Shown: positions 1 to 64,000 of the stretch, one piece after another
Layout: every line of letters begins with the position of its first letter
Position numbering within the stretch: the first letter of the stretch is position 1
Assembly: GCF_058153355.1 (NCBI RefSeq)
Contig: NZ_CM177019.1
Strand: one strand, 5' to 3'
Length of the DNA stretch: 64,000 bases
Translations under genes and position numbers: made by a program
Notes under the pieces: model-generated
The model's database searches: none
Told to the model about the DNA's origin: nothing
Seen by the model: only the letters and a program-made list of their open reading frames with translations

Positions 1-2313
1 ATGGCCGTTAAAGCCTCCGGGCGTTTTGTCCCTCCGTCAGCATTTGCTGCAGGCACCGGTAAGGCGTTTACCGGTGCTTATGCATGGAACGCGCCACGCG
101 AGGCTGTCGGGCGCGAAAGACCCCTTACACGTGACGAGATGCGTCAGGTGCAAGGTGTTTTATCCACGATTAACCGCCTGCCTTACTTTTTGCGCTCGCT
201 GTTTACTTCACGCTATGACTACATCCGGCGCAATAAAAGCCCGGTGCACGGGTTTTATTTCCTCACATCCACTTTTCAGCGTCGTTTATGGCCGCGCATT
301 GAGCGTGTGAATCAGCGCCATGAAATGAACACCGACGCGTCGTTGCTGTTTCTGGCAGAGCGTGACCACTATGCGCGCCTGCCGGGAATGAATGACAAGG
401 AGCTGAAAAAGTTTGCCGCCCGTATCTCATCACAGCTTTTCATGATGTATGAGGAACTCTGCGATGCCTGGGTGGATGCGCATGGCGAGAAAGAATCGCT
501 GTTTACGGATGAGGCGCAGGCTCACCTCTATGGTCATGTTGCTGGCGCTGCACGTGCTTTCAATATTTCCCCGCTCTACTGGAAAAAATACCGTAAAGGA
601 CAGATGACCACGAGGCAGGCATATTCTGCCATTGCCCGCCTGTTTAACGATGAGTGGTGGACTCATCAGCTTAAAGGCCAGCGTATGCGCTGGCATGAGG
701 CGTTACTGATTGCTGTCGGGGAGGTCAATAAAGACCGTTCTCCTTATGCCAGTAAACATGCCATTCGTGATGTGCGTGCGCGCCGCCAGGCAAATCTGGA
801 ATTTCTTAAATCGTGTGACCTTGAAAACAGGGAAACCGGCGAACGCATCGACCTTATCAGTAAGGTGATGGGCAGTATTTCTAATCCTGAAATTCGCCGG
901 ATGGAGCTGATGAACACCATTGCCGGTATTGAGCGTTACGCCGCCGCAGAGGGTGATGTGGGGATGTTTATCACGCTGACCGCGCCGTCAAAGTATCACC
1001 CGACACGTCAGGTCGGAAAAGGCGAAAGTAAAACCGTCCAGCTAAATCACGGCTGGAATGATGAGGCATTTAATCCAAAGGATGCTCAGCGTTATCTCTG
1101 CCGCATCTGGAGCCTGATGCGCACGGCATTCAAGGATAATGATTTACAGGCCTACGGTTTGCGAGTCGTCGAGCCACACCACGACGGAACGCCGCACTGG
1201 CATATGATGCTTTTTTGTAATCCACGCCAGCGTAACCAGATTATTGAAATCATGCGTCGCTACGCGCTCAAAGAGGATGGCGACGAAAGAGGAGCCGCGC
1301 GAAACCGTTTTCAGGCGAAACACCTTAACCGGGGCGGTGCTGCGGGGTATATCGCGAAATACATCTCAAAAAATATCGACGGATATGCACTGGATGGTCA
1401 GCTCGATAATGATACCGGCAGACCGCTGAAAGACACTGCCGCGGCTGTTACCGCATGGGCGTCAACGTGGCGCATCCCGCAATTTAAAACGGTTGGTCTG
1501 CCGACAATGGGGGCTTACCGTGAACTACGCAAATTGCCTCGCGGCGTCAGCATTGCTGATGAGTTTGACGAGCGCGTCGAGGCTGCACGCGCCGCCGCAG
1601 ACAGTGGTGATTTTGCGTTGTATATCAGCGCGCAGGGTGGGGCAAATGTCCCGCGCGATTGTCAGACTGTCAGGGTCGCCCGTAGCCCGTCGGATGACGT
1701 TAACGAGTATGAGGAAGAAGTCGAGAGAGTGGTCGGCATTTACGCGCCGCATCTCGGCGCGCGTCATATTCATATCACCAGAACGACGGACTGGCGCATT
1801 GTTCCGAAAGTGCCGGTCTTTGAGCCTTTGACTTTAAAAAGCGGCATCGCCGCGCCTCGGAGTCCTGTCAATAACTGTGGAAAGCCTGCCAGCAGTGATA
1901 CTTCGTTACCGGCTCCCACACCTTCTGAACATGCCGCAGCAGTGCTTAATCTGGTAGATGACGGTGTTATCGAATGGAGTGACCCGGAGGTTGTGAGGGC
2001 GCTCAGGGATGCATTAAAACACGGCCTGAAAACACCAAATCGTCAGCAAAGAAACGGAAGCCCGTTAAAACTACATGAAATAGCACCGTCGGCCAGACTG
2101 ACCAGGTCGGAACGAATGCAAATCACCCGTATCCGCGTTGACCTTGTTCAGAATGGTATCAGGCCTCAGCGATGGGAGCTTGAGGCGTTGGTTCGAGGAG
2201 CGAGAGTAAATTATGGTGATATGTCATTCAAATTTCCAATTGATGATCGATTTTATGATGATGTTAACTCTTTGAATTTATGGAGTATTGAGTCTCGTGT
2301 GAACTTCACATAA
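1..2313 (+). CDS. A: Phage replication initiation protein gpA (rolling-circle HUH endonuclease)
   Basis: 770-aa ORF; HxH motif (PHWHMML) and catalytic Tyr region (GYIAKYISKN); position before the A-cos cargo region as in P2. Last ~100 nt are AT-rich like the downstream cargo. Confidence 0.9.
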   Translation: MAVKASGRFVPPSAFAAGTGKAFTGAYAWNAPREAVGRERPLTRDEMRQVQGVLSTINRLPYFLRSLFTSRYDYIRRNKSPVHGFYFLTSTFQRRLWPRIERVNQRHEMNTDASLLFLAERDHYARLPGMNDKELKKFAARISSQLFMMYEELCDAWVDAHGEKESLFTDEAQAHLYGHVAGAARAFNISPLYWKKYRKGQMTTRQAYSAIARLFNDEWWTHQLKGQRMRWHEALLIAVGEVNKDRSPYASKHAIRDVRARRQANLEFLKSCDLENRETGERIDLISKVMGSISNPEIRRMELMNTIAGIERYAAAEGDVGMFITLTAPSKYHPTRQVGKGESKTVQLNHGWNDEAFNPKDAQRYLCRIWSLMRTAFKDNDLQAYGLRVVEPHHDGTPHWHMMLFCNPRQRNQIIEIMRRYALKEDGDERGAARNRFQAKHLNRGGAAGYIAKYISKNIDGYALDGQLDNDTGRPLKDTAAAVTAWASTWRIPQFKTVGLPTMGAYRELRKLPRGVSIADEFDERVEAARAAADSGDFALYISAQGGANVPRDCQTVRVARSPSDDVNEYEEEVERVVGIYAPHLGARHIHITRTTDWRIVPKVPVFEPLTLKSGIAAPRSPVNNCGKPASSDTSLPAPTPSEHAAAVLNLVDDGVIEWSDPEVVRALRDALKHGLKTPNRQQRNGSPLKLHEIAPSARLTRSERMQITRIRVDLVQNGIRPQRWELEALVRGARVNYGDMSFKFPIDDRFYDDVNSLNLWSIESRVNFT

Positions 2314-2367
2314 TATGGGGCCGTTGTAGGTGTTTGAATAATCAGACTTCAATTCAAAGGGATAATT

Positions 2368-3615
2368 ATGGTTATTTATCAAGGTGGTAAGATAATATCT
2401 GAAGATGATTTTTATTCTCATCTTTATTCGTTATGTCAGTTGGATAATGTAGGGGTTCTTTTAGGCGCGGGAGCATCGGTCGGATGTGGCGGCCAAACTA
2501 TGAAGCAGGTATGGCAGTTTTTTAAATATGAACATCCTGATCTATTGAATTTGTTACTAGAAAAATACTTATTGGTTGACAAAACTGAATCTGAACAAGA
2601 TATAGTTAATGTTGAGCTTCTAATTGATGAAGTAACTAAATTCTTGTCTGTGGCCAAAACAAGACGTAATGAAGACGAACAAAAAGAAATTAGTTTAATA
2701 TTAAGTGCTTTGTATAAACAAGTAACAAAGGCTGCATTGTTAACTGGAGAAGAGTTTGGTTGTAAAAATCAAGGGAAGAAAAAACAGTTTAAGTCTCATA
2801 AAGAATTAATTTCAAAGTTGATTTCAAATAGGCAGCCGGGACAATCGGCTCCGGCACTTTTTACTACCAACTATGATTTGGCATTAGAGTGGGCAGCTGA
2901 AGATTTAGGAATTCAGCTATTTAATGGTTTTTCAGGATTGCATACAAGACAATTTTATCCTCAAAATTTTGATTTGGCATTTAGAAATGTCAATGCAAAA
3001 GGGGAGGCTAGATTTGGTCATTATCACGCTTATCTATATAAATTGCATGGCTCTCTTACATGGTATCAGGATGATTTTTTAATAGTTAATGAGATAAGTG
3101 CATCTCAGGCATATGATAATTACATTAAAAATATTATTAATGGTGACGGTTTTTACTATGGTCAACATTTAATTTATCCGGGGGCTAATAAATATAGCCA
3201 TACAATTGGTTTTGTTTACGGTGAAATGTTTAGACGTTTTGGCGAGTTTTTGTCAAAACCTCAAACCGCTTTGTTTATTAATGGGTTTGGGTTTGGTGAT
3301 TATCATATAAACAGAATTGTTTTTGGTGCTTTGTTAAATCCGTCATTTCATGTTGTTATTTATTACCCTGATCTGGAGAATGCTTTAGATAAAGTTAGTA
3401 GAGGCGTTGCTTCTGAAGGTGAAAAGGCAATTGATGCTTTAAAAAATATGCAATTCAATCAAGTGACTATCGTGGGTGGGGGGGCAGATGCTTACTTTGA
3501 TAGTTTTGTGAAACATCTTCCTTATCCGGTGTTGTTCCCAAGAGAAAATACTGTTGATGACTTGGTTGAAGCTATTTCTAAATTGTCTAAAGGGGAAGGG
3601 AATGTCGCATTTTAA
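2368..3615 (+). CDS. SIR2-family (sirtuin-like, putative NAD+-consuming) protein, candidate defense effector
   Basis: 415 aa, AT-rich gene. Gly-rich dinucleotide-binding-like motif GAGASVGCGG (nt 2464-2493), TTNYD motif (nt 2863-2877), LHGS with candidate catalytic His (nt 3046-3048), matching SIR2_2-type signatures from memory. SD-like aagggataatt upstream. Confidence 0.7.
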   Translation: MVIYQGGKIISEDDFYSHLYSLCQLDNVGVLLGAGASVGCGGQTMKQVWQFFKYEHPDLLNLLLEKYLLVDKTESEQDIVNVELLIDEVTKFLSVAKTRRNEDEQKEISLILSALYKQVTKAALLTGEEFGCKNQGKKKQFKSHKELISKLISNRQPGQSAPALFTTNYDLALEWAAEDLGIQLFNGFSGLHTRQFYPQNFDLAFRNVNAKGEARFGHYHAYLYKLHGSLTWYQDDFLIVNEISASQAYDNYIKNIINGDGFYYGQHLIYPGANKYSHTIGFVYGEMFRRFGEFLSKPQTALFINGFGFGDYHINRIVFGALLNPSFHVVIYYPDLENALDKVSRGVASEGEKAIDALKNMQFNQVTIVGGGADAYFDSFVKHLPYPVLFPRENTVDDLVEAISKLSKGEGNVAF

Positions 3616-5422
3616 ACTATCTGAATTATCTGCTATTGGGTATGTCGTTGGTCTGGAGGGCGAAAAAATAAGGATAAATCTTCATGAAGGATTGCAAGGT
3701 AGGCTCGCCTCTCATAGGGATGGTGTTAGTTCTGTTACTCAGCCTGGAGATTTGATCGGTTTTGATGCCGGAAATATTCTGGTTGTGGCTCGAGTTACAG
3801 ATATGGCATTTGTCGAGGCTGATAAAGCACATAAGGCAAAAATAGGTACATCAGATATAGCAGATATGCCGTTAAGGCAAATAATAGCCTATGCAATAGG
3901 TTTTATTAGACGAGATATAGATGGATGTGTGTTTGTTTCGGAAGACTGGAGGTTACCTGCTCTGGGAGCATCCGCTGTCCCGTTAACATCTGATTTTTTA
4001 AATATCGTATATAGTATTGATAAAAATGATCTGGATAAAGCAATTGAGTTAGGAATAGATTCGAGGACTAAATCAGTTAAAATTTTAGCTAGCATTGATA
4101 AATTACTAACCAGGCATATGGCTGTTTTGGGCAGTACTGGATATGGTAAATCTAATTTTAATGCTTTACTTACACGCCGCATTTCAGAACAGTACCCTAA
4201 TGCAAGAATAGTAATTTTTGATATTAATGGCGAGTATTCTCAGGCTTTTGAAGGTGTTGCTAATGTTAAACATACTATTTTAGGTGAGTTACCAAAAGGA
4301 GAGTTTCCAAAACCACCTCTACAGAAAGGAGATATATTTTCTGAGAATGAACATTACTACTATAGAAAAATACCTTATCAAGCATTGGGATTTGCTGGGT
4401 TGATAAAATTACTACGCCCTAGTGATAAGACACAATTACCTGCATTAAGAAATGCGCTTAATGCTATAAATAGTGTTCATTTTTCCGATGATTCATTCTT
4501 TCTTAAGGATGAAGTAGGGGGCGTATTTAATATTTTTGATGATTGTAGAGATGAAGGGCAAGAGCTTTTATCTGCGTGGTTGAGTTTCTTAAGAAGAGGG
4601 ATGCTGTGTAAGGCAAATAAATGGCCGCCGTTTAAAAGTATTGCTAACTTGGTTGCGGAGTTTGGTTGCGTGGCGGCGGATTCGCGAAAAGCTGGATCTA
4701 GTAAACGAGATGCTTTTAGCTATGGTAATGTTCTGCCATTGATTAAGATAATTCAACAGTTATCAGAGGATTCTAGATTCAAGTATGTTGTTGATTTAAA
4801 TGGAGGTGGTGAATTATTAAGTGATGGCAAACATTGGGAATTAGCTATGAGACAGGAAGTTGATTATTTCTTTGGTAAAGAAAAGGGAGAGGAGAATGAC
4901 TGGAATATTCATATTGTTAATTTTAAGCATCTTTCACAAGATCATGCTCCAATGCTGTTAAGTGCATTATTAGAAATGTTTGCTGAAGTTCTCTTTCTTA
5001 GGGGGCAAAACAAAGCTTTTCCAACCGTGTTACTTCTTGAAGAGGCGCACCACTATTTAAGAGATCCTTATTCTGAAGTTGATGCACAAATTAAAGCTTA
5101 TGAAAGACTTGCTAAAGAAGGGCGTAAATTTAAATGTTCACTTATTGTGAGCACACAACGACCATCAGAGCTTTCATCAACAGTATTAGCAATGTGTGCA
5201 AATTGGTTTTCGTTGCGCCTGACAAATGAGCGTGATTTGCAGACTTTACGGTATGCGATGGAAAGTGGAAATGAGTTAATGATTCGGCAGATTTCTGGGC
5301 TTCCAAGAGGAGATGCAATAGCGTTTGGTGCTGCTTTTAATATACCCGTAAGAATTTCAATTCACCCTGCTGTACCCGGTCCGAGATCGTCTGACGCAAG
5401 TTATTCTCAAGAATGGCGATAA
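3602..5422 (+). CDS. HerA/FtsK-like P-loop ATPase, partner of the SIR2 protein
   Basis: About 606 aa from the ATG at 3602 (SD aggggaaggg just upstream; the track ORF starts at 3554). Walker A GSTGYGKS (nt 4130-4153), Walker B-like VLLLEEAHHY (about nt 5029-5058), STQRPSEL motif typical of HerA/VirB4-class ATPases. Start overlaps the SIR2 stop by 14 nt. Confidence 0.7.
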   Translation: MSHFKLSELSAIGYVVGLEGEKIRINLHEGLQGRLASHRDGVSSVTQPGDLIGFDAGNILVVARVTDMAFVEADKAHKAKIGTSDIADMPLRQIIAYAIGFIRRDIDGCVFVSEDWRLPALGASAVPLTSDFLNIVYSIDKNDLDKAIELGIDSRTKSVKILASIDKLLTRHMAVLGSTGYGKSNFNALLTRRISEQYPNARIVIFDINGEYSQAFEGVANVKHTILGELPKGEFPKPPLQKGDIFSENEHYYYRKIPYQALGFAGLIKLLRPSDKTQLPALRNALNAINSVHFSDDSFFLKDEVGGVFNIFDDCRDEGQELLSAWLSFLRRGMLCKANKWPPFKSIANLVAEFGCVAADSRKAGSSKRDAFSYGNVLPLIKIIQQLSEDSRFKYVVDLNGGGELLSDGKHWELAMRQEVDYFFGKEKGEENDWNIHIVNFKHLSQDHAPMLLSALLEMFAEVLFLRGQNKAFPTVLLLEEAHHYLRDPYSEVDAQIKAYERLAKEGRKFKCSLIVSTQRPSELSSTVLAMCANWFSLRLTNERDLQTLRYAMESGNELMIRQISGLPRGDAIAFGAAFNIPVRISIHPAVPGPRSSDASYSQEWR

Positions 5423-5576
5423 TCTTGTGGGAGAATGTAATAGGATAACGATAAGTGCATCTATCTGCATTAATTCGAATAAGGTTGAGAGGAGTTCAAA
5501 AACAAATTTAGACCGGCATTAGAGTGATTTAGATAGACATATGCAACTGCATTAAAACCGCCCCATGAAGCGGGCG

Positions 5577-5595
5577 GGCGAGGCGGGGAAAGCAC
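5577..5595. other. cos: Phage cos site (19-nt cohesive-end sequence)
   Basis: ggcgaggcggggaaagcac matches the P2 cohesive end as I recall it; lies next to the Q/P packaging genes as expected. Confidence 0.6.
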
Positions 5596-5737
5596 TGCGC
5601 GCTGGCGGTGGTGCTGATTTTATTTTTTCAGCGTCTGAGCGCGTCGTGATGGCGTTTAGATTGTTAGCCGGGGCGTTGGTGTGTCTGCGGGCTGTTTTGT
5701 GCGGTGGTGAGCGTGTGAGGGCGTGATGGCGGGGTGT

Positions 5738-5759
5738 AAAAAAGCCGCCCGCAGGCGGC
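5738..5759 (-). terminator. Rho-independent terminator downstream of Q
   Basis: On the minus strand: GC hairpin gccgcc-tgcg-ggcggc followed by a T-run, just past the Q stop. Confidence 0.55.
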
Positions 5760-5764
5760 GATGT

Positions 5765-6799
5765 TCAGCCGTTGTCAGTGTCCAGTGAGTAGTTTTTAAA
5801 GCGGATGACCTCCTGACCGAGCCAGCCGTTTATCTCGCGGATCCTGTCCTGTAACGGGATAAGCTCATTGCGGACAAAGACCTTTGCCACTTTCTCAATA
5901 TCACCCAGCGACCCGACGTTCTCCGGCTTGCCGCCCATCAACTGAAAGGGGATGCGGTGCGCGTCCAGCAGGTCAGCGGCGCTGGCTTTTTTGATATTAA
6001 AAAAATCGTCCTTCGTTGCCACTTCACTGAGCGGGATAATTTTAATGCCGTCAGCTTTCCCCTGCGGGGCATAGAGAAACAGGTTTTTAAAGTTGTTGCG
6101 GCCTTTCGACTTCACCATGTTTTCGCGAAGCATTTCGATATCGTTGCGATCCTGCACGGCATCGGTAACGTACATGATGTATCCGGCATGAGCGCCGTTT
6201 TCGTAATACTTGCGGCGGAACAGCGTGGCTGACTCATTCAGCCAGGCAGAGTTAAGGGCGCTGAGATATTCCGGCAGGCCGTACAGCTCCTGATTAATAT
6301 CCGGCTCCAGCAGATGAAACACGGAGCCAGGTGCGAAGGCTGTCGGCTCGTTGAAGGAAGGCACCCACCAGTAAACATCCTCCTCCACGCCACGGCGGGT
6401 ATATTTTGCCGGTGAGGTTTCCAGTCTGATGACCTTGCCGGTGGTGCTGTAACGCTTTTCCAGAAACGCATTGCCGAACACCAGAAAATCCAGCACAAAG
6501 CGGCTGAAATCCTGCTGGGAAAGCCACGGATGCGGGATAAATGTCGAGGCCAGAATATTGCGTTTGACGTAAATCGGGGAGCTGTGATGCACGGCAGCAC
6601 GCAGGCTTTTTGCCAGACCGGTAAAGCTGATTGGTGGCTCATACCATCTGCCGTTACTGATGCATTCGACGTAATCCAGAATGTCACGGCGGTCGAGTAC
6701 CGGCACCGGCTCACCAAAGGTGAATGCCTCCATTTTCGGGGCGCTGGCGGTCATTTTTTTTGCCGCAGGTTGCGGTGTTTTCCCTTTTTTCTTGCTCAT
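5765..6799 (-). CDS. Q: Portal protein gpQ
   Basis: 344 aa (P2 Q size); adjacent to cos; start overlaps the P stop (ATGA). Confidence 0.9.
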   Translation of the reverse strand: MSKKKGKTPQPAAKKMTASAPKMEAFTFGEPVPVLDRRDILDYVECISNGRWYEPPISFTGLAKSLRAAVHHSSPIYVKRNILASTFIPHPWLSQQDFSRFVLDFLVFGNAFLEKRYSTTGKVIRLETSPAKYTRRGVEEDVYWWVPSFNEPTAFAPGSVFHLLEPDINQELYGLPEYLSALNSAWLNESATLFRRKYYENGAHAGYIMYVTDAVQDRNDIEMLRENMVKSKGRNNFKNLFLYAPQGKADGIKIIPLSEVATKDDFFNIKKASAADLLDAHRIPFQLMGGKPENVGSLGDIEKVAKVFVRNELIPLQDRIREINGWLGQEVIRFKNYSLDTDNG

Positions 6800-8571
6800 C
6801 AGTAAAACTCCAGAATGGTGGATGTCAGCGGGGTGCTGATACCGGCGGTGAGTGGCTCATTTAACAGGGCGTGCATGGTCGCCCAGGCGAGGTCGGCGTG
6901 GCTGGCTTCCTCGCTGCGGCTGGCCTCATAGGTGGCGCTGCGCCCGCTGCTGGTCATGGTCTTGCGGATAGCCATAAACGAGCTGGTGATGTCGGTGGCG
7001 CTGACGTCGTATTCCAGACAGCCACGGCGGATAACGTCTTTTGCCTTGAGCACCATTGCGGTTTTCATTTCCGGTGTGTAGCGGATATCGCGCGCGGCGG
7101 GATAGAACGAGCGCACGAGCTGGAACACGCCGACACCGAGGCCGGTGGCATCAATACCGATGTATTCGACGTTGTATTTTTCGGTGAGTTTGCGGATGGA
7201 TTCTGCCTGAGTGGCAAAGTCCATGCCTTTCCACTGGTGACGCTCAAGGATCCTGAATTTGCCACCGGCCACCACCGGCGGTGCCAGCACCACGCATCCG
7301 GCGCTGTCGCCACGGTGTGACGGGTCGTAACCAATCCATACCGGACGTGAGCCGAACGGATTGGCGGCAAACGGCGCATAGTCTTCCCATTCTTCCAGCG
7401 TGTCGATCATGCAGCGTTGCAGCTCCTCGAACGGGAACACCGACGCCTTGTCGTCAACAAATTCACACATGAACAGGTTTTTAAAATCGTCGGCGCTGTT
7501 TTCGCGTTTGAGCTGCTCAATGTCGAACAGCGTGCAGCCGCCTTTCAGGGCGTCCTCAATGGTGACAATCTGCCGCCACTGGCCGTCCGCACAGAGAAGC
7601 CCACCGGCAAGGGCGTTATGACTGACGTCGATTTCCACGCGTTCAGCGGCGCTGGCGCGTCCCCGGTTAAACAGTTCACCCGACCAGAACGGGTAGGCGT
7701 CGTGCGCCAGCGTGGACGGGGTGGAGAAATAGGTCGAGCGCAGGTGACTCTGTGAGGCCATACCTGATGCCACCTTACGCAGTACCTGAAAATTCGGGAT
7801 CCAGAAAATCTCGTCGACGTACAGGTCGCCGTTATGGCTCTGTGCGGTGTTGGAGTTGGTGCCGAGAAAAATCAGTTTTGCGCCGTTATTGCCCAGGACA
7901 ATCGGGTCACCGGTCAGGTCAACGTCAACCAGCCGGGCAAAGGCGATGATGTATTCACGGAACACATACGCCTGCGTTTTACTGGCCGACAGAAAAATCT
8001 GGTTATGACCGGTTTTCAGGGCGCGCAGCAGCGCCTCGCGGGAAAAATAAAACGTCGCGCCAATCTGGCGGGATTTCAGGATATCGCGGATGCGGTGCTC
8101 AAGCCCGGCGCGATACCAGTGCAACTGATATTCGAAAGACTGCTCAAAGAAAATCTGCTCCAGCTTTTCGATGGCCTCGTCACTGAAAAAATTCTTTTTC
8201 GGTTTGCGACGCCCGCCTTTGTTGCGGTTAGCGACGTTCGGATTAAGGTCTGCCTCGTTGCCGGTCTGACTGTAACGGTTGACCCGTGCCAGTCGTTCAA
8301 TCTGGCGTCCGAGCAGGTCAATTTCCTTGAAGTCACCGCCGGTTTTCTGCGGTTTGATGATGAGCTGGGTCAGCCGCGCTTCCAGACTCATTTCGACACG
8401 GCTGATGGGGGCAACGCTGTCCCAGCCGTCGCGCTGTTTCCAGCTCTGCACCGTCGGGCGTTTCATCTGCAACATGGCGGCAATCTGCGGCACGGAAAAC
8501 CCCTGCCAGTACAGCAGCGCCGCCTGACGACGCGGGTCGTGTAAAAGAGTGGTGTCTGTGGTGATGGTCAT
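6799..8571 (-). CDS. P: Terminase large subunit (ATPase) gpP
   Basis: About 590 aa from the ATG at 8571 (SD gaggt); P2 synteny, divergent from O. Confidence 0.88.
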   Translation of the reverse strand: MTITTDTTLLHDPRRQAALLYWQGFSVPQIAAMLQMKRPTVQSWKQRDGWDSVAPISRVEMSLEARLTQLIIKPQKTGGDFKEIDLLGRQIERLARVNRYSQTGNEADLNPNVANRNKGGRRKPKKNFFSDEAIEKLEQIFFEQSFEYQLHWYRAGLEHRIRDILKSRQIGATFYFSREALLRALKTGHNQIFLSASKTQAYVFREYIIAFARLVDVDLTGDPIVLGNNGAKLIFLGTNSNTAQSHNGDLYVDEIFWIPNFQVLRKVASGMASQSHLRSTYFSTPSTLAHDAYPFWSGELFNRGRASAAERVEIDVSHNALAGGLLCADGQWRQIVTIEDALKGGCTLFDIEQLKRENSADDFKNLFMCEFVDDKASVFPFEELQRCMIDTLEEWEDYAPFAANPFGSRPVWIGYDPSHRGDSAGCVVLAPPVVAGGKFRILERHQWKGMDFATQAESIRKLTEKYNVEYIGIDATGLGVGVFQLVRSFYPAARDIRYTPEMKTAMVLKAKDVIRRGCLEYDVSATDITSSFMAIRKTMTSSGRSATYEASRSEEASHADLAWATMHALLNEPLTAGISTPLTSTILEFY

Positions 8572-8744
8572 GAATACCTCGCCGTGATGAATACACGGCA
8601 AGGCTACTGAGTCGCGCCCCGCGATTCGCTAAGGTGCTGTTGTGTCAGTGATAAGCCATCCGGGACTGATGGCGGAGGATGCGCATCGTCGGGAAACTGA
8701 TGCCGACATGTGACTCCTCTAATCACTATTCAGGACTCCTGACA

Positions 8745-9599
8745 ATGGCAAAAAAAGCATCAAAATTCTTTCGTATCGGCGTTGAGGGTGACACCTGTGA
8801 CGGGCGTGTCATCAGTGCGCAGGATATTCAGGAAATGGCCGAAACCTTTGACCCGCGAGTCTATGGTTGCCGCATTAACCTGGAACATCTGCGCGGCATC
8901 CTGCCTGACGGTATTTTTAAGCGTTATGGTGATGTGGTCGAACTGAAGGCCGAAAAGATTGACGATGATTCGGCGCTGAAAGGCAAATGGGCGCTGTTTG
9001 CGAAAATCACCCCGACCGATGACCTTATCGCGATGAACAAGGCCGCGCAGAAGGTCTATACCTCAATGGAAATTCAGCCGAACTTTGCCAATACAGGCAA
9101 ATGTTATCTGGTGGGTCTGGCCGTCACCGATGACCCGGCAAGCCTCGGCACGGAATACCTGGAATTCTGCCGCACGGCAAAACACAACCCTCTGAACCGC
9201 TTCAAATTAAGCCCTGAAAACCTGATTTCAGTGGCAACGCCTGTTGAGCTGGAATTTGAAGACCTGCCTGAAACCGTGTTCACAGCCCTGACCGAAAAGG
9301 TGAAATCCATTTTTGGCCGCAAACAGGCCAGCGATGACGCCCGTCTGAATGACGTGCATGAAGCGGTGACCGCTGTCGCTGAGCATGTGCAGGAAAAACT
9401 GAGCGCCACTGAGCAGCGCCTTGCTGAGATGGAAACCGCCTTTTCCGCACTTAAGCAGGATGTGACTGACAGGGCGGATGAAACCAGTCAGGCATTCACC
9501 CGCCTGAAAAACAGTCTCGACCACACCGAAAGTCTGACCCAGCAGCGCCGCAGCAAAGCCACCGGCGGTGGCGGTGACGCCCTGATGACGAACTGCTGA
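8745..9599 (+). CDS. O: Capsid scaffold protein gpO
   Basis: 284 aa from MAKKASKFF (track ORF starts at 8679); P2 size and position. Confidence 0.85.
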   Translation: MAKKASKFFRIGVEGDTCDGRVISAQDIQEMAETFDPRVYGCRINLEHLRGILPDGIFKRYGDVVELKAEKIDDDSALKGKWALFAKITPTDDLIAMNKAAQKVYTSMEIQPNFANTGKCYLVGLAVTDDPASLGTEYLEFCRTAKHNPLNRFKLSPENLISVATPVELEFEDLPETVFTALTEKVKSIFGRKQASDDARLNDVHEAVTAVAEHVQEKLSATEQRLAEMETAFSALKQDVTDRADETSQAFTRLKNSLDHTESLTQQRRSKATGGGGDALMTNC

Positions 9600-9657
9600 C
9601 CGGCGTCAGTCAGTCCGGGAAAACCTTCACGATTAACTCTTAATTTCAGGAAAAACT

Positions 9658-10731
9658 ATGCGCCAGGAAACCCGCTTTAAATTTAATGCCTACCTGTCCC
9701 GTGTTGCCGAACTGAACGGCATCGACGCCGGTGATGTGTCGAAAAAATTCACCGTTGAACCGTCGGTCACCCAGACCCTGATGAACACCATGCAGGAGTC
9801 CTCTGACTTTCTGACCCGCATCAACATTGTGCCGGTCAGCGAAATGAAAGGGGAAAAAATTGGTATTGGTGTCACCGGCTCCATCGCCAGCACCACCGAC
9901 ACCGCCGGTGGCACCGAGCGTCAGCCGAAGGACTTCTCGAAGCTGGCGTCCAACAAGTACGAATGCGACCAGGTTAACTTCGATTTTTATATCCGCTACA
10001 AAACGCTGGACCTGTGGGCGCGTTATCAGGATTTCCAGCTCCGTATCCGTAACGCCATTATCAAACGCCAGTCCCTTGATTTCATCATGGCCGGTTTTAA
10101 CGGCGTGAAGCGTGCCGAAACCTCTGACCGCAACAGTAATCCGATGCTGCAGGATGTGGCGGTCGGCTGGCTGCAGAAATACCGCAATGAAGCCCCGGCG
10201 CGCGTGATGAGCAAGGTCACTGACGAGGAAGGCCGCACCACCTCTGAGGTTATCCGCGTGGGTAAGGGCGGTGATTATGCCAGCCTTGATGCACTGGTGA
10301 TGGATGCGACCAACAACCTGATTGAACCGTGGTATCAGGAAGACCCTGACCTTGTGGTGATTGTGGGGCGTCAGCTACTGGCGGACAAGTATTTTCCCAT
10401 CGTCAACAAGGAGCAGGACAACAGCGAAATGCTGGCCGCTGACGTCATCATCAGCCAGAAACGCATCGGCAACCTGCCGGCGGTACGCGTCCCGTACTTC
10501 CCGGCGGATGCGATGCTCATCACGAAGCTGGAAAACCTGTCCATCTACTACATGGATGACAGCCATCGCCGCGTGATTGAGGAAAACCCGAAACTCGACC
10601 GCGTGGAGAACTACGAGTCAATGAACATTGATTACGTGGTGGAGGACTACGCCGCCGGTTGTCTGGTGGAAAAAATTAAAGTCGGTGATTTCTCCACACC
10701 GGCTAAAGCGACCGCAGAGCCGGGAGCGTAA
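9658..10731 (+). CDS. N: Major capsid protein gpN
   Basis: 357 aa; P2 size and position. Confidence 0.9.
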   Translation: MRQETRFKFNAYLSRVAELNGIDAGDVSKKFTVEPSVTQTLMNTMQESSDFLTRINIVPVSEMKGEKIGIGVTGSIASTTDTAGGTERQPKDFSKLASNKYECDQVNFDFYIRYKTLDLWARYQDFQLRIRNAIIKRQSLDFIMAGFNGVKRAETSDRNSNPMLQDVAVGWLQKYRNEAPARVMSKVTDEEGRTTSEVIRVGKGGDYASLDALVMDATNNLIEPWYQEDPDLVVIVGRQLLADKYFPIVNKEQDNSEMLAADVIISQKRIGNLPAVRVPYFPADAMLITKLENLSIYYMDDSHRRVIEENPKLDRVENYESMNIDYVVEDYAAGCLVEKIKVGDFSTPAKATAEPGA

Positions 10732-10734
10732 CCG

Positions 10735-11478
10735 ATGACGAGTCCCGCACAGCGCCACATGATGCGGGTCTCGGCAGCGATGACCGCGCAGCGGGAAGCC
10801 GCCCCGCTGCGACATGCAACTGTCTATGAGCAGATGCTGGTCAAGCTGGCCGCAGACCAGCGCACACTGAAAGCGATTTACTCAAAAGAGCTTAAGGCCG
10901 CGAAAAAACGCGAACTGCTGCCGTTCTGGTTGCCGTGGGTGAACGGCGTGCTGGAGCAGGGCAAAGGTGCACAGGATGACATTCTGATGACGGTCATGCT
11001 GTGGCGTCTGGATACCGGCGATATTGCCGGTGCGCTGGAGATTGCCCGTTATGCCCTGAAGTACGGTCTGACCATGCCGGGTAAACACCGCCGCACCCCG
11101 CCGTACATGTTCACCGAGGAGGTGGCGCTTGCGGCCATGCGCGCTCACGCTGCCGGTGAGTCTGTGGATCCCCGCCTGCTGATGGACACCCTCGAACTGA
11201 CCGCCACGGCTGACATGCCTGATGAAGTGCGCGCAAAACTGCACAAAATCACCGGTCTGTTTCTGCGTGACGCTGGTGATGCCGCAGGGGCGCTGGCTCA
11301 CCTGCAACGTGCGACACAGCTCGACTGTCAGGCAGGCGTCAAAAAAGAGATTGAACGACTGGAGCGGGAGCTGAAACCGAAGCCGGAGCCGCAGCCCAAA
11401 GCGGCCACCCGTACCCCGCGTAAGACCCGGAGCGTGACACCGGCAAAACGTGGACGCCCTAAAAAGAAAGCCAGTTAA
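10735..11478 (+). CDS. M: Terminase small (endonuclease) subunit gpM
   Basis: 247 aa, basic C-terminus; P2 synteny. Confidence 0.85.
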   Translation: MTSPAQRHMMRVSAAMTAQREAAPLRHATVYEQMLVKLAADQRTLKAIYSKELKAAKKRELLPFWLPWVNGVLEQGKGAQDDILMTVMLWRLDTGDIAGALEIARYALKYGLTMPGKHRRTPPYMFTEEVALAAMRAHAAGESVDPRLLMDTLELTATADMPDEVRAKLHKITGLFLRDAGDAAGALAHLQRATQLDCQAGVKKEIERLERELKPKPEPQPKAATRTPRKTRSVTPAKRGRPKKKAS

Positions 11479-11577
11479 CAACCGAATGCGCCCCGCGCCA
11501 GGGCGGCACGCCGGTCAGTGAGGGTGAATCACCTGACACTGCACCGGCGTCCACCGCCCGACTTTTCAGAGGTAGTC

Positions 11578-12087
11578 ATGATGACGCTGATTATTCCGCG
11601 AAAGGAGGCTCCCGTGTCCGGTGAGGGTACGGTGGTCATCCCGCAACCGGCAGGCGACGAGCCGGTGATTAAAAACACGTTCTTTTTTCCCGATATCGAC
11701 CCGAAGCGTGTCAGGGAACGTATGCGCCTTGAGCAGACCGTCGCCCCCGCCCGCCTGCGTGAGGCCATCAAGTCAGGCATGGCGGAAACGAATGCGGAGC
11801 TGTACGAGTACCGCGAACAGAAAATTGCCGCCGGTTTTACGCGTCTGGCGGACGTTCCGGCGGACGACATCGACGGTGAAAGCATCAAAGTTTTTTACTA
11901 CGAGCGCGCTGTGTGTGCGATGGCGACCGCGTCGCTTTATGAGCGTTACCGCGGCGTGGATGCCAGTGCGAAAGGCGACAAGAAGGCCGACAGCATTGAC
12001 AGCACCATTGATGAGCTGTGGCGGGATATGCGCTGGGCGGTGGCGCGCATCCAGGACAAGCCGCGCTGCATCGTGAGTCAAATCTGA
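11578..12087 (+). CDS. L: Head completion protein gpL
   Basis: 169 aa from MMTLIIPRKE (track ORF starts at 11518); P2 size. Confidence 0.8.
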   Translation: MMTLIIPRKEAPVSGEGTVVIPQPAGDEPVIKNTFFFPDIDPKRVRERMRLEQTVAPARLREAIKSGMAETNAELYEYREQKIAAGFTRLADVPADDIDGESIKVFYYERAVCAMATASLYERYRGVDASAKGDKKADSIDSTIDELWRDMRWAVARIQDKPRCIVSQI

Positions 12088-12290
12088 TGAAGACCTTTGC
12101 GCTACAGGGCGACACGCTCGACGCCATCTGTGTCCGGTATTACGGGCGCACTGAGGGCGTGGTCGAAGCCGTGCTCGCCGCAAATCCGGGACTGGCTGAA
12201 CTGGGCGCGGTGCTGCCGCACGGCACCGCCGTCGAACTGCCCGACGTTCAGACCGCGCCCGTGGCTGAAACTGTCAATCTGTGGGAGTAA
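12087..12290 (+). CDS. X: Tail protein gpX (LysM-like)
   Basis: 67 aa from MKTFALQGDTLDAICVRYYG; P2 size and position. Confidence 0.75.
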   Translation: MKTFALQGDTLDAICVRYYGRTEGVVEAVLAANPGLAELGAVLPHGTAVELPDVQTAPVAETVNLWE

Positions 12291-12293
12291 CGC

Positions 12294-12575
12294 ATGACAG
12301 CAGAAGAAAAAAGCGTCCTGTCGCTTTTCATGATTGGGGTGCTGATTGTTGTCGGCAAGGTGCTTGCCGGTGGTGAACCCATCACCCCGCGTCTGTTTAT
12401 CGGGCGCATGTTGCTCGGTGGTTTTGTCTCGATGGTTGCCGGTGTTGTTCTGGTGCAGTTTCCTGACCTGTCACTGCCTGCGGTGTGCGGCATCGGCTCC
12501 ATGCTGGGTATCGCCGGTTATCAGGTGATTGAGATTGCCATTCAGCGCCGCTTTAAGGGCAGGGGGAAACAGTAA
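12294..12575 (+). CDS. Y: Holin gpY
   Basis: 93 aa with hydrophobic transmembrane segments; first gene of the lysis cassette. Confidence 0.8.
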   Translation: MTAEEKSVLSLFMIGVLIVVGKVLAGGEPITPRLFIGRMLLGGFVSMVAGVVLVQFPDLSLPAVCGIGSMLGIAGYQVIEIAIQRRFKGRGKQ

Positions 12576-13072
12576 TGCCGGTAATTAACACGCATCAGAA
12601 TATCGCCGCCTTTCTCGACATGCTGGCCGTGTCCGAAGGGACGGCGAATCATCCGCTGACGAAAAACCGGGGCTATGACGTGATAGTCACCGGACTGGAC
12701 GGAAAGCCGGAAATTTTCACCGACTACAGTGACCACCCGTTCGCACATGGCCGACCGGCGAAGGTGTTTAACCGTCGCGGTGAAAAATCCACGGCCTCCG
12801 GTCGCTATCAGCAGCTTTACCTGTTCTGGCCGCACTACCGCAAACAGCTTGCCCTGCCGGATTTCAGTCCGTTGTCACAGGACAGACTTGCCATTCAGTT
12901 GATCCGCGAACGCGGTGCACTGGATGACATCCGGGCGGGACGTATTGAGCGCGCCATTTCACGCTGTCGCAATATCTGGGCGTCCCTGCCGGGTGCCGGT
13001 TACGGTCAGCGTGAGCATTCACTGGAAAAACTGGTCACCGTCTGGCGTACCGCCGGCGGCGTACCGGCTTAA
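12575..13072 (+). CDS. K: Endolysin gpK (lysozyme family)
   Basis: 165 aa; lambda R-like lysozyme signature (SEGT...GYDV); P2 position. Confidence 0.85.
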   Translation: MPVINTHQNIAAFLDMLAVSEGTANHPLTKNRGYDVIVTGLDGKPEIFTDYSDHPFAHGRPAKVFNRRGEKSTASGRYQQLYLFWPHYRKQLALPDFSPLSQDRLAIQLIRERGALDDIRAGRIERAISRCRNIWASLPGAGYGQREHSLEKLVTVWRTAGGVPA

Positions 13073-13086
13073 ACGGAGTAAACACC

Positions 13087-13512
13087 ATGAAGAAATTATC
13101 CCTTTCACTGATGCTGAACGTGTCGCTGGCGCTGATGCTGGCACTGTTCCTGATTTACCCGCAGAGCGTGGCCGTCAGTTTTGTCGCCACCTGGGCGATT
13201 CTGGCGACGGTTATCTGTGTGGTTGCCGGTGGTGTCGGCGTGTATGCCACTGAGTATGTACTTGAACGCTACGGGCGGGAGCTGCCGCCGGAATCGCTGG
13301 CCGTGAAGATTGTCACGTCGCTGTTTTTGCAGCCGGTGCCGTGGCGCAGACGGGCGGCGGCTCTGGTGGTGATGGTGGCGACATTTATCTCGCTGGTCGC
13401 CGCCGGGTGGATTTTTACCGCGCTGATTTACCTCGTGGCGTCGGTGTTCTTCTGGCTGATACGTACGGCCTGCCGTCAGCGTTTTGAGGGGCGGGAGCTA
13501 TGTCAAGGCTGA
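13087..13512 (+). CDS. lysA: Lysis timing membrane protein LysA
   Basis: 141 aa, multiple hydrophobic helices; P2 position. Confidence 0.7.
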   Translation: MKKLSLSLMLNVSLALMLALFLIYPQSVAVSFVATWAILATVICVVAGGVGVYATEYVLERYGRELPPESLAVKIVTSLFLQPVPWRRRAAALVVMVATFISLVAAGWIFTALIYLVASVFFWLIRTACRQRFEGRELCQG

Positions 13513-13925
13513 TGATTGTACTGATTGTGTTGTTATCGCTGGCGTTGGCGGGTCTGTTTCTGGTGAAACACAAAAATGCCAGCCTGCGCGCTTCGCTGGA
13601 CAGGGCGAACAGCGTCGCCAGCGGGCAGCAGACGACCATCACCATGCTGAAAAATCAGCTTCATGTTGCGCTCACCAGGGCAGACAAAAACGAGCTGGCG
13701 CAGGTGGCACTGCGTCAGGAACTGGAGAACGCCGCGAAGCGTGAAGCACAGCGCGAGAAAACCATCACGAGGTTACTCAATGAAAACGAAGATTTTCGCC
13801 GCTGGTACGGTGCTGACCTGCCTGATGCTGTGCGCCGGTTGCACCAGCGCCCGGCCTGCACTGACGCCAGTGATTGTCCCCAACGCCTGCCCGAAAGTGA
13901 GTCTTTGCCCGATGCCGGGCAGTGA
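13500..13925 (+). CDS. lysB: Rz-like spanin LysB
   Basis: 141 aa, N-terminal TM then coiled-coil-like region; P2 position. Confidence 0.75.
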   Translation: MSRLMIVLIVLLSLALAGLFLVKHKNASLRASLDRANSVASGQQTTITMLKNQLHVALTRADKNELAQVALRQELENAAKREAQREKTITRLLNENEDFRRWYGADLPDAVRRLHQRPACTDASDCPQRLPESESLPDAGQ

Positions 13926-14070
13926 CCCGGAGACGAACGGCGATTTAAGTGCCGATATCCGGCAGCTTGAGAACGCGCTGGCACGCTGTGCCAGCCAGGT
14001 AAAAATGATTAAACACTGTCAGGACGAAAACGATGCTCAAACCCGACAGCCTGCGCAGGGCGCTGACTGA
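13780..14070 (+). CDS. lysC: Rz1-like outer-membrane lipoprotein spanin LysC, out of frame, start embedded in lysB
   Basis: 96 aa from MKTKIFAAGTVLTCLMLCAGCTS (lipobox LCAGC), Pro-rich; start lies within lysB in another frame, as in P2. Confidence 0.65.
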   Translation: MKTKIFAAGTVLTCLMLCAGCTSARPALTPVIVPNACPKVSLCPMPGSDPETNGDLSADIRQLENALARCASQVKMIKHCQDENDAQTRQPAQGAD

Positions 14071-14500
14071 TGCCGTCACGGTGTTGAAAACTAACCCCGA
14101 TATGCTGCGGATATTCGTGGATAACGGGAGTATTGCCTCCACACTGGCGGCGTCGTTGTCATTCGAAAAGCGTTACACGCTCAATGTCATTGTGACCGAC
14201 TTTACCGGTGATTTTGACCTGCTCATCGTGCCGGTGCTGGCGTGGCTGCGGGAAAATCAGCCCGACATCATGACCACCGACGAAGGCCAGAAAAAGGGCT
14301 TCACGTTTTATGCGGACATCAACAATGACAGCAGCTTTGATATCAGTATCAGCCTGATGCTGACCGAGCGCACGCTGGTCAGTGAGGTTGACGGCGCGTT
14401 GTATGTGAAGAATATCCCGGAACCCACGCCGCCGGAGCCCGTCACCCGCCCGATGGAGCTTTATATCAATGGCGAACTGGTGAGCAAGTGGGATGAATGA
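14033..14500 (+). CDS. R: Tail completion protein gpR
   Basis: 155 aa; P2 size and position. Confidence 0.8.
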   Translation: MLKPDSLRRALTDAVTVLKTNPDMLRIFVDNGSIASTLAASLSFEKRYTLNVIVTDFTGDFDLLIVPVLAWLRENQPDIMTTDEGQKKGFTFYADINNDSSFDISISLMLTERTLVSEVDGALYVKNIPEPTPPEPVTRPMELYINGELVSKWDE

Positions 14501-14945
14501 GTTTAAGCGTTTTGAAGACCGGCTGACCGGACTTATTGAATCGCTGTCACCGTCAGGGCGTCGGCGACTGAGTGCCGAACTGGCGAAACGTCTGCGGCAG
14601 AGTCAGCAGCGTCGGGTGATGGCACAGAAAGCCCCGGACGGCACCCCCTACGTGCCACGCCAGCAGCAGAGCGCCAGAAAAAAGACCGGTCGCGTTAAGC
14701 GAAAAATGTTTGCGAAACTTATCACCAGTCGTTTTTTGCATATCCGCGCCAGCCCGGAACAGGCATCAATGGAGTTTTACGGCGGGAAGTCACCGAAAAT
14801 CGCCAGTGTGCATCAGTTCGGTCTGTCGGAAGAAAACCGGAAAGACGGTAAGAAAATTGATTATCCGGCGCGTCCCCTGCTCGGCTTTACCGGTGAGGAT
14901 GTGCAGATGATTGAAGAGATTATCCTGGCTCACCTCGACCGTTAG
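14493..14945 (+). CDS. S: Tail completion protein gpS
   Basis: 150 aa; P2 size and position. Confidence 0.8.
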   Translation: MNEFKRFEDRLTGLIESLSPSGRRRLSAELAKRLRQSQQRRVMAQKAPDGTPYVPRQQQSARKKTGRVKRKMFAKLITSRFLHIRASPEQASMEFYGGKSPKIASVHQFGLSEENRKDGKKIDYPARPLLGFTGEDVQMIEEIILAHLDR

Positions 14946-15011
14946 TTGTGCCATTCCCGACACCTCATCGTCACATTGCCGCCGGTATGACCCGGCGGCA
15001 TCCTTCCCGTT

Positions 15012-15647
15012 ATGAACACTCTCGCAAATATCCAGGAACTCGCGCGCGCACTGCGCAACATGATTCGCACCGGCCTTGTCGTCGAAACCAACCTTAAAGC
15101 CGGTCGCTGCCGTGTGCAGACCGGTGGCATGTGCACCGACTGGCTTCAGTGGCTGACCTGTCGTGCCGGTCGTTCGCGCACATGGTGGGCACCTTCCGTG
15201 GGGGAACAGGTGCTGATTCTGGCCGTGGGCGGTGAACTCGACACGGCGTTCGTTCTGCCGGGGATTTATTCCGGCGATAACCCTCCGCCGTCTGCGTCGG
15301 CGGATGCCCTGCATATCCGTTTCCCTGACGGGGCGGTGATTGAGTATGAACCTGAAACCAGTGCACTGACGGTAAGCGGAATTAAAACGGCCAGCGTGAC
15401 GGCTTCTGATTCTGTTACTGCCACGGTGCCGGTGGTCACGGTGAAAGCATCAACCCGCGTTACCCTGGACACACCGGAGGTGGTCTGCACCAACAGGCTG
15501 ATTACCGGCACGCTGGAAGTGCAGAAGGGCGGGACGATGCGCGGCAACATTGAACATACCGGCGGTGAACTTTCATCAAACGGGAAGGTACTGCATACCC
15601 ATAAACACCCCGGCGACAGCGGCGGCACAACCGGGAGTCCTTTATGA
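15012..15647 (+). CDS. V: Baseplate spike/assembly protein gpV
   Basis: 211 aa; P2 synteny. Confidence 0.85.
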   Translation: MNTLANIQELARALRNMIRTGLVVETNLKAGRCRVQTGGMCTDWLQWLTCRAGRSRTWWAPSVGEQVLILAVGGELDTAFVLPGIYSGDNPPPSASADALHIRFPDGAVIEYEPETSALTVSGIKTASVTASDSVTATVPVVTVKASTRVTLDTPEVVCTNRLITGTLEVQKGGTMRGNIEHTGGELSSNGKVLHTHKHPGDSGGTTGSPL

Positions 15648-15991
15648 CAGCGCGTTATCTCGGAATGAATCGCAGTGATGGCCTGACTGTCACTGACCTT
15701 GAGCATATCAGCCAGAGTATCGGCGATATCCTGCGTACGCCGGTCGGCTCGCGGGTGATGCGTCGTGATTACGGCTCGTTGCTGGCATCAATGATTGACC
15801 AGCCGCAGACCCCGGCGCTTGAGTTGCAGATTAAGGTTGCCTGTTACATGGCCGTGCTGAAATGGGAACCCCGCGTCACCCTGGCATCCGTCACCACGGC
15901 GCGCAGCTTTGACGGTCGAATGACAGTTACGTTAACCGGCCAGCATAACGACACCGGCCAGCCACTTTCGTTAACCATCCCTGTGAGTTGA
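15644..15991 (+). CDS. W: Baseplate protein gpW (GPW/gp25 lysozyme-like family)
   Basis: 115 aa; start overlaps the V stop. Confidence 0.85.
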   Translation: MTARYLGMNRSDGLTVTDLEHISQSIGDILRTPVGSRVMRRDYGSLLASMIDQPQTPALELQIKVACYMAVLKWEPRVTLASVTTARSFDGRMTVTLTGQHNDTGQPLSLTIPVS

Positions 15992-15995
15992 AACC

Positions 15996-16904
15996 ATGCC
16001 GATTATCGACCTGAACCAGCTACCCGCACCGGATGTGGTTGAGGAGCTGGACTTTGAAACCATTCTTGCCGAACGCAAGGCGACACTGATTTCCCTTTAC
16101 CCGGAAGACCAGCAGGAGGCGGTCGCCCGTACCCTGACGCTGGAATCCGAGCCTCTCGTCAAACTGCTGGAGGAAAATGCTTATCGCGAGCTTATCTGGC
16201 GTCAGCGTGTGAATGAGGCCGCACGGGCGGTAATGCTGGCCTGTGCCGCCGGTAATGACCTTGATGTGATTGGTGCCAATTACAACACCACGCGCCTGAT
16301 TATCACCCCGGCAGATGATTCGAACATTCCGCCGACACCGGCAGTGATGGAGTCTGACACTGATTATCGTCTGCGTATTCAGCAGGCGTTTGAGGGCTTA
16401 AGCGTCGCCGGGTCGGTGGGAGCCTATCAGTATCATGGTCGCAGTGCTGACGGGCGTGTCGCGGATATCTCTGTCACCAGTCCGTCTCCCGCCTGTGTCA
16501 CCATCTCTGTGCTGTCCCGCGAAAATAACGGTGTCGCATCCGAAGACCTGCTGGCTGTGGTACGTAACGCCCTTAATGGCGAGGACGTCAGGCCGGTGGC
16601 CGACCGCGTGACCGTGCAGTCTGCCGCCATTGTTGAATACCAGATAAACGCCACGCTTTACCTTTACCCTGGTCCCGAAAGCGAACCCATCCGCGCTGCC
16701 GCCGTGAAAAAGCTGGAAGCGTACATCACAGCACAGCACCGGCTGGGGCGCGACATCCGTCTGTCTGCCATTTATGCCGCCTTGCATGTGGAAGGCGTGC
16801 AGCGTGTCGAACTGACTGCACCACTGGCCGACATTGTGCTCAACAGTACGCAGGCGTCTTTCTGTACAGAATACCGCGTCGTGACCGGAGGCTCGGATGA
16901 GTGA
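15996..16904 (+). CDS. J: Baseplate protein gpJ
   Basis: 302 aa; P2 synteny. Confidence 0.85.
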   Translation: MPIIDLNQLPAPDVVEELDFETILAERKATLISLYPEDQQEAVARTLTLESEPLVKLLEENAYRELIWRQRVNEAARAVMLACAAGNDLDVIGANYNTTRLIITPADDSNIPPTPAVMESDTDYRLRIQQAFEGLSVAGSVGAYQYHGRSADGRVADISVTSPSPACVTISVLSRENNGVASEDLLAVVRNALNGEDVRPVADRVTVQSAAIVEYQINATLYLYPGPESEPIRAAAVKKLEAYITAQHRLGRDIRLSAIYAALHVEGVQRVELTAPLADIVLNSTQASFCTEYRVVTGGSDE

Positions 16905-17427
16905 TTCGCGACTGCTGCCGACCGGCTCATCACCGCTTGAAGTCGCCGCCGCAAAAGCCTGTGCGGAAATTGAAAAAACGCCGGTCAGTATTCGTGAGCT
17001 GTGGAACCCGGATACCTGTCCGGCAAATCTGCTGCCGTGGCTGGCGTGGGCGTTTTCGGTCGACAGGTGGGATGAAAAGTGGCCGGAAGCGACAAAACGC
17101 GCCGTTATCCGCGATGCCTATTTCATCCACTGTCATAAAGGCACTATCGGCGCAATCCGGCGTGTGGTGGAGCCGCTCGGCTATCTCATCAACGTGACGG
17201 AGTGGTGGGAAAACAGTGACCCGCCAGGCACCTTCAGGCTTGATATTGGTGTACTGGAAAGCGGCATCACAGAGGCAATGTATCAGGAAATGGAACGGCT
17301 GATTGCTGATGCCAAACCTGCAAGTCGCCACCTTATTGGCCTGAACATTACCCGGGACATTCCCGGCTACCTGTTCGCCGGTTGTGTGGCTTACGACGGC
17401 GATGTAATTACGGTTTACCCCGGATAA
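16897..17427 (+). CDS. I: Baseplate/tail protein gpI
   Basis: 176 aa; overlaps the J stop. Confidence 0.8.
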   Translation: MSDSRLLPTGSSPLEVAAAKACAEIEKTPVSIRELWNPDTCPANLLPWLAWAFSVDRWDEKWPEATKRAVIRDAYFIHCHKGTIGAIRRVVEPLGYLINVTEWWENSDPPGTFRLDIGVLESGITEAMYQEMERLIADAKPASRHLIGLNITRDIPGYLFAGCVAYDGDVITVYPG

Positions 17428-17437
17428 GTGAGGAATA

Positions 17438-19648
17438 ATGAGCACAAAATTCAGAACCGTTATCACCACTGCCGGTGCAGCAAAGCTGGCAGCGGCAACC
17501 GCGCCGGGAGGGCGGAAGGTCAACATTACCACGATGGCCGTCGGGGATGGCGGTGGTAAATTGCCTGTCCCGGATGCCGGACAGACCGGGCTTATCCACG
17601 AAGTCTGGCGACATGCGCTGAACAAAATCAGCCAGGACAAACGAAACAGTAATTATATTATCGCAGAGCTGGTTATTCCGCCGGAGGTGGGCGGTTTCTG
17701 GATGCGTGAGCTTGGCCTGTACGATGATGCGGGAACGTTAATTGCCGTGGCGAACATGGCCGAAAGTTATAAGCCTGCCCTTGCCGAAGGCTCAGGGCGT
17801 TCGCAGACCTGCCGTATGGTCATCATCGTCAGCAGTGTGGCCTCAGTGGAGCTGACCATTGACACCACAACGGTGATGGCAACGCAGGATTATGTTGATG
17901 ACAAAATTGCAGAGCACGAACAGTCACGACGTCACCCGGACGCCTCGCTGACCGCAAAAGGTTTTACTCAGTTAAGCAGCGCGACCAACAGCACGTCTGA
18001 AACACTGGCCGCAACGCCGAAAGCGGTAAAGGCCGCCTATGACCTTGCTAACGGGAAATATACCGCACAGGACGCCACCACAGCGCGAAAAGGGCTTGTC
18101 CAGCTCAGTAGCGCCACCAATAGCGATTCTGAAACGCTCGCCGCAACACCAAAAGCGGTAAAAGCAGCGTATGACCTTGCTAACGGGAAATATACCGCAC
18201 AGGACGCCACCACAGCGCGAAAAGGCCTTGTCCAGCTCAGTAGCGCCACCAACAGTGATTCTGAAACGCTTGCAGCAACGCCAAAGGCGGTAAAGGCAGC
18301 ATATGACCTTGCTAACGGGAAATACACTGCACAGGACGCCACCACAGCGCGAAAAGGTCTTGTCCAGCTCAGTAGCGTCACCAACAGTGATTCTGAAACC
18401 CTCGCGGCAACGCCAAAAGCAGTGAAGTCTGCCTATGACAATGCTGAAAAACGTCTTCAGAAAGATCAGAACGGTGCGGATATTCCGGGAAAGGATACCT
18501 TCACGAAAAATATCGGTGCCTGTCGTGCTTATAGCGGCGCTTTGAGCACTGAAGCCGGAAACTGGACAACCGCGCAGTTTATTGACTGGCTAGAGTCTCA
18601 GGGAGCCTTTAATCATCCCTACTGGATGTGCAAGTGTTCCTGGTCATACGGTAATAACAAAATTATTACCGATACTGACTGTGGGACGATTCATCTTGCA
18701 GGTTGCGTGATTGAGGTTATGGGTGTTAAAGCAGCAATGACCATTCGTGTGACCACTCCGAGTACATCAAGCAGTGGTGGTACCACCAGTGCGCAATTCA
18801 CGTATATCAATCACGGAGCTGATTATGCGCCGGGCTGGCGACGCGACTACAATACGAAAAATAAGCAACCGGCTTTTGCATTAGGGAAAACAGGAAATAC
18901 GGTTGCAAATAATAAAGCAGTAGGATGGAACTGGGACAGTGGTGCTTATTGTGCACAGGATGGCGGAGCATCAAAAATGGTGCTGCATTTTTACACGGGT
19001 GAGGGAAGTTGTCCGGCAATGCAGTTTCTTGTGGATTATAAAAACAGGGGGATTTTTTACAGGTCGGCACGTGATGGGTATGGATTTGAGGCTGACTGGT
19101 CAGAGTTTTATACCACATCACGAAAGCCAACACCTGCGGATATTCTTGCTCTGGCATTATCAGGCGGAAGCATGTCAGGCAGCATAAAATTTATCAATGA
19201 TGCCTTCCTGATTTGGGAAAGAAACACTGACTGGGCGAAAATTGGATTTAAAAATGATTCAGATGCTGATTCTGACTCATTCATGTGGTTTGAAACTGGT
19301 GATAATGGCAATGAATATTTTAAATGGCGCATCAGGTCTGGCAGCACAACAAAAGATCTGATGACGCTTAAGTCTGATGCACTACGGGTTACCGGGCAGG
19401 TGATACCATCAAATTTCAGCAATTTTGACTCCCGCTATGTCAGGGATCTCCGGCTTGGTGGTGCCGCCACATACAAACCTGCGAACAATGGCATGACATG
19501 GACACATCAGGCACCGTCCGGGTGTGTATATACCGGCATTATTGTTCAGGATACCGGCTCAAACTCTGCCGATAACATTGGTGGCGTATATTACAGACCG
19601 GTGCAGAAATACATTAACGGGACATGGTACAACGTGGCGCAGGTATAA
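17438..19648 (+). CDS. H: Tail fiber protein gpH, with internal tandem repeats and a lower-GC distal domain
   Basis: 736 aa; conserved N-terminus, about four copies of a ~44-aa repeat, then an AT-richer C-terminal receptor-binding region. Confidence 0.85.
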   Translation: MSTKFRTVITTAGAAKLAAATAPGGRKVNITTMAVGDGGGKLPVPDAGQTGLIHEVWRHALNKISQDKRNSNYIIAELVIPPEVGGFWMRELGLYDDAGTLIAVANMAESYKPALAEGSGRSQTCRMVIIVSSVASVELTIDTTTVMATQDYVDDKIAEHEQSRRHPDASLTAKGFTQLSSATNSTSETLAATPKAVKAAYDLANGKYTAQDATTARKGLVQLSSATNSDSETLAATPKAVKAAYDLANGKYTAQDATTARKGLVQLSSATNSDSETLAATPKAVKAAYDLANGKYTAQDATTARKGLVQLSSVTNSDSETLAATPKAVKSAYDNAEKRLQKDQNGADIPGKDTFTKNIGACRAYSGALSTEAGNWTTAQFIDWLESQGAFNHPYWMCKCSWSYGNNKIITDTDCGTIHLAGCVIEVMGVKAAMTIRVTTPSTSSSGGTTSAQFTYINHGADYAPGWRRDYNTKNKQPAFALGKTGNTVANNKAVGWNWDSGAYCAQDGGASKMVLHFYTGEGSCPAMQFLVDYKNRGIFYRSARDGYGFEADWSEFYTTSRKPTPADILALALSGGSMSGSIKFINDAFLIWERNTDWAKIGFKNDSDADSDSFMWFETGDNGNEYFKWRIRSGSTTKDLMTLKSDALRVTGQVIPSNFSNFDSRYVRDLRLGGAATYKPANNGMTWTHQAPSGCVYTGIIVQDTGSNSADNIGGVYYRPVQKYINGTWYNVAQV
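17950..18440 (+). repeat. In-frame tandem repeats (~132 bp x ~3.8) inside tail fiber gene H
   Basis: Repeated peptide GLVQLSSATNSxSETLAATPKAVKAAYDLANGKYTAQDATTARK; copies differ at synonymous sites, so the array is not a very recent duplication. Confidence 0.8.
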
Positions 19649-19651
19649 TTT

Positions 19652-20179
19652 ATGCAGCATTTGATAAATATAACGGCAGGTAATCCAAAAACGGTTGAAC
19701 AATATCAATTGACAAAGGACTTTGATGTTGTCTGGTTTTTTTCAGAAGATGGTAAGAACTGGTACGAAGAACAAAAGTATTTTGCTGATGACACGATAAA
19801 AATAGCGTACGACAAAGATAATATCATCCGCTATGTGGAAAAGGATGTGACAGCTATCAGACCGGATGGATTAAGTGTGGTTGAAGTGGCTGATATTACT
19901 GCTAATCGACGGGCGGACATTTCAGGGGGCTGGATGTTTAAGGACGGCAAAGTGATTAAACGCATTTATACGGCAGAGGAATTGCAGAAGCAGACAGAAA
20001 ATCGGAAAGCCAGACTTCTTGCAGATGCTGAATCCGTGATTTTGCCGCTGGAGCGCGCTGTCAGGCTGAATATGGCAACAGATGAGGAGCGTAGCCGACT
20101 GGAAGCATGGGAACGCTACAGTGTTCTGGTCAGCCGTGTGGATCCTGCAAATCCTGAATGGCCGGAAATGCCGCAATAA
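19652..20179 (+). CDS. G: Tail fiber assembly chaperone gpG
   Basis: 175 aa, AT-rich like the H distal domain; P2 position. Confidence 0.75.
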
Positions 20180-20459
20180 GTGATATGATCTCTTGTGTTA
20201 GTTAACATAGCTATAGTACAGAGTAAGGCCTAATCTGACAGTCCGCTCTGTGCTAGGAGCGGACATTATCAACATCATGCTATGTTAATGTATAAAGTGA
20301 AGATAAATTGATATAATAAGGCCACCATGAATATTTCAGAACCTTGTCAAAAGGTTTGCACATACTCTAGTCTTGCAATGTGTAGTTGATAGTTCCACTG
20401 AGGAGGTTCTTCGACATTCTTTATAAAAATGTACATTTTCATCAATAATAAGAGGTAAA

Positions 20460-20501
20460 ATGGCTTTAATAGTTTTTTGTGGATGTTATTTCTACTCATA
20501 A
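20460..20501 (+). CDS. 13-codon mini-ORF (MALIVFCGCYFYS) with strong SD, candidate leader peptide or small hydrophobic protein
   Basis: taagaggtaaa-ATG context; ends 67 nt upstream of the HEPN-like ORF. Very short, so speculative. Confidence 0.25.
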   Translation: MALIVFCGCYFYS

Positions 20502-20568
20502 ATTTTGAGATAAGTATTGAGTTGAGATAAAGTTAAACTCGTTAAATTCACTTTTAAAAGGATAAAGC

Positions 20569-21096
20569 ATGGACTGGAAAGATCTTGCATCAACCGCTGT
20601 GTATACAGGTATGACTGATGAAAATGAAAGCATATGGGAACGTGTTGATGGGGTTGACGTTGCCTTCATAGGTGCCTTTCTTACTGCGCACTTGAGCCTT
20701 GAAAAGTATATTACTGATTATCTTGGATTAAGATATCCTTCGTTAGCTTGGGGTGATGCAAAACTCACATTTTCACAAAAAATAGCTTTAATACAACATG
20801 AGCCTGCAAAATCCCCTTATGATGAAATATATTTAAGAATAAAAGACTTTAACAGCATAAGAAATAAAATCAGTCATCAATTGAATTATCAGATTACGGA
20901 TAAAGAAAAAAGTAAGTTTGTGGACTTCTACATGAAGATTACTAAAGCCAGTAAAACTAAACCAAATATTGATATTGATAACATGGCAGATTTGTTGGAT
21001 TTTTTCGTATCGATGACAAAATCCTATTTTGCTAGTGCTATTTCTTATTATCACTATAATAAAAAGGTTGCAGGTAAAAGTAATAAAATTGATTAA
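20569..21096 (+). CDS. Hypothetical protein with HEPN-like Rx4H motif; candidate single-gene anti-phage or abortive-infection cargo at the Z/fun hotspot
   Basis: 175 aa, strongly AT-rich, between G and FI. R98-N-K-I-S-H103 (nt 20860-20877) fits the Rx4-6H motif of HEPN RNase domains. SD aaaaggataaagc-ATG. Confidence 0.5.
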   Translation: MDWKDLASTAVYTGMTDENESIWERVDGVDVAFIGAFLTAHLSLEKYITDYLGLRYPSLAWGDAKLTFSQKIALIQHEPAKSPYDEIYLRIKDFNSIRNKISHQLNYQITDKEKSKFVDFYMKITKASKTKPNIDIDNMADLLDFFVSMTKSYFASAISYYHYNKKVAGKSNKID

Positions 21097-21271
21097 TAAA
21101 ACTGGACTTAGGGATAATTAATATATAGACGTTCTATCATTTTTAGAGTGTGCGGCAGCTCCATACATTCATGCGGATGTCAGCACCTCGCTCAAAGCAG
21201 ACAGTCAGATTTGATAGCGTTTGGACTATGTAAATAGTCAGTTGGAAAATGAGTGAGTACAAATCAGGACA

Positions 21272-21296
21272 GGCGGGCGAATTGCCCGCCTTTTCT
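21272..21296 (+). terminator. Rho-independent terminator at the end of the Z/fun cargo region
   Basis: ggcgggc-gaatt-gcccgcc hairpin followed by ttttctttat. Confidence 0.5.
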
Positions 21297-21394
21297 TTAT
21301 CTGTTGTTTCATCCACTGACCAGCCAGGTCAAATAGCGCCTCATACTCTGCACAACAGAAAATAATTGCACCCATTAACCACGGAGTTAAACGG

Positions 21395-22585
21395 ATGAGT
21401 GACTATCATCACGGCGTGCAGGTGCTGGAGATTAACGAGGGCACCCGCGTCATTTCCACTGTATCCACGGCCATTGTCGGCATGGTCTGCACGGCCAGCG
21501 ATGCGGATGCGGAAACCTTCCCCCTCAATAAACCTGTGCTGATTACCAATGTGCAGACCGCAATTGCAAAGGCCGGTAAAAAAGGCACGCTGGCGGCATC
21601 GTTGCAGGCCATCGCCGACCAGTCAAAACCGGTCACCGTTGTCGTGCGTGTGGAAGACGGCACCGGCGACGACGAGGAAACGAAACTCGCGCAGACCGTT
21701 TCCAATATCATCGGCACCACTGACGAAAACGGTCAGTACACCGGACTGAAAGCCCTGCTGGCCGCAGAGTCGGTAACCGGTGTTAAACCGCGTATTCTCG
21801 GTGTGCCGGGACTGGACACCAAAGAGGTGGCTGTTGCACTGGCATCAGTCTGTCAGAAGCTGCGCGCTTTCGGGTATATCAGCGCATGGGGCTGTAAAAC
21901 CATTTCCGAGGTGAAAGCCTACCGCCAGAATTTCAGCCAGCGTGAGCTGATGGTCATCTGGCCGGATTTCCTCGCATGGGATACGGTCGCCAGTACCACC
22001 GCCACCGCGTATGCCACCGCCCGTGCACTGGGCCTGCGCGCTAAAATCGACCAGGAGCAGGGCTGGCATAAAACGCTGTCCAACGTCGGGGTGAACGGTG
22101 TTACCGGCATCAGCGCGTCCGTATTCTGGGATTTGCAGGAGTCCGGCACCGATGCTGACCTGCTTAACGAGTCAGGCATCACAACGCTGATTCGCCGTGA
22201 CGGTTTCCGCTTCTGGGGTAACCGTACATGCTCTGATGACCCGCTGTTCCTCTTTGAAAACTACACCCGCACCGCGCAGGTGCTGGCCGACACGATGGCT
22301 GAGGCGCACATGTGGGCGGTGGACAAGCCCATCACCGCAACGCTGATTCGCGACATCGTTGACGGCATCAATGCCAAATTCCGTGAGCTGAAAACAAACG
22401 GCTATATCGTGGATGCGACCTGCTGGTTCAGCGAAGAATCCAACGATGCGGAAACCCTCAAGGCCGGAAAACTGTATATCGACTACGACTATACCCCGGT
22501 GCCTCCTCTTGAAAACCTGACCCTGCGCCAGCGTATTACCGATAAATACCTGGCAAATCTGGTCACCTCGGTTAACAGCAATTAA
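21395..22585 (+). CDS. FI: Tail sheath protein gpFI
   Basis: 396 aa; P2 size and position. Confidence 0.9.
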   Translation: MSDYHHGVQVLEINEGTRVISTVSTAIVGMVCTASDADAETFPLNKPVLITNVQTAIAKAGKKGTLAASLQAIADQSKPVTVVVRVEDGTGDDEETKLAQTVSNIIGTTDENGQYTGLKALLAAESVTGVKPRILGVPGLDTKEVAVALASVCQKLRAFGYISAWGCKTISEVKAYRQNFSQRELMVIWPDFLAWDTVASTTATAYATARALGLRAKIDQEQGWHKTLSNVGVNGVTGISASVFWDLQESGTDADLLNESGITTLIRRDGFRFWGNRTCSDDPLFLFENYTRTAQVLADTMAEAHMWAVDKPITATLIRDIVDGINAKFRELKTNGYIVDATCWFSEESNDAETLKAGKLYIDYDYTPVPPLENLTLRQRITDKYLANLVTSVNSN

Positions 22586-22597
22586 GGAGCCTGACCG

Positions 22598-23116
22598 ATG
22601 GCAATGCCGCGCAAACTCAAGTTAATGAACGTCTTTCTGAACGGCTACAGCTATCAGGGCGTTGCAAAGTCCGTCACGCTGCCAAAACTGACCCGTAAGC
22701 TCGAAAACTATCGCGGTGCGGGGATGAACGGCAGCGCACCGGTAGACCTCGGCCTTGATGACGATGCTCTGTCAATGGAGTGGTCGCTCGGTGGATTCCC
22801 GGATTCGGTTATCTGGGAGCTTTACGCTGCAACCAGTGCTGATGCCGTACCGATTCGTTTTGCAGGCTCTTACCAGCGCGACGATACCGGCGAAACGGTG
22901 GCCGTCGAAGTGGTCATGCGTGGACGTCAGAAAGAAATCGACACCGGCGAGGGTAAACAGGGAGAAGACACCGAGTCGAAAATCTCCGTGGTCTGCACCT
23001 ATTTCCGGCTGACGATGGACGGTAAGGAGCTGGTCGAAATCGACACCATCAACATGATTGAGAAGGTGAACGGCGTCGACCGGCTGGAGCAACACCGCCG
23101 CAATATCGGCCTGTAA
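22598..23116 (+). CDS. FII: Tail tube protein gpFII
   Basis: 172 aa; P2 size and position. Confidence 0.9.
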   Translation: MAMPRKLKLMNVFLNGYSYQGVAKSVTLPKLTRKLENYRGAGMNGSAPVDLGLDDDALSMEWSLGGFPDSVIWELYAATSADAVPIRFAGSYQRDDTGETVAVEVVMRGRQKEIDTGEGKQGEDTESKISVVCTYFRLTMDGKELVEIDTINMIEKVNGVDRLEQHRRNIGL

Positions 23117-23172
23117 TTTTCATCCGGTCAGCCAGGCTGACCGGTTAACCCCGATTCAGAAGTGAGGAAACC

Positions 23173-23448
23173 ATGAACAAAGAAAATGTCATTACCCTGG
23201 ACAATCCGGTCAAACGTGGTGAGCAGGTTATCGAACAGGTCACGCTGATGAAACCCAGTGCGGGGACGCTGCGCGGTGTCAGCCTGGCAGCGGTCGCGAA
23301 CTCCGAAGTCGATGCACTGATTAAGGTGCTGCCGCGCATGACGGCACCGATGCTGACCGAGCAGGAAGTCGCCGCGCTGGAACTGCCTGACCTTGTGGCG
23401 CTGGCCGGTAAGGTGGTCGGTTTTTTGTCGCCGAACTCGGTGCAGTGA
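23173..23448 (+). CDS. E: Tail assembly chaperone gpE (in-frame product)
   Basis: 91 aa; slippery run near the 3' end. Confidence 0.8.
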   Translation: MNKENVITLDNPVKRGEQVIEQVTLMKPSAGTLRGVSLAAVANSEVDALIKVLPRMTAPMLTEQEVAALELPDLVALAGKVVGFLSPNSVQ

Positions 23449-23600
23449 CGTTTCCAAAAAATCTCTCGGTCGATGACCTGATGGCGGATGTGGCAGTGAT
23501 ATTTCACTGGCCGCCATCAGAACTGTATCCCATGAGCCTGACCGAACTCATCACATGGCGCGAAAAGGCGCTCCGGCGAAGCGGAAACACGAATGAGTAA
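23173..23600 (+). CDS. E': gpE+E' extended product via -1 programmed frameshift at T6G
   Basis: Hand translation of the -1 frame from the ttttttg run gives ...FVAELGAVTFPKN...ELYPMSLTELITWREKALRRSGNTNE, stop at 23598-23600, overlapping the T start. Confidence 0.7.
23421..23427 (+). promoter_or_regulatory. -1 programmed ribosomal frameshift slippery site (TTTTTTG)
   Basis: ttttttg run in E, 21 nt before the E stop, with an open -1 frame downstream; the conserved G-T chaperone-type frameshift of tailed phages. Confidence 0.7.
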
Positions 23601-26040
23601 CAATGTAAAATTACAGGTATTGCTCAGGGCTGTTGACCAGGCATCCCGCCCGTTTAAATCCATCCGTACAGCGAGTAAGTCGCTGTCGGGGGAGATCCGG
23701 GAAACACAAAAATCACTGCGCGAGCTGAACGGTCACGCATCCCGTATTGAGGGATTCCGCAAGACCAGTGCACAGCTTGCCGTGACTGGTCATGCACTTG
23801 AAAAGGCACGGCAGGAAGCCGAAGCCCTTGCCACACAGTTTAAAAACACCGAACGTCCGACCCGTGCTCAGGCGAAAGTGCTGGAATCCGCAAAGCGTGC
23901 GGCGGAGGACTTACAGGCGAAATATAACCGCCTGACGGATTCCGTTAAACGCCAGCAGCGGGAACTGGCCGCTGTGGGAATTAATACCCGCAATCTTGCA
24001 CATGATGAGCAGGGACTGAAAAACCGTATCAGTGAAACCACCGCACAGCTTAACCGTCAGCGTGACGCGCTGGCGCGTGTCAGTGCGCAACAGGCCAAAC
24101 TTAACGCAGTCAAACAGCGTTATCAGGCCGGAAAAGAACTGGCAGGAAATATGGCCTCAGTGGGCGCTGCCGGTGTGGGGATTGCTGCTGCGGGAACGAT
24201 GGCCGGAGTTAAGTTGCTGATGCCCGGTTATGAGTTTGCGCAGAAAAACTCAGAATTGCAGGCCGTGCTAGGTGTGGCAAAAGACTCCGCCGAAATGACC
24301 GTACTACGCAAACAGGCGCGCCAGCTCGGCGACAATACCGCCGCCTCGGCGGATGATGCGGCCGGTGCACAGATAATCATCGCGAAAGCGGGTGGGGATG
24401 TTGATGCCATTCAGGCGACAACGCCGGTCACGCTGAATATGGCGCTGGCGAACCGCCGCACGATGGAAGAAAACGCCGCCCTGCTGATGGGGATGAAATC
24501 CGCCTTTCAGCTTTCAAACGATAAGGTCGCTCATATCGGGGATGTTCTCTCCATGACGATGAACAAAACCGCCGCTGATTTTGACGGCATGAGTGATGCG
24601 CTGACCTATGCCGCACCAGTGGCAAAAAATGCCGGTGTCAGCATTGAAGAAACCGCCGCAATGGTCGGGGCGCTGCATGATGCAAAAATCACAGGCTCAA
24701 TGGCGGGGACGGGAAGCCGTGCCGTGTTAAGTCGCCTGCAGGCACCGACTGGAAAAGCATGGGATGCACTCAAAGAGCTTGGCGTGAAAACCTCAGACAG
24801 TAAGGGAAACACCCGACCAGTATTTACCATTCTGAAAGAAATGCAGGCCAGCTTTGAGAAAAACCGGCTCGGTACTGCCCAGCAGGCCGAATACATGAAA
24901 ACCATTTTCGGGGAGGAGGCCAGCTCAGCCGCCGCTGTGCTGATGACTGCCGCGTCAACCGGAAAGCTGGACAAACTGACCGCTGCGTTTAAAGCCTCAG
25001 ACGGGAAGACCGCAGAGCTGGTAAATATCATGCAGGACAACCTCGGCGGTGACTTTAAGGAGTTTCAGTCCGCTTATGAGGCGGTGGGGACAGACCTGTT
25101 TGACCAGCAGGAAGGCGCACTGCGTAAGCTCACGCAGACGGCCACAAACTATGTGTTAAAACTCGACGGCTGGATCCAGAAAAACAAATCACTGGCGTCA
25201 ACCATCGGCCTCATTGTCGGTGGTGCACTGGCGCTGACTGCTGTCATCGGTGTCATTGGCCTCGTAGCCTGGCCGGTTATCACCGGCATCAATGCCATCA
25301 TCGCGGCAGCAGGCGCAATGGGGGCAATCTTCACGACGGTTGGTAGTGCCGTTATGACGGCCATCGGGGCGATTAGCTGGCCGGTTGTGGCTGTGGTGGC
25401 TGCCATTGTCGCCGGGGCGTTGCTTATCCGTAAATACTGGGAGCCTGTCAGCGCATTCTTTGGCGGTGTGGTTGAAGGGCTGAAAGCGGCATTTGCGCCG
25501 GTGGGGGAACTGTTCACGCCACTGAAGCCGGTGTTTGACTGGCTGGGCGAAAAGTTACAGGCCGCGTGGCAGTGGTTTAAAAACCTGATTGCCCCGGTTA
25601 AAGCCACACAGGACACCCTGAACCGTTGCCGTGATACGGGTGTCATGTTCGGGCAGGCACTGGCTGACGCGCTGATGCTGCCGCTTAATGTGTTTAACAA
25701 ACTGCGCAGCGGTATTGACTGGGTACTGGAAAAACTCGGCGTCATCAACAAAGAGTCTGACGCACTTGACCAGACTGCCGCCAGAACTCATGCCGCCACG
25801 TATGGCACAGGTGATTATATTCCGGCGACCAGCTCTTATGCGGGGTATCAGGCTTACCAGCCGGTCACGGCACCGGCTGGCCGCTCTTATGTGGACCAGA
25901 GTAAAAACGAATATCACATCAACCTGACGGGCGGTACTGCGCCGGGGACACAGCTTGACCGCCAGTTACAGGATGCGCTCGAAAAATACGAGCGGGATAA
26001 ACGTGCGCGCGCCCGTGCCAGCATGATGCATGACGGTTAA
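23593..26040 (+). CDS. T: Tail tape measure protein gpT
   Basis: 815 aa, coiled-coil N-terminal half and Gly/Ala-rich hydrophobic stretch; P2 position. Confidence 0.85.
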   Translation: MSNNVKLQVLLRAVDQASRPFKSIRTASKSLSGEIRETQKSLRELNGHASRIEGFRKTSAQLAVTGHALEKARQEAEALATQFKNTERPTRAQAKVLESAKRAAEDLQAKYNRLTDSVKRQQRELAAVGINTRNLAHDEQGLKNRISETTAQLNRQRDALARVSAQQAKLNAVKQRYQAGKELAGNMASVGAAGVGIAAAGTMAGVKLLMPGYEFAQKNSELQAVLGVAKDSAEMTVLRKQARQLGDNTAASADDAAGAQIIIAKAGGDVDAIQATTPVTLNMALANRRTMEENAALLMGMKSAFQLSNDKVAHIGDVLSMTMNKTAADFDGMSDALTYAAPVAKNAGVSIEETAAMVGALHDAKITGSMAGTGSRAVLSRLQAPTGKAWDALKELGVKTSDSKGNTRPVFTILKEMQASFEKNRLGTAQQAEYMKTIFGEEASSAAAVLMTAASTGKLDKLTAAFKASDGKTAELVNIMQDNLGGDFKEFQSAYEAVGTDLFDQQEGALRKLTQTATNYVLKLDGWIQKNKSLASTIGLIVGGALALTAVIGVIGLVAWPVITGINAIIAAAGAMGAIFTTVGSAVMTAIGAISWPVVAVVAAIVAGALLIRKYWEPVSAFFGGVVEGLKAAFAPVGELFTPLKPVFDWLGEKLQAAWQWFKNLIAPVKATQDTLNRCRDTGVMFGQALADALMLPLNVFNKLRSGIDWVLEKLGVINKESDALDQTAARTHAATYGTGDYIPATSSYAGYQAYQPVTAPAGRSYVDQSKNEYHINLTGGTAPGTQLDRQLQDALEKYERDKRARARASMMHDG

Positions 26041-26054
26041 GGAGGTGACGAAAA

Positions 26055-26534
26055 ATGATGCTCGCGTTAGGTATGTTTGTTTTTATGCGCCAGACGCTGC
26101 CACACCAGACCATGCAGCGTGAATCAGATTATCGCTGGCCGTCAAATTCCCGTATCGGCAAACGGGATGCCTTTCAGTTTCTCGGTGTGGGTGAGGAAAA
26201 CATTACGCTTGCCGGTGTGCTTTATCCCGAACTGACCGGCGGGAAGCTGACGATGACCACGCTCAGGCTGATGGCAGAGGAAGGCCGGGCGTGGCCGTTG
26301 CTGGATGGCTCCGGCATGATTTATGGCATGTATGTCATCAGCAGGGTGAATGAAACAGGGAGTATTTTCTTTGCAGACGGCACACCCCGGAAAATTGATT
26401 TTACGCTGTCGCTCACCCGCGTTGATGAATCACTGGCCGCGCTTTATGGCGATATCGGTAAACAGGCGGAGTCGCTCATCGGTAAGGCCGGCAGTCTGGC
26501 GACCAGATTCACAGGTATGACGGGGGCGGGATAA
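26055..26534 (+). CDS. U: Tail protein gpU
   Basis: 159 aa; P2 position. Confidence 0.8.
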   Translation: MMLALGMFVFMRQTLPHQTMQRESDYRWPSNSRIGKRDAFQFLGVGEENITLAGVLYPELTGGKLTMTTLRLMAEEGRAWPLLDGSGMIYGMYVISRVNETGSIFFADGTPRKIDFTLSLTRVDESLAALYGDIGKQAESLIGKAGSLATRFTGMTGAG

Positions 26535-27697
26535 TGCTGGATGCGCTGACATTTGATGCAGGCAGTACGCTGACGCCGGATTACATGCTGATGCTCGACA
26601 GCAGGGATATTACCGGCAATATCAGCGACCGTCTGATGAGCATGACCCTGACGGATAACCGGGGCTTTGAGGCTGACCAGCTTGATATTGAACTGAACGA
26701 TGCCGACGGGCAGGTCGGGCTGCCGGTTCGTGGCGCTGTCCTGACGGTGTATATCGGCTGGAAAGGTTTTGCCCTGGTATGCAAAGGAAAATTCACCGTT
26801 GATGAGGTAGAACACAGGGGCGCGCCGGATGTGGTCACCATCCGTGCCCGGAGTGCAGATTTTCGCGGGACGCTCAATTCCCGCCGGGAAGGCTCCTGGC
26901 ATGACACCACGCTCGGTGCGATTGTTGAAGCGATAGCCTCCCGTAACAGGCTGGAAGCCAGTGTCGCGCCGTCACTGGCAGGAATTAAAATCCCGCACAT
27001 CGACCAGTCGCAGGAGTCTGATGCGAAATTCCTGACCCGTCTTGCAGAACGCAACGGCGGTGAGGTGTCGGTAAAAATGGGAAAACTGTTGTTTCTCAAA
27101 GCGGGGCAGGGGGTGACGTCCAGCGGTAAAAAAATCCCGCAGATTACCATCACCCGCAGCGACGGCGACCGTCATCATTTTGCGATTGCTGACCGTGGAG
27201 CCTATACCGGCGTAACGGCAAAGTGGTTACACACCAAAGACCCGAAGCCGCAAAAGCAGAAGGTAAAACTGAAACGCAAAAAGAAAGAGAAACACCTGCG
27301 CGCACTGGAGCACCCGAAAGCGAAACCAGTCACGCAGAAGAAAGCGCCAAAAGTACCGGAAGCGCGCGAAGGTGAATACATGGCCGGTGAGGCTGACAAC
27401 GTTTTTGCACTGACCACGGTATATGCCACGAAAGCACAGGCCATGCGCGCCGCTCAGGCGAAGTGGGATAAACTGCAACGGGGCGTTGCGGAGTTCTCCA
27501 TCAGCCTGGCTACTGGTCGGGCAGATATTTACACGGAAACACCGGTCAAAGTGTCTGGCTTTAAGCGCGTCATAGACGAGCAGGACTGGACAATCACTAA
27601 GGTGACACACTTTCTGAATAATAGTGGCTTCACGACGTCCTTAGAACTTGAGGTAAGGCTTTCTGATGTGGAGTACGAAACAGAAGATGATGAGTGA
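26534..27697 (+). CDS. D: Late tail protein gpD
   Basis: 387 aa; P2 position (K-12 keeps a remnant of this gene as yegZ). Confidence 0.85.
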   Translation: MLDALTFDAGSTLTPDYMLMLDSRDITGNISDRLMSMTLTDNRGFEADQLDIELNDADGQVGLPVRGAVLTVYIGWKGFALVCKGKFTVDEVEHRGAPDVVTIRARSADFRGTLNSRREGSWHDTTLGAIVEAIASRNRLEASVAPSLAGIKIPHIDQSQESDAKFLTRLAERNGGEVSVKMGKLLFLKAGQGVTSSGKKIPQITITRSDGDRHHFAIADRGAYTGVTAKWLHTKDPKPQKQKVKLKRKKKEKHLRALEHPKAKPVTQKKAPKVPEAREGEYMAGEADNVFALTTVYATKAQAMRAAQAKWDKLQRGVAEFSISLATGRADIYTETPVKVSGFKRVIDEQDWTITKVTHFLNNSGFTTSLELEVRLSDVEYETEDDE

Positions 27698-27778
27698 TAT
27701 CTTTTATTTATCTGTTTGTTTTATAAGGATAAATTAACTAAAATGACACCATCAACAAAACCGGAAGAGGTGCTCGCG

Positions 27779-27997
27779 ATGTTTCATTGTCCTTTATGCC
27801 AGCATGCCGCACATGCGCGTACAAGTCGCTATATCACTGACACGACAAAAGAGCGTTATCACCAGTGCCAGAACGTGAATTGCAGCGCCACGTTCATCAC
27901 TTATGAGTCGGTACAGCGATACATCGTGAAGCCGGGAGAAGTCCACGCCGTAAGGCCGCACCCGTTGCCGTCAGGGCAGCAAATTATGTGGATGTAA
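27779..27997 (+). CDS. ogr: Late-gene transcriptional activator Ogr (zinc finger)
   Basis: 72 aa from MFHCPLCQHAAHARTSRY (track ORF starts at 27716); CxxC...CxxxxC zinc-binding pattern. Confidence 0.85.
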   Translation: MFHCPLCQHAAHARTSRYITDTTKERYHQCQNVNCSATFITYESVQRYIVKPGEVHAVRPHPLPSGQQIMWM

Positions 27998-28008
27998 TTA
28001 CATACAGG

Positions 28009-28034
28009 AAGCCCCTCAGTCGAGGGGCTTTTTT
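28009..28034 (+). terminator. Rho-independent terminator after ogr
   Basis: gcccctc-agtc-gaggggc hairpin followed by tttttt. Confidence 0.6.
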
Positions 28035-28098
28035 GTCGATGTGGTCAATGTGTGGACGTGACCAGAAATAAATCCTTTTATTTCATTGTATTACGCGT

Positions 28099-28125
28099 AA
28101 AAAATAAGCCCGTGTAAGGGAGATT
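28099..28125. other. attR: Prophage attR core (P2 att core sequence)
   Basis: aaaaaataagcccgtgtaagggagatt matches the P2 att core as I recall it; coincides with the cyaR terminator. Confidence 0.6.
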
Positions 28126-28185
28126 ACACAGGCTAAGGAGGTGGTTCCTGGTACAGCTAGCATTTTATGGGTTATGTTTTTCAGC
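28099..28185 (-). ncRNA. cyaR: Hfq-dependent sRNA CyaR (RyeE)
   Basis: Minus-strand sequence gctgaaaaacataacccataaaatgctagctgtaccaggaaccacctccttagcctgtgtaatctcccttacacgggcttatttttt matches CyaR from memory, with terminator hairpin and U-run; downstream of yegQ as in K-12. Confidence 0.8.
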
Positions 28186-28219
28186 GAAACGGATGATAAC
28201 CTTAATAAATGCAGCTGTA

Positions 28220-28235
28220 TGTGATCGGTTTCTAA
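28220..28235 (-). promoter_or_regulatory. Putative CRP site of the cyaR promoter (class II position)
   Basis: TGTGA-N6-TCTAA centred about 42 nt upstream of the inferred CyaR 5' end; CyaR is known to be CRP-activated. Confidence 0.4.
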
Positions 28236-28269
28236 GAATTTTCCATCCGGGAAAAATAATCGAAATTAA

Positions 28270-29631
28270 TCACTTACCGTGGGGGTTACGCGTGGTTTCC
28301 CCGGAGAAATTACGCATCAGCAGCGCGTAATTTAGCTCAAGATCCTGCGGGACCGGGATCCACACAGTATAACCATCGCCCGGTGCGACCGGCATTGCTT
28401 CGCCTTTGGCGTTTTCCATATGCTCAAGGGTAAAGTTAATGTTCCCTTGCGGCGTCATCAGCTCAAGGCTGTCGCCAACGGAGAATTTATTTTTCACCGC
28501 TACCGCCGCGAGGTCGCCCTTGCGCTCACCGGTAAACTCACCAACAAACTGCTGGCGGTCAGAAACTGAATAACCGTATTCGTAGTTCTGATAATCGTCG
28601 TGAGTATGACGACGCAGGAAACCTTCGGTATAGCCACGATGCGCCAGACCTTCCAGAGTTTCCAGCAGGCTGGTATCGAATGGTTTTCCCGCAGCTGCGT
28701 CATCGATAGCTTTACGGTAAACCTGCGCGGTGCGTGCGCAATAGTAGAAAGATTTTGTACGACCTTCGATTTTCAGCGAATGCACGCCCATTTTGGTCAG
28801 GCGTTCAACGTGGGCGATAGCGCGCAGATCTTTCGAGTTCATGATGTAAGTGCCGTGCTCATCTTCAAACGCGGTCATATACTCGCCCGGACGCTGAGCT
28901 TCTTCGATCATAAACACTTTGTCGGTTGGCGCGCCGATACCCAGCGTCGGCTCAACATTTTGCACCGGAATCGGCTCGTACTTGTGCACGATGTTGCCAA
29001 CGTCATCTTCTTTCCCTTCCTGGACGTTGTACTCCCAGCGGCAGGCGTTGGTGCAGGTGCCCTGGTTCGGGTCGCGCTTGTTGATATAGCCAGAGAGCAG
29101 GCAGCGACCGGAGTAGGCCATGCACAGCGCGCCGTGAACGAAGATCTCTACCTCCATATCCGGCACCTGATTGCGGATCTCTTCAATCTCTTCCAGCGAC
29201 AGCTCGCGAGAGAGGATCACGCGGGTCAGGCCCATTTGCTGCCAGAATTTCACCGTCGCCCAGTTCACGGCGTTAGCCTGTACCGAGAGATGGATCGGCA
29301 TTTCAGGGAAGTGCTCACGCACCAGCATAATCAGCCCTGGATCGGACATTATTAGCGCATCCGGCCCCATTTCCACCACCGGTTTCAGGTCACGGATAAA
29401 GGTTTTCAGCTTGGCGTTGTGCGGTGCAATGTTGACCACAACATAAAACTTTTTCCCCAGCGCATGGGCTTCATTAATGCCGAGCTGGAGATTTTCGTGG
29501 TTGAATTCGTTGTTTCGCACACGCAGGGAGTAACGCGGCTGGCCCGCATAAACAGCATCTGCGCCATAAGCGAAAGCGTAACGCATATTTTTCAGCGTTC
29601 CCGCCGGGGAAAGGAGTTCCGGTTTAAACAT
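28270..29631 (-). CDS. yegQ: Peptidase U32-family protein YegQ (TrhP)
   Basis: 453 aa, sequence recognised as YegQ; K-12 synteny. Confidence 0.9.
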   Translation of the reverse strand: MFKPELLSPAGTLKNMRYAFAYGADAVYAGQPRYSLRVRNNEFNHENLQLGINEAHALGKKFYVVVNIAPHNAKLKTFIRDLKPVVEMGPDALIMSDPGLIMLVREHFPEMPIHLSVQANAVNWATVKFWQQMGLTRVILSRELSLEEIEEIRNQVPDMEVEIFVHGALCMAYSGRCLLSGYINKRDPNQGTCTNACRWEYNVQEGKEDDVGNIVHKYEPIPVQNVEPTLGIGAPTDKVFMIEEAQRPGEYMTAFEDEHGTYIMNSKDLRAIAHVERLTKMGVHSLKIEGRTKSFYYCARTAQVYRKAIDDAAAGKPFDTSLLETLEGLAHRGYTEGFLRRHTHDDYQNYEYGYSVSDRQQFVGEFTGERKGDLAAVAVKNKFSVGDSLELMTPQGNINFTLEHMENAKGEAMPVAPGDGYTVWIPVPQDLELNYALLMRNFSGETTRNPHGK

Positions 29632-29836
29632 AATTCTCTCGTTCTGATGACAGGTCAGATCCGCTTCACCTGATGAAGCGGTTGGGGGAGTGCCCCCACT
29701 TTAAGGGCGGGCATTGTAGCGCAATCGGTGGGGTTGACTCCAGTGACAATGTTAAGGGAAAGACTGAGCGCATTTATTTCGTTTTGATTCCGATAGTCGT
29801 CAGGTTCAATTGTTATCAGTTGACCTTAATTTGGTG

Positions 29837-30574
29837 TTAAAGAAAGGGAATATAACCCCATAACTTGTTGTGAAGTTCCGGATTGCGGGTAAAAAGCGCC
29901 TGAAGTTGCTGACGCTGAGGAGCATTTGGTTGAATGCCCGAAAGATTGAATTTGCGTTGCCATATTGCGAGCTGTTTACCTGCAAATTCTTCAGTTAGCT
30001 TGTGTTGCGATTGCAGCAGAAGAATTAAACCGTCCCATTTGTTCAAACTATGATAAAGCCGACAATATGCGCAAGCATGTTTAACTGAAGGTGCGTTTTC
30101 CTGCAACTGCCGTATTTCCTCGAACGTGAGCGGAACGCGACACCATACACAGATGTTAACCATTAATCGCAGCCCGGTAGCGTCCGGGTTTGCCAGTGTG
30201 CTGAGAATAGTCTTTTTGACATCGCCATCAGGATTATCTTTTGCAAGAATGTGCATTGCGGCTAAACGCAGTGGGAATACATTCTGAGATAATCCCCATT
30301 CTGCCAGTTTTAAAATATTGGCATCATGAATGGAGTCCAGCCCGTATAAAGCTGCCCGGCGCTGTGAGGGAGTATATTCAGTCGAGGTGACAACATGACG
30401 CCAGAATTGCACAACATCCATGACGTCATTAAGCATGTTTTTAGCGCGTAGACGGATCAACATATTGTTATCCAGCAGTAATGCGCTGTACAACTCCGGA
30501 GGAATTTCTATAGCTCGGTCAGTAAGGCTAAACAACGTTGCTTGTCGAATTTGCGGGCGGTTATTTTCTGTCAA
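29837..30574 (-). CDS. Hypothetical protein, helical-repeat-like N-terminus and two CxxC pairs
   Basis: 245-aa ORF; CVWC and CAYC pairs near the C-terminus (CxxC-x30-CxxC); not recognised; lower GC than flanks by eye. Confidence 0.45.
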   Translation of the reverse strand: MTENNRPQIRQATLFSLTDRAIEIPPELYSALLLDNNMLIRLRAKNMLNDVMDVVQFWRHVVTSTEYTPSQRRAALYGLDSIHDANILKLAEWGLSQNVFPLRLAAMHILAKDNPDGDVKKTILSTLANPDATGLRLMVNICVWCRVPLTFEEIRQLQENAPSVKHACAYCRLYHSLNKWDGLILLLQSQHKLTEEFAGKQLAIWQRKFNLSGIQPNAPQRQQLQALFTRNPELHNKLWGYIPFL

Positions 30575-30614
30575 TAAGAATCTAAGTATCTTTAATCATT
30601 TCATCCCGGTCTGC

Positions 30615-31334
30615 TCAATCGACACGAAGGTAAGGGCCGTCTGCACTAACGTTGGCCCCGAAACCGCAGTCGTTCGGCGTATTGGTGCTTACTTCAAGCG
30701 TTTCGGTAGTAAGTTTGAGAGCAATATTGCAGTGAATCATATTGTCTGCATCATCACGCAATGCAATTACGCCTGTACCATTGTTCAGCGTTACAGATTC
30801 AGAAAACTCACCGATATTTGGCCCACTGTAAATGCCCATCATACCAAAGTAATAACCCTGAAAATCTACCTGCATCTTGCCTGTTAACCGCGCGGGTTTA
30901 AAGATGAACGTATTCCATGTCGCTTTGACCGCGTAGCTCCAGTATTCATTGGTTGTTGAAAAATCAGAGGGCAAAGCTGCGAGATTATCTTTGATAAGTT
31001 GCAAATTGTAGATGGATTTGGAATCTTGCGGTAGAAGCATGAGCCAGGCACGGGCTTTGCGCCATTGATTCTCACGCATCCAGGTTAGTGCGACATTGTT
31101 ATAAGCCGTGGCGATCGCTTTCTCATCATTAGCTTTACAGTCTTCACTCCATGCGGCTTGCTGTTCGAAGTATTTGCGTGCCGCAGGGTAGTTTTTCGCT
31201 TTATACAATGCCTGCCCCTGGCTTGCATACATGGTGATTTTCGCGCAATCAGCGTTAATTTGCTCGTCAGTTATCTCAGCATGTGCATTAGCCGACAATA
31301 GCAAAACTAAAGATATGACAAAGGGTAATTGCAT
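30615..31334 (-). CDS. Hypothetical secreted protein (signal peptide)
   Basis: About 239 aa from MQLPFVISLVLLLSANAHA (track ORF extends to 31427); not recognised. Confidence 0.45.
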   Translation of the reverse strand: MQLPFVISLVLLLSANAHAEITDEQINADCAKITMYASQGQALYKAKNYPAARKYFEQQAAWSEDCKANDEKAIATAYNNVALTWMRENQWRKARAWLMLLPQDSKSIYNLQLIKDNLAALPSDFSTTNEYWSYAVKATWNTFIFKPARLTGKMQVDFQGYYFGMMGIYSGPNIGEFSESVTLNNGTGVIALRDDADNMIHCNIALKLTTETLEVSTNTPNDCGFGANVSADGPYLRVD

Positions 31335-31432
31335 GTTAAATCCATTTAAAGTGAATAATTCCAGTCGTGATAGTATCGCCGTAAGAGGCGGAAATAAAGC
31401 CGGACGCCAACAACCCACGCCCGGCATCGTAA

Positions 31433-31765
31433 TTACGTATTGTCTTTCACCGTCTGGCTTGTGCCATTGGCTTTAACGGAGGCAATTCCGGTTTCACGAG
31501 ATTGCGCGGTGGCGTACATCTGGCTGGAGCCGATAATTTGATGATTGGCGGCTTTCAGATTGAAATAGAATTTGCCGTTGCTTGCCGTTTTTTTCTCATA
31601 GCGTTCTTCTTGCGGGCTGTTGCTACGTACCGACGCGATGCCCTTTTCCGCAGAGGCTTTTGAGGTATACAGCTCGCTGGTGAGGATAGTCTCACCATTG
31701 CCCGCTTTTAGCACAAACCGGAATTGATTATCACTGCTCTTACTGAGTTCAAACCAACCAGCCAT
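31433..31765 (-). CDS. yegP: DUF1508-family protein YegP
   Basis: 110 aa from MAGWFELSKSSDNQFRFVLKAGNGE with two internal repeats; K-12 synteny. Confidence 0.85.
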   Translation of the reverse strand: MAGWFELSKSSDNQFRFVLKAGNGETILTSELYTSKASAEKGIASVRSNSPQEERYEKKTASNGKFYFNLKAANHQIIGSSQMYATAQSRETGIASVKANGTSQTVKDNT

Positions 31766-31944
31766 AATGACTCCTTGATTGAAATTGCGTATCGAAAACA
31801 GCATCTAAAAGGACTGTTTGCCGATTAAAGTATGAGCGATTTTCAGGTGCTTGCCAGGGCGGAGAGATAATGTCAGATAGCCGACAATGCGCGGGATAAT
31901 GCTGCCGGATGTGGCGTGAATGCCCTCTCCGGCAGGTAAAAATG

Positions 31945-32667
31945 TTAAACGATGCGGCAGGCGTCGGCTTCCCAGCGATAACCGACACCGTAGACGGCGC
32001 GGATAAAAGACTGCTCTTCGTCCAGAGCTTCCAGCTTGCGACGCAGGTTTTTAATGTGGCTGTCGATGGTGCGGTCAGTTACTACGCGGTAGTCGTCATA
32101 AAGGTGGTTCAACAACTGCTCGCGGGAGAACACTTTTCCTGGTTCATGAGAGAGTGTTTTCAGCAGACGAAATTCCGCAGGCGTCAGGTCAAGCATTTTA
32201 CCGCGCCATGAAGCCTGAAAACGACCTTCGTCGATAATCAACGGGCTTTCAGCATCCTGTTGCTGCAACTCGCGCTGCGGTTTGCAACGGCGCAAAATGG
32301 TTTTGACGCGCGCTACCACTTCCCGTGGGCTGTACGGCTTGCAGATATAATCATCTGCGCCAATCTCCAGTCCGAGCAGGCGGTCTATCTCTTCGATTTT
32401 TGCCGTCACCATCACGACAGGAACATCGGAAAAACGACGAATCTCCCGACACAACGTCAGGCCATCGGTGCCAGGGAGCATCAGATCCAACAGGATCAGA
32501 TCCGGTGGTGTCTGGCGCACATATGGCAGTACCTGATCGCCGTGGCTGATAAGCGTCGGCGCATAGCTCGCAGCACGCAGATAATCAATAAGCAACTGCC
32601 CCAGCTTCGGTTCATCTTCCACGATCAAAATACGTGGCGTGTTTTCGTCGATTGGTAACTCGGTCAT
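31945..32667 (-). CDS. baeR: Response regulator BaeR (OmpR family)
   Basis: 240 aa, receiver domain plus winged-helix domain; overlaps baeS. Confidence 0.95.
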
Positions 32668-34067
32668 ACTTCTCTCTGTAAATCCCGTTCCAGCGGTAAC
32701 TCTACTGTAATGCTTACCCCGCCAAAAGGCGAATGAGCGGCAACAATGCGACCATTATGTGCTTCAACAATGTTAAGACAAATCGCTAGCCCCAAGCCGG
32801 AACCGCCGCTGGCACGGTTGCGGGAACCTTCGGTGCGATAAAAACGCTCAAACAATTTTTGCAGTTGATCGTCACTAACGCCCGGTGCACTGTCGGCAAA
32901 GGTCAGACGCACCGTTTTGTCATGTTGCTCGGCAGAGATATGCAGGCTGCCGCTGCTGTCGGTATAGCGCAGGCTGTTTTCCAGTAAGTTATTGAACAAC
33001 TGCATTAAACGATCGCGATCGCCAAATACGGTAATGCTGTCTGGCAGGGAAAATTGCAGTTTCAGCCCGCGGCTGGCGAAACGCTCACGAAATGCGCCAC
33101 CCGCGACTTCCAGTAGCGGGATCAGATCCACCGACGATTTCTGGTAGGCGAGAGCGCCTTCATCAGACATCGACAATTGATGAAGATCATCCACCAGTTT
33201 GGTCAGTGTACCGACCTCTGCCTGTAAAGAAGCCACCGTCTCCGGCGTGAATTTACGCACGCCATCCTGAATAGCTTCCAGTTCGCCGCGCAGTACTGCT
33301 AAAGGTGTGCGCAGCTCGTGGGAGATATCGGCCATAAAATCGCGGCGCATCTGTTGGTTTTTCTCCAGCGTGCTGGCGAGCTGGTTGAAGTCTTGCGCCA
33401 GTTTGCCCAATTCATCTTCACTGGTGGGCGTCACGCGAGTAGTGAAATCGCCCGCTGCCAGTTTGTGTGTACCGTCCACCAGTCGTTTGACCGGAGCCAG
33501 CAAACCGCGCGCCAGTGGGAATGTCGCCAGCGCCGCTAACAAGGTAGATAAAGCGACAATCAGCCAACTGGTTTGCCTCTGTTGTCTGTCAAAATTGATA
33601 TCGGTATTGCGGGTCAGTCGTTCAACAGGGGAGGCGATCACCGCACCCACTTCCGCCCCATTGACCATAATGGGCCGCCGTGTGCCGTCTGGTGGAATCG
33701 GTGCTCGCGGGCCAACCAGCACTTTGTTGTTTTGATCAACCACCCAGAATTGCGTGCGCCAACCGTGTGGCGGCATACCGGGGCCGGGCTTATCTTCGTT
33801 GTTATCATGCTCCAGCGAACGTAGGATCTGAAATACAAAGCGATCGTTATTACGCAGGAAGCGCCAGTTCCCGTGCTGGGCGTACTGCTCACCAAGCGCA
33901 TCGCCGAGCATTTGCAGCCGTTGTTCATTTCCATGCTTGATGTAATCGATAAAGCCGCGCTCAAAACTGATACGTACCGCCCAGTGCATCGTGATCAATA
34001 AGACAATGCAGGTGGCGAAAATCGCCAGAAACAGTTTGCCGGTAATACCGGGTCGCCAGAATTTCAT
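32664..34067 (-). CDS. baeS: Sensor histidine kinase BaeS
   Basis: 467 aa, H-box HELRTPL, HAMP and ATPase domains. Confidence 0.95.
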
Positions 34068-35479
34068 TGCGCGCTCCTTTTTCGCCGCGAAATAGCGACA
34101 TTTTGATGCGTATCGTTCGGCACTCTGGCAAAGACAAACGCCGGAAGGGCGATGATAAACGCCATGCTAAGCCAGGTGTACATAAAGACGGTTTGTGTGG
34201 TGCTGCTGTCTACACTGACATGCTGTGAACCAAAAAGCCCCAGCAACAGCCCGGCGATGGTGACGCCGATACTCATCGATAATTGCATAATCATCGACAG
34301 CAGGCTGTTGCCGCTGCTCGCCAGATTGTCTGGTAGATCTTTCAGCGTCAGGGTGTTCATGGAGGAGAAACGTGTCGAGTTGACCATTCCTTGTAAAAAC
34401 AGGACGAACGGCAAAACGTAGTACCAGCCCAGCAGAGCGGTAGTCATAAACAGCAGGGTGACCAGCGACAGGCCCAGCGTGGTCGCCACCAGTACCCGAC
34501 GGTAGCCAAAGCGATTCACCACCTGCACTACAATTCGCTTCATTCCCATGCTGCCGAGCACCATCGGGATCATCATCAGTCCGGCATGAAACGGTGAGAA
34601 GCCAAGGCCAATCTGTAAGAAAACCGGTGTCATAAAGGGCAACATGCCACTGCCGATACGTCCGGCAAAGCTCCCCGCCAGGCCCAGCGAAAAGGTACGA
34701 GTGCGGAACAGTTTCAGACTGAAAAGAGCGCGGTTGTTATTTCTGGCGTGCAGCAGATAAAGCACCAGTGCTACCACGCCAATTGCTGCCAGTCCGGCAA
34801 TCGCCAGCGGTGAAAGTCCCGTGCCTTTACTGCCATCCAGCGCCAGAGTTAATACCGCCATGCCAACCGCCAGCAATAAAAAGCCGGAGAGATCGAAGCG
34901 CCGCGTCTGCATGGTGTAGTTTGGCATTAACATCAGCGTGGCGATCGCACCGATAATCCCTACCGGTATGTTGATCAAAAAGATCCAATGCCAGGACGCG
35001 TATTCCACCAGCAGGCCGCCGAGCGCCGGACCCAATAGTGGGCCGACCTGACCGGGCAGCGTAACAAAGGTCATCGCCGCCATATATTGCTCGCGCGGTA
35101 CAATTTTCATCACCGTAAGCCTGCCGACCGGCACCATCATCGCGCCGCCAACGCCCTGTAACGCGCGTGCCAGCAACAGTTCGTTTAGCGTGGCAGAAAG
35201 CGCGCAAAACAGCGAACCGAGGGTAAACAGCACGATGGCGGTAAAGAAGATATTGCGTACGCCGACTTTGTCCGCCAGCCAGCCGCTGGCGGGCAGCATC
35301 ACCGCCACGGTCAGCACATAAGATACGATGACCATGTGCATATGTAGCGGACTTTCCCCAAGGCTTTGCGCCATTGAGGGAAGGGCGGTGTTTACGATGG
35401 TGGTGTCCAGCGACTGCATAAAGAAGCCGAAAGCCACAATCCACAATTGCCAGCGGGTGCTGTCGGGAAGATCTGTCAT
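34064..35479 (-). CDS. mdtD: MFS transporter MdtD
   Basis: 471 aa, 12-14 TM MFS-like. Confidence 0.93.
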
Positions 35480-38400
35480 TTACTCGGTTACCGTTTGTTT
35501 AGGTTTACGCGAAAAACGCAGCCGCAGACGGTCAAAAAAGAGATACACCACTGGCGTGGTATACAGCGTCAGAAGCTGGCTCATTACCAGACCTCCGACA
35601 ATGGTGATCCCCAGGGGTTGGCGCAGCTCCGAGCCGTCACCGCCCGCCAATACCAACGGCAGCGCACCAAACAGCGCCGCCAGGGTAGTCATCATAATCG
35701 GGCGAAAACGCAGCAGACAGGCCTGGAAAATAGCTTCCTGCGGCGTCAGGTTACCGTGCCGTTGGGCTTCGAGCGCAAAATCGACCATCATTATGGCGTT
35801 TTTCTTCACGATGCCGATTAATAGCATGATCCCTATCAGGGCGATTAGGCTGAACGGGGCATTGAATAGCTCCAGCGCCAACAGCGCTCCAACGCCCGCC
35901 GAGGGCAGGGTGGAGAGAATCGTGAGCGGATGTACGTAACTCTCGTAAAGGATACCCAGTACGATATACACCGTGGCGATGGCTGCGATAATCAGGATCA
36001 CCTGCGAGTTCATCGTCTCCTGGAATACCTGCGCTGTTCCGGCAAAACTGCCGCGCACCGTCGAAGGCACACCTAGCTGGGTCATTGCGCGGTCAATCGC
36101 CGCACTGGCGTCCGAGAGCGATTTTCCGGTCGGCAAGTTGAACGAGATGGTCGAGGCCGCCGATAATCCCTGATGATTCACCGACAGCGGGGCATTCGCC
36201 GGTTGCCATTTAGCGAAATATGACAGCGGGATCGCTTTTCCTTCGTTATTAATGACGAACATTTTTTCCAGTGCACTGATGTCCTGGGTATAGCGCGGAT
36301 CCACTTCCATCACCACTTTATACTGGTTCATGGGCTGGTAAATGGTCGAGATTTGCCGCTGCCCGAAGGCGTTATTCAACAGGCTGTTGGCGGCCTGCAC
36401 GTCGATTCCCAGTCGTGCCATAGTGTCGCGGTCGTAAACCAGATTCATCTCCGCGCCGTTATCCTGCTGGTCGGAATTCACGTCCGCCAGTTCCGGTAAC
36501 GTTGCCAGTTTTTTGCGGATTTTCGGCTCCCATTCGCGCAGCGCCGCCAGGTCGTCGGAGAGCAACGTATACTGGTAACTGGCGTTCGACTGACGTCCGC
36601 CAACGCGAATATCCTGCACTGCCATCAGGAACAGATTCGCCCCCGGTTCTTTCGCCAGCTTCACCCGCAAACGGTCGATAATTTGCTGCGCCGTTTCGCT
36701 GCGTTCGTCGCGTGGCTTGAGGGTGATAAACATCATCCCACTGTTCACCCGCGAGCCACCGGTAAAGCCGGTGACATTATCCACTGCCGGATCGTCACGG
36801 ATAATTTTCATGAAATCCTGCAATTTGCCGCGCATCGCCTGAAACGAAATACTCTGATCCGCCTGTATCCCGCCCATCAGTACACCAGTGTCCTGCTCCG
36901 GGAAGAAGGTTTTCGGGATCGAGATATACAGCCAGATATTCAAAGCAATGGTGCCAAGCAGCACCACGCCCACCAGACGGGTATGATTGAGCACCCATTT
37001 CAGCGACTTGCCGTAGCCTTGTTGCAGAGCAACCAACATGCGACCAAAACCACGCAGACGCTTTTGCTCGCGCGGCTTGCTGGCTTTTAGCATCCAGCCG
37101 CACATCATCGGCGTTAACGTCAGGGAAACCAGCAACGAAATACCAATGGCGACAGAAAGCGTCACGGCAAATTCGCGTAACAGTCGGCCCGGCAATCCGC
37201 CCATCAGCAGCAGCGGCAGGAACACCGCCACCAGTGACAGACTCATCGACAGTACCGTAAAGCCGACTTCGCGAGTACCTTGCAGCGCGGCTTGCAACGG
37301 TTTCATTCCCGCTTCCAGATGACGGGCAATGTTTTCCAGCACCACGATGGCATCATCCACCACAAAGCCTGTAGCGATGGTCAGCGCCATTAACGAAAGA
37401 TTATTGAGACTGAAACCGCACAGGTACATCGCCGCAAACGTACCAATCAGCGAAACCGGCACCGCAACGGCGGGAATAATAGTGGCGCGACCCGAGCGCA
37501 GGAATAAAAAGACCACCAGAATCACCAGCGCCACCGAGATAATCAGCGTTTGCTCGACTTCCTCCAGCGAGGCGCGAATGGTGGGAGAGCGATCCTGGGC
37601 AATTTGCAGATCAATCGCCGCCGGAATGGTCTCCTGCAACTCCGGTAATTTTGCCCGGATGCTGTCTACCGTCTGGATAATATTGGCTTCCGGCAGCTTG
37701 CGGATCATCAGCAAAATAGCCGGTTTAGCGTTGGTCATCCCGGCGTTGCGCACATCCTGCACCGAATCGGTCACCGTCGCCACATCACCCAGACGAACCG
37801 CGCCGCCGTTGTTGTAATGAACAATCAGCGGTTGGTATTCGGCTGCGGTTTTTAGTTCATCGTTAGTCTGGATCTGCCAGCGGTGAGTGCCATCTTCCAG
37901 CGCGCCCTGCGGTTTACGCACGTTGGCATTGCTGATGGCAGTGCGCACATCGTCCAGTGACACGCCCTGATTAAACAGCGCCTGCGGATTCAGCCCAACG
38001 CGCACGGCGGGCAGTGAGCTGCCGCCAACATCGACATCACCGACACCGTCGATTTGCGAAATCGTCGGAGCCAACTGCGTCGAGGCAAAATCGTACAGTT
38101 CACCCTGCGAATAAGTATCGGATGTCAGCGTGAGGATCATAATTGGCGCATCCGACGGGTTCGCTTTGCGATAGGTCGGATGGCTGGGCATCCCACTGGG
38201 CAGCAAACTTTGTGCAGCGTTGATCGCCGCCTGCACATCGCGCGCTGCGCCGTTGATATCCCGGTCAAAATCAAACTGCAAAATAATACGCGTGCTGCCA
38301 AGCGAACTGCTGGAGGTCATTTCACTGACCCCGGCGATGCGCCCAAGTGAGCGCTCCAGCGGCGTGGCGACGGAAGACGCCATTGTCTCCGGTGATGCAC

Positions 38401-38557
38401 CGGGCAGCGAGGCGCTGACCATAATCACCGGAAAATCGACCTGCGGCAGCGGGGCGACCGGCAGCATACGGAAACCCAGTATGCCGCACAGGGTAATGGC
38501 GACCGACAGTAAAATCGTCGCCACCGGGCGGTAAATGAAGAGGGCAAAAAACTTCAC
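35480..38557 (-). CDS. mdtC: RND multidrug efflux pump subunit MdtC
   Basis: 1025 aa RND transporter. Confidence 0.95.
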
Positions 38558-41500
38558 TTACGCCTCCTCTTCATGACGGACAAAGCGACTTTTGGTCCAC
38601 AATGCCAGGCGGTCGAATAGCAGATAAATCACAGGCGTGGTAAACAGCGTCAGCACCTGGCTAACAATCAGGCCGCCGACCATGCCGATGCCTAACGGAC
38701 GACGTAGTTCCGCGCCGACTCCGGTGCTCAACATCAGCGGCAGCGCGCCAAGCAGTGCCGCCAGAGTGGTCATCAGGATCGGACGAAAACGCAGCAAACA
38801 GGCCTGGTAAATTGCATCGCGCGGCGACATGCCTTGCTCGCGCTCGGCAGCCAGCGCGAAGTCGATCATCATGATGGCGTTTTTCTTCACAATACCGATC
38901 AGCAAAATAATGCCGATGATTGCGATCACATCCAGTTCGCTACCGGCAATCAGCAACGCCAGCAGTGCGCCAACACCTGCCGTTGGCAACGTCGAGAGAA
39001 TGGTGATCGGGTGAATAAAGCTCTCGTACAGAATGCCGAGCACGATGTACATCGCCACCACTGCCGCGACAATCAGCCAGACAGTGCTGCCCAATGCCGA
39101 CTGGAAGGCGAGGGGGCTACCCTGGAACTGCGTGGTGATATCCACCGGCAGATTCAGCGTCTTTTCGGTGTCCATAATCGCCTGCACCGCATCGCCCAGC
39201 GAATAGTTATCTGGCACGTTAAAGGAGATGGTCGTTACCGGGAACTGATCCAGATGGTTGATGGAGAGCGGCGCAAAACGCTGCTCAATTTTGGCAATTG
39301 AGCTTAGCGGCACCACGCCACCGTCGCTGCTGGTCAGGCGAATGGTATCCAGCGCCGCAAGCCCTGGGGTATTTTCGGTATTGTGCTCCAGCACCACGCG
39401 ATACTGGTTAGCCTGAGTATAAATGGTGGAAATCAGTCGCTGACCAAACGCGTTGTACAGGGCGTTATCGACGTCCGCCATGCTGATCCCCAGACGGCTG
39501 GCGCTGTCGCGATCAACATTGACATACGCCAGCAGCCCTTTGTCCTGCCAGTCACTGGAGACATCAGAAAGCTGTGGCAGCTGCTGGAGTTTTTCCACGA
39601 GTTGCGGAACCCAGGTGCTGAGCGCATCCAGCGATGTGGCCTGCAAGGTAAACTGGTACTGGGTGCGGCTGACCTGAGTATCAATCGTCAGGTCCTGCGT
39701 TGGTTGCAGGAAGAGATCGACGCCCGGCACTTTATCTACTGCTGTTTGCAAACGGGCGATGACTTTTTGCACCCGATCATCACGTTCATCCAACGGTTTG
39801 AGGTTGATCTGTAAACGCGCACTGTTCAGCGACGGGTTAGTGCCATCAACGCCAACAAATGAGGTCAGGCTTTGCACCGCCGGATCCTGCAATATCACGT
39901 CCGCGACCTGGCGTTGCCGCTGGGCCATATTGGCAAAGGAGCTGGATTGCGGTGCCTGCAAGGTGCCCTGAATAATGCCGTTGTCCTGTACCGGGAAGAA
40001 ACCTTTCGGAATGAACACCCACAATAGAACGCTCAGCAGCAGCGTGCTGAGCGCCACGCTTAAGGTCAGCCACGGATGATTCAGCACTTTCGCCAGTCCA
40101 CGACCATAGGCGGCAATTATCCTGTCGAACATTTTTTCCGAGGCCCGGGAGAAGCGGTTCTGTTTACGCAGCGACTCCTGGCTGAGCATCCGCGCGCACA
40201 TCATCGGTGTCAGGGTCAGCGACACCACGGCTGAGATCAAAATCGCTACCGCCAGGGTAATGGCAAATTCGCGGAACAGTCGCCCGACGATATCGCCCAT
40301 AAACAGCAGCGGGATCAGCACTGCAATCAGAGAGAAAGTCAGTGAGATAATGGTAAAACCGATTTCACCTGCGCCCTTGAGCGCCGCTGCCAGTGGTTTT
40401 TCGCCTTTTTCGATATAGCGGGAAATGTTTTCGATCACCACGATGGCGTCGTCGACAACGAATCCGGTGGCGATGGTTAACGCCATCAGCGTCAGGTTAT
40501 TGATTGAAAAATCGAGAAACACCATAACCGCAAAGGTGCCAATTAACGACAGCGGCACGGCGACGCCAGGAATGATAGTCGCCGGAATATTGCGCAAAAA
40601 AAGGTAGATAATCATGACTACCAGCGCGATAGCCATCATCAATTCAAACTGGGTATCGTTGACCGATGCGCGGATATTGGTGGTACGGTCAGAAAGTACC
40701 GTCACCTTCACCGATTTCGGCAGACTCTCGGTGAGCTGTGGCAGCATCTGCCGGATGCTGTCGGCGGTGGAGATAATGTTAGCACCAGGCTGGCGCTGAA
40801 CATTCATCACAATGGCCTGTTCTTTATTTGCCCACGCCCCAAGCCAGCTATTTTCTGCACCTTGCTCTACGGTTGCGACATCGCCCAGACGAATCGGCGC
40901 GCCGTTCTGGTAGGCAATAATTAGCTGGCGATACTCTTCGGCGGATTGCATCTGGTCGTTCGCGGAAAGGGTGACCGCGCGGGAAGGGCCGTCGAGGCTA
41001 CCTTTAGCCGAGTTAACGTTAGCGCCGGTAATGGCGGTGCGCACGGTTTCGCTGGTCAGGCCGAGGGCGGCAATCGCCTGGGCGTTAAGTTTGACGCGAA
41101 CAGCCGGACGCTGACCGCCGGAAAGCGTCACCAGCCCGACGCCGGAAATCTGCGAGATCTTCTGCGCGACGCGGGTTTCCACCATATCTTCCACTTGCGT
41201 CATCGGCATGGCGGTTGAGGTAACAGCGAGCGTCATGATCGGCGGATCTGCCGGGTTCACTTTGCTGTATACCGGAGGGTTAGGCAGATCGCTCGGCAAC
41301 AGGTTAGTGGCGGCGTTAATCGCGGCCTGCACTTCCTGCTCGGCGACATCCAGCGGCAATGTTAGCTGGAATTGCAAGGTGATAACTGACGCGCCGCCGG
41401 AACTTTGCGATGACATCTGTTTCAGGCCAGACATCTGCCCAAATTGGCGTTCGAGCGGCGCAGTAACGGCGGAGGTCATGACATCCGGGCTGGCACCTGG

Positions 41501-41680
41501 GTAGAGGGTGACCACCTGAATGGTTGGATAGTCCACTTCCGGCAGCGCCGAAACGGGCAGGGCGCGATAACCGATAATCCCGGCGAGTAAGATCGCCACC
41601 ATCAGCAGCGTGGTGGCAACAGGACGCATAATAAACAGGCGCGACGGACCGCCTGTGCTGCTCGGGGGTAACACCTGCAT
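38558..41680 (-). CDS. mdtB: RND multidrug efflux pump subunit MdtB
   Basis: 1040 aa RND transporter. Confidence 0.95.
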
Positions 41681-42927
41681 CAGGAGCGTGCTCCTTTTTT
41701 AGCGTATTCGCGGCTGGTGGCTTTCTCTTCCGAAGTGGTGGCGCTTTGAGCTTCAACCACTTCCACTTTCGCCCCTTCGGTCAGACGATCAATGCCATCC
41801 GTCACTACGCGGTCGCCTGCAGAAATACCTGCGCGGATCACCACTTTCTGACTGTCCTGAATGCCCGGCGTCACCAGATGTTTGCTGACCTTGTTTTCGC
41901 TATTCAGCACCCAGACAAAATGGCCTTCGTTGCCCATTTGCAGGGCGGCGGTGGGGATCACCACGGCGTTTTGTTCGGTGTCGACTAACATGCGCGCGTT
42001 AACAAACTGATTGGGAAACAGCGCATCATCCTGATTATTAAAGCGTGCTTTCACTTTAATCGTACCGGTAGTGGCATCGATTTGGTTATCGAGACTTAAC
42101 AGCGTGCCTTCACTTAATTTCTTCGAGTTGGTGCGATCCCAGGCTTCAACAACCAGCGGTTTTCCGGCTTTTTGCGCCTGTACTACGGTAGTGATATCGC
42201 TTTCCGGCAGGGTAAAGAGCAAATCGATAGGATGCGTCTGGGTGATCACCACAATTCCGGTGGTATCACCACTGGAGATTTGGTTACCAACATCAACCTG
42301 CTTGAGACCAACGCGACCATCGACTGGTGCGGTGATGCGGCTCCAGTCGAGTTGCAGCTGCGCACTGGCGACGCTCGCTTCATCAGCCTTAATGGTACCT
42401 TCGGTTTCACTGACCAGCGCCTGTTGGGCATCCAATTCCTGACGGGAGACGAGATTGGTTTTTGCCAGTTGCTGATAACGCGCTAAATCACGGCGGGCGT
42501 TGGCTAGTGTGGCTTTATCTTTTGCCAGTTGCCCCTGAGCTTGTGCTAATGCAACTTTGAACTGGCTGGGGTCAATTTCTGCCAGTAAATCGCCTGCTTT
42601 GACCTGCTGACCCTCCTGGAAATGTAATGCCATCAGTTGACCATCTACGCGACTGCGCACCGTAACGGTGTTAGCAGCGGTAATCGTACCAAGCCCGGTG
42701 AGGTAACGCGGAACCGCCTGTTCCACGGCAGTTGCTGCCTGAACCGGGGCCAATGGGCCGGAACGCATACCACGGCGGCCACCGGCTGGCGACTGCTGTG
42801 CTTGCTTCGTCGCACCTGGCGCTGCGCTCTGGGATTCATTGCGGCCTTGCCAGAACCAGAAAGCGGCGATGGCGGCGATAACCACCACGATTACGATTAC
42901 CCAACGGGATTTATAACTGCCTTTCAT
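41680..42927 (-). CDS. mdtA: Membrane fusion protein MdtA
   Basis: 415 aa from [16 protein letters not shown] (track ORF extends to 43074). Confidence 0.93.
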
Positions 42928-43124
42928 CGTTAAGAGTTTCTCTTCCTGAAACGTTTCGCGGAATGATACTAGTGTAGCCAGCCAATAAGGGAGAAAAATG
43001 GAGGAATTATGAAACACTGTCGGGAATCGTCTGAATGACGGGCACTTTTGCGAGCACGCATCCAGTAATAACACAGGAAACTATTTTATCTACGCGTTAG
43101 CGATAGACTGCATTAAGGGCAAAA

Positions 43125-43265
43125 GGAGGTAGGCCGACGATTTCAGCGGGACGCTGAAACGGGAAAGCCCCTCCCGAGGAAGGGGCCTTAAATAAGGAAA
43201 GGGTCATGATGAAGTGGATCATCATCGTGGTGCTCTTAGTCGTTAGCTACCCAGCTTACTAAGAC
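43125..43265 (-). ncRNA. sib: Sib antisense sRNA (antitoxin) overlapping ibs copy 1; ends approximate
   Basis: By established knowledge Sib RNAs (~140 nt) are encoded antisense to and fully overlap ibs; boundaries not determinable here. Confidence 0.35.
43206..43262 (+). CDS. ibs: Ibs-family small hydrophobic toxin peptide (MMKWIIIVVLLVVSYPAY)
   Basis: 18-aa ORF in repeat unit 1; resembles IbsA/IbsB of E. coli. Confidence 0.7.
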   Translation: MMKWIIIVVLLVVSYPAY

Positions 43266-43452
43266 TACCAGGGCGGGGGAAACCCCGCTCAACCCTCACT
43301 CCTGAAAATATGCCTTCACGGTCAGAATGTCAATCCGCAGGCTTTGCAGTCTGCGATCCTGCCAGCAAATATTCTTTGCGAGTCGTTACGCAATAATCAC
43401 AGATGAAACTATTTTATCTAAGCGTTAGCGATAGACTGCATTCAGGGCAAAA

Positions 43453-43593
43453 GGAGGTAGGCCGACGATTTCAGCGGGACGCTGAAACGGGAAAGCCCCT
43501 CCCGAGGAAGGGGCCTTAAATAAGGAAAGGGTCATGATGAAGATACTCATCATCGTGGTGCTCTTAGTCATTAGCTTACCGGCTTACTAAGAC
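43453..43593 (-). ncRNA. sib: Sib antisense sRNA overlapping ibs copy 2; ends approximate
   Basis: As for copy 1. Confidence 0.35.
43534..43590 (+). CDS. ibs: Ibs-family small hydrophobic toxin peptide (MMKILIIVVLLVISLPAY)
   Basis: 18-aa ORF in repeat unit 2. Confidence 0.7.
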   Translation: MMKILIIVVLLVISLPAY

Positions 43594-43780
43594 TACCAGG
43601 GCGGGGGAAACCCCGCTCTACCCTCACTCCTGAAAGTATGCCTTCACAATCAGATTGTCAATCCGCAGGCTTTGTAGTCTGCGATCCTGCCAGCAAATAT
43701 TCTTTGCGAGACGTTACGCAATAATCACATGTGAAACTATTTTATCTGCAAGTTAGCGATAGACTGCTTGCATGGCGAAA

Positions 43781-43921
43781 GGAGGTAGGCCGCCGATTTC
43801 AGCGGGACGCTGAAACGGGAAAGCCCCTCCCGAGGAAGGGGCCTTAAATAAGGAAAGGGTCATGATGAAGCTACTCATCATCGTGGTGCTCTTAGTTATT
43901 AGCTGGCCAGCTTACTAAGAC
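43781..43921 (-). ncRNA. sib: Sib antisense sRNA overlapping ibs copy 3; ends approximate
   Basis: As for copy 1. Confidence 0.35.
43862..43918 (+). CDS. ibs: Ibs-family small hydrophobic toxin peptide (MMKLLIIVVLLVISWPAY)
   Basis: 18-aa ORF in repeat unit 3. Confidence 0.7.
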   Translation: MMKLLIIVVLLVISWPAY

Positions 43922-44135
43922 TACCAGGGCGGGGGAAACCCCGCTCTACCCTCACTCCTGAAGTTATGTTACTCCACCCTTATTGTCAATCTGTAAGTCC
44001 ACGTTCTTGCGGGGCGAATAGCAAAACCCTCTGCGCTTATGGGCCGAATTCTGAAAGTTGCTTTGCCTGCTCTTATTTCATTATTGCAGTCGGTATGATA
44101 CCGGACCTCAATAATTCTCTAAGAAAGGATTTCTT

Positions 44136-44795
44136 ATGAGCGAACAAATCACGTTTGCCACCAGCGATTTTGCCAGTAACCCGGAACCACGTTGCCCCTG
44201 CATTTTGCTGTTGGATGTTTCTGGTTCGATGAGTGGTAGACCTATTAATGAACTTAACGCCGGATTGGTTACCTTTCGCGATGAACTGCTTGCCGATTCG
44301 CTGGCCTTAAAAAGAGTGGAACTCGGTATTGTGACGTTCGGCCCGGTGCATGTGGAACAACCATTTACCAGCGCCGCTAATTTTTTCCCGCCCATCCTGT
44401 TTGCCCAGGGCGATACACCAATGGGGGCCGCCATTACCAAAGCCCTGAATATGGTTGAGGAGCGCAAACGTGAGTATCGCGCCAATGGTATTTCCTATTA
44501 TCGTCCGTGGATTTTCCTGATTACCGATGGCGCACCAACCGATGAGTGGCAGGCTGCTGCCAACAAGGTGTTTCAGGGGGAAGAAGATAAGAAGTTTGCC
44601 TTCTTTTCCATCGGTGTTCAGGGGGCGGATATGAAGACGCTGGCCCAAATCAGCGTTCGTCAGCCTTTGCCACTGCAGGGATTACAATTCCGTGAACTGT
44701 TTAGCTGGTTATCCAGTTCGCTGCGTTCGGTTTCCCGCTCCACGCCGGGAACGGAAGTTGTACTGGAAGCGCCAAAAGGCTGGACGTCAGTGTGA
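44136..44795 (+). CDS. yegL: von Willebrand factor A-domain protein YegL
   Basis: 219 aa, MIDAS-like DVSGSMSG motif. Confidence 0.9.
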
Positions 44796-45553
44796 GCTGG
44801 CGTCTGGTTTATGCATCAGCCGTTGGAACGTCGCACATCAGCGCTGACTTGTCTTGCCAGGATGCCTGCCAGATGCAGGTTGCCTGGCTAGAAGACCAGC
44901 AGCCATTATTGTCGGTATTTGTCGCTGATGGCGCAGGCAGCGTCTCGCAGGGAGGCGAAGGTGCGAAGCTTGCCGTCAATGAAGCGATGGCTTATATATC
45001 GCAAAAAGTGCAGGGTGGGGAATTAGGGCTTAATGATGTTCTCGCCACGGATATTGTACTGACTATTCGTCAGCGACTTTTTGCCGAGGCAGAGGCCAAA
45101 GAATTAGCGGTTCGCGATTTTGCCTGCACATTTCTGGGACTGATTTCATCGCCTAACGGCACATTGATTATGCAGATTGGCGATGGTGGCGTGGTGGTAG
45201 ATTTGGGGCACGGTTTGCAATTGCCGCTCACGCCGATGGTGGGTGAATATGCCAACATGACGCATTTCATTACCGATGAAGATGCCGTTTCCAGACTGGA
45301 AACTTTCACCAGCACTGAGCGTGCGCATAGAGTTGCAGCATTTACGGATGGTATTCAGAGACTGGCGTTAAATATGCTGGATAATTCTCCGCATGTGCCT
45401 TTCTTTACCCCGTTTTTCAATGGACTGGCGTCAGCAACGCAGGAACAACTCGATTTATTACCTGAATTGTTAAAGCAGTTTTTGTCCAGCCCAGCGGTAA
45501 ACGAGCGTACCGATGATGATAAAACGTTAGCACTGGCTATGTGGACAGAATGA
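44792..45553 (+). CDS. yegK: PP2C-family protein phosphatase YegK (PphC)
   Basis: 253 aa; overlaps the yegL stop; K-12 synteny. Confidence 0.88.
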
Positions 45554-45617
45554 ACATCGCATGGCGGTTGAAGACAACGGTTCAACCGCCAGTTTAAGCA
45601 ATCAATATAATGGCTGG

Positions 45618-46079
45618 CTAGCGAACTAACTTTGCTCTTAGCTCGTCGGCTTCTTCTTTTGGATAGGTGACCAATAAAGGATCAATGGTATAACCACCGT
45701 AAATTTTATCCCCGCGCGTATACATCCAGTCTGAAATATCTTCTTTCTTGATTTTCCACTCCTGGCCATATTCTACGTTTGTAACAATACCAGGGTCATT
45801 GCTTATTATACCAATAAACATGCCGTTAGAATAAGTCACATCCGTGAGCCAGAAATGCTCGGTTTCTCCGCGATCGGTTATCGGGGCTTTGACTGCGAAA
45901 GTATCAGCATCTTTTTTATTCATAACTTCGATGAATTGATCGGTTTCTTTCCGCGCATGTTTAATCGCGTCAGACATCGCCTTTTTATCATAACCTCCCG
46001 TCACTAACGTATCCGAAACTTCACTAAAGCCCGCGGTAGTAAAAAATAGCAGACACAACATAAGTAATATCTTTTTCAT
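45618..46079 (-). CDS. yegJ: Secreted protein of unknown function YegJ
   Basis: 153 aa with signal peptide MKKILLMLCLLFFTTAGFS. Confidence 0.85.
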   Translation of the reverse strand: MKKILLMLCLLFFTTAGFSEVSDTLVTGGYDKKAMSDAIKHARKETDQFIEVMNKKDADTFAVKAPITDRGETEHFWLTDVTYSNGMFIGIISNDPGIVTNVEYGQEWKIKKEDISDWMYTRGDKIYGGYTIDPLLVTYPKEEADELRAKLVR

Positions 46080-46279
46080 TTTTTCTCCAGAATCCCTGTG
46101 TAGTAAAAGTTAGCAAAAAACCTGTGGAAGTGAATCATTATCAGGTTGGAATTGAATTGTATCCTGATGAAATTGCATTATCATTTTTATTCTTGAGTGG
46201 GACTCTTCCAATATGGAAATAATTATAATGGGCAGTGTTATTATTCATTGAAATATAATATGACTGCCCTTGAAACATT

Positions 46280-48226
46280 ATGAAGAAAAATATAAAAGTA
46301 TTTACATCGACAGGTGAATTGACCACTCTCGGGCGTGAACTGGGCAAAGGTGGCGAAGGCGCGGTTTATGATATCGAGGAGTTTGTCGATAGCGTCGCCA
46401 AGATTTATCACACGCCGCCACCCGCCTTAAAACAGGACAAACTTGCCTTTATGGCTGCGACAGTTGACGCGCAGTTGCTGAATTATGTCACCTGGCCGCA
46501 AGCAACGCTTCATAGTGGACGAGGTGGGAAGGTTATCGGTTTTATGATGCCAAAAGTTTCTGGTAAAGAACCGATTCATATGATCTATAGCCCGGCACAT
46601 CGTCGCCAGAGTTACCCTCATTGTGCGTGGGATTTTCTCCTCTATGTTGCGCGCAATATTGCTTCATCTTTTGCTACGGTTCATGAGCACGGGCACGTCG
46701 TGGGTGACGTAAACCAGAACAGCTTTATGGTAGGTCGCGACAGCAAAGTGGTGTTGATCGATAGTGACTCCTTTCAGATTAACGCCAATGGCACACTGCA
46801 TTTATGCGAAGTCGGCGTGTCGCATTTTACGCCGCCAGAGCTGCAAACCTTGTCGTCATTTGTTGGCTTTGAACGCACAGAAAATCACGATAATTTTGGC
46901 CTTGCATTGCTGATTTTTCACGTCTTGTTTGGTGGGCGGCATCCTTATTCTGGTGTGCCGCTTATCTCTGATGCGGGTAATGCGCTGGAGACGGATATTG
47001 CCCATTTTCGTTATGCCTACGCGTCAGACAATCAGAGACGTGGCTTAAAACCGCCGCCACGATCGATTCCGCTATCGATGTTACCGGGTGATGTTGCAGC
47101 CATGTTTCAGCAGGCATTCACGGAAAGTGGCGTGGCAACCTCGCGTCCGACGGCAAAAGCGTGGGTAGCGGCACTGGATTCTCTACGCCAACAGTTAAAG
47201 AAATGTACCGTTTCAGCAATGCATGTTTACCCTGGTCATTTAACCGACTGCCCGTGGTGTACACTGGATAATCAAGGCGTTATCTATTTTATTGATCTTG
47301 GCGAAGAGGTGATTACCACCGGCGGTGATTTTGTGCTGGCGAAAGTCTGGGCGATGGTGATGGCGTCAGTAGCACCGCCAGCACTACAGTTACCATTACC
47401 CGCTCATTTCCAACCAGCTGGCAGGCCGCTTCCTTTAGGCCTGTTACGGCGTGAATACATTATTCTGATTGAGATCGCACTGTCAGCGTTATCGCTGTTG
47501 CTTTGCGGTCTTCAGGCAGAACCGCGTTATATTATTTTGGTGCCTGTGCTGGCGGCTATCTGGATTATTGGCAGTCTGACAAGCAAAGCTTACAAAGCAG
47601 AAGTCCAGCACCGTCGTGAGGTATTTAATCGTGCGAAAATGGACTATGACCATTTAGTCAGCCAGATCCAACAGTTGGGCGGGTTGGAAGGTTTTATCGC
47701 CAAACGGACGATGCTCGAAAAAATGAAGGACGAAATTCTCGGTTTACCGGAAGAAGAAAAGCGCGCGGTGGCAGCACTTCATGACACCGCAAGGGAACGG
47801 CAGAAGCAGAAGTTTCTGGAGGGATTTTTTATTGATGTTGCCTCTATTCCCGGCGTTGGCCCTGCGCGTAAAGCGGCGTTACGGTCTTTTGGTATTGAAA
47901 CAGCAGCAGATGTTACCCGTCGTGGTGTTAAGCAAGTGAAAGGGTTTGGTGACCATCTGACCCAGGCGGTTATCGACTGGAAAGCGAGTTGCGAACGCCG
48001 TTTTGTGTTCAGGCCGAATGAAGCGGTAACGCCAGCAGACAGACAAGCGGTAATGGCGAAAATGACCGCCAAACGACATCGGCTGGAATCGGCGCTGACT
48101 GTCGGCGCGACAGAGTTGCAGCGATTCCGCCTTCATGCTCCTGCACGGACCATGCCGTTGATGGAACCATTACGTCAGGCAGCGGAGAAACTGGCTCAGG
48201 CGCAGGCTGATTTAAGCCGCTGCTGA
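46280..48226 (+). CDS. yegI: Protein kinase-like protein YegI
   Basis: 648 aa; N-terminal kinase-like fold, TM segments, C-terminal helical region. Confidence 0.88.
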   Translation: MKKNIKVFTSTGELTTLGRELGKGGEGAVYDIEEFVDSVAKIYHTPPPALKQDKLAFMAATVDAQLLNYVTWPQATLHSGRGGKVIGFMMPKVSGKEPIHMIYSPAHRRQSYPHCAWDFLLYVARNIASSFATVHEHGHVVGDVNQNSFMVGRDSKVVLIDSDSFQINANGTLHLCEVGVSHFTPPELQTLSSFVGFERTENHDNFGLALLIFHVLFGGRHPYSGVPLISDAGNALETDIAHFRYAYASDNQRRGLKPPPRSIPLSMLPGDVAAMFQQAFTESGVATSRPTAKAWVAALDSLRQQLKKCTVSAMHVYPGHLTDCPWCTLDNQGVIYFIDLGEEVITTGGDFVLAKVWAMVMASVAPPALQLPLPAHFQPAGRPLPLGLLRREYIILIEIALSALSLLLCGLQAEPRYIILVPVLAAIWIIGSLTSKAYKAEVQHRREVFNRAKMDYDHLVSQIQQLGGLEGFIAKRTMLEKMKDEILGLPEEEKRAVAALHDTARERQKQKFLEGFFIDVASIPGVGPARKAALRSFGIETAADVTRRGVKQVKGFGDHLTQAVIDWKASCERRFVFRPNEAVTPADRQAVMAKMTAKRHRLESALTVGATELQRFRLHAPARTMPLMEPLRQAAEKLAQAQADLSRC

Positions 48227-48238
48227 GCCATTTTTCAA

Positions 48239-49591
48239 TTAACGAAACACCACTTCTGCCCAACGTGCCAGCCCGGCGGTAACCGACCCAAAGTCATCGC
48301 CGCCTGCAATTGGAATGCCCGGCAACTGTTCTGCCAGCGCTTTTTTAATCAGCGGTGATCGGGCGCTACCACCAGTCAGATAGATGACATCCGGTTTTTC
48401 CTGGGCGTTATCCAGCGCCAGTTGCACCTGTTCCAGAATTCGCGCCAGCGGCTGACTGAGGGCGTTTTCCAGTCCTTGTTGGCTAATCAGTGTTGCCAGT
48501 TCATCGCTGATAAACGGCAGCGATGCGCGGGTTTCCGCTGCGCTGGAAAGGGCGATTTTGCTCTCTTCCGCGCTGCGTACCAGCCGATAACTTAAACGCT
48601 GACGCCAGACTTTCTGTAACAGGGCCACTTTCTCCGGTTCGCGGGCGTCGCGTACCAGGTCGTTAAGCAGACGACCGTTAGCACTACTGTAGAAATCACT
48701 CTGCGCTGGTACATCGTTGATGGCAACCGCATTCCACCACGGCAGGATCGGCAGGGCGATGCCTTTTTCGGTTTCGCCACCCATGCCCAGTAACGGCATC
48801 AGGTTTTTAAACGCCAGCGCGATATCCAGATCGTTACCACCAATACGGCAACCACTATGACCCAGCAGGCTGGCTTCACGATCGAGACGCGAACGCCACT
48901 GTGGCCCCATTAGCAGTAAAGAACAGTCAGTCGTACCACCACCAATATCCACCACCAGCACCCGTTTTTCTTCCTGCAAGGTGGCTTCGTAATCCAGCCC
49001 AGCCGCCACCGGCTCGTACTGGAATACCACATCCTTAAACCCGGCACGCTTCGCTGCGCGCTCCAGAATCCCTTGTGCCTGGGCGTTTGCTTCATCGCCG
49101 CCCAGCCCCTGGAAGTTGATCGGGCGACCAATCACCGCCTGGGTAATCGCTTCTGGCAATTGCGCCTGCGCCTGTTGGCGAATGTGCAGCATCATTGCGC
49201 AGACCAGATCCTCAAACAGCGCTACCTGCTGCGGTTTTAAGCCGCTGGCACCGAGGAACGATTTTGGTGATTTCACAAACCACACTTCTTCCGGATCATC
49301 AATGTATTGTGCCAGTGAAGAAAGACCGAACTGCACGCTTTTCGCCGTGACATCGATATCTTCTTCGCGGTTATAACGAATTGCCCGACGTAATAGCGCC
49401 TGCGTTTCATTGTCGTCTGCCGGAACATCATGATGGCGGTACAGCCATTCGCTTACCGCTTCACGCGTTGGCGCGCAAAGCATTGAAGGCAGCAGCGTGC
49501 TGTCGTTTTCCATTTTCAGTAATTGCGGTTTACCGTCACGCATGACCGCCACTGAACAGTTTGCTGTACCGTAATCAAAACCAATAAACAC
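48239..49591 (-). CDS. yegD: Hsp70/actin-fold ATPase YegD, probable GTG start
   Basis: 450 aa from a GTG start (MFIGFDYGTANCSVAV), preceded by gggga SD; the track ORF extends upstream without an in-frame ATG at the right place. Confidence 0.85.
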   Translation of the reverse strand: MFIGFDYGTANCSVAVMRDGKPQLLKMENDSTLLPSMLCAPTREAVSEWLYRHHDVPADDNETQALLRRAIRYNREEDIDVTAKSVQFGLSSLAQYIDDPEEVWFVKSPKSFLGASGLKPQQVALFEDLVCAMMLHIRQQAQAQLPEAITQAVIGRPINFQGLGGDEANAQAQGILERAAKRAGFKDVVFQYEPVAAGLDYEATLQEEKRVLVVDIGGGTTDCSLLLMGPQWRSRLDREASLLGHSGCRIGGNDLDIALAFKNLMPLLGMGGETEKGIALPILPWWNAVAINDVPAQSDFYSSANGRLLNDLVRDAREPEKVALLQKVWRQRLSYRLVRSAEESKIALSSAAETRASLPFISDELATLISQQGLENALSQPLARILEQVQLALDNAQEKPDVIYLTGGSARSPLIKKALAEQLPGIPIAGGDDFGSVTAGLARWAEVVFR

Positions 49592-49724
49592 GAAATAATC
49601 CCCATGCCGGTGAAGAAGGGGCGTGACTTTAGCGAAATGTTGCCGTCGCGACAACCGGAATATGAAAGCAAAGCGCAGCGTCTGAATAACGTTTATGCTG
49701 AAAGCGGATAAACAAGGAGAAGCG

Positions 49725-50573
49725 ATGTATACCCTGAACTGGCAGCCGCCATATGACTGGTCGTGGATGTTGGGATTTCTCGCCGCCCGCGCGGTGAGCG
49801 GCGTGGAAACGGTCGCTGACGATTTTTATGCCCGTAGTCTGGCGGTGGGCGAATATCGCGGCGTGGTGACTGCTATTCCGGATATAGCCAGCCATACTCT
49901 GCACATAAATTTAAGTGCAGGTTTAGAACCTGTTGCCGCTGAGTGTCTGGCGAAAATGAGCCGCCTGTTTGATCTGCAATGTCACCCGCAGATTGTTAAC
50001 GGTGCGTTGGGCAAGTTAGGCGCGGCGCGGCCCGGATTGCGTTTACCTGGTTGTGTTGATGCTTTTGAGCAGGGCGTGCGGGCGATTTTAGGCCAACTGG
50101 TGAGCGTGGCGATGGCGGCAAAATTGACCGCCAGAGTGGCACAGCTTTATGGCGAACGGCTGGATGATTTTCCGGATTATGTCTGCTTCCCCACGCCTCA
50201 GCGGCTGGCTGCAGCCGACCCGCAGGCATTAAAAGTGTTAGGTATGCCGTTGAAACGGGCAGAGGCGCTGATTCATCTGGCAAATGCGGCGCTGGAGGGC
50301 ACCTTACCAATGACAATACCGAGCGACGTAGAACAAGCGATGAAAACGCTGCAAACTTTTCCGGGTATCGGGCGCTGGACGGCGAATTATTTCGCCTTAC
50401 GTGGTTGGCAGGCGAAAGATGTTTTCCTGCCGGATGATTATCTGATTAAACAGCGATTTCCGGGAATGACACCGGCACAAATCCGCCGTTATGCCGAACG
50501 CTGGAAGCCCTGGCGTTCTTATGCGCTGTTGCATATCTGGTATACGGAAGGCTGGCAACCAGACGAAGCATGA
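49725..50573 (+). CDS. alkA: 3-methyladenine DNA glycosylase II AlkA
   Basis: 282 aa from MYTLNWQPPYDW; helix-hairpin-helix glycosylase. Confidence 0.95.
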   Translation: MYTLNWQPPYDWSWMLGFLAARAVSGVETVADDFYARSLAVGEYRGVVTAIPDIASHTLHINLSAGLEPVAAECLAKMSRLFDLQCHPQIVNGALGKLGAARPGLRLPGCVDAFEQGVRAILGQLVSVAMAAKLTARVAQLYGERLDDFPDYVCFPTPQRLAAADPQALKVLGMPLKRAEALIHLANAALEGTLPMTIPSDVEQAMKTLQTFPGIGRWTANYFALRGWQAKDVFLPDDYLIKQRFPGMTPAQIRRYAERWKPWRSYALLHIWYTEGWQPDEA

Positions 50574-50574
50574 C

Positions 50575-50682
50575 GTTGGTCGCCGGATGCGGTGCGAGCG
50601 CCTTATCCGGCCTGGGGAATGAGCGATTTGTAGGCATGATAAGACGCGTTAGCGTCGCATCAGGCAATGGGCAAACGCTCCC
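50575..50682. repeat. REP (repetitive extragenic palindrome) elements
   Basis: gccggatgcggtgcgagcgccttatccggcc and gcatgataagacgcgttagcgtcgcatcaggc motifs. Confidence 0.6.
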
Positions 50683-53600
50683 TCAGTTAATCGCGAAATA
50701 ACTGCTATTCACCAGCAAATCCAGCGGTTGGGCATCGGCAATCACATCGCCATAAATCAGATCGACGCCGATGCCAGAAAGCGTATCCATCACTAAGGGT
50801 AAAACAACTGGCCCGGCGATAGTCTTCACCCCGAGTCGCTGAGCGTGCCCCTGAATAATCGTAATCAGCATCTCATCCATCAAATTACCCTGCACGCTGG
50901 CGCATAGCTCACCGTCAAGTAGCAGGTAATCTGCCATATTCGCTTTCAGCGTGTTGAAAATTTGCAGATCGCGACCCACCTGGCTGAGCACTATCCGACA
51001 TCCCGCCAGCCGTAGTTTTTGCACGCTTTCTGCGTGATCGAAAACCGCTTCTGCCGGAATAATCAGATGTAATAACCGTGGTGGTAGAGGGTTATTTTCC
51101 AGTTGCTCAAGCAGTTCATTCACCAGCGCGGCGCTACTCAAGCCGGCAACAGAAAGGGGGAGGGCGATGCTTAAGCCTTTACTGGCAATCGCTTTTGCGG
51201 TCTGCTGGAAAAATTCATGGAGTACCCGGCGGTCAAGAGCATGGTTAAGCGCCGGATCACCGAAGCTACGACGAAATGTTTGTTCATCAAAAATCTCGCC
51301 TTCGCAACCCCAGAGTTTTAGTGATATCAACCACAAATTACGCGCTTCCGGGATCCGTGGCGAAGCGACGCCGTGGGCGATCATCATCAACTGATTCTCT
51401 TTAATCATCCGCCACTGTTCATCAATCGACATCGCCGCCCGTTCGCTATGTGCGTCAGCTTGCTGCGGTTCGTAAACTGTCACCCGGCCGCGGCCACCAT
51501 TTTTGGAGGCATAACAGGCGATGTCAGCCTGCGACATCACTTCAACCGCCTGATGATTGTTGTCATCAATCAAGGTAATCCCGGCACTGGCACCTACCCG
51601 ATGTACACGTCCTTCCCATATAAAGTGATAGTCATTCACGGCGCTGATAATGCGTGTAGCGATAAAACGCGCACTTTCGACATTACAATCTGGCAGCAGC
51701 AGACCAAATTCATCGCCACCGAGTCGCGCAAGTACGTCGCTGGAGCGCAGCATACTCAGCATCAATGACGCCAGTTCGCGCAACAAAGCGTCGCCAGCGG
51801 CGTGTCCGGCGCTGTCATTCACCGCTTTAAAGCGATCAAGATCGATAAACACCAGGGCATGTCGCTGATGTGTACTGTTTACCGTTTGCAGCAGGATGCG
51901 TAGTTGCTTCTCAAAACTGGCGCGATTGGCGAGATGCGTCAGTGCATCATGGGAGGCGCTGTAGCTCAGCTGGCGCAGCATTTTGCGTGATTCGGTGACG
52001 TCCTGAATCACCAGAACCGAGCCTATATTGCTGCCGTCCAGAGTACTTAACGGTGTAATACTGTAATGCACGTCGTAGCTGCCGCCGCTCCGGCAGTGCA
52101 ACACCACATCTTGTTCAATCGCAGAACGTGAGGTGTCGGCACTGTAAATGTTCTCCATTAATGGCCCGTTGTCGCCAAAAGTAATATGCAACACCGTCAG
52201 GAGCGGAACACCTAACGCTTCTTCCTGCGTCCAGCCGCTCATCTTCTCCGCCACTGGATTCATAAAGGTAATTTTCATCGCCATGTCAATACAGACCACG
52301 GCTTCGCCGATGGAGTCCAGCGTAATATGCAGGCGCTCTTTTTCCTGAAACAGTGCCTCGTTAAGCTGTTTCACTTCAGTCATATCCATATTGATGCCAA
52401 GCAGGCGTTCAACTTCGCCTTCTTTATTCAGTACCCGGTTAGCGAGGGCGCGGATATGGCGAATACCGTCTTTCACGGTAATGCGAAATTCCAGTTTAAA
52501 GGGAGAGCGCGATTGCAATGAATCGCGAATCACTTTTTCGGCGTGCTGGCGATCTTCCGGCAGCACGCACTCGTACCACACCTGCCAGTTCGGTTTGATA
52601 TGCGGAGGAATTTCATACAGCTCGAACATCCGCTTATCCCAGCTAAAAATATTCGGCTTTAGCTCCCACTCCCAGATGCCAATCCCGCCCGCTTCGTTAG
52701 CCAGCGTGATGCGCTCCATCAGTTGCTGGTTCACCTGTTCGGTGCGTTTTAGCTCGTTAATGTCTTCAATCTGAGCGATAAAATAGAGCGGCGTACCATC
52801 GGTGTGGCGCACTAGTGAGACGGCAAGCAACGCCCAGACAACATCGCCATTGCGGTTGTAGTAGCGTTTTTCCATTGAATAGGTGTTTATTTCACCGCTT
52901 ATCAGCTTTTCAACCTGTTGCAGATCTTTATTGAGATCCTCCGGCCAGGTCAGTTGCTGAAAGGTGAGTCCGCGCAGTTCTTCCTGACTGTAACCGAGAA
53001 ACTGGCAGAGCGCTTTGTTGGATTGCAGCCATTGCCCCTCGGTGCCCACTAATGCCATGCCGATGGCGGAATATTCCATCGCGTTCCGAAAACGGGTTTC
53101 GCTTTCGGAAATGTGTTTGCGTTCCGCACGAAAGGCATACATCACCATCGTCATGATGTTGGCGGGCAGCAGGATCAGTAAAAACGGTAGCCACGGCATA
53201 TGGCTCATCAGGTACGTCCGCGGCGTAGCAAGCAGGGAGGGATCCGCGGCCATCATCAGCGACACCATCATCACCGTGGTAAGGAAAATCAAAAAGGCTT
53301 CCATTCGTGGCAGGCGCACGGCGCTCCACATCAGCAGCACAATAATGAAAGTAAAAGGCCACGGTAGATACAGCATCGAAAGCCAGCTTAACGTCAGTGT
53401 GATGGCTAACGTGAGCAGTGACTCAAAAAGCAACCTTGGGTTGCGATGGCGCAGCAGATAGTGTGGTTTAAATAACAATCCCAGCGGCACCAGTGCCAGG
53501 GCGCCGATGGATTCTGACAGTACCCATATCAAAAATGCCCTGAGAGGATCGTCTCCGGGCGTCAGCAGGACAACCAGAACACCCCCTAACAGAGGTGGAA

Positions 53601-54000
53601 CAATGGCGCTGCCGAATGCCAGACGCAGCCAGTCAGCCAGATTTTGCAATGGGTTATACCACGGCAGCAATTTACGCAGTAGCACTGCCCCGACCACGGC
53701 TTCAACAATATTGATGGTCGTCCAGGTCATGTTCAGCGAGCTGGTGGAAAAAAGCAGGATGGATGCGGCGATATTTCCCAGCGAGCAGCTCAGCGCTATT
53801 CCCGGCCACATGCGCCCGGCATGGCGATAAAACGCCACCATCATGATGGACGTCGGGAACCACAGTGGGGCGAGTTGGGTGCCAAACTGCGAAAGCTCAA
53901 GCGAGAAAAGGGTAAAGATAAACGAGACTAAACCTAAACTGACCAGGTGAAGCAGCGGGTGGGGCAGGGCAATTAATACATGCTGTGATTGTTTGCTCAT
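50683..54000 (-). CDS. dgcE: Diguanylate cyclase DgcE (YegE): membrane MASE1, PAS, GGDEF and EAL domains
   Basis: 1105 aa, GGDEF motif (RLGGDEFGLLL), N-terminal multi-TM region. Confidence 0.9.
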   Translation of the reverse strand: MSKQSQHVLIALPHPLLHLVSLGLVSFIFTLFSLELSQFGTQLAPLWFPTSIMMVAFYRHAGRMWPGIALSCSLGNIAASILLFSTSSLNMTWTTINIVEAVVGAVLLRKLLPWYNPLQNLADWLRLAFGSAIVPPLLGGVLVVLLTPGDDPLRAFLIWVLSESIGALALVPLGLLFKPHYLLRHRNPRLLFESLLTLAITLTLSWLSMLYLPWPFTFIIVLLMWSAVRLPRMEAFLIFLTTVMMVSLMMAADPSLLATPRTYLMSHMPWLPFLLILLPANIMTMVMYAFRAERKHISESETRFRNAMEYSAIGMALVGTEGQWLQSNKALCQFLGYSQEELRGLTFQQLTWPEDLNKDLQQVEKLISGEINTYSMEKRYYNRNGDVVWALLAVSLVRHTDGTPLYFIAQIEDINELKRTEQVNQQLMERITLANEAGGIGIWEWELKPNIFSWDKRMFELYEIPPHIKPNWQVWYECVLPEDRQHAEKVIRDSLQSRSPFKLEFRITVKDGIRHIRALANRVLNKEGEVERLLGINMDMTEVKQLNEALFQEKERLHITLDSIGEAVVCIDMAMKITFMNPVAEKMSGWTQEEALGVPLLTVLHITFGDNGPLMENIYSADTSRSAIEQDVVLHCRSGGSYDVHYSITPLSTLDGSNIGSVLVIQDVTESRKMLRQLSYSASHDALTHLANRASFEKQLRILLQTVNSTHQRHALVFIDLDRFKAVNDSAGHAAGDALLRELASLMLSMLRSSDVLARLGGDEFGLLLPDCNVESARFIATRIISAVNDYHFIWEGRVHRVGASAGITLIDDNNHQAVEVMSQADIACYASKNGGRGRVTVYEPQQADAHSERAAMSIDEQWRMIKENQLMMIAHGVASPRIPEARNLWLISLKLWGCEGEIFDEQTFRRSFGDPALNHALDRRVLHEFFQQTAKAIASKGLSIALPLSVAGLSSAALVNELLEQLENNPLPPRLLHLIIPAEAVFDHAESVQKLRLAGCRIVLSQVGRDLQIFNTLKANMADYLLLDGELCASVQGNLMDEMLITIIQGHAQRLGVKTIAGPVVLPLVMDTLSGIGVDLIYGDVIADAQPLDLLVNSSYFAIN

Positions 54001-54317
54001 TACCGCTTTATCCGCAAGGCCTGGTCGCCAGTATTCGTTTCTGTGTTTATGCTAGTACAAAAGTTTTACATTTTATATGCGAATTGCTCATAAAGTGACG
54101 TAAAGGCGGATAATTTGCGCAACTGCGTATAACATTTTTTACCTTGTATAAAACTGATCAACGTAATTTGCCACCGGGAATTATTCGTCAACAATTAACT
54201 CTGAGCGCGCGGCAACGCTATTCGACTGGTATCAGGCGGATGAAATCCCTATAATTGCCGCGTTTGGCGCTTCGTCGCCCCCTTCCTAACATCCAGGTTA
54301 ATCAGGTCGCTAAATAT

Positions 54318-54959
54318 ATGACTGATCAGTCTCATCAGTGCGTCATTATCGGTATCGCTGGCGCATCGGCTTCCGGCAAGAGTCTTATTGCCAGTACCCT
54401 TTATCGTGAATTACGTGAGCAAGTCGGTGATGAACACATCGGCGTAATTCCCGAAGACTGCTATTACAAAGATCAAAGCCATCTGTCGATGGAAGAACGC
54501 GTTAAGACCAACTACGACCATCCCAGCGCGATGGATCACAGCCTGCTGCTTGAGCATTTACAAGCATTGAAACGCGGCTCGGCAATTGACCTGCCGGTTT
54601 ACAGCTATGTTGAACATACGCGAATGAAAGAAACGGTGACGGTTGAGCCGAAGAAAGTCATCATTCTCGAAGGCATTTTGCTGCTGACGGATGCGCGTTT
54701 GCGTGACGAACTTAACTTCTCAATTTTCGTTGATACCCCGCTGGATATCTGCCTGATGCGCCGCATCAAGCGTGATGTTAACGAGCGTGGGCGTTCAATG
54801 GATTCAGTGATGGCGCAATATCAAAAAACTGTGCGCCCGATGTTCCTGCAATTCATTGAGCCTTCTAAACAATATGCGGACATTATCGTGCCGCGCGGCG
54901 GGAAAAACCGCATTGCGATCGATATATTGAAAGCGAAAATAAGTCAGTTCTTTGAATAA
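54318..54959 (+). CDS. udk: Uridine/cytidine kinase
   Basis: 213 aa from [22 protein letters not shown] (P-loop); track ORF starts at 54255. Confidence 0.95.
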
Positions 54960-55050
54960 GCTTGATAAATTGTGTACCGTTCAGTGATAACCTGGTATGC
55001 CCTTGACGTAATTGGCGTTAAGGGAGTGATGCGCGAAAGGAGAAAATGCC

Positions 55051-55632
55051 ATGCGTCTGTGTGACCGAGATATTGAAGCCTGGCTTGATGAAGGCCGTTT
55101 GTCGATCAACCCACGTCCGCCAGTGGAGCGTATTAACGGCGCGACGGTGGATGTACGCCTGGGCAATAAATTTCGTACCTTCCGTGGTCACACGGCAGCG
55201 TTTATCGATCTGAGCGGTCCCAAAGATGAAGTGAGCGCCGCGCTTGACCGCGTGATGAGCGATGAGATCGTTCTCGACGAGGGCGAGGCGTTCTATCTTC
55301 ACCCAGGAGAGCTGGCGCTGGCGGTGACGCTGGAGTCGGTGACGCTGCCAGCCGATCTGGTGGGCTGGCTGGACGGGCGTTCCTCTTTGGCGCGTCTGGG
55401 GCTGATGGTGCACGTCACCGCGCACCGCATCGATCCGGGCTGGTCTGGCTGCATTGTGCTGGAGTTCTACAACTCCGGTAAGCTGCCGCTGGCGCTGCGT
55501 CCGGGCATGTTAATTGGTGCGCTGAGCTTTGAGCCGCTTTCCGGCCCGGCGGCGCGACCTTACAACCGCCGTGAAGATGCGAAATATCGCAACCAGCAGG
55601 GCGCGGTAGCCAGCCGAATCGATAAAGACTAA
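55051..55632 (+). CDS. dcd: dCTP deaminase
   Basis: 193 aa; K-12 synteny udk-dcd-asmA. Confidence 0.95.
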
Positions 55633-55653
55633 TTCAGGCCCATTGAGGATACC

Positions 55654-57507
55654 ATGAGACGATTTCTGACGACGCTGATGATACTCCTGGTCGTGCTGGT
55701 GGCCGGATTATCTGCGTTAGTGTTGCTGGTGAATCCGAATGATTTCCGCGACTATATGGTCAAGCAAGTTGCTGCACGTAGCGGTTATCAATTGCAGCTC
55801 GACGGGCCACTGCGTTGGCACGTCTGGCCGCAGCTTAGTATCCTCTCCGGGCGAATGTCTCTCACCGCCCAGGGCGCGACCCAGCCACTGGTTCGCGCCG
55901 ACAACATGCGCCTGGACGTGGCGCTTTTACCACTACTGAGTCATCAACTGAGCGTTAAGCAGGTGATGCTAAAAGGGGCAGTGATCCAACTGACGCCGCA
56001 GACGGAAGCGGTGCGCAGTGAAGACGCTCCGGTTGCACCTCGCGACAATACCTTGCCGGATCTGTCAGACGATCGCGGATGGTCGTTTGATATATCCAGT
56101 CTTAAGGTGGCGGACAGCGTTCTGGTGTTCCAGCATGAAGATGACGAGCAGGTGACAATCCGCAATATCCGCCTGCAAATGGAACAAGATCCCCAACATC
56201 GTGGCTCATTTGAGTTCTCCGGGCGGGTTAATCGCGATCAGCGCGATCTCACGATATCCCTTAACGGTACGGTAGATGCTTCTGATTATCCGCATGATTT
56301 AACGGCGGCTATTGAACAAATTAACTGGCAGTTGCAGGGTGCAGATTTACCAAAACAAGGTATTCAGGGGCAGGGGAGTTTCCAGGCCCAGTGGCAGGAG
56401 TCACATAAACGCCTTTCATTTAACCAAATTAGTTTGACCGCCAATGACAGTACGCTGAGCGGGCAAGCACAGGTTACGCTGACAGAGAAACCGGAATGGC
56501 AGCTGAGGCTGCAATTCCCGCAACTGAATCTTGACAACCTCATCCCGCTTAATGAAACCGCGAATGGTGAAAACGGTGCCGCGCAGCAGGGGCAGAGCCA
56601 ATCAACGTTGCCGCGCCCGGTTATTTCTTCGCGTATTGATGAACCGGCCTATCAGGGACTGCAAGGCTTTACGGCTGATATTTTGTTGCAGGCCAGTAAC
56701 GTGCGCTGGCGCGGAATGAATTTTACAGATGTTGCCACGCAAATGACCAACAAGTCGGGTCTGCTGGAAATTACTCAACTACAGGGCAAGCTTAACGGTG
56801 GACAGGTTTCACTGCCGGGCACGCTGGACGCGACATCAATAAATCCGCGGATAAACTTCCAGCCACGGCTGGAAAACGTTGAGATTGGTACCATTCTGAA
56901 GGCGTTTAACTATCCGATTTCGTTGACCGGAAAAATGTCACTGGCTGGTGATTTCTCCGGTGCTGACATAGATGCCGACGCATTCCGCCACAACTGGCAA
57001 GGACAGGCACATGTCGAAATGACCGACACGCGCATGGAAGGGATGAACTTCCAGCAGATGATTCAGCAAGCGGTAGAACGTAATGGTGGTGATGTGAAGG
57101 CCGCTGAAAACTTCGATAACGTAACGCGTCTTGACCGCTTTACCACCGATTTGACGTTGAAGGATGGCGTCGTGACGTTAAACGACATGCAAGGTCAATC
57201 GCCTGTGCTGGCGCTTACAGGGGAAGGCATGTTGAATCTGGCAGATCAAACCTGCGACACCCAGTTTGATATTCGGGTCGTGGGTGGCTGGAACGGGGAA
57301 AGCAAACTGATTGATTTCCTCAAAGAAACGCCAGTACCGCTGCGGGTTTATGGCAACTGGCAGCAACTCAATTACAGTCTGCAAGTGGATCAGTTACTGC
57401 GCAAACATCTACAGGACGAAGCGAAACGTCGCCTGAATGACTGGGCCGAGCGGAATAAAGATTCCCGCAATGGCAAAGATGTGAAGAAGTTGCTGGAGAA
57501 GATGTAG
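55654..57507 (+). CDS. asmA: Outer-membrane protein assembly factor AsmA
   Basis: 617 aa with N-terminal TM anchor. Confidence 0.92.
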   Translation: MRRFLTTLMILLVVLVAGLSALVLLVNPNDFRDYMVKQVAARSGYQLQLDGPLRWHVWPQLSILSGRMSLTAQGATQPLVRADNMRLDVALLPLLSHQLSVKQVMLKGAVIQLTPQTEAVRSEDAPVAPRDNTLPDLSDDRGWSFDISSLKVADSVLVFQHEDDEQVTIRNIRLQMEQDPQHRGSFEFSGRVNRDQRDLTISLNGTVDASDYPHDLTAAIEQINWQLQGADLPKQGIQGQGSFQAQWQESHKRLSFNQISLTANDSTLSGQAQVTLTEKPEWQLRLQFPQLNLDNLIPLNETANGENGAAQQGQSQSTLPRPVISSRIDEPAYQGLQGFTADILLQASNVRWRGMNFTDVATQMTNKSGLLEITQLQGKLNGGQVSLPGTLDATSINPRINFQPRLENVEIGTILKAFNYPISLTGKMSLAGDFSGADIDADAFRHNWQGQAHVEMTDTRMEGMNFQQMIQQAVERNGGDVKAAENFDNVTRLDRFTTDLTLKDGVVTLNDMQGQSPVLALTGEGMLNLADQTCDTQFDIRVVGGWNGESKLIDFLKETPVPLRVYGNWQQLNYSLQVDQLLRKHLQDEAKRRLNDWAERNKDSRNGKDVKKLLEKM

Positions 57508-57509
57508 GT

Positions 57510-57580
57510 TACCAGGTGACCTGTCCTGTAGGCCTGATAAGACGCGTAAAGCGTCGCATCAGGCGTTCGCGGCGGCACCA
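57510..57580. repeat. REP element
   Basis: cctgtaggcctgataagacgcgtaaagcgtcgcatcaggcg motif. Confidence 0.55.
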
Positions 57581-57958
57581 TTATATTCTGAATATGTAAG
57601 ATCGAAGGCTGTTCCGTTCACTTGATGTTCCTCGCTACTATGGAACGCTCAAGCCGGTGAACGTGCCAGGGTGGCTCAATCGCCACCACCCTGGCAACCC
57701 GGGCTCCCGGCGGTAAATCGCCGCTGGCGCGGTTCCCTCATCTTATTCCTTTCGGCTATCGGGTACGGGCGCGAGGTAACATCCCTGTAAAACGCGCCCT
57801 CAGCCCACATCCATGTGGGCTGCCCCGGCCTACAGGAAACGATTCGGCGATTTACAGCCGGACCCACACCCCCGCTGTAATGTCCATGTACCACAGACAA
57901 CGCTTCATTGCTGAAGTTATAAGGCGTCACGCAGCATCGGGTAAAATGACCGATACCA

Positions 57959-59542
57959 TCACACCTCGTACTCCATCTCGCCATCCTTACGCAGCGGTAT
58001 AATCTGCACCTTCTGCACGCGATGGCTTTCCACCTGCAACGTTTTAAGCAAATAATCCCCCACCTGAACTTCTTCGCCAGGTTTTGGAATACGCTGTAAA
58101 TATTCCATCAACAGCCCGGCAATGGTGTGATATTCACGTTTTTCATCCAGCGGCAGCGGCACATATTGCACCAGATCTTCCAGCGGCATATGACCATTCG
58201 CCGTCCAGGAACCGTCCGCATTCTTCTGAATATCATGGCGGGCGTCGATCTCTTCCACTTCGTTCGGTAAGTTACCGGCAATGGTTTCAGTGACGTCACT
58301 TAATGTCACAATCCCTTCCACCGAGCCAAACTCATCCACCACAAAAGCAAAGTGTGTGCGGGCATTACGGAACTGCTCCAGGGCAGGTAACAACGGCAAG
58401 GTTTCCGGGAACACCAGCGGCTGGCGAATCAACACCCGCAGGTTGAGCGGTTCGCCACGCAGTGACTGTTGTAGCAGGTCGATAACGTGAACAACACCGA
58501 GCAAATCTTCTGCGTCATCACCGTCGGTAACCACCAGCCGCGTATGCTGATTTCGCTCCAGCAACTGGCGGATCTCGTCTTCCGGCGCGTTGAGATCGAT
58601 ATGCTCAATATCGTGGCGCGACGTCATAATGCTGCTGACAGTACGCTGGTTAAGATTAAGTACCCGCTCAATCATCCGCCGTTCCTGCGGATTAAAGATC
58701 TGCTGGTTACCATGATCCACCAGCATGGACGCGGTTTCGGCGTCCAGTTCCGCATCTTCTTTTTGCCCGCTAAGCAGGCGCATTACCGCTTCGGTAGTCC
58801 GCTGGCGTAGCGTCTGGTTAGCGGAAAGAAAACGTCGCCGGTTAAAGATAGCCAACTGATTGAGCGCCTCGATCATCACCGAGAAACCAATGGCAGCGTA
58901 CAGGTAGCCTTTCGGAATGATGAAGCCGAAACCTTCTGCCACCAGGCTAAAGCCAATCATCAACAGGAAGCTTAAGCAGAGAATAACGATGGTCGGGTGA
59001 CTGTTAACAAATTGCGTTAACGGCTTGCTGGCCATCAACATCAGGCTGATAGCGATAACCACGGCGGCCATCATGACCAGTAAATGGTCGACCATCCCGA
59101 CGGCGGTAATCACTGAGTCGAGTGAGAAGATGGCGTCCAGTACCACAATTTGTGTCACCACCCCCCAGAACTTCGCACCTTTGCGTTGTGTGGGATTATT
59201 GCTGTCTTTCCCTTCCAGCCGTTCGTTCAGCTCCATCGTGGCTTTGAACAACAGGAAGAAACCACCAAACAGCATGATTAAGTCGCGGGCGCTAAAGGTA
59301 AACGAGCGGAAGCTGAACAGCGGTTGCGTCAGGGTGACCAGCCAGGAGATTGACGCCAGCAGTAACAGGCGCATTAACATCGCCAGCAACAGCCCGGTAA
59401 CCCGTGCGCGGTCGCGCTGCTTCGGCGGTAGTTTTTCGGCGAGGATGGCAATAAAGACCAGGTTATCAATGCCGAGGACCAGTTCGATCACAATCAGCGT
59501 GATTAACCCGGCCCAGATAGACGGATCGGCAATCCATTCCAT
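57959..59542 (-). CDS. yegH: TerC/CBS-domain membrane protein YegH
   Basis: 527 aa from [13 protein letters not shown] (track ORF extends to 59608). Confidence 0.9.
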
Positions 59543-60010
59543 AGTAAGTACAAAACCTATTCGTTGTATGACAAATGTCACAATTCGATCATGGATAAAT
59601 CGGGGCAAAAATGCAATGTTGCAGCACTATTTATCTCATATTATTTGAGGGTAATAACCTCACATTATCCCTGAATTAAAAGTGGTAATAATAAAACATT
59701 ATTTAAGAAATATCGCATGTGGAGGCGCAATATTAAATATTGTCAACCTAAAGAAACTCCTAAAAACCATATTGAATGACACTTAATATAATTCTTAAAA
59801 ATAGCCAATTGCCGAATTGTTACCTTGCCTGCTATTCCGTTAGCTGTAACACTTCCTCCTGCATTATTGGAGAGCCAATATTCAATTACCATAATGTCAC
59901 CTTATATTCGGAAGTTAATTTCCGCAATAACCCTTGCTCATCAACGATTGTATGCAGAGAGGGTTTGAAAAATTAAGCTAAATCAGTGTGTTGGTAGCTA
60001 AAAAGCCAGG

Positions 60011-60022
60011 GGCGGTAGCGTG
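60011..60022 (+). promoter_or_regulatory. ops element (GGCGGTAGnnTG) of a JUMPstart sequence in the wza leader, RfaH antitermination site
   Basis: ggcggtagcgtg about 180 nt upstream of wza. Confidence 0.65.
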
Positions 60023-60200
60023 TCTGGATGCCTGAAAGACCAGTCTGAATTATTCTGTCAATAGCCTGCGGATGAAATCAATTTTTTTAGGACTGATGCC
60101 AGTTAAATTTTTATTCAATTAACTGCAAGGTAAATGTGCATGGCGACATTGCTATTAATAGTGCACAGGATAATTACTCTGCCAAAGTGATAAATAAACA

Positions 60201-61340
60201 ATGATGAAATCCAAAATGAAATTGATGCCATTATTGGTGTCAGTAACCTTGATAAGCGGTTGCACAGTACTTCCGGGCAGCAATATGTCGACGATGGGGA
60301 AAGACGTCATCAAACAGCAGGACGCTGATTTCGATCTCGACAAAATGGTGAATGTTTATCCGCTGACCCCGCGCCTGATTGACCAATTACGCCCACGTCC
60401 GAATGTAGCGCGCCCTAATATGACGCTGGAAAGTGAGATCGCGAATTACCAGTATCGCGTCGGGCCGGGGGACGTTCTTAATGTCACCGTCTGGGATCAC
60501 CCGGAACTCACCACGCCAGCCGGTCAGTACCGCAGCTCCAGCGACACCGGCAACTGGGTACAGCCTGACGGCACCATGTTCTACCCGTATATCGGCAAGG
60601 TCCACGTCGTGGGGAAAACGCTCGCTGAAATCCGCAGTGATATTACCGGGCGCTTAGCGACGTACATCGCTGACCCGCAGGTGGACGTTAATATCGCCGC
60701 CTTCCGCTCGCAAAAAGCCTATATCTCCGGCCAGGTGAATAAATCCGGTCAACAGGCGATTACCAACGTACCACTGACCATTCTCGATGCCATCAACGCC
60801 GCAGGTGGCCTGACCGACACCGCTGACTGGCGCAACGTGGTGCTAACACACAATGGTCGTGAAGAGCGCATTTCTTTGCAGGCGCTGATGCAAAACGGCG
60901 ACCTCAACCAGAATCGCCTGCTTTACCCCGGCGATATTCTCTACGTGCCACGTAATGATGATCTGAAAGTATTTGTGATGGGTGAAGTGAAGAAACAGAG
61001 CACCCTGAAAATGGACTTTAGCGGCATGACCCTGACTGAAGCTCTGGGCAATGCCGAAGGTATCGACATGACCACCTCCAACGCCAGCGGCATCTTTGTC
61101 ATTCGTCCGCTGAAAGGCGAGGGCGGGCGTAACGGCAAGATTGCCAATATCTACCAGCTGGATATGTCCGATGCCACGTCGCTGGTGATGGCGACAGAAT
61201 TCCGCCTGCAACCTTATGACGTGGTGTATGTCACCACCGCCCCGGTTTCCCGCTGGAACCGTCTGATCAATCAGTTGCTGCCAACTATTAGCGGTGTCCG
61301 TTACATGACGGATACAGCCAGCGACATTCATAACTGGTAA
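60201..61340 (+). CDS. wza: Outer-membrane polysaccharide export lipoprotein Wza (colanic acid)
   Basis: 379 aa, lipobox LISGCTV. Confidence 0.95.
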
Positions 61341-61345
61341 TCGTC

Positions 61346-61789
61346 ATGTTTAACAACATCTTAGTTGTCTGTGTCGGCAATATTTGCCGTTCCCCGACGG
61401 CGGAACGCTTACTGCAACGTTATCACCCGGAGCTGAAAGTGGAGTCCGCTGGACTCGGCGCGCTGGTCGGTAAGGGCGCTGATCCTACCGCTATCAGCGT
61501 CGCCGCAGAACATCAACTGTCTCTGGAAGGTCACTGTGCCCGTCAAATCAGCCGCCGTCTGTGTCGCAACTACGACCTGATTTTGACCATGGAAAAGCGC
61601 CATATCGAACGCTTATGCGAGATGGCACCCGAGATGCGCGGCAAAGTGATGCTGTTTGGTCACTGGGATAACGAATGTGAAATCCCCGATCCGTATCGCA
61701 AAAGCCGGGAAACGTTTGCAGCGGTGTACACATTACTTGAACGGTCTGCCCGCCAGTGGGCGCAGGCATTGAACGCAGAGCAGGTATAA
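61346..61789 (+). CDS. wzb: Low-molecular-weight protein-tyrosine phosphatase Wzb
   Basis: 147 aa, CX5R motif CVGNICRS. Confidence 0.95.
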   Translation: MFNNILVVCVGNICRSPTAERLLQRYHPELKVESAGLGALVGKGADPTAISVAAEHQLSLEGHCARQISRRLCRNYDLILTMEKRHIERLCEMAPEMRGKVMLFGHWDNECEIPDPYRKSRETFAAVYTLLERSARQWAQALNAEQV

Positions 61790-61791
61790 GA

Positions 61792-63954
61792 ATGACAGAA
61801 AAAGTAAAACAACATGCCGCTCCGGTAACGGGCAGTGATGAAATCGATATTGGTCGCCTGGTCGGCACCGTCATTGAAGCGCGCTGGTGGGTGATTGGCA
61901 TCACCGCTGTATTTGCCCTCTGTGCCGTGGTTTACACCTTCTTCGCCACGCCGATTTATAGTGCCGACGCACTGGTACAAATCGAGCAAAACAGCGGCAA
62001 TTCGTTAGTGCAGGATATCGGATCGGCGTTAGCCAACAAACCGCCTGCATCGGACGCCGAGATCCAGTTGATTCGTTCGCGTCTGGTGCTTGGTAAAACG
62101 GTGGACGATCTCGACCTCGATATTGCAGTGAGCAAAAACACGTTCCCGATTTTCGGTGCGGGCTGGGATCGCCTGATGGGACGTCAGAACGAGACGGTGA
62201 AAGTGACCACCTTTAACCGCCCGAAAGAGATGGCGGATCAGGTGTTTACGCTTAATGTGCTGGACGATAAAAACTACACCCTGAGCAGCGACGGCGGCTT
62301 TAGCGCCCGTGGGCAAGCGGGCCAGATGCTGAAAAAAGAAGGCGTCACGCTGATGGTTGAAGCCATTCACGCCCGCCCGGGCAGTGAGTTTACCGTCACC
62401 AAATACTCCACGTTGGGGATGATCAACCAACTGCAAAACAGCCTGACGGTAACGGAGAACGGCAAAGACGCAGGCGTACTGAGCCTGACTTATACCGGTG
62501 AAGATCGCGAACAGATCCGCGACATTCTTAACAGCATCGCCCGTAACTATCAGGAACAAAATATTGAGCGCAAATCGGCGGAAGCGTCGAAAAGCCTCGC
62601 TTTCCTCGCGCAACAGTTACCGGAAGTACGTAGCCGCCTCGATGTTGCCGAAAACAAACTGAATGCCTTCCGTCAGGATAAAGATTCTGTTGATCTGCCG
62701 CTGGAAGCGAAAGCGGTGCTCGATTCGATGGTGAACATCGACGCGCAGTTGAACGAACTGACCTTTAAAGAGGCGGAAATCTCCAAGCTGTACACCAAAG
62801 TTCACCCGGCGTACCGCACGCTGCTGGAGAAACGTCAGGCGCTGGAAGAAGAGAAAGCCAAACTTAACGGTCGCGTAACGGCGATGCCGAAAACCCAGCA
62901 GGAGATTGTGCGCCTGACCCGCGATGTCGAGTCTGGTCAGCAGGTCTATATGCAACTGCTGAATAAAGAGCAGGAGCTGAAAATCACCGAAGCCAGCACC
63001 GTCGGCGATGTGCGCATTGTTGACCCGGCAATCACCCAGCCTGGCGTGCTGAAACCGAAGAAAGGGCTGATTATCCTCGGCGCGATTATCCTTGGCCTGA
63101 TGCTTTCTATCGTGGGTGTGCTGCTGCGCTCGTTGTTTAATCGCGGCATCGAAAGCCCGCAGGTGCTGGAAGAACACGGTATCAGCGTCTATGCCAGCAT
63201 CCCGCTGTCGGAATGGCAGAAAGCGCGCGATAGCGTCAAAACCATCAAAGGGATTAAACGCTATAAACAGAGCCAGCTACTGGCGATGGGGAATCCAACC
63301 GATCTGGCGATTGAAGCCATCCGCAGTCTGCGTACCAGTTTGCACTTCGCGATGATGCAGGCACAGAACAATGTGTTGATGATGACCGGGGTTAGCCCGT
63401 CAATCGGTAAAACCTTTGTCTGCGCCAACCTGGCGGCGGTGATCAGCCAGACCAATAAACGGGTGTTGTTGATCGACTGCGATATGCGCAAAGGCTACAC
63501 CCACGAGCTGCTGGGCACTAATAACGTTAATGGCCTGTCGGAAATTCTGATTGGTCAGGGCGATATTACTACCGCTGCTAAACCGACCTCTATTGCCAAA
63601 TTTGACCTGATCCCGCGCGGTCAGGTGCCGCCAAATCCTTCTGAACTGTTGATGAGCGAACGCTTTGCCGAACTGGTGAACTGGGCGAGTAAAAACTATG
63701 ACCTGGTGTTGATTGATACGCCGCCGATTCTGGCAGTGACCGATGCGGCAATTGTTGGTCGTCATGTTGGAACCACGTTAATGGTGGCGCGTTATGCGGT
63801 CAACACATTGAAAGAAGTGGAAACCAGTCTGAGCCGCTTTGAGCAAAACGGTATTCCGGTGAAAGGGGTGATTCTGAACTCCATCTTCCGCCGCGCCAGC
63901 GCGTATCAGGATTATGGCTATTACGAATACGAATATAAGTCGGATGCGAAATAA
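61792..63954 (+). CDS. wzc: Tyrosine autokinase / polysaccharide copolymerase Wzc
   Basis: 720 aa from MTEKVKQHAAP (track ORF starts at 61756); Walker A GVSPSIGKT; C-terminal tyrosine cluster YQDYGYYEYEYK. Confidence 0.95.
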   Translation: MTEKVKQHAAPVTGSDEIDIGRLVGTVIEARWWVIGITAVFALCAVVYTFFATPIYSADALVQIEQNSGNSLVQDIGSALANKPPASDAEIQLIRSRLVLGKTVDDLDLDIAVSKNTFPIFGAGWDRLMGRQNETVKVTTFNRPKEMADQVFTLNVLDDKNYTLSSDGGFSARGQAGQMLKKEGVTLMVEAIHARPGSEFTVTKYSTLGMINQLQNSLTVTENGKDAGVLSLTYTGEDREQIRDILNSIARNYQEQNIERKSAEASKSLAFLAQQLPEVRSRLDVAENKLNAFRQDKDSVDLPLEAKAVLDSMVNIDAQLNELTFKEAEISKLYTKVHPAYRTLLEKRQALEEEKAKLNGRVTAMPKTQQEIVRLTRDVESGQQVYMQLLNKEQELKITEASTVGDVRIVDPAITQPGVLKPKKGLIILGAIILGLMLSIVGVLLRSLFNRGIESPQVLEEHGISVYASIPLSEWQKARDSVKTIKGIKRYKQSQLLAMGNPTDLAIEAIRSLRTSLHFAMMQAQNNVLMMTGVSPSIGKTFVCANLAAVISQTNKRVLLIDCDMRKGYTHELLGTNNVNGLSEILIGQGDITTAAKPTSIAKFDLIPRGQVPPNPSELLMSERFAELVNWASKNYDLVLIDTPPILAVTDAAIVGRHVGTTLMVARYAVNTLKEVETSLSRFEQNGIPVKGVILNSIFRRASAYQDYGYYEYEYKSDAK

Positions 63955-63957
63955 TGA

Positions 63958-64000
63958 CGCCTGCATTCGCACCGCCCCGTAGGCCGGATAAGGCGCTCAC
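63958..64000. repeat. REP element (partial at window end)
   Basis: cgcctgcattcgcaccgccccgtaggccggataaggcgctcac. Confidence 0.5.

Follow-up and report, generated by a model that had tools for sequence, protein, structure and literature searches.

We find that a short open reading frame lying between tail genes G and FI of a P2-like E. coli prophage (positions 20569..21096, + strand, of the window, by which we mean the whole 64,000 nucleotide stretch of DNA that was analysed) is a real gene under selection, and that structure prediction gives its 175 residue product a HEPN fold, in which the R-N-x3-H motif is invariant and a glutamate of helix 1 is conserved. Sequence and model together suggest, with a probability of roughly 0.6, that the product is a stand-alone HEPN endoribonuclease carried as prophage cargo and acting as a single-protein abortive-infection defence. 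By sequence comparison its closest characterised relative is HepS of the Salmonella prophage Gifsy-1, as a remote homolog.

The gene and its genomic contexts

The HEPN ORF begins with ATG, preceded by an SD-like AAGGA site that can be read from the sequence (20558-20562, + strand), and runs for 175 codons without a stop in stop-rich DNA of 33% GC; GC content is 0.29-0.36 over 20150-21200, compared with 0.55-0.60 in the tail genes. A preliminary description of this DNA, made from the letters alone, had reported the ORF, its motif, a nearby inverted repeat, a terminator, and the AT-richness of the region, and all of these we confirm. The frame is also intact in related copies: all 21 of 21 homologs, from several Enterobacterales genera, retain it at a consistent length, and comparison with the Pectobacterium copy gives a dN/dS of 0.14 at a dS of 0.70. 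The identical protein occurs on 208 contigs, the cassette is present in 48 of 5426 complete E. coli genomes, and relatives form at least 353 clusters at 50% identity across the Proteobacteria.

Annotation has little to say about this family. All records label the HEPN ORF "hypothetical protein", one close relative is labelled RiboL-PSP-HEPN by its submitter, and the only match in PHROGs is phrog_5483, to which no function is assigned there. At E<=10 the query matches no HEPN family in Pfam and no family at all in NCBIfam or PADLOC-DB 2.0, and a literature search by accession, PHROG, and DUF identifiers returned nothing on the family. This is an annotation gap, since a family invisible to Pfam, NCBIfam, and PADLOC resides in textbook P2/P4 defence hotspots. 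The gene had been put forward as undescribed, and for the family, which has neither a model in these collections nor a literature, the word holds; it must be qualified to the extent that a study of January 2026 (PMC13043305) characterised HepS, a remote homolog.

Both P2 cargo hotspots harbour copies of the gene, as do P4-like satellites and one chromosomal island, and known or candidate defence genes stand beside homologs in five independent contexts (the comparison comprises these five, the distant homologs lying on contigs too short for association statistics). Homologs adjoin AbiGi; a homolog in a P4-like satellite adjoins AbiV and PDC-S31; a second P2-like phage has one in its gpA-portal hotspot, beside PDC-S15; another is near PDC-S31 and a retron-type RT; and the prophage analysed here carries SIR2 and HerA in its other hotspot. 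The gene thus moves from one defence hotspot to another, among P2-like phages, P4-like satellites, and chromosomal islands alike, and the defence or toxin role originally proposed for it is strongly suggested by these neighbours. Such a role would come as no conceptual surprise, since HEPN nucleases are the sort of cargo that one expects at loci of this kind.

The same contexts bear on whether the protein could instead belong to an addiction or toxin-antitoxin module, as a HEPN toxin whose antitoxin, be it a small protein, an antisense product, or an RNA, has escaped recognition, and so serve mainly the stability of the prophage or island rather than defence against phages. We consider this unlikely for several reasons: i) no gene is conserved beside the HEPN gene in the five contexts, where the neighbours differ in every case compared; no other cargo gene accompanies the HEPN ORF between G and FI, and at two homolog loci (L016 and L017) the upstream genes show no relationship to one another, the one at L016 being a paralog of the HEPN gene itself; ii) no MNT gene is adjacent, either in the G-FI slot or in the other contexts compared, whereas the MNT-HEPN (type VII) modules have an adjacent MNT antitoxin; iii) the AT-rich leader (20267..20568, + strand) contains no tandem repeats, no stable RNA structure (folding z = +0.64), no credible small ORF, and no Rfam match beyond a chance hit to isrF (E 0.31), and its DNA is not conserved in other contexts of the gene, so that a leader-borne antitoxin, whether RNA or small ORF, was rejected, as was a likeness to AbiF-like or type III systems with their repeated or structured upstream ncRNA; iv) antisense ORFs over the HEPN gene are absent or different in 60% identical homologs, and a Tha-like antisense inhibitor was rejected because these ORFs are not conserved; and v) HepS, its homolog, has no toxicity by itself and does without an antitoxin (PMC13043305).

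The slot between G and FI

The HEPN ORF is flanked on the left by the gpG tail fibre assembly gene (19652..20179, + strand), with which the V-W-J-I-H-G late operon ends, and on the right by the gpFI tail sheath gene (21395..22585, + strand), both as annotated in near-identical records. This is the Z/fun slot, in which P2 has the unrelated gene fun(Z) and other P2-like phages have other genes, in agreement with the original reading of the ORF as single-gene cargo at a variable site. P2 Fun(Z) occupies the same slot between the same bounding inverted repeats and is a lysogenic-conversion gene that blocks phage T5, but it encodes 528 residues on the opposite strand and has no sequence similarity to the HEPN ORF (BLASTP E 1.8), and homology between the two was accordingly rejected.

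Comparison with annotated P2-like phages separates cargo from backbone. The left arm of the long Z-region inverted repeat (20232..20266, 35 nt) is 80% complementary to 21177-21211; in alignments it matches the "left inverted repeat" annotated in P2-EC58 and P2-EC45, as well as the P2 sequence that follows G, and within it lies the perfect 8-bp inverted repeat GTCCGCTC/GAGCGGAC (20241-20248/20257-20264). Backbone homology stops at about 20266-20275, leaving the leader as cargo-specific DNA, and resumes with the right arm of the repeat (21177..21211), which is kept in P2, P2-EC58, and phage 569R9. Further downstream, an intrinsic terminator-like hairpin followed by a T run (21271..21301, + strand; the terminator scan gives a 9-bp G+C-rich stem at 21271-21291) is conserved in P2, where the cargo is fun(Z), and in P2-EC58. 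The pF late promoter region (21302..21394, + strand) comes directly after it, with a homolog of the P2 activator binding site at about 21302-21327 and then the FI leader, both placed by alignment to the activator binding site and F-operon transcription start annotated in P2.

These comparisons do not support one element of the preliminary description, which took the 8-bp hairpin and the terminator as signs of an autonomous cassette expressed in the lysogen. Both belong to the backbone of P2, P2-EC58, or P2-EC45, which carry different cargo, and were therefore ruled out as features of a cassette: the hairpin falls in the conserved left repeat and the terminator in conserved DNA just upstream of pF. 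Promoter-like sites in the leader are likewise at chance, with 6 found against 4.9 +/- 2.2 expected from shuffles. Late transcripts could equally well read through from gene G into the HEPN ORF, since the scan finds no terminator between the two.

Read-through of this kind is the starting point for a phage-benefit RNase acting in the P2 lytic cycle, whether by shutting off host or competitor RNA or by controlling P4-type satellites, and expressed late from V-W-J-I-H-G rather than by lysogenic conversion. The arrangement allows it: the HEPN ORF and G are on the same strand, the terminator at 21271-21291 is the first one downstream of either, and the annotated V-operon terminator of P2 sits inside the fun(Z) cargo and is absent here. 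The leader also contains one TGT-N12-ACA sequence, the form of the P2 late-activator site (20345-20362), but this form occurs at chance, 9 times in the 64,000-nt window compared with 14.6 expected, and in the absence of enrichment an Ogr-type late-promoter element was rejected. We nevertheless regard a lytic RNase as quite unlikely, since a chromosomal island and P4-like satellites, neither of them a phage, also carry the gene, as does another P2-like phage at its gpA-portal hotspot, always among defence genes, and since the known occupants of the G-FI slot are lysogenic-conversion genes. We wish to stress that late read-through and a role in defence are compatible.

HEPN fold and active-site motif

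The proposal that the ORF encodes a HEPN protein with a catalytic-type motif is borne out by structural search, profile search, the AlphaFold2 (AF2) model, and conservation. The HEPN superfamily is marked by R-x4-6-H with a polar residue (N, D, or H) after the arginine, and by a second acidic residue in an N-terminal helix (PMC3710099). A metal-independent endoribonuclease activity is a further trait of the superfamily. The predicted endoRNase active-site motif of the ORF, R98-N-K-I-S-H103 (20860..20877, + strand), aligns to HepS R100-H105 and to the HEPN motif of Csm6. A bare R-x4-H appears in 8.7% of shuffles of the protein, and R[NDH]x3H in 1.4%, so the bare motif is weak evidence; what makes it meaningful here is that it is conserved. 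R98, N99, K100, I101, S102, and H103 are invariant in the 21 homologs; R98 is the sole invariant column among 143 sequences at 20-30% identity, where N95, N99, H103, and E45 are at least 90% conserved; and RNxxxH is kept in 127 of 129 distant full-length representatives. E45 belongs to a conserved helix-1 cluster, H41-L42-S43-L44-E45 (20689..20703, + strand), of which H41, L42, and E45 are conserved in at least 90% of the 143 sequences. This glutamate takes the place of the second acidic residue that HEPN domains typically conserve, and in alignment it falls on E48, which is invariant in HepS; the full E-x3-[KR] form is absent (T49).

The AF2 model built on the 143-sequence alignment (pLDDT 93.3, pTM 0.85) shows a beta-hairpin at the N-terminus and, after it, a helical HEPN core, the same all-alpha up-down helical bundle as in solved HEPN domains; a model from the shallow 21-sequence alignment reached a pLDDT of 60.7 and was left out of the fold searches. 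Foldseek against the PDB returned HepS as the best match (probability 0.97-0.98), and structural neighbours in AFDB are DUF4145, AbiU2-like, Cthe_2314-like, and RiboL-PSP HEPN proteins. The family profile independently retrieved HepS from the PDB (E 8.8e-8), followed by the HEPN domain of Csm6. The Pfam HEPN families recognise this relationship poorly: no more than 2 of the 143 relatives reach E<=0.001 for any one of DUF4145, HEPN_RiboL-PSP, HEPN_Cthe2314, HEPN_AbiV, HEPN_AbiU2, and Cas_Csm6_HEPN.

A HEPN fold need not be catalytic, and MtlR and YggD offer the precedent for an RNA-binding or regulatory protein. We think this very unlikely for the HEPN ORF, because R-N-x3-H and the helix-1 Glu are conserved throughout the family, which is the signature of a catalytic HEPN domain; because no mannitol or other metabolic operon surrounds the gene; and because the nearest solved proteins by sequence profile, HepS and Csm6, are active nucleases. 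Finally, a chance frame or decaying remnant of cargo with a coincidental motif, for which one might cite the AT-rich foreign DNA, the "hypothetical protein" records, and the roughly 9% of shuffles with the bare motif, is effectively refuted by 175 open codons at 33% GC, a frame intact and consistent in length in many genera, the dN/dS, the 353 relative clusters, and the confident fold prediction.

Comparison with HepS and other known systems

HepS (STM14_3211; PDB 9oij/9oik) is a solo-HEPN abortive-infection anticodon nuclease that is triggered by the siphovirus tail-tip protein J and cleaves tRNA-Thr anticodon loops (PMC13043305). Its N- and C-terminal strands (S13, D15, S202, T203) form a composite beta-sheet with the trigger, residues F66, K78, and L83 lie at the tetramer interface, K71 and N101 contact tRNA, 393 PSI-BLAST homologues are listed for it, and its published clade shows 35-50% identity (PMC13043305). 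We recovered the HepS sequence from IMG/VR by a degenerate DNA pattern. Alignment of the ORF family with the HepS family by hhalign gives 98.1% probability (E 7.9e-14, 88 columns), and places E45, N95, R98, N99, H103, L105, and Y107 of the ORF opposite E48, N97, R100, N101, H105, I107, and Y109 of HepS. Like HepS, the HEPN ORF is a stand-alone gene in a prophage accessory locus and has no conserved partner.

There are also differences. Local identity to HepS is 20-26%, over part of the protein, outside the range of the HepS clade; HepS has 212 residues and the HEPN ORF 175; the conserved His41 of the ORF is N44 in HepS; and HepS is carried by a lambdoid siphovirus, the HEPN ORF by a P2-like myovirus between tail genes. 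In the hhalign alignment, F66 and N101 of HepS are kept (as W61 and N99) but K71, K78, and L83 are changed (to L66, A73, and E78), which means that assembly, trigger, and target may differ. The ORF model has an N-terminal beta-hairpin (9-12/23-26). The C-terminal trigger strand of HepS (S202/T203), however, lacks a counterpart, as the alignments end at about HepS residue 157 and the ORF protein ends at 175, after the last helix of the AF2 model.

By analogy with HepS, the HEPN protein would be present in the lysogen as a latent homo-oligomer with its paired R/H sites closed; a protein of an infecting phage would bind it and open the active sites, the probable trigger-binding surface being the variable parts of the molecule (N-terminal hairpin loop 13-22, loop 128-138, and the C-terminal tail); and the opened nuclease would cut tRNA anticodon loops or other RNA, so that translation would stop and no phage would be produced. 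The resident P2-like prophage would itself need to escape triggering. Whether one can go further, and regard the HEPN ORF as the E. coli/P2 member of a family of solo HEPN defence nucleases that is large (at least 353 clusters), is so far unmodelled, is distinct from HepS, senses a different trigger through the N-terminal hairpin, loop 128-138, and C-terminal tail, perhaps cuts a different RNA, and shuttles among both P2 hotspots, P4-like satellites, and chromosomal islands, seems to us an evenly balanced question.

The HEPN ORF is in any case a good experimental candidate. Confirmation would give the class of solo-HEPN abortive-infection nucleases, which so far consists of HepS alone, a second family, one with a wide distribution, as well as an E. 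coli representative carried by a myovirus; comparison with HepS could then reveal how one small HEPN scaffold is retuned to other phage triggers and other RNA targets, and by what means the host prophage escapes self-triggering. If the large-family reading is true, current defence-annotation tools miss a common single-gene system.

Three other groups of HEPN proteins invite comparison. Tha, from S. aureus prophages, is a HEPN RNase defence activated by a phage structural (tail) protein and controlled by an overlapping antisense inhibitor gene, ith (PMC11087260); as a prophage-encoded HEPN defence it is of the same functional kind as we propose for the HEPN ORF, a likeness drawn from its description, but the HEPN ORF has no conserved antisense ORF to match ith, and the authors of the HepS study consider Tha an entirely different system from HepS (PMC13043305). 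The MtlR/YggD proteins (PDB 3brj, 3c8g, 6kcr) are HEPN-fold regulators of mannitol operons whose fold is highly similar to the ORF model; many MtlR members lack the catalytic motif (PMC3710099), whereas the ORF family keeps it and is found in mobile defence loci, here among phage tail genes. The DUF4145, RiboL-PSP, Cthe_2314, and AbiU2-like assemblage (a Pfam clan; Anantharaman et al. 2013) has both the fold and RNxxxH in common with the ORF family, members of which give weak Pfam matches to it, none consistently significant; this, together with the failure of the query to match any Pfam HEPN family, leads us to place the HEPN ORF in a separate, unmodelled family corresponding to phrog_5483.

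The cargo slot between genes G and FI

The HEPN ORF (20569-21096, plus strand; ATG start, 175 codons, with an AAGGA ribosome-binding-like site 6 bases 5′) is flanked on the left by gpG, a tail-fibre-assembly gene (19652-20179), and on the right by gpFI, the tail sheath gene (21395-22585), identities taken from the annotation of near-identical prophages of E. coli and of phage vB_EcoM-569R9. The preliminary description of an AT-rich 175-aa ORF at this place holds for coordinates, flanks, and composition (GC 0.29-0.36 over the G-FI interval versus 0.55-0.60 in the tail genes), and the RNKISH (R-x4-H) codons do lie within the ORF at 20860-20877. The interval is a known cargo slot in P2-like phages, and its variability was borne out: in P2 the slot is filled by fun(Z), on the opposite strand and unrelated in sequence, and further P2-like phages carry different genes. 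The old Z-region records P2-EC58 and P2-EC45 annotate left and right inverted repeats flanking the cargo; matching repeats in the window (20232-20266 and 21177-21211; 35 nt, imperfect, 80% complementary) delimit the cargo proper to about 20267-21176, and may mark a cargo-exchange mechanism at this slot. Among 5426 complete E. coli genomes, 48 contain the full cassette, and partial matches to the 20180-21394 query occur in 968 and probably reflect mainly the backbone flanks; the HEPN cassette would thus occupy the G-FI locus in roughly 5% of P2-like prophages.

Three observations concern individual records. In vB_EcoM-569R9, the sole phage-database record with the HEPN gene, a run of N (ON470601.1, about 3300-3340) coincides exactly with the catalytic motif, which is why identity is reported as 91% and the annotated CDS is stretched to 183 aa. 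In strain 13E0767 (NZ_CP020107.1, 1-3469) the HEPN gene is intact and the upstream-adjacent tail fibre gene is split by the IS21-family element ISEc12, so that this prophage is probably defective. In tail fibre gene H of the window (17978-18439, plus strand), a 132-bp (44-aa) unit occurs in 3.5 tandem copies (89% identity, TRF score 714); its copy number may vary among prophages.

The perfect 8-bp inverted repeat (20241-20248/20257-20264) and the downstream terminator-like element (a 9-bp G+C-rich stem followed by a T run, 21271-21291) are both real, but we reject them as cassette features. The hairpin at 20241-20264 lies inside the conserved left Z-region repeat and also follows gene G in P2, P2-EC58, and P2-EC45; the terminator, which P2 and P2-EC58 also have, belongs to a conserved stretch immediately preceding the pF activator site. 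Both are conserved backbone, and so provide no evidence for the autonomous cassette once proposed. Promoter-like sites in the cargo-specific 300-bp leader are at chance level, and this leader has no repeats, no structure beyond that of shuffles, no Rfam family, no credible ORF, and no conservation in other HEPN-gene contexts. It does contain the element TGTCAAAAGGTTTGCACA (TGT-N12-ACA, the P2 Ogr/Delta late-activator form; 20345-20362, plus strand, some 210 bp 5′ of the ATG), which may be due to chance; the window as a whole shows no excess of the pattern (9 found versus 14.6 expected).

A conserved family with a HEPN fold

Taken by itself the R-x4-H motif is weak evidence, occurring in 8.7% of shuffles of the protein; conservation carries the weight. 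The frame is kept in 21 full-length homologs (58-99% identity) from Escherichia, Citrobacter, Enterobacter, Serratia, Yersinia, Pectobacterium, and others, with R98-N-K-I-S-H103 invariant in all 21; dN/dS is 0.14 at dS 0.70 relative to the Pectobacterium copy, and GC of the gene is 0.31-0.34 in every host. The ORF is therefore a genuine gene, maintained by purifying selection. Its relatives, collected in an exhaustive profile search, form 353 clusters, and almost all of these proteins are 150-210 aa long. R98 is the sole invariant column in an alignment of 143 relatives at 20-30% identity, where G35, L38, H41, L42, E45, L66, F68, K71, N95, N99, and H103 are at least 90% conserved, and RNxxxH is kept in 127 of 129 distant representatives. 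In the close family, helix 1 and the motif helix hardly vary, and variation is greatest in the hairpin loop 13-22, in loop 128-138, and in the C-terminal tail; speculatively, such a pattern would be compatible with sensing surfaces that vary around a catalytic core that does not. In the representative library a 4271-aa protein, P0043, gives 11 separate family-profile matches, each over the motif region (profile positions 92-126); HEPN-motif-like segments may be repeated along this giant protein, or the matches may be a low-complexity artefact.

No model in Pfam, NCBIfam, or PADLOC matches the HEPN protein, PHROGs assigns it to phrog_5483 (function unknown), and single family members give weak, sub-threshold Pfam matches, mostly to HEPN-clan families. 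The AlphaFold model from a deep alignment (pLDDT 93.3, pTM 0.85) has an N-terminal beta-hairpin (9-12, 23-26) and helices at 31-55, 61-75, 87-103, 111-127, and 139-174, with R98-H103 at the C-terminal end of helix 87-103. Its sole credible PDB match by Foldseek is HepS, the anticodon nuclease STM14_3211 (probability 0.97-0.98); the fold comparison also names AF0298, HI0074, TTHA0636, and MNT-associated HEPN toxins as one group and sacsin HEPN, AbiF, AbiA, Cas13b, Csm6, and Las1 as another. The closest AlphaFold-database neighbours (TM 0.75-0.85) are uncharacterised proteins of Pseudomonas, Acinetobacter, Sideroxydans, Dyella, and others, followed by DUF4145, AbiU2-like, Cthe_2314-like, and RiboL-PSP HEPN proteins. 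Catalytic HEPN domains have a polar Asn after the Arg and a conserved helix-1 Glu (PMC3710099); both features are present here. The HEPN assignment is therefore well supported, and the refuting outcome first proposed, a coincidental motif in a protein with no HEPN fold, did not materialise.

Defence neighbourhoods and proposed mode of action

Homologs with 60-83% identity occur in four settings beyond the G-FI slot: the other P2 hotspot, located between the gpA and portal genes, adjoining the candidate defence gene PDC-S15; a P2-like tail cluster, adjoining AbiGi; the cargo locus of a P4-like satellite, adjoining AbiV and PDC-S31; and an island of Pectobacterium, with PDC-S31 and a reverse transcriptase of the retron type nearby. 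The gpA-portal hotspot of the window prophage, where gpA is the replication endonuclease, holds a complete SIR2 and HerA anti-phage pair (2368-3615 and 3554-5422, plus strand; PADLOC E 3e-188 and 7e-272; NCBIfam SIR2_antiphage and HerA_antiphage). Since no neighbour common to all contexts was found, the HEPN gene travels alone, in defence loci.

Two neighbours deserve mention. In the Pectobacterium sp. PL64 island (L016, 5284-5784 and 6001-6510) a 166-aa paralog of the same family (33% identity, containing …GHLVVEHLL…MRNKFAH…) lies upstream of the HEPN gene, and the tandem pair could form hetero-oligomers. A 233-aa gene adjoining AbiGi (locus L032, 3277-3978, minus strand; also locus L014, 7491-8177), presumably its partner, has an R-N-Y-A-I-H motif and no PADLOC or Pfam match, and may encode another unrecognised HEPN protein.

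This analysis establishes the HEPN fold, motif, selection, solo status, and defence neighbourhoods; the model with the best support is that the protein would act, as a solo HEPN endoribonuclease, in abortive-infection defence. By analogy with HepS, the protein would be latent as an oligomer, activated by binding of a phage protein, and would then cut tRNA or other RNA. An unrecognised toxin-antitoxin module is one alternative, but no antitoxin candidate survived testing. The gene might instead encode a lytic-cycle RNase expressed by read-through; with no terminator between G and the HEPN ORF, late transcription of the V operon could continue into the gene, but this role is hard to square with the non-phage contexts. 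MtlR/YggD is a HEPN family in its own right (PMC3710099), but a non-catalytic MtlR-like regulator is contradicted by the conserved motif. That the ORF is not a gene is refuted.

In the papers searched we found no mention of the protein, of phrog_5483, or of the weakly matching DUF6548. The family is undescribed in the sense of being uncharacterised, but its kind is now known and defence genes are expected in such a place (PMC9122126; bioRxiv 10.64898/2026.02.27.708500).

Comparison with HepS

HepS, from Salmonella prophage Gifsy-1, is a solo HEPN protein of 212 aa. It forms a latent tetramer that opens when the siphovirus tail-tip protein J binds to it directly; once opened it cuts tRNA anticodon loops, leading to abortive infection, and its residues R100 and H105 are essential (PMC13043305). 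It is the best solved match of our family profile (E 8.8e-8), followed by Csm6 HEPN domains. Full-length HepS was recovered from IMG/VR and its family alignment built; in profile-profile comparison, 88 columns spanning helix 1 through the helix that follows the motif aligned with a probability of 98.1% (E 7.9e-14), and pairwise BLASTP gave 26% identity over 73 residues. Common positions (HEPN protein, then HepS) include E45/E48, W61/F66, N95/N97, R98/R100, N99/N101, K100/K102, H103/H105, L105/I107, and Y107/Y109.

The HEPN protein is, however, 37 residues shorter than HepS, and its identity falls well below the 35-50% published for the HepS clade; the HepS C-terminal strand (S202/T203, of the trigger-binding sheet) has no counterpart, HepS K71, K78, and L83 are not conserved, and His41, conserved in the HEPN family, is Asn in HepS. 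Because of the low identity, the missing strand, and these residue differences, we treat the HEPN protein as a sister family of the same kind as HepS, and not as a HepS ortholog; it is a solid validation candidate, no surprise to the specialist, and possibly useful for comparison with HepS.

Follow-up and report, generated by a model that had tools for sequence, protein, structure and literature searches.

Temperate phages with attachment sites in RNA genes include phage 186, which integrates in tRNA-Ile, and Fels-2 and SopE-phi, which integrate in ssrA; the 3' ends of these tRNA and tmRNA genes are rebuilt on integration (PMC3448106). The small RNA gene cyaR (ryeE) is also a published target. 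The genome paper of E. coli W gives 'cyaR RNA' as the P2-type insertion site in W (Wphi2), K-12 (ogr-D'), and B (PMC3032704), and a passage in Bobay et al. (PMC3603311), citing Wassarman 2001, names ryeE in E. coli as a previously known phage target. The annotated P2 record (AF063097) has the order ogr, terminator of the ogr/F operon, Int P-arm site, IHF site, attP core, Cox sites, P' arm, and int. At the cyaR site of E. coli K-12, a P2 remnant of approximately 0.6 kb (ogrK and yegZ, the latter corresponding to D'; annotated as 'cryptic prophage PR-X') keeps ogr and the 3' end of D. We take this remnant site to be locI, the preferred site of P2, which was reportedly described by Barreiro and Haggard-Ljungquist in 1992.

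The 64-kb stretch of DNA analyzed here (referred to as the window) carries the same P arm, core, cyaR gene, and promoter as the K-12 locus, but has approximately 28 kb of an apparently intact P2-like genome in place of the 0.6-kb remnant (Table 1). The window has ogr, its terminator, the Int P-arm site, and the core in common with the P2 attP; past the core on its right, bacterial cyaR takes the place that the P' arm, Cox sites, and int have in P2. Phage elements (ogr and its terminator, then the Int P-arm and IHF sites) flank the core on the left and bacterial DNA flanks it on the right, which gives the junction the structure P-O-B' and makes it an attR. The cyaR gene is transcribed across it in the direction from the bacterial arm to the core. 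We conclude with high confidence that this junction is the attR of a P2-like prophage inserted where P2 normally attaches in E. coli, at the 3' end of cyaR, an sRNA gene activated by CRP. As cyaR/ryeE is listed as a P2 or phage target in both PMC3032704 and PMC3603311, this is an already known, ordinary integration junction.

Table 1. Features of the prophage, the attR junction, and the cyaR locus, with positions in the 64-kb window.
Feature	Position	Strand	Basis
P2-like (Peduovirus) prophage, from gene A through the late operons and ogr to the att core	1-28125	+	ORF layout, P2 similarity, Pfam
ogr, late-gene activator, final phage gene before attR	27779-27997	+	Pfam Ogr_Delta 27779-27994, E 1e-21
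Rho-independent terminator of the ogr/F operon	28008-28031	+	carried over from P2 24265-24288; 9-bp hairpin in fold
P arm, Int arm-type binding site	28036-28063	.	carried over from P2 24293-24320; sequence identical to P2
IHF binding region of the P arm	28067-28100	.	carried over from P2 24324-24357; 5 substitutions vs P2
att core (O) of attR, 27 nt	28099-28125	+	AAAAAATAAGCCCGTGTAAGGGAGATT; unique exact match; identical (27/27) to annotated P2 attP core, AF063097, 24356-24382
CyaR intrinsic terminator hairpin	28134-28107	-	11 pairs, 6-nt loop UCUCCC; terminator scan
cyaR (ryeE) sRNA gene, 87 nt	28185->28099	-	Rfam RF00112; 100% identical to MG1655 cyaR b4438
Probable -10 hexamer TATCAT, -13 to -8	28193-28198	-	read from sequence
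CRP-like site (putative)	28220-28235	.	TGTGATCGGTTTCTAA; TTAGAAACCGATCACA in cyaR orientation; pattern match, 2 mismatches
yegQ/trhP, bacterial gene upstream of cyaR	28270-29631	-	ORF; annotated yegQ/trhP in matching genomes

The boundary of the prophage is sharply defined. The similarity to P2 ends precisely at position 28125 (position 24926 of the megablast query), and the sequences diverge from 28126 onward. The core AAAAAATAAGCCCGTGTAAGGGAGATT occurs only once in the window even if as many as 3 mismatches are allowed, and none of 100 shuffles contained a match. The alignment of the window with the P2 attP record is free of gaps from ogr through the core, and the P2 features were carried over via this alignment (segment offset +27442). 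It contains five substitutions, all at 28086-28098 within the IHF region, adjoining the core on its left (cattgtattacgcgt vs caatttattgtacgt in P2); the same five are present in the MG1655 remnant. Int-, IHF-, and Cox-dependent recombination at this attR is putative, as the integrase mechanism is taken from established P2 biology. With a P2 arm and ogr on the left, the end of similarity at 28125, and cyaR on the right, the identification of the junction as a prophage attR in an earlier reading of the same DNA made from the sequence only (the sequence-only reading) is confirmed.

The remainder of the element has the organization of P2. Its ORFs follow the order A, cargo, Q, P, O, N, M, L ... 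T, U, D, and ogr, which matches P2, with Q and P on the minus strand and O through D after them. Gene A is intact (Pfam Phage_GPA in 1-2310), and the P2 late genes from Q/P to D, together with ogr, are all full-length ORFs in the P2 order. In megablast comparisons with P2, fiAA91-ss, and other peduoviruses, the coverage of the prophage is 81-87% and the identity 95-97%. The ogr gene aligns to the annotated P2 ogr (P2 segment 337-555) and is annotated as ogrK in E. coli genomes. The window begins at the start codon of A, so that int, C, cox, B, and attL lie outside it. A collinear complete prophage of approximately 31.8 kb, with int, C, cox, and B, is present in E. coli PEC395; it shows 99.9% identity over positions 1-5800 and the same coordinate offset at attR, and its attL consists of yegR, followed by the core (27/27), P2 P' sequence, and int. 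Judging from PEC395, attL would be expected approximately 3.7 kb before position 1 of the window, and from the same relative we infer that the prophage is complete beyond the window and competent for excision. The second core copy at attL, which the sequence-only reading had proposed to locate, is thus seen in the collinear PEC395 prophage, whereas the window itself holds one core and no second copy at up to 3 mismatches.

A different view of the junction would be that it marks a decayed remnant like ogrK-yegZ' of K-12, with no full prophage and nothing mobile. Fragments do stand alone at the cyaR site in many E. coli genomes, e.g., MG1655, H2, and ETEC1701, and the int end of the element is outside the window. 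Nonetheless, we find this view hardly credible for a locus with an intact gene A and full-length late ORFs from Q/P to D and ogr in P2 order, and with a collinear counterpart in PEC395 that has int, C, cox, B, and a perfect attL.

The P2-like prophage differs from the K-12 remnant in its cargo as well. The slot between A and the portal gene Q (2368-5422, plus strand) contains a SIR2-HerA anti-phage defence pair, composed of a SIR2 protein (2368-3615; PADLOC SIR2, E 3e-188) and a HerA ATPase (3554-5422; PADLOC HerA, E 7e-272). The pair occupies the slot where P2 has tin/old, and it was found in the same prophage context in approximately 23 complete E. coli genomes. An ORF of 175 aa (20569-21096, plus strand) lies between the tail-fibre assembly gene G and the sheath gene FI, which corresponds to the Z/fun slot of P2; it had no match in Pfam or PADLOC, and its sole match was phrog_5483 (function not assigned). 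Elsewhere in the window, three tandem copies of SIB RNA (Sib antitoxin), scoring 136-140 bits each, are located at 43191-43989 on the minus strand, and three Ibs toxin genes are annotated at this locus in matching genomes. A JUMPstart element (53.8 bits) occupies 59984-60022 on the plus strand, presumably upstream of the colanic-acid (wza) cluster, as the gene order of K-12 would have it.

The bacterial side of the junction is equally well defined. The cyaR gene of MG1655 (b4438, 2167114-2167200) maps exactly onto the coordinates given in Table 1, which are also those of the sequence-only reading. The match to the Rfam family RF00112 (CyaR_RyeE) extends over 28102-28187 on the minus strand and scores 100.7 bits against a gathering threshold of 47 (E 6e-19, model positions 1-85 of 85). 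The CyaR seed CCAGGAACCACCUCCUUAGCC is present, and yegQ is located directly upstream of cyaR, as in MG1655. The terminator hairpin has the tail TATTTTTT (as RNA, UAUUUUUU at 28106-28099); the fold of the terminator has an energy of -15.9 kcal/mol (z -5.2). The seed and the terminator with its U-tail are present in 98 enterobacterial species representatives.

When the coordinates of hairpin and core are compared, all of the hairpin except 9 nt of the 5' stem half falls within the core, as does the U-tract. These 9 nt (28126-28134) are bacterial, whereas the loop, the whole 3' stem half, and the 2 remaining nt of the 5' stem half belong to the core. The proposed overlap of the 27-nt core with the CyaR terminator is therefore borne out. 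Only attB and attR have the complete hairpin, since it straddles the boundary between the core and B'; attP and attL do not. A terminator that could serve int was also considered on the attP/attL side, but the sequence there does not fold into one (z = +0.63). In the tRNA- and tmRNA-targeting phages and at the ryeB/sdsR sRNA-locus insertion hot spot of Salmonella, the core likewise duplicates the 3' part of a hairpin-containing RNA gene, and the target gene remains intact after integration because its 3' portion is duplicated. In the cyaR case, unlike the tRNA-type targets, the shared stretch is just 27 nt long, the hairpin extends across the boundary of the core and B', and the target is the terminator of an Hfq-dependent sRNA rather than an acceptor or T-arm.

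The mechanism expected from P2 biology would be as follows. The P2 integrase, a tyrosine integrase, would recombine within the 27-nt core that is identical in phage and chromosome. At the cyaR-proximal junction, the 5' stem half of the CyaR terminator would come from the bacterial B' arm, and everything from the loop to the U-tract would come from the core, part of which would be physically phage-derived. This junction would therefore again have a complete terminator, and attL would be left with a non-functional partial copy.

The same reading had proposed that any difference in the duplicated core could alter the 3' end of CyaR. A segment of 291 nt comprising the promoter, CyaR, and the P arm is identical between the window and MG1655, save for 2 nt at the ogr stop, and the base-by-base comparison of the CyaR 3' end with MG1655 gave full identity. 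MG1655 is not a clean non-lysogen control, however, since it carries the ogrK/yegZ (D') remnant at the same junction, and it was rejected as a 'no phage' reference. For this reason, the unoccupied yegR-cyaR-yegQ sites of E. coli strains G4/9 and WP3 were used as controls. In both of them, the 27-nt core and cyaR are identical to the window. The WP3 site remains identical for 8 nt further past the core, whereas the G4/9 site has one extra A, which corresponds to a U7 tail rather than U6. The last 8 nt to the left of the core in the window (ttacgcgt) are thus those of the B arm of WP3-type unoccupied sites, so that for the WP3-type allele the identity between phage and host amounts to approximately 35 nt. 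Unoccupied bacterial sites align with the window rightwards from either 28091 or 28099. The hairpin energy is -15.9 kcal/mol in the window and at the unoccupied G4/9 site alike.

The U-tract of CyaR is polymorphic among unoccupied sites, with U7 in G4/9 and U6 in WP3 (compared at positions 3001-3010 of the G4/9 segment, 3009-3015 of the WP3 segment, and 28099-28104 of the window). The U6 tract also occurs in the window, in MG1655, and in the attL of PEC395. In short BLAST matches of the U6 and U7 alleles across approximately 5,400 genomes, the identity bands mix full and partial alignments.

If lysogeny changed CyaR, it would do so through a difference in or near the phage-supplied core that alters termination, U-tail length, Hfq binding, or stability. 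In favor of this, the U-tract and everything 3' of it lie at the phage-proximal edge of the core and would be phage-supplied after integration, and U7 is found at some unoccupied E. coli sites (G4/9), as opposed to U6 followed by A at P2-type junctions. A poly(U) tail of at least 7 is reported to be necessary for Hfq binding, and readthrough of the CyaR terminator, which is described as leaky, amounted to 41% in a delta-hfq double-terminator assay (PMC9765468). If the pre-integration allele of this lineage was of the U7 type, integration would mean a U-run shorter by one. We nevertheless consider an alteration of CyaR function by lysogeny extremely unlikely. The core is identical at 27 of 27 positions to attP, MG1655, and the unoccupied sites; the WP3-type unoccupied allele equals the window for 8 more nt beyond the U-tract; the hairpin energy does not differ from that of an unoccupied site; and MG1655, in which CyaR was characterised as functional, has exactly the junction of the window. 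On the sequences compared, CyaR is unchanged by the integration, since the phage and chromosomal cores are identical, and the proposed alteration of its 3' end was not upheld. Identity of this 3' end with that of non-lysogens had been set beforehand as the mark of a routine integration site, and the locus is regarded as such.

Upstream of cyaR, the CRP-like site is centered at -42.5 relative to +1 at 28185 (the annotated 5' end) and contains one perfect half-site (TCACA). The CRP pattern alone does not exceed chance expectation (33 matches vs 25.9 expected), so phylogenetic conservation was used in its place. When 92 distinct cyaR upstream sequences from representatives of enterobacterial species were aligned, both half-sites (CTTAGA ... 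GATCACA) proved at least 95% conserved at a fixed spacing. The same level of conservation (at least 95%) was observed for TAT.AT at the position of TATCAT, the probable -10 hexamer of cyaR. The CRP-like site is a putative CRP binding site and activator site, and the location of a CRP site about 42 nt upstream of the CyaR start in the sequence-only reading agrees with it. That CyaR depends on CRP is known from the literature, as cited in PMC3333887 and PMC11795201.

With CyaR preserved, the sole change on the host side would concern the DNA beyond the U-tract, where the yegR-side flank would be replaced with the phage P arm, the ogr terminator, and antisense ogr. Given the 41% intrinsic readthrough of the CyaR terminator reported for the delta-hfq assay (PMC9765468), transcripts that pass it in a lysogen would continue across the Int/IHF P arm and then, in antisense, through the ogr terminator and ogr; in the antisense orientation the ogr hairpin is without a U-rich tail. 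Readthrough from cyaR driven by cAMP-CRP could conceivably couple the carbon status of the host to P2 late-gene activation or to the occupancy or excision of attR, which we consider very unlikely. Since K-12 has the same junction, such coupling would in any case be a property of the integration site and not of the strain.

Occupied sites of this type are common in E. coli. A match was obtained in 5423 complete E. coli genomes; the arrangement is ogr-attR-cyaR in 1131 of them (~21%) and an unoccupied B-O-B' site in 4183. In the scan of species representatives, the CyaR terminator is conserved across Enterobacteriaceae, with an invariant loop. The exact P2 core was found there only in E69 (an E. 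coli lineage), in an E. coli-like contig of a 'Collinsella' MAG, and in two Kluyvera species; in other genera, the core differs mostly at 1-3 positions and at up to 6. A P2-type P arm with the motif ..TGAAATAAA.GGATTTATTTCT.. directly follows the CyaR U-tract in approximately 12 species representatives (Citrobacter, Enterobacter, E. albertii, and Huaxiibacter), and homologues of ogr and gpD were confirmed in three to four of them. In these representatives, the core variant matches the host's own allele of the CyaR terminator, and core variants appear to follow the host allele. Because P2-type P arms stand after the CyaR U-tract across genera, the 3' end of cyaR is regarded as a family-wide P2-type att site.

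Several individual records at this site deserve separate mention. In E. coli SCPM-O-B-8794 (seed at 3427-3447), the CyaR 3' stem half is TTACACAGGC, which gives a perfect stem, compared with TTACACGGGC, which contains a U.G wobble. The altered stem half is followed by a different P2-like P arm, and a phage-borne core variant may have changed the CyaR terminator in this strain. The 9.7-kb contig JAIJJM010000051.1, assigned to a 'Collinsella sp.' MAG, contains cyaR, an exact P2 attR, ogr (100% amino-acid identity), and gpD (98.7%); it almost certainly comes from E. coli and was placed in the Collinsella MAG by a binning error. The 2.4-kb record AY639599.1 ('Phage TP') is actually an E. coli chromosomal segment with a short P2 remnant at cyaR; besides the yegR-side B arm and core, it comprises ogr and, where yegQ would be expected, a 'putative protease'.

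The B arm of unoccupied E. coli sites is itself similar to a phage arm. Approximately 40 nt of it (TCGATGTGGTCAATG...GACCAG; located at 2945-3000 of the G4/9 segment and 2950-3008 of the WP3 segment) are approximately 80% identical to the P2 P arm, without the IHF region. The comparison of the B arm with the P2 P arm scored 23-24, against a shuffle maximum of 16 (0/2000). In the cryptic Escherichia lineages (E69, E1V33, and E. whittamii), the start of yegS lies at most approximately 85 nt after the cyaR terminator, whereas E. coli sensu stricto has approximately 0.8 kb extra between the two, comprising yegR and the P-arm relic. This suggests that the E. coli B arm is the scar of an ancient P2-type integration, of which yegR is possibly a part. 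No significant candidate was obtained for a decayed core copy at the left-hand end of the yegR segment in E. coli (297 of 2000 shuffles scored equally well). A search for sequenced phages whose P arm resembles the B arm of E. coli matched only records that contain host flank (Phage TP, AY639599, and vB_EcoM-720R8).

The importance of the junction beyond correct annotation is small. The boundary of the prophage belongs at 28125, within the cyaR gene, and MG1655 is unusable as a phage-free reference at the cyaR locus. Although a prophage lies next to it, the cyaR gene of this strain is intact and of the K-12 type. The locus is a textbook case of a conserved, structured RNA gene whose 3' end serves a tyrosine integrase as attB and is rebuilt on integration.

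Follow-up and report, generated by a model that had tools for sequence, protein, structure and literature searches.

In Salmonella, the 'yegQ locus' carries the islet SAIDI-1, in which putative orphan immunity genes (T6SS/CDI) are arrayed (Barretto and Fowler 2020, PMC7400221). The same study placed homologues of the islet end genes at this locus in other gamma-proteobacteria without the islet, and a HEAT-repeat gene, SPC1578, next to the Rhs/PAAR genes of the Paratyphi C islet (PMC7400221). Beyond this study we found no literature on the locus. The segment analysed here comes from a 64,000-nucleotide stretch of contig NZ_CM177019.1 (assembly GCF_058153355.1), hereafter the window. It contains two open reading frames, ORF-A and ORF-B, and lies at the same chromosomal site as SAIDI-1, between the baeSR side and yegQ.

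Like the Salmonella locus, the window has a t0736-like tetratricopeptide repeat (TPR) gene between yegQ and the baeSR-side gene. Its product, ORF-B, shares 62% identity with the 239-aa TPR protein of Salmonella that is encoded beside the DUF4034 gene at one islet end; t0736 (TPR) was equated with this counterpart by position and description and not by its own sequence. At the other end no t0721-like gene adjoins yegQ in the window, whereas one is present in the genomes L001 and L010, and the 201-aa protein of these sister alleles is 45% identical to the product of the Salmonella gene adjoining yegQ. The low-GC orphan immunity array is absent from the window, where the sole interior gene is the remnant of a HEAT-repeat gene. 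Unlike Salmonella, in which the order is baeR, PcfJ, DUF1266, DUF4034, TPR, islet, 205-aa gene and yegQ, the window has yegP and carries no DUF1266, DUF4034 or PcfJ genes. We conclude that the 1.7-kb segment is probably one allele, now partly decayed, of a long-standing and variable cassette site in the baeR-yegQ interval, and neither a toxin-immunity pair nor a mobile island.

Boundaries and occupants of the site

The first-pass annotation had described two same-strand ORFs of lower GC content between two genes that are adjacent in K-12, and each of these points was borne out. ORF-A and ORF-B both lie on the minus strand, 40 bp apart, between yegQ and yegP (Table 1). The GC content is 0.41-0.47 over 29750-31400, against 0.50-0.59 in yegQ and 0.52-0.55 in baeR. 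By BLAST boundaries, window positions 29723-31398 stand in place of ~21 bp of spacer in K-12-type genomes, where yegP and yegQ are neighbours and the site is empty. Homology to the K-12-type genome L003 extends up to 29722, in the yegQ upstream region, and resumes at 31399, within the terminator-like hairpin of yegP. An identical hairpin lies 3' of baeR in L010, a genome without yegP. The spacer next to the yegQ upstream region (29723-29836) holds the position which the gene for the 201-aa exported protein occupies in L001 and L010. The bae/mdt side of the segment is a divergent tract of ~20 kb.

Table 1. Features of the yegQ-yegP interval and its flanks, in window coordinates
Feature	Position	Strand	Evidence
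yegQ/trhP, peptidase U32 family tRNA hydroxylase, flanking core gene	28270..29631	-	Pfam, annotations
yegQ upstream region common to K-12-type genomes; has GCGCTACAATGCCCGCCC and -10-like TACAAT	29632..29722	-	BLAST boundaries, junction alignment
Spacer 3' of the HEAT-gene stop, matching L019-type E. coli (intact HEAT gene)	29723..29836	-	BLAST boundaries, junction alignment
ORF-A, 3' remnant of HEAT-repeat gene, probable pseudogene	29837..30574	-	protein alignment, DNA boundaries
41-bp island of HEAT-gene sequence between two deletions, ancestral codons ~143-156, ...ILRFLLTENNRPQ	30551..30591	-	DNA boundaries, alignment
ORF-B/HEAT intergenic spacer and kept HEAT start-codon region, ATGAAATGATTAAAG	30592..30614	-	sequence, alignment
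ORF-B, intact, 239 aa, exported TPR and beta-barrel protein	30615..31334	-	homologues, annotation, AF2 model
C-terminal 8-stranded up-and-down beta-barrel, ORF-B residues 129-237; invariant C202, C223	30624..30950	-	
TPR-like helical domain, ORF-B residues 23-119; invariant C30, C66; motif ATAYNNVALT	30978..31268	-	
Predicted signal peptide of ORF-B, residues 1-19, cleavage after AHA	31278..31334	-	sequence, homologue alignment
ORF-B upstream region; -10-like TACTAT at 31370-31375 within motif ACGGCGATACTAT	31335..31398	-	alignment
Intrinsic-terminator-like hairpin 3' of yegP, GCCGGGCG...CGTCCGGC then TTTATTT	31392..31425	-	hairpin scan, alignment
yegP, DUF1508, 110 aa, flanking core gene	31433..31765 (alternative end 31804)	-	Pfam E = 2.5e-45, annotations

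As the genes had been proposed to be accessory and missing from K-12, we looked at the occupancy of the site in 5,426 complete E. coli genomes, of which a single one carries the TPR gene with the insert. The site is empty in ~64% of these genomes, holds a ParDE cassette in 1,845 (34%), a HEAT gene in 98 (~2%) and the TPR gene with the HEAT remnant in ~0.02%. In ~2% of E. coli the HEAT gene between yegP and yegQ is intact, with an annotated length of 1,401 bp, and of the 98 genomes with a HEAT gene 97 have no TPR gene; in some alleles a ParD fragment lies 3' of it. ParDE is a recognised toxin-antitoxin pair, which the window ORFs are not, and its proteins are unrelated to theirs. The full cassette, in the order baeR, TPR, HEAT (465 aa), 201-aa exported protein and yegQ, was found in the divergent Escherichia lineage L010, and L010 and L015-L018 have intact TPR and HEAT genes side by side. 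In most E. coli the cassette genes are gone and yegP is present, with or without the ParDE pair.

Chance ORFs are not an issue here because ORF-A and ORF-B both have clear homologues. The dN/dS values across the ORF-B and HEAT families (0.1-0.35) indicate that both encode proteins, and the constraint is looser than in baeR or yegQ. Neither product is characterised, in line with the first-pass annotation, which had listed both genes as unrecognised.

The gene pair had also been called compatible with a small accessory island, of which the accessory nature stands and the island character does not. No significant repeats flank it, and the interval has no integrase or transposase genes. Matches in the plasmid collection were few (ORF-B, 5 records; HEAT gene, 4, weak or partial), four of the five ORF-B records being from Acinetobacter (0.5-4 Mb) and the fifth a 302-kb Salmonella record with mdtBC-baeSR-yegQ. 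We take these mostly very large, chromosome-like matches as chromosomal sequence rather than plasmid cargo, and on these grounds a mobile island was rejected. In the history that we propose, the baeR-yegQ interval would anciently have been occupied by a gene of the ORF-B family, and the segment would be the remains of this ancestral resident. The window allele has yegP together with an intact ORF-B, and two deletions have cut its HEAT gene. The segment probably reached or persisted in the strain via homologous recombination of the flanking core DNA, and it is ordinary gene-content variation.

ORF-B is a predicted exported protein with TPR-like and barrel domains

ORF-B belongs to a family named 'tetratricopeptide repeat protein' in RefSeq, with 58 homologues and a presence in at least 188 gamma-proteobacterial species (188 species genomes). 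The family numbers some 400 members or more and was met on at least 242 contigs. An alignment of 39 homologues revealed 29 invariant positions including four cysteines, and the dN/dS of ORF-B is 0.13-0.35. A longer frame of 270 aa, from an ATG at 31427, was rejected as it starts inside the yegP terminator hairpin and is supported by neither homologues nor RefSeq. The protein begins with MQLPFVISLVLLLSANAHA, followed by E past the cleavage point, which is the pattern of Sec export with no lipobox cysteine. The hydrophobic N-terminus ending in small-x-small (A-x-A) is kept across the 39 aligned homologues, in agreement with the signal peptide that had been predicted for the 239-aa protein; the n-region of the Escherichia copies is without a basic residue.

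The AF2 model (pLDDT 89.8, pTM 0.84) has three TPR-like helix-turn-helix hairpins stacked as a right-handed superhelix, followed by an 8-stranded up-and-down antiparallel barrel of the calycin/lipocalin-like type. ORF-B stays below the curated Pfam cut-offs for TPR (TPR_2, 21.8 bits against 27; TPR_12, 19.9 bits against 30.1), and some of its homologues do have precomputed TPR matches. No Pfam or NCBIfam model is specific to the family, and no Pfam family covers the barrel, which bears the motifs YGPNxG and CGFGxNVxAxGxYxRV. A search with the barrel domain alone brought up no informative fusion, its matches all being short stand-alone homologues that lack annotation.

Among known proteins, the periplasmic or envelope TPR proteins YbgF/CpoB (TPR domain 2xev), LpoP (6w5q) and YfgM (8zht) are structural neighbours of ORF-B. 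They have no significant sequence similarity to it and no partner domains in common, and none has its C-terminal barrel. The likeness is that of the general TPR fold, for which the best structural matches are eukaryotic TPR proteins. The barrel resembles the C-terminal domain of D-aminopeptidase 1ei5, lipoprotein 3lhn, PBP-associated lipocalin-like domains and avidins. Against such small 8-stranded barrels the identity is 4-18%, with no common motifs and no match of functional residues, so that the similarity is at fold level only, and YGPNxG and CGFGxNV are specific to the ORF-B family.

ORF-B is predicted to be a Sec-exported periplasmic protein in which a TPR module packs on an 8-stranded barrel, and two disulfides (C30-C66 and C202-C223) probably link its four invariant cysteines. 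The term envelope-associated, which the first-pass annotation had offered for the pair, is reasonable for ORF-B. The TPR groove may accommodate a partner, either protein or peptide, and the barrel may bind a peptide or small ligand, and we tentatively propose a periplasmic binding or adaptor protein with its own weak promoter 3' of the yegP terminator. The TACTAT element upstream could belong to this promoter, judging from its sequence; the motif around it is seen repeatedly in alignments at cassette boundaries of the locus. A consensus promoter scan upstream of ORF-B gave nothing above chance and no convincing sigma-70 promoter, and the Shine-Dalgarno ahead of the gene is weak (GGA).

The locus in other genera and possible roles of ORF-B

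In Escherichia, ORF-B corresponds to the gene found after baeR in Citrobacter, Kosakonia, Phytobacter and others, for which baeR-TPR-yegQ is a frequent simple order. Through comparison of 77 species loci, we found baeS-baeR directly upstream on the same strand in 19, from 9 Enterobacteriaceae genera. Most of the 77 loci have the TPR gene without any HEAT gene, and in Serratia, Rahnella, Pantoea and Pseudomonas it stands alone. Genes conserved next to it are baeSR/mdtD and yegQ, along with those for a YddA-like ABC transporter and for MBL-fold and DsbA-like proteins.

As the Salmonella array of putative T6SS/CDI immunity genes is bounded by homologues of ORF-B and of the 201-aa protein (PMC7400221), ORF-B, and ancestrally the HEAT gene too, might be orphan immunity proteins against T6SS, CDI or Rhs effectors with which competing bacteria attack the periplasm or the cytoplasm, and the site an immunity-gene depot like the one proposed for SAIDI-1. 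ORF-B fits such a role in being small, exported and probably disulfide-bonded, and its family is patchily distributed, often lost or truncated, and evolves 4-10 times faster than the neighbour genes. The HEAT gene fills the interior slot used by immunity genes in Salmonella, and SPC1578 provides a HEAT-repeat gene in Rhs/PAAR company. However, no toxin, effector, Rhs, PAAR or VgrG gene is a conserved neighbour in the 77 species loci, and the synteny across 9 genera suits a resident gene better than shuffled cargo. When ORF-A, ORF-B, the 201-aa protein and the full-length HEAT protein were scanned with PADLOC, NCBIfam and Pfam, no immunity family matched and the matches were to generic repeats only, on which grounds a toxin/immunity or defence assignment was rejected. 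A YibA-like Rhs immunity identity of the 465-aa HEAT protein is likewise unsupported, as neither PDB nor NCBIfam gave it a match to YibA-type sequences; the context of its distant homologues P0065 and P0067 was uninformative. We therefore consider the immunity role unlikely.

Slightly less likely still is that ORF-B serves as an accessory periplasmic part of the Bae/MdtABCD efflux locus, transcribed with or regulated by BaeSR. The idea draws on the position of the gene directly 3' of baeR, on the same strand and at a gap of 56-104 bp, in L010, L015-type contigs, Citrobacter, Kosakonia and Phytobacter and also in Superficieibacter, Buttiauxella and Enterobacter, and on Yersiniaceae, where the gene adjoins that of another envelope transporter, the YddA-like ABC transporter. 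Yet a terminator hairpin lies between baeR (or yegP) and ORF-B, three unrelated genes intervene between baeR and the TPR gene in Klebsiella and Salmonella, and in Pantoea and Pseudomonas the gene is found in unrelated contexts. Scanning of the whole window for the BaeR box (TTTTTCTCCATDATTGGC) with up to 3 mismatches gave two matches only, at 42981-42998 (mdtA promoter, 1 mismatch) and 52148-52165 (3 mismatches), so that none is near ORF-B and within the bae/mdt region the box occurs only upstream of mdtA. Moreover, nearly all E. coli are without ORF-B, and synteny within one family can be inherited without being functional. That the ORF-B family is a hitherto unrecognised periplasmic factor with a specific role, whether a novel class of immunity or inhibitor proteins against periplasm-acting antibacterial effectors or a BaeSR/Mdt accessory, is unlikely, and the decayed cassette allele is the reading that we retain.

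ORF-A is the remnant of a HEAT-repeat gene

From 30553 downward, ORF-A aligns with residues 228-465 of a HEAT-repeat protein of 465-466 aa and thus comprises the last 238 codons of its gene, with ~51% kept and ~48% deleted. It is 90-97% identical to the C-terminal 238 residues of the intact E. coli HEAT proteins (WP_311820414.1, WP_045145364.1, WP_078405621.1), whose genes share its site and orientation. Those genes are intact at 466 codons, whereas the window copy is deleted and out of frame from the true start. It lacks codons ~6-142 (~137 codons) and 157-227 (71 codons, 213 bp, with ~6 bp overlap at the junction). The HEAT start codon survives at ~30596-30605 and runs into a stop 2-6 codons on, from either ATG, because ~137 and then 71 codons are deleted; no intact frame of ~465 codons extends from the conserved start in the window. 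The 245-aa ORF-A is a mechanical ORF, and its TTG 'start' at 30574 was a Leu codon inside the ancestral gene. The full-length orthologue passes the Pfam thresholds (HEAT_2, 34.2 vs 27.7; HEAT, 29.6 vs 23.5) at residues 56-107 and 218-238, in its N-terminal and middle parts. ORF-A alone yields no HEAT match in Pfam, and its link to the family is the 89-97% identity to the C-terminal half.

The first-pass annotation had presented ORF-A as a 245-aa protein with two CxxC pairs. The CVWC and CAYC motifs are present, but the frame is not a complete gene. All four cysteines are replaced (LILRY, SAYYR) in L015, an orthologue of 62% identity, so they do not form a conserved metal site and a metal-binding CxxC site in ORF-A was rejected.

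ORF-A very probably makes no functional product. It could still work as a shortened HEAT protein of 208-245 aa, made from an internal start on a transcript shared with ORF-B, for the frame stays open over 245 codons, an NCBI third-party annotation (P0002) has a CDS of 208 aa that matches ORF-A residues 38-245 exactly, and dN/dS against intact relatives is 0.2-0.3. This ratio, however, mostly records divergence predating the deletions, and no Shine-Dalgarno sequence precedes the TTG or Met38 on inspection of the sequence. The deleted ~48% of the repeat solenoid includes the part above the Pfam HEAT thresholds, and the sole sister copy, in L001, already carries an extra nonsense codon. Activity of the fragment is hence improbable. 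That the two ORFs make up a functional secreted and cytoplasmic module, such as the toxin/immunity-like pair proposed earlier, is highly improbable: their close same-strand spacing, the export of one product alone and the adjacency of the intact genes in L010 and L015-L018 would suit it, but a pair is unsupported because ORF-A is a truncated, 5'-deleted remnant, the two genes occur independently in most genomes, unlike a toxin-antitoxin pair, no toxin domain was found in either family (Pfam, PADLOC, NCBIfam), no toxin-like neighbour is conserved, and in L001 ORF-B is intact beside the interrupted ORF-A. The earlier assignment of one product to export and of the other, ancestrally, to the cytoplasm is supported.

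Conclusions

The analysis corrects the annotation of the interval, with ORF-A as a probable pseudogene fragment and ORF-B as a predicted exported TPR-barrel protein, the orthologue at the t0736 position, and it draws attention to a widespread, uncharacterised family of putative periplasmic proteins. The practical value is modest, and the current understanding of mechanism is unchanged. Should an immunity or Bae role of ORF-B hold after all, the baeR-yegQ site would serve the Enterobacteriaceae at large as a depot of genes of this kind. The site and the Salmonella 'yegQ locus', with its SAIDI-1 immunity islet, are homologous, and the yegP-yegQ junction of E. coli is a multi-allelic cassette site, with five alleles, in which ORF-B, missing from K-12, is probably the older resident and yegP the newcomer.

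Extent and context of the insert

The match between the window and a K-12-type genome (L003) stops at 29722 and resumes at 31399, with ~21 bp between both matches in that genome, and these ends define the insert (see table). The flanks were matched in 5,423 of the 5,426 complete E. coli genomes and the insert was covered in a single one (NZ_AP027764.1, the sister allele L001), which bears out the first-pass annotation in regarding the DNA between yegQ and yegP as absent from K-12. The GC content of this interval is 0.41-0.47 against 0.50-0.59 in the flanks. A search for repeats flanking the insert found none, and the few matches in the plasmid collection were mostly on very large, chromosomal-looking records.

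Elsewhere in the window, a full-length P2-like prophage adjoins the gene for the sRNA CyaR, immediately to the left of yegQ; only remnants (ogrK/yegZ) are left in this attachment region in K-12, and strain E7-1N7 has the same prophage end. Three tandem SIB antitoxin RNA copies (136-140 bits) lie between mdtA and yegL, where a K-12-type comparison genome has two annotated Ibs toxins.

Coordinates of features in the window and, where named, in comparison loci
Feature	Coordinates	Strand	Remark
P2-like prophage	1-28000		gpD 26534-27697; ogr 27716-27997
cyaR	28102-28187
yegQ/trhP	28270-29631	minus
Insert	29723-31398
ORF-A	29837-30574	minus	245 codons starting at TTG
HEAT-gene island	30551-30591		41 bp
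HEAT start-codon region	about 30592-30606		ATGAAATGATTAAAG; retained together with the ORF-B stop and 10-nt spacer
ORF-B	30615-31334	minus	239 aa; carried on to 31427 in mechanical ORF list
Boundary hairpin and motif sites	31392-31425, 31370-31382, 29700-29722; L010 5940-5990
yegP	31433-31765	minus
baeR	31945-32667	minus	baeS also minus
BaeR-box match	42981-42998		1 mismatch; upstream of mdtA, as expected
SIB copies	43191-43333, 43519-43661, 43847-43989		Rfam RF00113
JUMPstart element	59984-60022		upstream of colanic-acid wza cluster
201-aa gene	L001 4434-5039; L010 8159-8764
205-aa gene, Salmonella	L110 21671-22288		t0721 position
PcfJ-like/DUF1266/DUF4034 trio	L011 1958-5996; L110 7899-11939
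ParD/ParE pair	L002 1835-2429		E. coli CUVET17-1418
Split TPR and HEAT genes	L030 3125-5329		Escherichia sp. MOD1-EC7003

Conservation and predicted fold of ORF-B

As judged from its relatives, ORF-B, which encodes the putatively exported TPR and beta-barrel protein, is an intact, conserved gene. It has 58 word-indexed homologues and relatives in 188 species-representative genomes, including Enterobacteriaceae (Citrobacter, Kosakonia, Phytobacter, Buttiauxella, Superficieibacter, Enterobacter, Intestinirhabdus, and Escherichia sp. MOD1-EC7003 with 89% identity), Yersiniaceae and Hafniaceae (Serratia, Rahnella, Rouxiella, Ewingella, Hafnia), and Erwinia, Pantoea, Pseudomonas, Alkanindiges and Aeromonas. 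The dN/dS values of ORF-B (0.13-0.35) and of the HEAT gene, the intact relative of ORF-A (0.09-0.38), compared with baeR (0.03-0.085) and yegQ (0-0.06), indicate that both genes do encode proteins and that purifying selection acts on them in relaxed form.

The family alignment has 29 invariant positions, four of which are cysteines (C30, C66, C202 and C223), and a conserved hydrophobic N-terminus with A-x-A at its end. The protein would be exported through Sec and probably has two disulfides. In the AlphaFold model (pLDDT 89.8, pTM 0.84), a signal helix is followed by a helical domain of three hairpins (residues 23-119) and a barrel of eight strands (129-237). Apart from sub-threshold TPR matches, the protein fits no family of Pfam, NCBIfam or PADLOC. 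Stand-alone homologues of the barrel, ~150 aa long and all without annotation (P0239-P0356; E from around 1e-9 to 1e-37), also occur in metagenomes from soil and elsewhere, among them Blastocatellia MAGs. With a TPR groove and a barrel pocket, ORF-B may tentatively be regarded as a periplasmic binder or adaptor.

Relation to the Salmonella yegQ locus and alleles of the site

The Salmonella 'yegQ locus', between yegQ and a ~700-aa gene (t0737/STM2135), harbours SAIDI-1, in which genes for putative orphan T6SS/CDI immunity proteins form an array; its end genes t0736 (weak TPR match) and t0721 have normal GC, are 'commonly found at the yegQ locus' of other islet-less gamma-proteobacteria and were suggested to be of distinct origin and function (Barretto & Fowler, PMC7400221). 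The annotated Salmonella record (L110) has the same frame. ORF-B shares 62% identity with the TPR protein encoded there and therefore represents, in Escherichia, the gene of the t0736 position. Identity between the yegQ-adjacent 205-aa protein of Salmonella and the 201-aa protein of E. coli amounts to 45%, and the interior slot of this frame is held by the HEAT gene in Escherichia. That ORF-B is an orphan immunity protein is doubtful, its two supports being the character of the Salmonella locus and the fast, patchy evolution of the gene; the lack of any effector neighbour speaks against it.

Neighbour clustering over 77 species loci placed the TPR gene (the ORF-B family) directly downstream of baeS-baeR, and co-oriented with them, in 19 loci, which represent nine genera of Enterobacteriaceae. 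Their frequent order is simply baeR-TPR-yegQ-yegS, so that ORF-B occupies the slot taken by yegP in K-12. In 30 loci (Serratia, Rahnella, Rouxiella, Ewingella, Hafnia) the TPR gene is divergent from a YddA-like SbmA/BacA ABC transporter gene, and in Pantoea and Pseudomonas it stands alone in unrelated contexts. The synteny would agree with an accessory role in the Bae locus, but the terminator and the non-Bae contexts, together with the missing BaeR box, make such a role improbable.

The site is polymorphic. An Escherichia metagenome contig (L010) lacks yegP and reads baeR-TPR-HEAT(465)-201 aa(opposite strand)-yegQ; contigs L015-L018 read baeR-TPR-HEAT(468)-ParD-yegQ; and Klebsiella and Salmonella read baeR-PcfJ-like-DUF1266-DUF4034-TPR-...-yegQ. 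The conserved trio adjoining the TPR gene (399, 238 and 703 aa, respectively) is also carried by some Citrobacter and Buttiauxella. Among the 5,426 complete E. coli genomes, ParDE occupies the site in 1,845 (34%), the HEAT gene in 98 (blastn with the insert alone as query) and the TPR gene in one. ParD/ParE is a type II toxin-antitoxin pair, and some alleles (L015, L021) have a ParD fragment behind the HEAT gene. The gene for the exported 201-aa protein, which gave no Pfam/NCBIfam match, adjoins yegQ on the opposite strand in sister E. coli alleles and is absent from the window. In the cryptic-clade species representative MOD1-EC7003, the TPR gene is seemingly split into ORFs of 110 and 154 aa and the HEAT gene into ORFs of 233 and 232 aa, suggesting that the cassette is decaying there too.

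ORF-A as a remnant of the HEAT gene

Only five relatives of ORF-A were present in the database, and one of them (P0005) led to contigs with a longer HEAT-repeat gene between yegP and yegQ, entered in RefSeq as an intact 1,401-bp gene for a 'HEAT repeat domain-containing protein'. By protein alignment ORF-A equals residues 228-465 of this 465-aa protein, and the 245-aa gene of the first-pass annotation is thus a fragment. DNA comparisons and junction alignment delineated its anatomy: the sequence is kept from the ORF-B stop through a 10-nt spacer to the HEAT start-codon region, ~137 codons are then deleted, an island (ancestral codons about 143-156) follows, and after a second deletion of 213 bp (71 codons) the gene continues to its normal stop at 29837. 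A stop is reached 2-6 codons from the retained HEAT ATGs, and the apparent start of ORF-A is an internal Leu codon, TTG by chance, without a Shine-Dalgarno. The sole sister copy (L001) has both deletions in common and one extra nonsense codon.

The full-length protein lies above the Pfam HEAT_2 and HEAT thresholds (ORF-A by itself gives no Pfam HEAT match). The cysteines of the CVWC and CAYC pairs of ORF-A are not kept in the L015 orthologue (62% identical). The full-length protein belongs to a large bacterial HEAT family of about 440-550 aa, whose 1,677 cluster representatives (E <= 1e-3) are without further annotation. ORF-A is very probably non-functional; activity of the shortened form is quite unlikely, and a functional pair of ORF-A and ORF-B, as first envisaged, is highly improbable.

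Cassette boundaries and possible recombination

A terminator hairpin (GCCGGGCG...CGTCCGGC-TTTATTT) followed by a promoter-like 'CACnGCGnTACnAT' motif marks the cassette boundaries in all of the arrangements listed for the site. In L010 it follows baeR, in E. coli it follows yegP, and in K-12 it precedes yegQ. A deletion between two motif copies could have given rise to the K-12 arrangement, and the recurrence of the hairpin after baeR and after yegP would imply an insertion of yegP itself between baeR and the terminator of baeR. The bae/mdt flank from 31399 to ~52 kb (baeSR-mdtABCD onward) is only 90-96% identical to K-12-type E. coli, compared with 98-99% for 53000-64000 and 97.5-98% for yegQ. 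This ~20-kb divergent tract adjoining the insert is perhaps recombinant, and it fits upkeep or import of the window allele by homologous recombination.

The segment represents genuine, ordinary accessory-genome variation. It is one of the alleles of a known variable locus, rare and in decay, and comprises a pseudogene fragment and the gene of an exported protein that is uncharacterised, though annotated before.

Follow-up and report, generated by a model that had tools for sequence, protein, structure and literature searches.

A tandem array of three probable Ibs/Sib type I toxin-antitoxin modules at mdtA-yegL, a copy-number-variable locus of Escherichia coli

Ibs/Sib modules of K-12 and Salmonella

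Ibs/Sib modules are type I toxin-antitoxin systems in which a short hydrophobic peptide (Ibs) is encoded opposite an antisense RNA (Sib). SibC, which is encoded at the fau-serA locus opposite a 19-aa peptide, overlaps both the ribosome-binding site and the ORF of ibsC and is composed of the elements P1, P2, the P5 loop, P6, J1/7 and a P7 terminator. Its recognition domains are TRD1 (nt 46-68), located in the P5 loop, and TRD2 (nt 99-115), located in J1/7, and the P6 loop lies at approximately nt 87-94 (Han et al. 2010, PMC2943612). A SibC derivative that keeps either TRD is still able to repress, and only the alteration of both abolishes repression; likewise, a derivative carrying either of the two SibD TRDs represses ibsD. 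TRD2 requires the help of the P6 loop, and the nucleotides that discriminate are located in the variable loop regions (Han et al. 2010, PMC2943612). When Sib is missing, the peptide of 18-19 aa enters the inner membrane, which becomes depolarised, and ATP is lost, as is known for IbsC; mutagenesis of IbsC indicates that its N-terminus is tolerant while the hydrophobic centre and the C-terminus are required (reviewed in PMC8309996). IbsA/SibA of Salmonella belongs to the same toxin family but is a single copy at yqiK-rfaE with a peptide of 19 aa; the a and b subunits of the Fo part of ATP synthase are its proposed target, with an accompanying drop in ATP (Kim et al. 2025, preprint, 10.1101/2025.05.26.656083).

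The intergenic region between mdtA and yegL of K-12 MG1655 is annotated with two modules, sibB/ibsB (b4437/b4668) beside mdtA and sibA/ibsA (b4436/b4667) beside yegL, and K-12 IbsA is a peptide of 19 aa (MMKHVIILVILLVISFQAY). A literature search on ibsB/sibB found nothing specific on IbsB toxicity. The original prediction for the DNA described here gave K-12 two copies at this locus and had itself raised the possibility of three, and the annotation agrees with the former. Ibs genes vary in number between strains, with seven in O157:H7 Sakai compared to five in K-12 (Fozo et al. 2010, PMC2887945). The family, the locus, the mechanism and the variation in copy number are already published or annotated in RefSeq, and the array described below is a known and ordinary one which matters little beyond its correct annotation.

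Architecture of the array

The window is the whole stretch of DNA that was analysed, 64,000 nucleotides of contig NZ_CM177019.1. Between mdtA and yegL it contains an array (Table 1) that very probably represents three type I toxin-antitoxin modules of the Ibs/Sib family, all intact and in tandem, at the locus of K-12 sibA/ibsA and sibB/ibsB. Its sequence anatomy, its family membership (by covariance model and homology), its predicted fold and its distribution in the population were established directly. Tandem Repeats Finder detects a single array with 93% matches and no indels, and the period of 328 bp agrees with the unit size of about 330 bp that had been estimated beforehand. The three tandem modules of the original prediction are recovered as Rfam matches of 136.1-139.9 bits, as ORFs and through the annotation of the flanking genes. 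The third unit keeps the core, and according to the alignment of the units and the comparison of their flanks it is followed by a flank of the yegL-proximal type. Pairwise comparison of the units over 285 aligned positions gives 25-31 differences (approximately 90-93% identity), and the array is therefore not an exact duplication.

Table 1. Positions of the array, its parts and its flanking genes in the window
Feature	Position	Strand	Basis or detail
mdtA, left flank	41680..42927	-	annotation in closest genome
Tandem array of 328-bp Sib/ibs (QUAD-type) units, 2.7 copies	43066..43962	.	TRF, three-unit alignment, flank comparison
Sib RNA, unit 1 (136 nt; terminator hairpin 43164-43189)	43162..43297	-	homology to K-12 sibB annotation
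Sib RNA, unit 2 (136 nt; terminator hairpin 43492-43517)	43490..43625	-	homology to K-12 sibB annotation
Sib RNA, unit 3 (136 nt; terminator hairpin 43820-43845)	43818..43953	-	homology to K-12 sibB annotation
Rfam RF00113 match, unit 1	43191..43333	-	136.1 bits
Rfam RF00113 match, unit 2	43519..43661	-	139.9 bits
Rfam RF00113 match, unit 3	43847..43989	-	139.0 bits
Sib promoter, unit 1 (TTGACA-17-TATTTT)	43305..43333	-	promoter scan, 10/12 matches
Sib promoter, unit 2 (TTGACA-17-TACTTT)	43633..43661	-	read from sequence
Sib promoter, unit 3 (TTGACA-17-TAACTT)	43961..43989	-	read from sequence
ibs ORF, unit 1 (MMKWIIIVVLLVVSYPAY)	43206..43262	+	translation; identical to RefSeq WP_100733666.1
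ibs ORF, unit 2 (MMKILIIVVLLVISLPAY)	43534..43590	+	translation; identical to RefSeq WP_100733667.1
ibs ORF, unit 3 (MMKLLIIVVLLVISWPAY)	43862..43918	+	translation; identical to RefSeq WP_100249772.1
Variable patch 1 (ORF nt 10-13, codons 4-5; Sib P6 loop)	43215..43218; equivalents 43543-43546, 43871-43874		
Variable patch 2 (ORF nt 36-48, codons 12-16; inside SibC TRD1 equivalent, P5 loop)	43241..43253; equivalents 43569-43581, 43897-43909		
TRD2-target equivalent (J1/7, Shine-Dalgarno and start codon; identical in all units)	43188..43206; equivalents 43516-43534, 43844-43862		
yegL, right flank	44136..44795	+	annotation in closest genome

The Rfam search for Sib RNA that had been proposed as a check finds SIB_RNA (RF00113; gathering score 56) on the minus strand of each unit, in every case over the full model. 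The first nucleotides of the alignment, UUGACA, are the -35 box of the Sib promoter, and its end falls short of the terminator hairpin. The Rfam coordinates were considered as the ends of the Sib RNAs and rejected, because the model sits approximately 33 nt upstream of the annotated K-12 RNA. The ends were taken from K-12 sibB, which places the 5' end 35 nt past the ibs stop codon and the 3' end 44 nt upstream of the ATG. All three Sib RNAs defined in this way begin with GAGGGU, and the corresponding promoters end 7 nt before the homologous +1 and qualify as strong by their match to the consensus. The promoter scan did not report the Sib promoters of units 2 and 3, whose -10 hexamers fall below its threshold, and the terminator scan found no canonical terminator in the array, the U-tracts that follow the hairpins being too short for its threshold. 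The 3' hairpin of Sib is followed only by UUUCC, as in K-12, and the annotated sib genes of K-12 likewise fall below the thresholds of both scans.

The predicted folds of the three Sib RNAs all have the architecture of K-12 SibB and SibC, with free energies of -59 to -62 kcal/mol (z -4.4 to -4.75 against shuffled sequences). They consist of a P1 closing stem, a 5' hairpin, a long hairpin, the AUGAUGA/UCAUCAU hairpin of P6, the single-stranded UUAUUUAA and a GC-rich terminator hairpin, and the parts that mark a Sib fold, namely the TRD1 loop within the long hairpin, P6, J1/7 and the terminator, are predicted in each.

The three 18-aa peptides translate exactly as they were first quoted. Each ibs ORF is 57 nt long and lies wholly inside the antisense Sib, at Sib positions +36 to +92, and is equipped with an upstream Shine-Dalgarno sequence (AAGGAAAGGG) and a double ATG, both of which are intact in all three units. 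All three ORFs lie opposite a small RNA and conform to the hydrophobic pattern of 18-19 aa that defines the family (MMK/R ... [PSQA][AT]Y), and identical proteins in other genomes are named 'type I toxin-antitoxin system Ibs family toxin' by PGAP. Identity to K-12 IbsB increases along the array from 14/18 in unit 1 to 16/18 in unit 2 and 17/18 in unit 3, and the peptide of unit 3 is also that of the third unit of four-copy alleles. The peptides vary among the units at positions 4, 5, 13 and 15. The original prediction had located this variation at positions 4-5 and 15, which is accurate as far as it goes but overlooks position 13, where unit 1 has V.

A further ORF of 42-48 aa (MM.HFIMTLSLFKAPSSGGAFPFQRPAEI...) is repeated in each unit on the minus strand (43097-43225, 43425-43571 and 43753-43881). 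Its start is at the AUGAUGA in the P6 stem of Sib; it extends beyond the 3' end of Sib and has no obvious Shine-Dalgarno sequence. Rather than a gene, this ORF is probably a side effect of the ATGATGA/TCATCAT palindrome.

The array shares with K-12 sibB/ibsB the mdtA-proximal side of the same locus, the 18-aa type of peptide, the 136-nt length of Sib and its predicted fold, and the sibB overlap differs from those of units 2 and 3 at only 5-6 of 136 nt. Position 15 is F in IbsB of K-12 and Y, L or W in the window units, and positions 4-5 are LL in the former and WI, IL or LL in the latter; K-12 sibB furthermore has A at -18 in J1/7 where the window units have T, and K-12 has one IbsB-type unit at the locus compared to three in the window. 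With sibA/ibsA the array has in common the intergenic region and the flank downstream of unit 3, which is homologous to the ibsA flank, but the overlap of this yegL-proximal K-12 unit differs from those of the window at 37-38 of approximately 140 positions. SibC/ibsC is more distant still, with about 60 differing positions out of 140.

Proposed mode of action and cross-repression

Expression, toxicity and repression of the modules can be extrapolated from K-12 and Salmonella. In each unit a weak promoter on the plus strand would give rise to the ibs mRNA, from which the 18-aa hydrophobic inner-membrane peptide would be made, and a strong promoter with a perfect TTGACA -35 box on the minus strand would drive the 136-nt Sib, which is complementary to ibs over its whole ribosome-binding site and ORF. 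As Sib and its cognate ibs are encoded in cis, their complementarity is perfect. The P5 loop of Sib (TRD1) is predicted to pair with the 3' part of the ibs ORF and the single-stranded J1/7 (TRD2) with the ibs Shine-Dalgarno sequence. Pairing would then spread, leading to a block of translation and degradation of the duplex, and the toxin would be made only if the level of Sib falls.

The recognition domains of SibC were transferred to the window units through the K-12 annotation. In the 136-nt overlap of Sib and ibs the units differ pairwise at 5-9 positions, compared to 37-58 in the same overlap of most K-12 pairs. The ten variable columns correspond to ORF nt 10-13, 36, 37, 44, 45, 48 and 86, of which nine fall within the 31 positions that had been defined beforehand as the P6 loop and the TRD1 equivalent (hypergeometric P = 5e-6). 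Patch 1 reads TGGA in unit 1, ATAC in unit 2 and CTAC in unit 3, and the P6 loop differs by 1-4 nt between the units. At the TRD2 site every non-cognate pair in the window contains a perfect run of 53 nt. At 0-24 nt, the perfect runs of K-12 pairs at this site are shorter; D-E reaches 36 nt, but J1/7 itself still differs there.

The three Sibs of the window share TRD2, whereas both TRDs of SibC are different from those of its paralogues. Since TRD2 is identical in all units and either TRD alone is enough, the published domain swaps between SibC and SibD lead to the prediction that, on balance, each of the three Sibs would repress all three ibs mRNAs and that the modules would not be strictly orthogonal. 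Measured against the description of orthogonal paralogues that follows from Han et al. (2010, PMC2943612), the units fall short: they depart from one another in TRD1 and the P6 loop but have identical TRD2 and J1/7 sequences.

It is conceivable, if rather doubtful, that the three modules are strictly orthogonal after all, as is reported for most K-12 pairs, and that the differences in P6 and TRD1 form a selected discrimination code. Variation that is located exactly in the recognition loops would fit selection for discrimination; Han et al. (2010, PMC2943612) place the discriminating nucleotides in variable loops. Cross-repression is further called into question by the help that TRD2 requires from the P6 loop, which differs by 1-4 nt between the units. 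Strict orthogonality is however difficult to reconcile with identical TRD2 and J1/7 sequences inside a perfect 53-nt run, given that a matching TRD2 alone suffices for repression (Han et al. 2010, PMC2943612), or with the mere 5 of 136 nt that separate units 2 and 3; the P6-loop state is even shared by units 2 and 3 in strain M160133. The TRD1 patch is distinct among the units within each of the ten arrays examined, so that no array has one shared by two of its units, but in this small and non-independent sample a rough estimate of the chance expectation is about 0.2, which is not significant.

Variation and possible reshuffling of the loop patches

A comparison across strains covered 25 IbsB-type units from ten arrays. 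Patch 1 occurs in the states TGGA, ATAC, CTAC and ATAT, which correspond to WI, IL, LL and IF at peptide positions 4-5, and patch 2 occurs as V-Y, I-L, I-W, I-F and I-Y at positions 13-15, with an invariant S at position 14. The states of the two patches combine freely in this set. The window has WI with V-Y in unit 1 and IL with I-L in unit 2, and the array of strain 2013C-4282, which is 98.6% identical to that of the window, has the reciprocal combinations IL with V-Y and WI with I-L. As all four combinations are observed, the four-gamete criterion implies recombination or short-tract conversion between the patches, and likewise recombination or gene conversion between units.

A tentative proposal that would accommodate both the shared TRD2 and the mobile patches is that the mdtA-yegL array is a recombining cassette system, in which pooled Sib antitoxins protect mutually through TRD2 and the loop patches are reshuffled between units and strains. 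If this were true, it would imply diversifying selection on the recognition loops, on the toxin residues or on both. The combination of a shared TRD2 with shuffled loop patches is only a mildly new angle on the family, put forward here as a testable hypothesis. IbsB-type units that share TRD2 and differ almost only in two Sib loops make a convenient natural test bed for the specificity of antisense RNAs, on which it could be asked how large a mismatch in the loops specificity requires and whether type I modules arranged in tandem protect one another.

Conservation of the units

An improbable alternative to three intact modules is that one or more of the units are decaying relics, where Sib is perhaps transcribed and ibs is silent or non-toxic, or in other words that the array belongs to a repeat family without toxin-antitoxin function. 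The putative ibs promoters, which were placed by homology to the primer-extension-mapped +1 of ibsC located 60 nt upstream of the ATG, are weak (TTCAGG-17-GACGAT, with GCCGAT as the -10 in unit 3), so that the toxin genes might be nearly silent, above all that of unit 3. The RefSeq label of K-12 IbsB is only 'putative toxic peptide'. Core variants, counted with at most one mismatch in 117 nt, are furthermore rare for units 1 and 2 (15 and 11 records, respectively); that of unit 3 is present in 693 records, which is hard to square with a relic. Decay is also at odds with the ORFs, Shine-Dalgarno sequences, double ATGs and Sib promoters, all of which are intact in the three units. Units 1 and 2 diverge by approximately 0.8% in the 119 nt of the overlap outside both patches compared to approximately 11% in the spacers, which argues for purifying selection or homogenisation, and the substitutions within the patches always retain large hydrophobic or aromatic residues (W, I, L, V, Y).

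Copy number across E. coli

The locus with its flanks was searched against 5,426 complete E. coli genomes, and 60 rows were read at even steps down the ranking. Three copies are present at the locus in 30 of these 60 genomes and two copies in 26; one copy was found in two genomes, four copies in one, and the remaining genome has no match at the locus. An earlier sample of 40 rows gave the same picture. Three copies are the commonest state at mdtA-yegL in E. coli, and K-12 is among the lower-copy genomes, its two copies not being the typical state of the species. The arrays of O157:H7, O26 and O111 are made up of two IbsB-type units and IbsA, and CFT073-like strains have two IbsB-type units and lack IbsA. 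Complete E. coli genomes contain a median of two and a maximum of six IbsB-type units, and five places in this collection that match IbsB-type units lie on plasmids. Larger arrays or extra loci, and occasional plasmid-borne copies, therefore exist.

The array of the window, at 97.7-99.8% identity and likewise with three units, is found in nine complete genomes, independently obtained from human, cattle, pig, goat and food sources. In those of the nine that were examined PGAP annotates three Ibs family toxin genes, and the proteins of the closest genomes are identical to those of the window. The polymorphism itself is common, and this haplotype of it is rare (approximately 0.2% of genomes). Assembly errors are a known risk at tandem repeats, but a misassembled or duplicated third unit, which the original prediction had itself considered, can be dismissed since the units are 7-10% divergent, the same array recurs in these nine genomes and about half of all complete E. 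coli genomes have three copies. In a side comparison, the arrays of strains 2013C-4282, M160133 and R32_14_1F (97.7-99.3% identical to that of the window) differ from it mainly by swaps of the 4-nt P6-loop patch between units, in which WI and IL are exchanged or IL is replaced by LL or by IF.

Origin of the three-unit allele

The original prediction of an extra copy holds in so far as the window has one unit more than K-12, but three copies are not peculiar to this strain, nor is the array the K-12 pair with one unit added. The latter arrangement was considered and rejected, as all three window units are of the 18-aa IbsB type, no 19-aa IbsA-type unit is present, and the best alignment of the array is to units 1-3 of four-copy alleles. 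The unit that adjoins yegL is of the IbsA type in K-12, in O157 and in alleles with four copies. The three-copy arrays of O157:H7, O26 and O111 and the four-copy array of strain SX45 have the locus, the 328-bp unit and the copy-number polymorphism in common with the window; unlike the array of the window they end with an IbsA unit beside yegL, and their combinations of patch 1 and patch 2 are different.

Aligned to units 1-3 of SX45, the window is 96.8% identical over 1039 bp. Its third unit is identical to that of SX45 up to the region of the Sib +1 and then continues into the yegL-proximal flank, which in other strains follows ibsA and whose variant in the window is common to other IbsA-less alleles. 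Judged by its sequence, the array looks like a four-copy-type array from which the terminal IbsA unit is missing. Unequal exchange within the conserved core would be expected to yield such an array.

Other features of the window

Positions 1-28035 of the window are not collinear with the closest genome, that of 2020CK-00188. P2-like phages match the window from approximately 5540 to 28000, and phage fiAA91-ss matches at 97.2% over 86% of positions 3100-28000. Rfam locates CyaR at 28102-28187 on the minus strand, and the first 28035 positions look like a P2-family prophage inserted beside cyaR and yegQ. A stretch of 0.8 kb between yegQ and baeR (approximately 30556-31392) does not align with the closest genome, which has a gene for a HEAT-repeat protein and yegP in this place; either a local variant or an indel may account for this. 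Upstream of the wza-wzb-wzc genes for colanic-acid export, the plus strand contains a JUMPstart element (Rfam RF01707, 53.8 bits) at 59984-60022.

Follow-up and report, generated by a model that had tools for sequence, protein, structure and literature searches.

The yegL-pphC-yegI genes of Escherichia coli combine a von Willebrand A (vWA) protein, a PP2C-type phosphatase and a eukaryotic-like kinase, and the question they raise is what this combination does in the cell. The biochemistry of the two enzymes, both active in vitro, has been described. YegI is an autophosphorylating, Mn-preferring Ser/Thr kinase whose activity needs the Ser beside the second Asp. Its kinetics are second-order, consistent with dimers, and PhoA-LacZ fusions place it in the inner membrane with two passes and both termini in the cytoplasm. 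PphC is a Mn-dependent phosphatase that removes phosphates from YegI and is in turn phosphorylated by it. The literature searched assigns no physiological function to the three genes and holds no anti-phage or anti-plasmid phenotype for them, and a 2026 paper still describes the pathway as unknown. The initial annotation, made from the DNA alone, had called the role poorly defined, which agrees with this; it had also proposed a literature check beforehand, and no clear function unrelated to signalling or defence was found in the literature searched.

The locus in E. coli

We analyzed a window of 64,000 nucleotides from contig NZ_CM177019.1 (assembly GCF_058153355.1), in which the known E. coli region yegL-pphC-(yegJ)-yegI-yegD occupies positions 44136-49591 (Table 1). 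The reading frames of yegL, yegK, yegI and the Hsp70-like yegD were found where they had been annotated, with matching domains; a fifth gene, yegJ, had been left out.

Table 1. Features of the yeg block, in window coordinates.
Feature	Position	Strand	Description and basis
yegL	44136..44795	+	219 aa, cytoplasmic vWA protein, first triad gene; ORF
pphC (yegK)	44792..45553	+	253 aa, PP2C-type Ser/Thr phosphatase, GTG start
Insertion	45563..46298	.	736 bp, AT-rich, carries yegJ; alignment with REL606
Hairpin	45564..45591	.	10-bp stem GGCGGTTGAA/TTCAACCGCC between convergent pphC and yegJ; direct sequence reading
yegJ	45618..46079	-	153 aa, DUF2314, signal-peptide-like N-terminus
Spacer yegJ/yegI	46080..46279	.	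AT-rich, divergent; sequence
yegI	46280-48226	+	648 aa, Ser/Thr kinase; ORF
yegI residues 1-304	46280..47191	+	Atypical Hanks-type Ser/Thr kinase domain; AlphaFold, Foldseek, alignment
yegI residues 306-331	47195..47272	+	Beta-hairpin and helix; invariant C309, H315, C324, C327 (107-sequence alignment)
yegI residues ~391-440	47450..47599	+	Membrane hairpin of two hydrophobic helices; AlphaFold model, published topology
yegI residues ~441-513	47600..47818	+	Long cytoplasmic helices, coiled-coil-like stalk; AlphaFold model
yegI residues ~517-575	47828..48004	+	Two helix-hairpin-helix motifs (IPGVGPARKAAL... and VKGFGDHLTQAV...); Pfam HHH_5, profile matches
yegI residues 585-648	48032..48226	+	Single long C-terminal helix (585-647, pLDDT >90), then stop codon
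yegD	48239..49591	-	450 aa from annotated start, Hsp70/actin-like ATPase

The block, annotated as yegL, pphC, yegJ, yegI and yegD, was matched by megablast in 5423 of the 5426 complete E. coli genomes, so its description as a core-genome block stands. The allele of the window is atypical for the species: identity is 90-95% in most complete genomes and reaches at most 98.2% in any of them. At about 5% nucleotide divergence all the genes are under purifying selection (dN/dS 0.05-0.14; 0.05 for yegL against K-12 and 0.14 for pphC), and the frames are intact in the window, K-12, REL606 and the best matches. Near-universal presence within one species is unusual for a defence system and counts against a conflict reading.

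The block had been placed a few kb from a prophage and the ibs/sib array. The array does adjoin it, the last Sib RNA ending 147 bp before yegL, but some 16 kb separate the block from the P2-like prophage, whose end lies near 28.1 kb. This nearby prophage is irrelevant to the block. On the other side yegD converges on yegI across a gap of 12 bp, the pair being listed as overlapping transcripts, and alkA lies two genes from the E. coli locus. YegD matches NCBIfam NF008673 (E=1e-244); its Hsp70 match is limited to the nucleotide-binding part and the substrate-binding domain is missing.

In REL606, pphC and yegI overlap by ATGA. The insertion breaks this junction in the window and changes the C-terminus of PphC and the N-terminus of YegI. 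The segment bearing yegJ is present in only 1917 of the 5426 genomes (35%); the GC content of yegJ is 40.9%, against ~51% for the triad, and its product matches Pfam DUF2314 at E=2.4e-25. Because the insertion cuts the operon, yegI in the window can no longer be co-transcribed with yegL-pphC. Any yegI promoter of this allele must sit within the yegJ/yegI spacer, where a promoter scan gave consensus matches no better than chance. Judging from its sequence, the hairpin between pphC and yegJ is a likely site of transcription termination, which would leave yegI of this allele uncoupled from yegL-pphC; a consensus terminator scan did not detect it.

Domain architecture of the three proteins

YegL matches Pfam VWA (E=5e-10) and has a complete MIDAS metal site (D27-x-S29-x-S31, T94, D131), which is kept, together with an N-terminal N-P-E-P-R-C-P-C motif, in at least 90% of 45 orthologues. 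PphC, whose gene begins within the last 4 nt of yegL, matches PP2C_2 (E=3.6e-51), and its acidic metal-binding residues (D24, D46-G47, G130-D131-G132, D186-G187, D241-D243) are kept in at least 90% of 59 orthologues.

YegI begins with an atypical kinase domain and a probable CHCC zinc knuckle, continues through a membrane hairpin into a coiled coil, and then carries an (HhH)2 domain; binding of metal by the CHCC motif and of DNA by the (HhH)2 domain is predicted. No Pfam kinase model matched the protein. Its AlphaFold model (pLDDT 94.2) superposes on the PknB, BRAF and Aurora kinases with TM ~0.65-0.72 (Foldseek), and the kinase motifs can be recognized as a Gly-rich loop (G22-G27), K41, a catalytic loop V-G-D143-V-N145-Q-N-S and E187. 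The sequence D161-S-D163-S164 stands where DFG is expected; K41, D143, N145, D161, D163, S164 and E187 are invariant in the 107-sequence alignment. The segment that follows, modelled with strands at 306-308 and 316-318 and a helix at 325-331, is probably a metal-binding zinc knuckle or ribbon. The membrane hairpin (modelled as helices from 391 to 411 and from 417 on) is hydrophobic though poorly conserved in sequence, and the stalk has helices up to 467 and at 469-487, 489-502 and 504-513, with pLDDT >90. Beyond it, the helix-hairpin-helix motifs form an (HhH)2 module predicted to bind nucleic acid, probably DNA: Pfam HHH_5 matched 32 of 36 members of the family, at best with E=2.3e-5 and under the gathering score, and profiles matched the (HhH)2 of archaeal L32e (E=0.005), REV1, the C-terminal domain of UvrC, Pol IV, RAD51 and ComEA. 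Public databases call the relatives [quoted passage not shown]. The C-terminal helix, as modelled, is probably a dimerisation coiled coil.

The triad outside Escherichia

In bacteria and archaea, the kinase gene was preceded on the same strand by vWA and PP2C genes in 73 of the 74 loci that had enough upstream DNA. Triad loci span Proteobacteria, Acidobacteria, Actinobacteria, Clostridiales, Synergistaceae and Methanoregula, and full-length relatives, only 33-62% identical, are scattered over phyla. No conserved fourth gene was found across them. At the non-Escherichia loci alkA, yegD and yegJ were all absent, and yegD accompanies only 2 of 82 triad loci, both in Escherichia. The gene yegJ is outside the conserved triad, and yegD, initially taken as the flank of the cluster, is a convergent neighbour in E. 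coli and no conserved partner of the triad.

The triad was also found on 64 plasmid records (9 from E. coli, some chromosome-sized; 27 conjugative), conjugative megaplasmids among them, and one copy lies beside Tn7-like tnsA/tnsB/tniB/tniQ genes with AbiH and KAP NTPase neighbours. Our tally of defence-type neighbours, which is purely descriptive, includes one context with NYN, SLFN-like helicase, MazG-like, ScoMcrA, SNase, BrxR and JetB, another with GmrSD, SymE, BrnA and type I R-M, and a further one with type I R-M and Mrr, while the nearest ORFs of 30 more loci include Gabija, DpdF, PsyrT, PDC-S01, Mrr and WYL. Housekeeping neighbours were seen in 2 of 7 Pfam-annotated contexts and in much of the 30-locus sample. 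The yegL-pphC-yegI core is a self-contained, horizontally mobile cassette from a very large family.

Comparison with known systems

The TerY-phosphorylation triad was first described by Anantharaman, Iyer and Aravind (2012), and a later paper credits that description with the proposal that such triads are tied to stress and to DNA processing. The TerY-P defence system (Gao et al., 2020; PADLOC models TerY, PP2C and STK_OB; E. coli G3/10 L007, 9200-12459) has the gene layout of yegLKI. In both, vWA, PP2C and Ser/Thr kinase genes abut on one strand in that order; the vWA protein bears a DxSxS metal site, and the kinase is extended at its C-terminus. Both triads often adjoin restriction-modification genes, and the two kinases share an atypical core, GD-x-x-x-N followed by LID-x-D. 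However, the G3/10 proteins score 1e-108 to 1e-265 on the PADLOC models, whereas no Yeg protein matched any of the three at E <= 0.01. In BLASTP against the G3/10 proteins, the vWA proteins were 29% identical over 112 aa and the kinases 30% over 73 aa, and PphC gave no match to the phosphatase; hhalign aligned only 171 kinase-core columns of the two kinases (probability 71%). The G3/10 kinase is soluble, and its C-terminal half matches STK_OB (OB-fold); in YegI the corresponding part consists of the zinc knuckle, the membrane hairpin, the coiled coil and the (HhH)2 domain. Only 5 of 5426 E. coli genomes carry TerY-P, in contrast to the nearly universal yegLKI, and anti-phage activity has been shown for TerY-P only, the likeness of the Yeg type being one of architecture. 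MG1655 carries native yegLKI, yet it is the phage-sensitive host used to clone TerY-P. These sequence comparisons place yegLKI as a TerY-P-type triad at the level of architecture, from a different family. The likeness to signalling or conflict modules noted initially is borne out by this architecture and by the many relatives in defence or mobile-element contexts.

A TerY-like vWA, PP2C and kinase set is also carried by the McrBC-like CoCoNuT systems of types II and III-A (Bell et al., 2024), where the kinase carries a C-terminally fused zinc ribbon with a presumed role in nucleic-acid binding. YegI resembles it in the invariant Cys/His motif right after the kinase domain but goes on with the membrane hairpin and (HhH)2, and the Yeg-type triad is free-standing, as no McrBC, helicase or nuclease core is linked to it. 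The PknB-PstP, PrkC-PrpC and Stk1-Stp1 pairs share with YegI/PphC a membrane-anchored Ser/Thr kinase, activation-loop autophosphorylation and an adjacent cognate PP2C, and the YegI fold matches PknB. Unlike them, YegI has both ends in the cytoplasm with no extracellular PASTA sensor, V-G-D for HRD and D-S-D for DFG (Pfam Pkinase misses it), an obligatory vWA partner and an HhH domain, and the mobile, patchy distribution of its triad differs from the lineage-stable one of these pairs. In PD-T4-6 and in the MkoA kinase region of Mokosh a Ser/Thr kinase domain is the active part of phage defence. Both lack a vWA or PP2C partner, and YegI matches them weakly (E 1e-4 to 3e-3) over ~100 residues of generic kinase core, far under family level. 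Staphylococcus Stk2 is another defence protein with a Ser/Thr kinase domain as its active part, and we know of no vWA or PP2C partner in that system.

Possible role of the cassette

We tentatively favour reading yegL-pphC-yegI as a domesticated copy of a mobile TerY-P-type phospho-switch, with conflict with invading DNA (phage or plasmid) as the likeliest role of the family. PphC would keep the YegI kinase off until a signal is sensed near the membrane, be it DNA or nucleoprotein bound by the cytoplasmic (HhH)2 and zinc knuckle, a protein ligand bound at the YegL MIDAS site, or both. YegI would then dimerise along its coiled coils, autophosphorylate the invariant Ser of the D-S-D-S loop and phosphorylate YegL, PphC and further host or invader proteins, and PphC would reset the switch. 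A separate effector gene would be unneeded, since the kinase would fill that part.

The DNA-binding features would also fit a module for DNA damage or genotoxic stress rather than for invaders, in which a membrane-tethered HhH kinase watches damaged or membrane-proximal chromosomal DNA and tunes repair or mutagenesis by phosphorylation; we consider this unlikely. In a genome-wide screen overproduced YegL and overproduced YegI were each strong inducers of endogenous DNA damage, a link to DNA that speaks for the conflict reading as well. The triad directly follows a umuD/umuC-like pair on two Pseudomonas megaplasmid families, and one metagenomic copy has LexA and DinB_2 genes nearby. The vicinity of alkA in E. 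coli, the resemblance of the HhH region to UvrC, REV1, Pol IV and RAD51 and the 2012 proposal as later reported point the same way. However, many overproduced membrane proteins, MdtA and MdtB included, caused damage in that screen, the 30-locus sample showed no recurrence of Peptidase_S24 or Y-family polymerase neighbours, alkA and yegD are lacking outside Escherichia, and a patchy, plasmid-borne distribution is atypical of a repair pathway.

It is less probable still that the triad is an ordinary Ser/Thr signalling pair of envelope or stationary-phase physiology, working with YegD, YegJ and RNase E and with no tie to DNA or conflict. YegI sits in the inner membrane, its weak expression is reported only in stationary phase, and its overexpression slows growth, as that of other membrane proteins does. 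The 2026 paper found binding of YegJ to RNase E in two-hybrid assays and induction of yegD by yegJ overexpression; yegJ is, however, missing from 65% of E. coli genomes, neither gene is linked to the triad elsewhere, and the invariant (HhH)2 and zinc-knuckle modules, the vWA partner and the plasmid, transposon and defence-island contexts would be left unexplained. Mutations in yegI recur in long-term evolution lines, which would suit such a physiological role. The cassette could also be a silent remnant in E. coli that chance or hitch-hiking has retained although it no longer has a function, the yegJ insertion being a step of its decay. Loss-type mutations recur in laboratory evolution, no condition that expresses or induces the operon is known in the literature searched, an AT-rich insertion splits it in 35% of genomes, and many truncated YegI clusters are present in databases. 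Intact frames, low dN/dS at ~5% divergence, presence in nearly every genome and two enzymes active in vitro make a relic very improbable.

With the biochemistry of YegI and PphC previously published, the novelty of the family-level picture is modest. In E. coli the cassette has become a fixed part of the core genome and is almost silent in the laboratory, and our preferred reading is a domesticated, mostly silent phospho-switch derived from conflict systems that may sense DNA at the membrane.

Organization of the yeg block

The block extends from the start of yegL (44136) exactly to the start of yegD (49591), with alkA as the next gene, and its features are collected in the table. The initial annotation had placed here a cluster of yegL, yegK (now pphC) and yegI, hereafter the triad, flanked by the Hsp70-like yegD. 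The open reading frames and their Pfam and NCBIfam matches agree with this gene list, to which yegJ, left out at that time, has to be added. The block was also taken to belong to the core genome, and by megablast it was indeed found in 5423 of the 5426 complete E. coli genomes, with the same gene names. Regarding its surroundings, the nearness to the ibs/sib genes stands, with the Sib array ending 147 bp upstream of yegL and the ibs toxin ORFs located opposite the Sib RNAs. The prophage, also described as close, ends at ca. 28.1 kb, about 16 kb away.

The Sib RNAs are present in two copies in K-12, four in REL606 (a B-type E. coli) and three in the window. The prophage (ca. 5540-28090) is P2-like (Peduovirus); it aligns to phage fiAA91-ss at 97% identity with 86% query coverage and is inserted in the cyaR/ogrK-side attachment region, beside trhP. 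At the other end of the triad, yegI and yegD are convergent and their stop codons (48226-48239) are just 12 bp apart; a 2025 study listed yegD-yegI among the overlapping-transcript ("excludon") pairs.

Table. Features of the yeg block (window nucleotides) and of the YegI protein (residues)
Feature	Position	Strand	Size	Remarks
Sib antitoxin RNA, first of three in tandem	43191-43333	-		Rfam RF00113, 136-140 bits for the three copies
Sib antitoxin RNA, second	43519-43661	-		RF00113
Sib antitoxin RNA, third	43847-43989	-		RF00113
yegL	44136-44795	+	219 aa	Pfam VWA, E=5e-10
pphC (yegK)	44792-45553	+	253 aa	4-nt overlap with yegL; PP2C_2 (PF13672), E=3.6e-51
Insert at pphC-yegI junction	45563-46298		736 bp	Carries yegJ; from alignment with REL606
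yegJ	45618-46079	-	153 aa	Pfam DUF2314, E=2.4e-25
yegI	46280-48226	+	648 aa	Pfam: weak HHH_5 match, nothing else
yegD	48239-49591	-	450 aa	Pfam Hsp70, nucleotide-binding part only
YegI kinase domain	1-304			AlphaFold model
YegI small beta-hairpin and helix bearing Cys/His motif	306-331			AlphaFold model
YegI two hydrophobic helices	391-411 and 417 onward			AlphaFold model
YegI long helices	up to 513			AlphaFold model
YegI two helix-hairpin-helix motifs	528-573			AlphaFold model
YegI single long C-terminal helix	585-647			AlphaFold model

The YegI kinase and its partners

To our knowledge, E. coli has no Hanks-kinase/PP2C pair other than YegI and PphC. We aligned 107 full-length relatives of YegI (33-90% identity) and found 13 invariant residues (G24, K41, D143, N145, D161, D163, S164, E187, C309, H315, C324, C327 and W567). 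S164 corresponds, with an offset of two residues with respect to the REL606 numbering, to the published essential phosphoserine. When 107 diverse sequences were used, the AlphaFold model of YegI reached a mean pLDDT of 94.2, versus 71.6 and a poor kinase core with 40 close homologues. Its N-terminal 300 residues match PknB, BRAF and Aurora (Foldseek, E ca. 1e-7, TM ca. 0.65-0.72), and the bilobal Hanks-type fold is present with its Gly-rich loop, catalytic Lys and catalytic and Mg-binding Asp. The canonical HRD and DFG motifs are replaced by V-G-D and D-S-D. Pfam Pkinase did not match the YegI of the window and matched, weakly, 2 of 40 relatives, and the nearest solved structure by sequence had an E value of only 0.017. 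Residues 505-585 gave profile matches to the (HhH)2 of archaeal L32e, REV1, the UvrC C-terminal domain, Pol IV, RAD51 and ComEA (E 0.005-0.7), while the Pfam HHH_5 was matched in 32 of 36 family members, always under the cut-off. We read the model as a probable succession of kinase, zinc knuckle, membrane hairpin, coiled-coil stalk, (HhH)2 and coiled coil, in which the (HhH)2 is predicted to bind DNA and the Cys/His motif to bind metal.

The biochemistry has been published. Ser/Thr kinase activity has been demonstrated for YegI, with second-order kinetics; the protein autophosphorylates on three serines, of which the one beside the second Asp is essential, and it crosses the inner membrane twice, its two ends being on the cytoplasmic side. 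PphC has Mn-dependent activity as a PP2C-like phosphatase, takes phosphate off YegI and retains, by the published count, six of the eight canonical PP2C residues. In our comparison, its acidic metal ligands (D24, D46, D131, D186 and D241-243) were conserved across the family, and the PF13672 match spans 204 of the 209 profile positions. In the same way, YegL has a full MIDAS, the metal site of vWA domains, with D27, S29, S31, T94 and D131 kept in at least 90% of 45 orthologues. YegD belongs to NCBIfam NF008673 (E=1e-244), a family separate from the Hsp70 chaperones; the substrate-binding domain is absent and the Hsp70 profile was matched N-terminally only (best stretch, positions 2-205 of 599).

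Three clusters of truncated YegI proteins (P0029, P0040 and P0047; 402-508 aa) are large, each comprising hundreds of publicly available sequences. These may be fragments cut off at contig ends, or else the result of recurrent inactivating mutations such as those known from long-term evolution lines.

Comparison with TerY-P

In later papers, the components of TerY-P are given as a vWA protein resembling TerY, a PP2C phosphatase and a kinase. In the CoCoNuT-linked form this kinase is fused to a zinc ribbon. The stand-alone anti-phage form (Gao et al.), active against T7-like phages (Autographiviridae), has an OB fold fused to the kinase instead. As positive control we used E. coli G3/10, whose TerY-P genes were located via a partial supplement sequence. 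They code for proteins of 277, 239 and 561 aa, beside a type I restriction system, and carry in RefSeq the label "TerY-P anti-phage system...", which yegLKI does not. The PADLOC models TerY, PP2C and STK_OB recognized the three G3/10 proteins (3.5e-173, 5.6e-108 and 9e-265, respectively) and gave no match at E <= 0.01 for YegL, PphC, YegI or the related triad of Piscinibacter. Pairwise, the vWA proteins of the Yeg and G3/10 systems were 29% identical over 112 aa and the kinases 30% over 73 aa, with nothing for the phosphatases. A profile comparison aligned the two kinases over 171 kinase-core columns with a probability of 71%; they have in common the GD-x-x-x-N ... LID-x-D core and nothing further. 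The Yeg triad does share with TerY-P a MIDAS-intact vWA protein, an adjacent PP2C and a co-directional kinase as third gene. However, the C-terminal half of YegI contains no OB fold and has instead the invariant C309/H315/C324/C327 motif and the (HhH)2 region, both predicted modules. The Yeg triad is therefore built, and would work, like a TerY-P triad, yet it falls outside the sequence models of the validated family.

Our literature search found no paper tying the yegLKI locus to TerY-P or to phage defence and no anti-phage report for it. The primers (BN3208/BN3209) of a validated P. aeruginosa "TerY-P variant" (Costa et al. 2024) had no exact match in four metagenome/viral scans and no meaningful match among the triad loci compared, and a protein search with the P. 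alcaligenes homologue gave no P. aeruginosa entry among the matches listed.

Family size, linkage and mobility

An exhaustive cluster search gave 9692 representatives of the YegI family at E <= 0.001, and 3229 at E <= 1e-30 (clusters at 50% identity), many of them full length. Scanning one genome per species we found at least 492 relatives. They appear in beta-, gamma- and alpha-proteobacteria, Desulfobacterota, Acidobacteria, Pirellulales, Frankia, Georgenia, Clostridiales and Synergistaceae, and in archaea (Methanoregula and Methanomicrobiales). The best matches outside Escherichia were ca. 60% identical (Klebsiella spallanzanii, K. aerogenes and Burkholderiales). We take COG4245 to be "YegL, vWA domain of TerY type" and COG4248 "protein kinase and HhH domains".

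The three genes are obligately linked. A same-strand HMM scan found the vWA and PP2C genes 5' of the kinase in 73 of the 74 loci with room upstream. Clustering of the neighbouring ORFs revealed no conserved effector gene, only lineage-specific synteny and antisense shadow ORFs. We also considered yegD as a fourth component and discarded it, as its homologues appeared in only two of 82 loci, both from Escherichia.

The triad is also mobile. YegI relatives were found on 64 plasmid records, 27 of them conjugative; nine of the 64 are from E. coli, and some of these nine are chromosome-sized and evidently mislabelled chromosomes. Among the genuine plasmids are megaplasmids of Pseudomonas, for example that of P. 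fluorescens SBW25, and others from Cupriavidus, Ralstonia, Rhizobium and Agrobacterium. Phage genomes were essentially devoid of YegI relatives, with one weak partial match.

Neighbourhoods of related triads

Many of the related loci have defence or mobility genes nearby. The Piscinibacter triad has NYN, SLFN-like helicase, MazG-like, ScoMcrA/NOV_C, HIT and SNase genes at one side and BrxR and JetB at the other. In K. spallanzanii BrnA, GmrSD, SymE and a type I restriction system are all within 10 kb, and in Chromobacterium the triad is accompanied by AbiH, a KAP NTPase and Tn7-like tnsA/tnsB/tniB/tniQ. One metagenomic copy is abutted by a type I system and an Mrr-like nuclease, and a second one is surrounded by SNase, HipA-like and unknown genes. 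The K. aerogenes triad and one metagenomic copy have ordinary metabolic neighbours. Scanning 134 of the nearest ORFs of 30 further diverse loci, we found Gabija A and B, DpdF, PsyrT, PDC-S01, type II methylases, Mrr (2), WYL and integrases (2), together with many two-component, PAS and metabolic genes. By raw neighbour counts, the defence or mobile context is frequent but not universal. Together with the TerY-P-like architecture, it bears out the resemblance to signalling or conflict modules that the initial annotation had pointed out.

In two unrelated loci (L003, 7719-8474, and L093, 7700-8501) an ORF of 69-70 aa and a staphylococcal-nuclease-like gene lie directly 5' of the triad on the same strand, and a 69-aa ORF is found likewise in a third (L092). 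The small ORF and the nuclease-like gene may be an optional accessory pair.

Divergence of the block and the yegJ insertion

The best identity of the block to any complete E. coli genome was 98.2%, and most were at 90-95%. Three tested segments of the window had best identities of 97.3-98.7%, none reaching 99% among complete E. coli genomes, so the lineage of the source strain is poorly represented among them. Compared to K-12, dS was between 0.12 and 0.60 from baeS to dgcE (ca. 32664-54000, about 21 kb, with the peak in baeS), versus 0.02-0.07 in genes outside (asmA, dcd, udk, yegH and wza). This suggests that the stretch may be an old recombinant or divergent haplotype block. Hypervariability specific to the yeg locus was ruled out, as the increase is regional and all the yeg dN/dS values are low (yegL 0.05, pphC 0.14, yegI 0.09, yegJ 0.19 and yegD 0.04). 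At the level of sequence these ratios indicate purifying selection on all five genes.

In REL606 an ATGA overlap joins pphC and yegI, and in the relatives the triad is contiguous. In the window the 736-bp insert gives PphC a different C-terminal end and YegI a different N-terminal one. The insert is AT-rich (yegJ has 40.9% GC versus ca. 51% in the triad), with a hairpin of 10-bp stem just 3' of pphC and an AT-rich spacer of 200 bp 5' of yegI. Being a presence/absence polymorphism found in 1917 of the 5426 complete E. coli genomes, it extends the published difference between K and B strains. Because the hairpin and yegJ, on the opposite strand, part pphC from yegI, we infer that yegI is probably not co-transcribable with yegL-pphC in the allele of the window. 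Scans of the block for promoter and terminator consensus gave match counts at the level of shuffled sequences.

A 2026 study reported that YegJ binds the N-terminal half of RNase E (two-hybrid) and that yegD is induced by yegJ overexpression. The N-terminus of YegJ is signal-peptide-like, which fits poorly with binding to the cytoplasmic RNase E.

Discussion

The genes, their biochemistry and the idea of the triad (2012) were already known, in agreement with the initial view that the block is not new as sequence. The physiological role was also considered poorly defined, and the 2026 study still calls the pathway unknown. What is new is the explicit TerY-P-like placement with a distinct kinase architecture, undetected by current defence models, the size and breadth of the YegI family with its strict three-gene linkage, the position of yegD and yegJ outside the module, and the frequency of the operon-splitting insertion.

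The reading with the best support, which we hold tentatively, is that the Yeg triad may be a domesticated and largely silent copy of a mobile conflict-type phospho-switch. The membrane-tethered YegI, with its predicted DNA binding, would be sensor and effector at once, responding to a putative signal of DNA at the membrane by phosphorylating its presumed substrates, YegL would act as adaptor or co-sensor and PphC would reset the switch. The near-fixation in E. coli and the sensitivity of MG1655, which has a native yegLKI and is used as a phage-sensitive host, speak against a strong constitutive defence. A functionless relic in E. coli seems very unlikely to us, disfavoured by the low dN/dS and the near-universal retention, and ordinary envelope or stationary-phase signalling, though somewhat less so, is also improbable.

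A module for DNA-damage signalling appears more credible than these last two, although still rather unlikely. In a genome-wide screen overproduced YegL and overproduced YegI both strongly raised DNA damage, and the HhH region of YegI resembles REV1, UvrC, Pol IV and RAD51. Besides, in two Pseudomonas megaplasmids (L094, 4608-6306, and L095, 5110-6811) genes for a umuD-like S24 peptidase and for a Y-family polymerase precede the triad in the same orientation, ca. 0.8-1.3 kb away from it. Returning to the conflict-type switch, a much bolder version of it, that we consider improbable, is that the YegI-type triads of bacteria and archaea make up a class of innate immune sensors, very large and as yet without a name. 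The (HhH)2 and zinc knuckle of the membrane-tethered kinase would detect entering foreign DNA (phage injection or conjugation) and trigger a phosphorylation response in which YegL would serve as adaptor and PphC would reset the system, and the core-genome copy of E. coli would have been missed by defence-finding tools. As the Pfam kinase model and those of PADLOC for TerY-P miss the YegI kinases, a defence role, if there is one, would be undercounted.

The lack of phenotype in K-12 may stem from its yegJ-split operon, the same as in the window. We regard the result as a useful and testable lead rather than a surprise. The mobile, TerY-P-like placement of YegI, PphC and YegL makes their role in E. 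coli concretely testable and, if they had no role in conflict, the cassette would illustrate clearly how a mobile signalling module can become fixed in a core genome.
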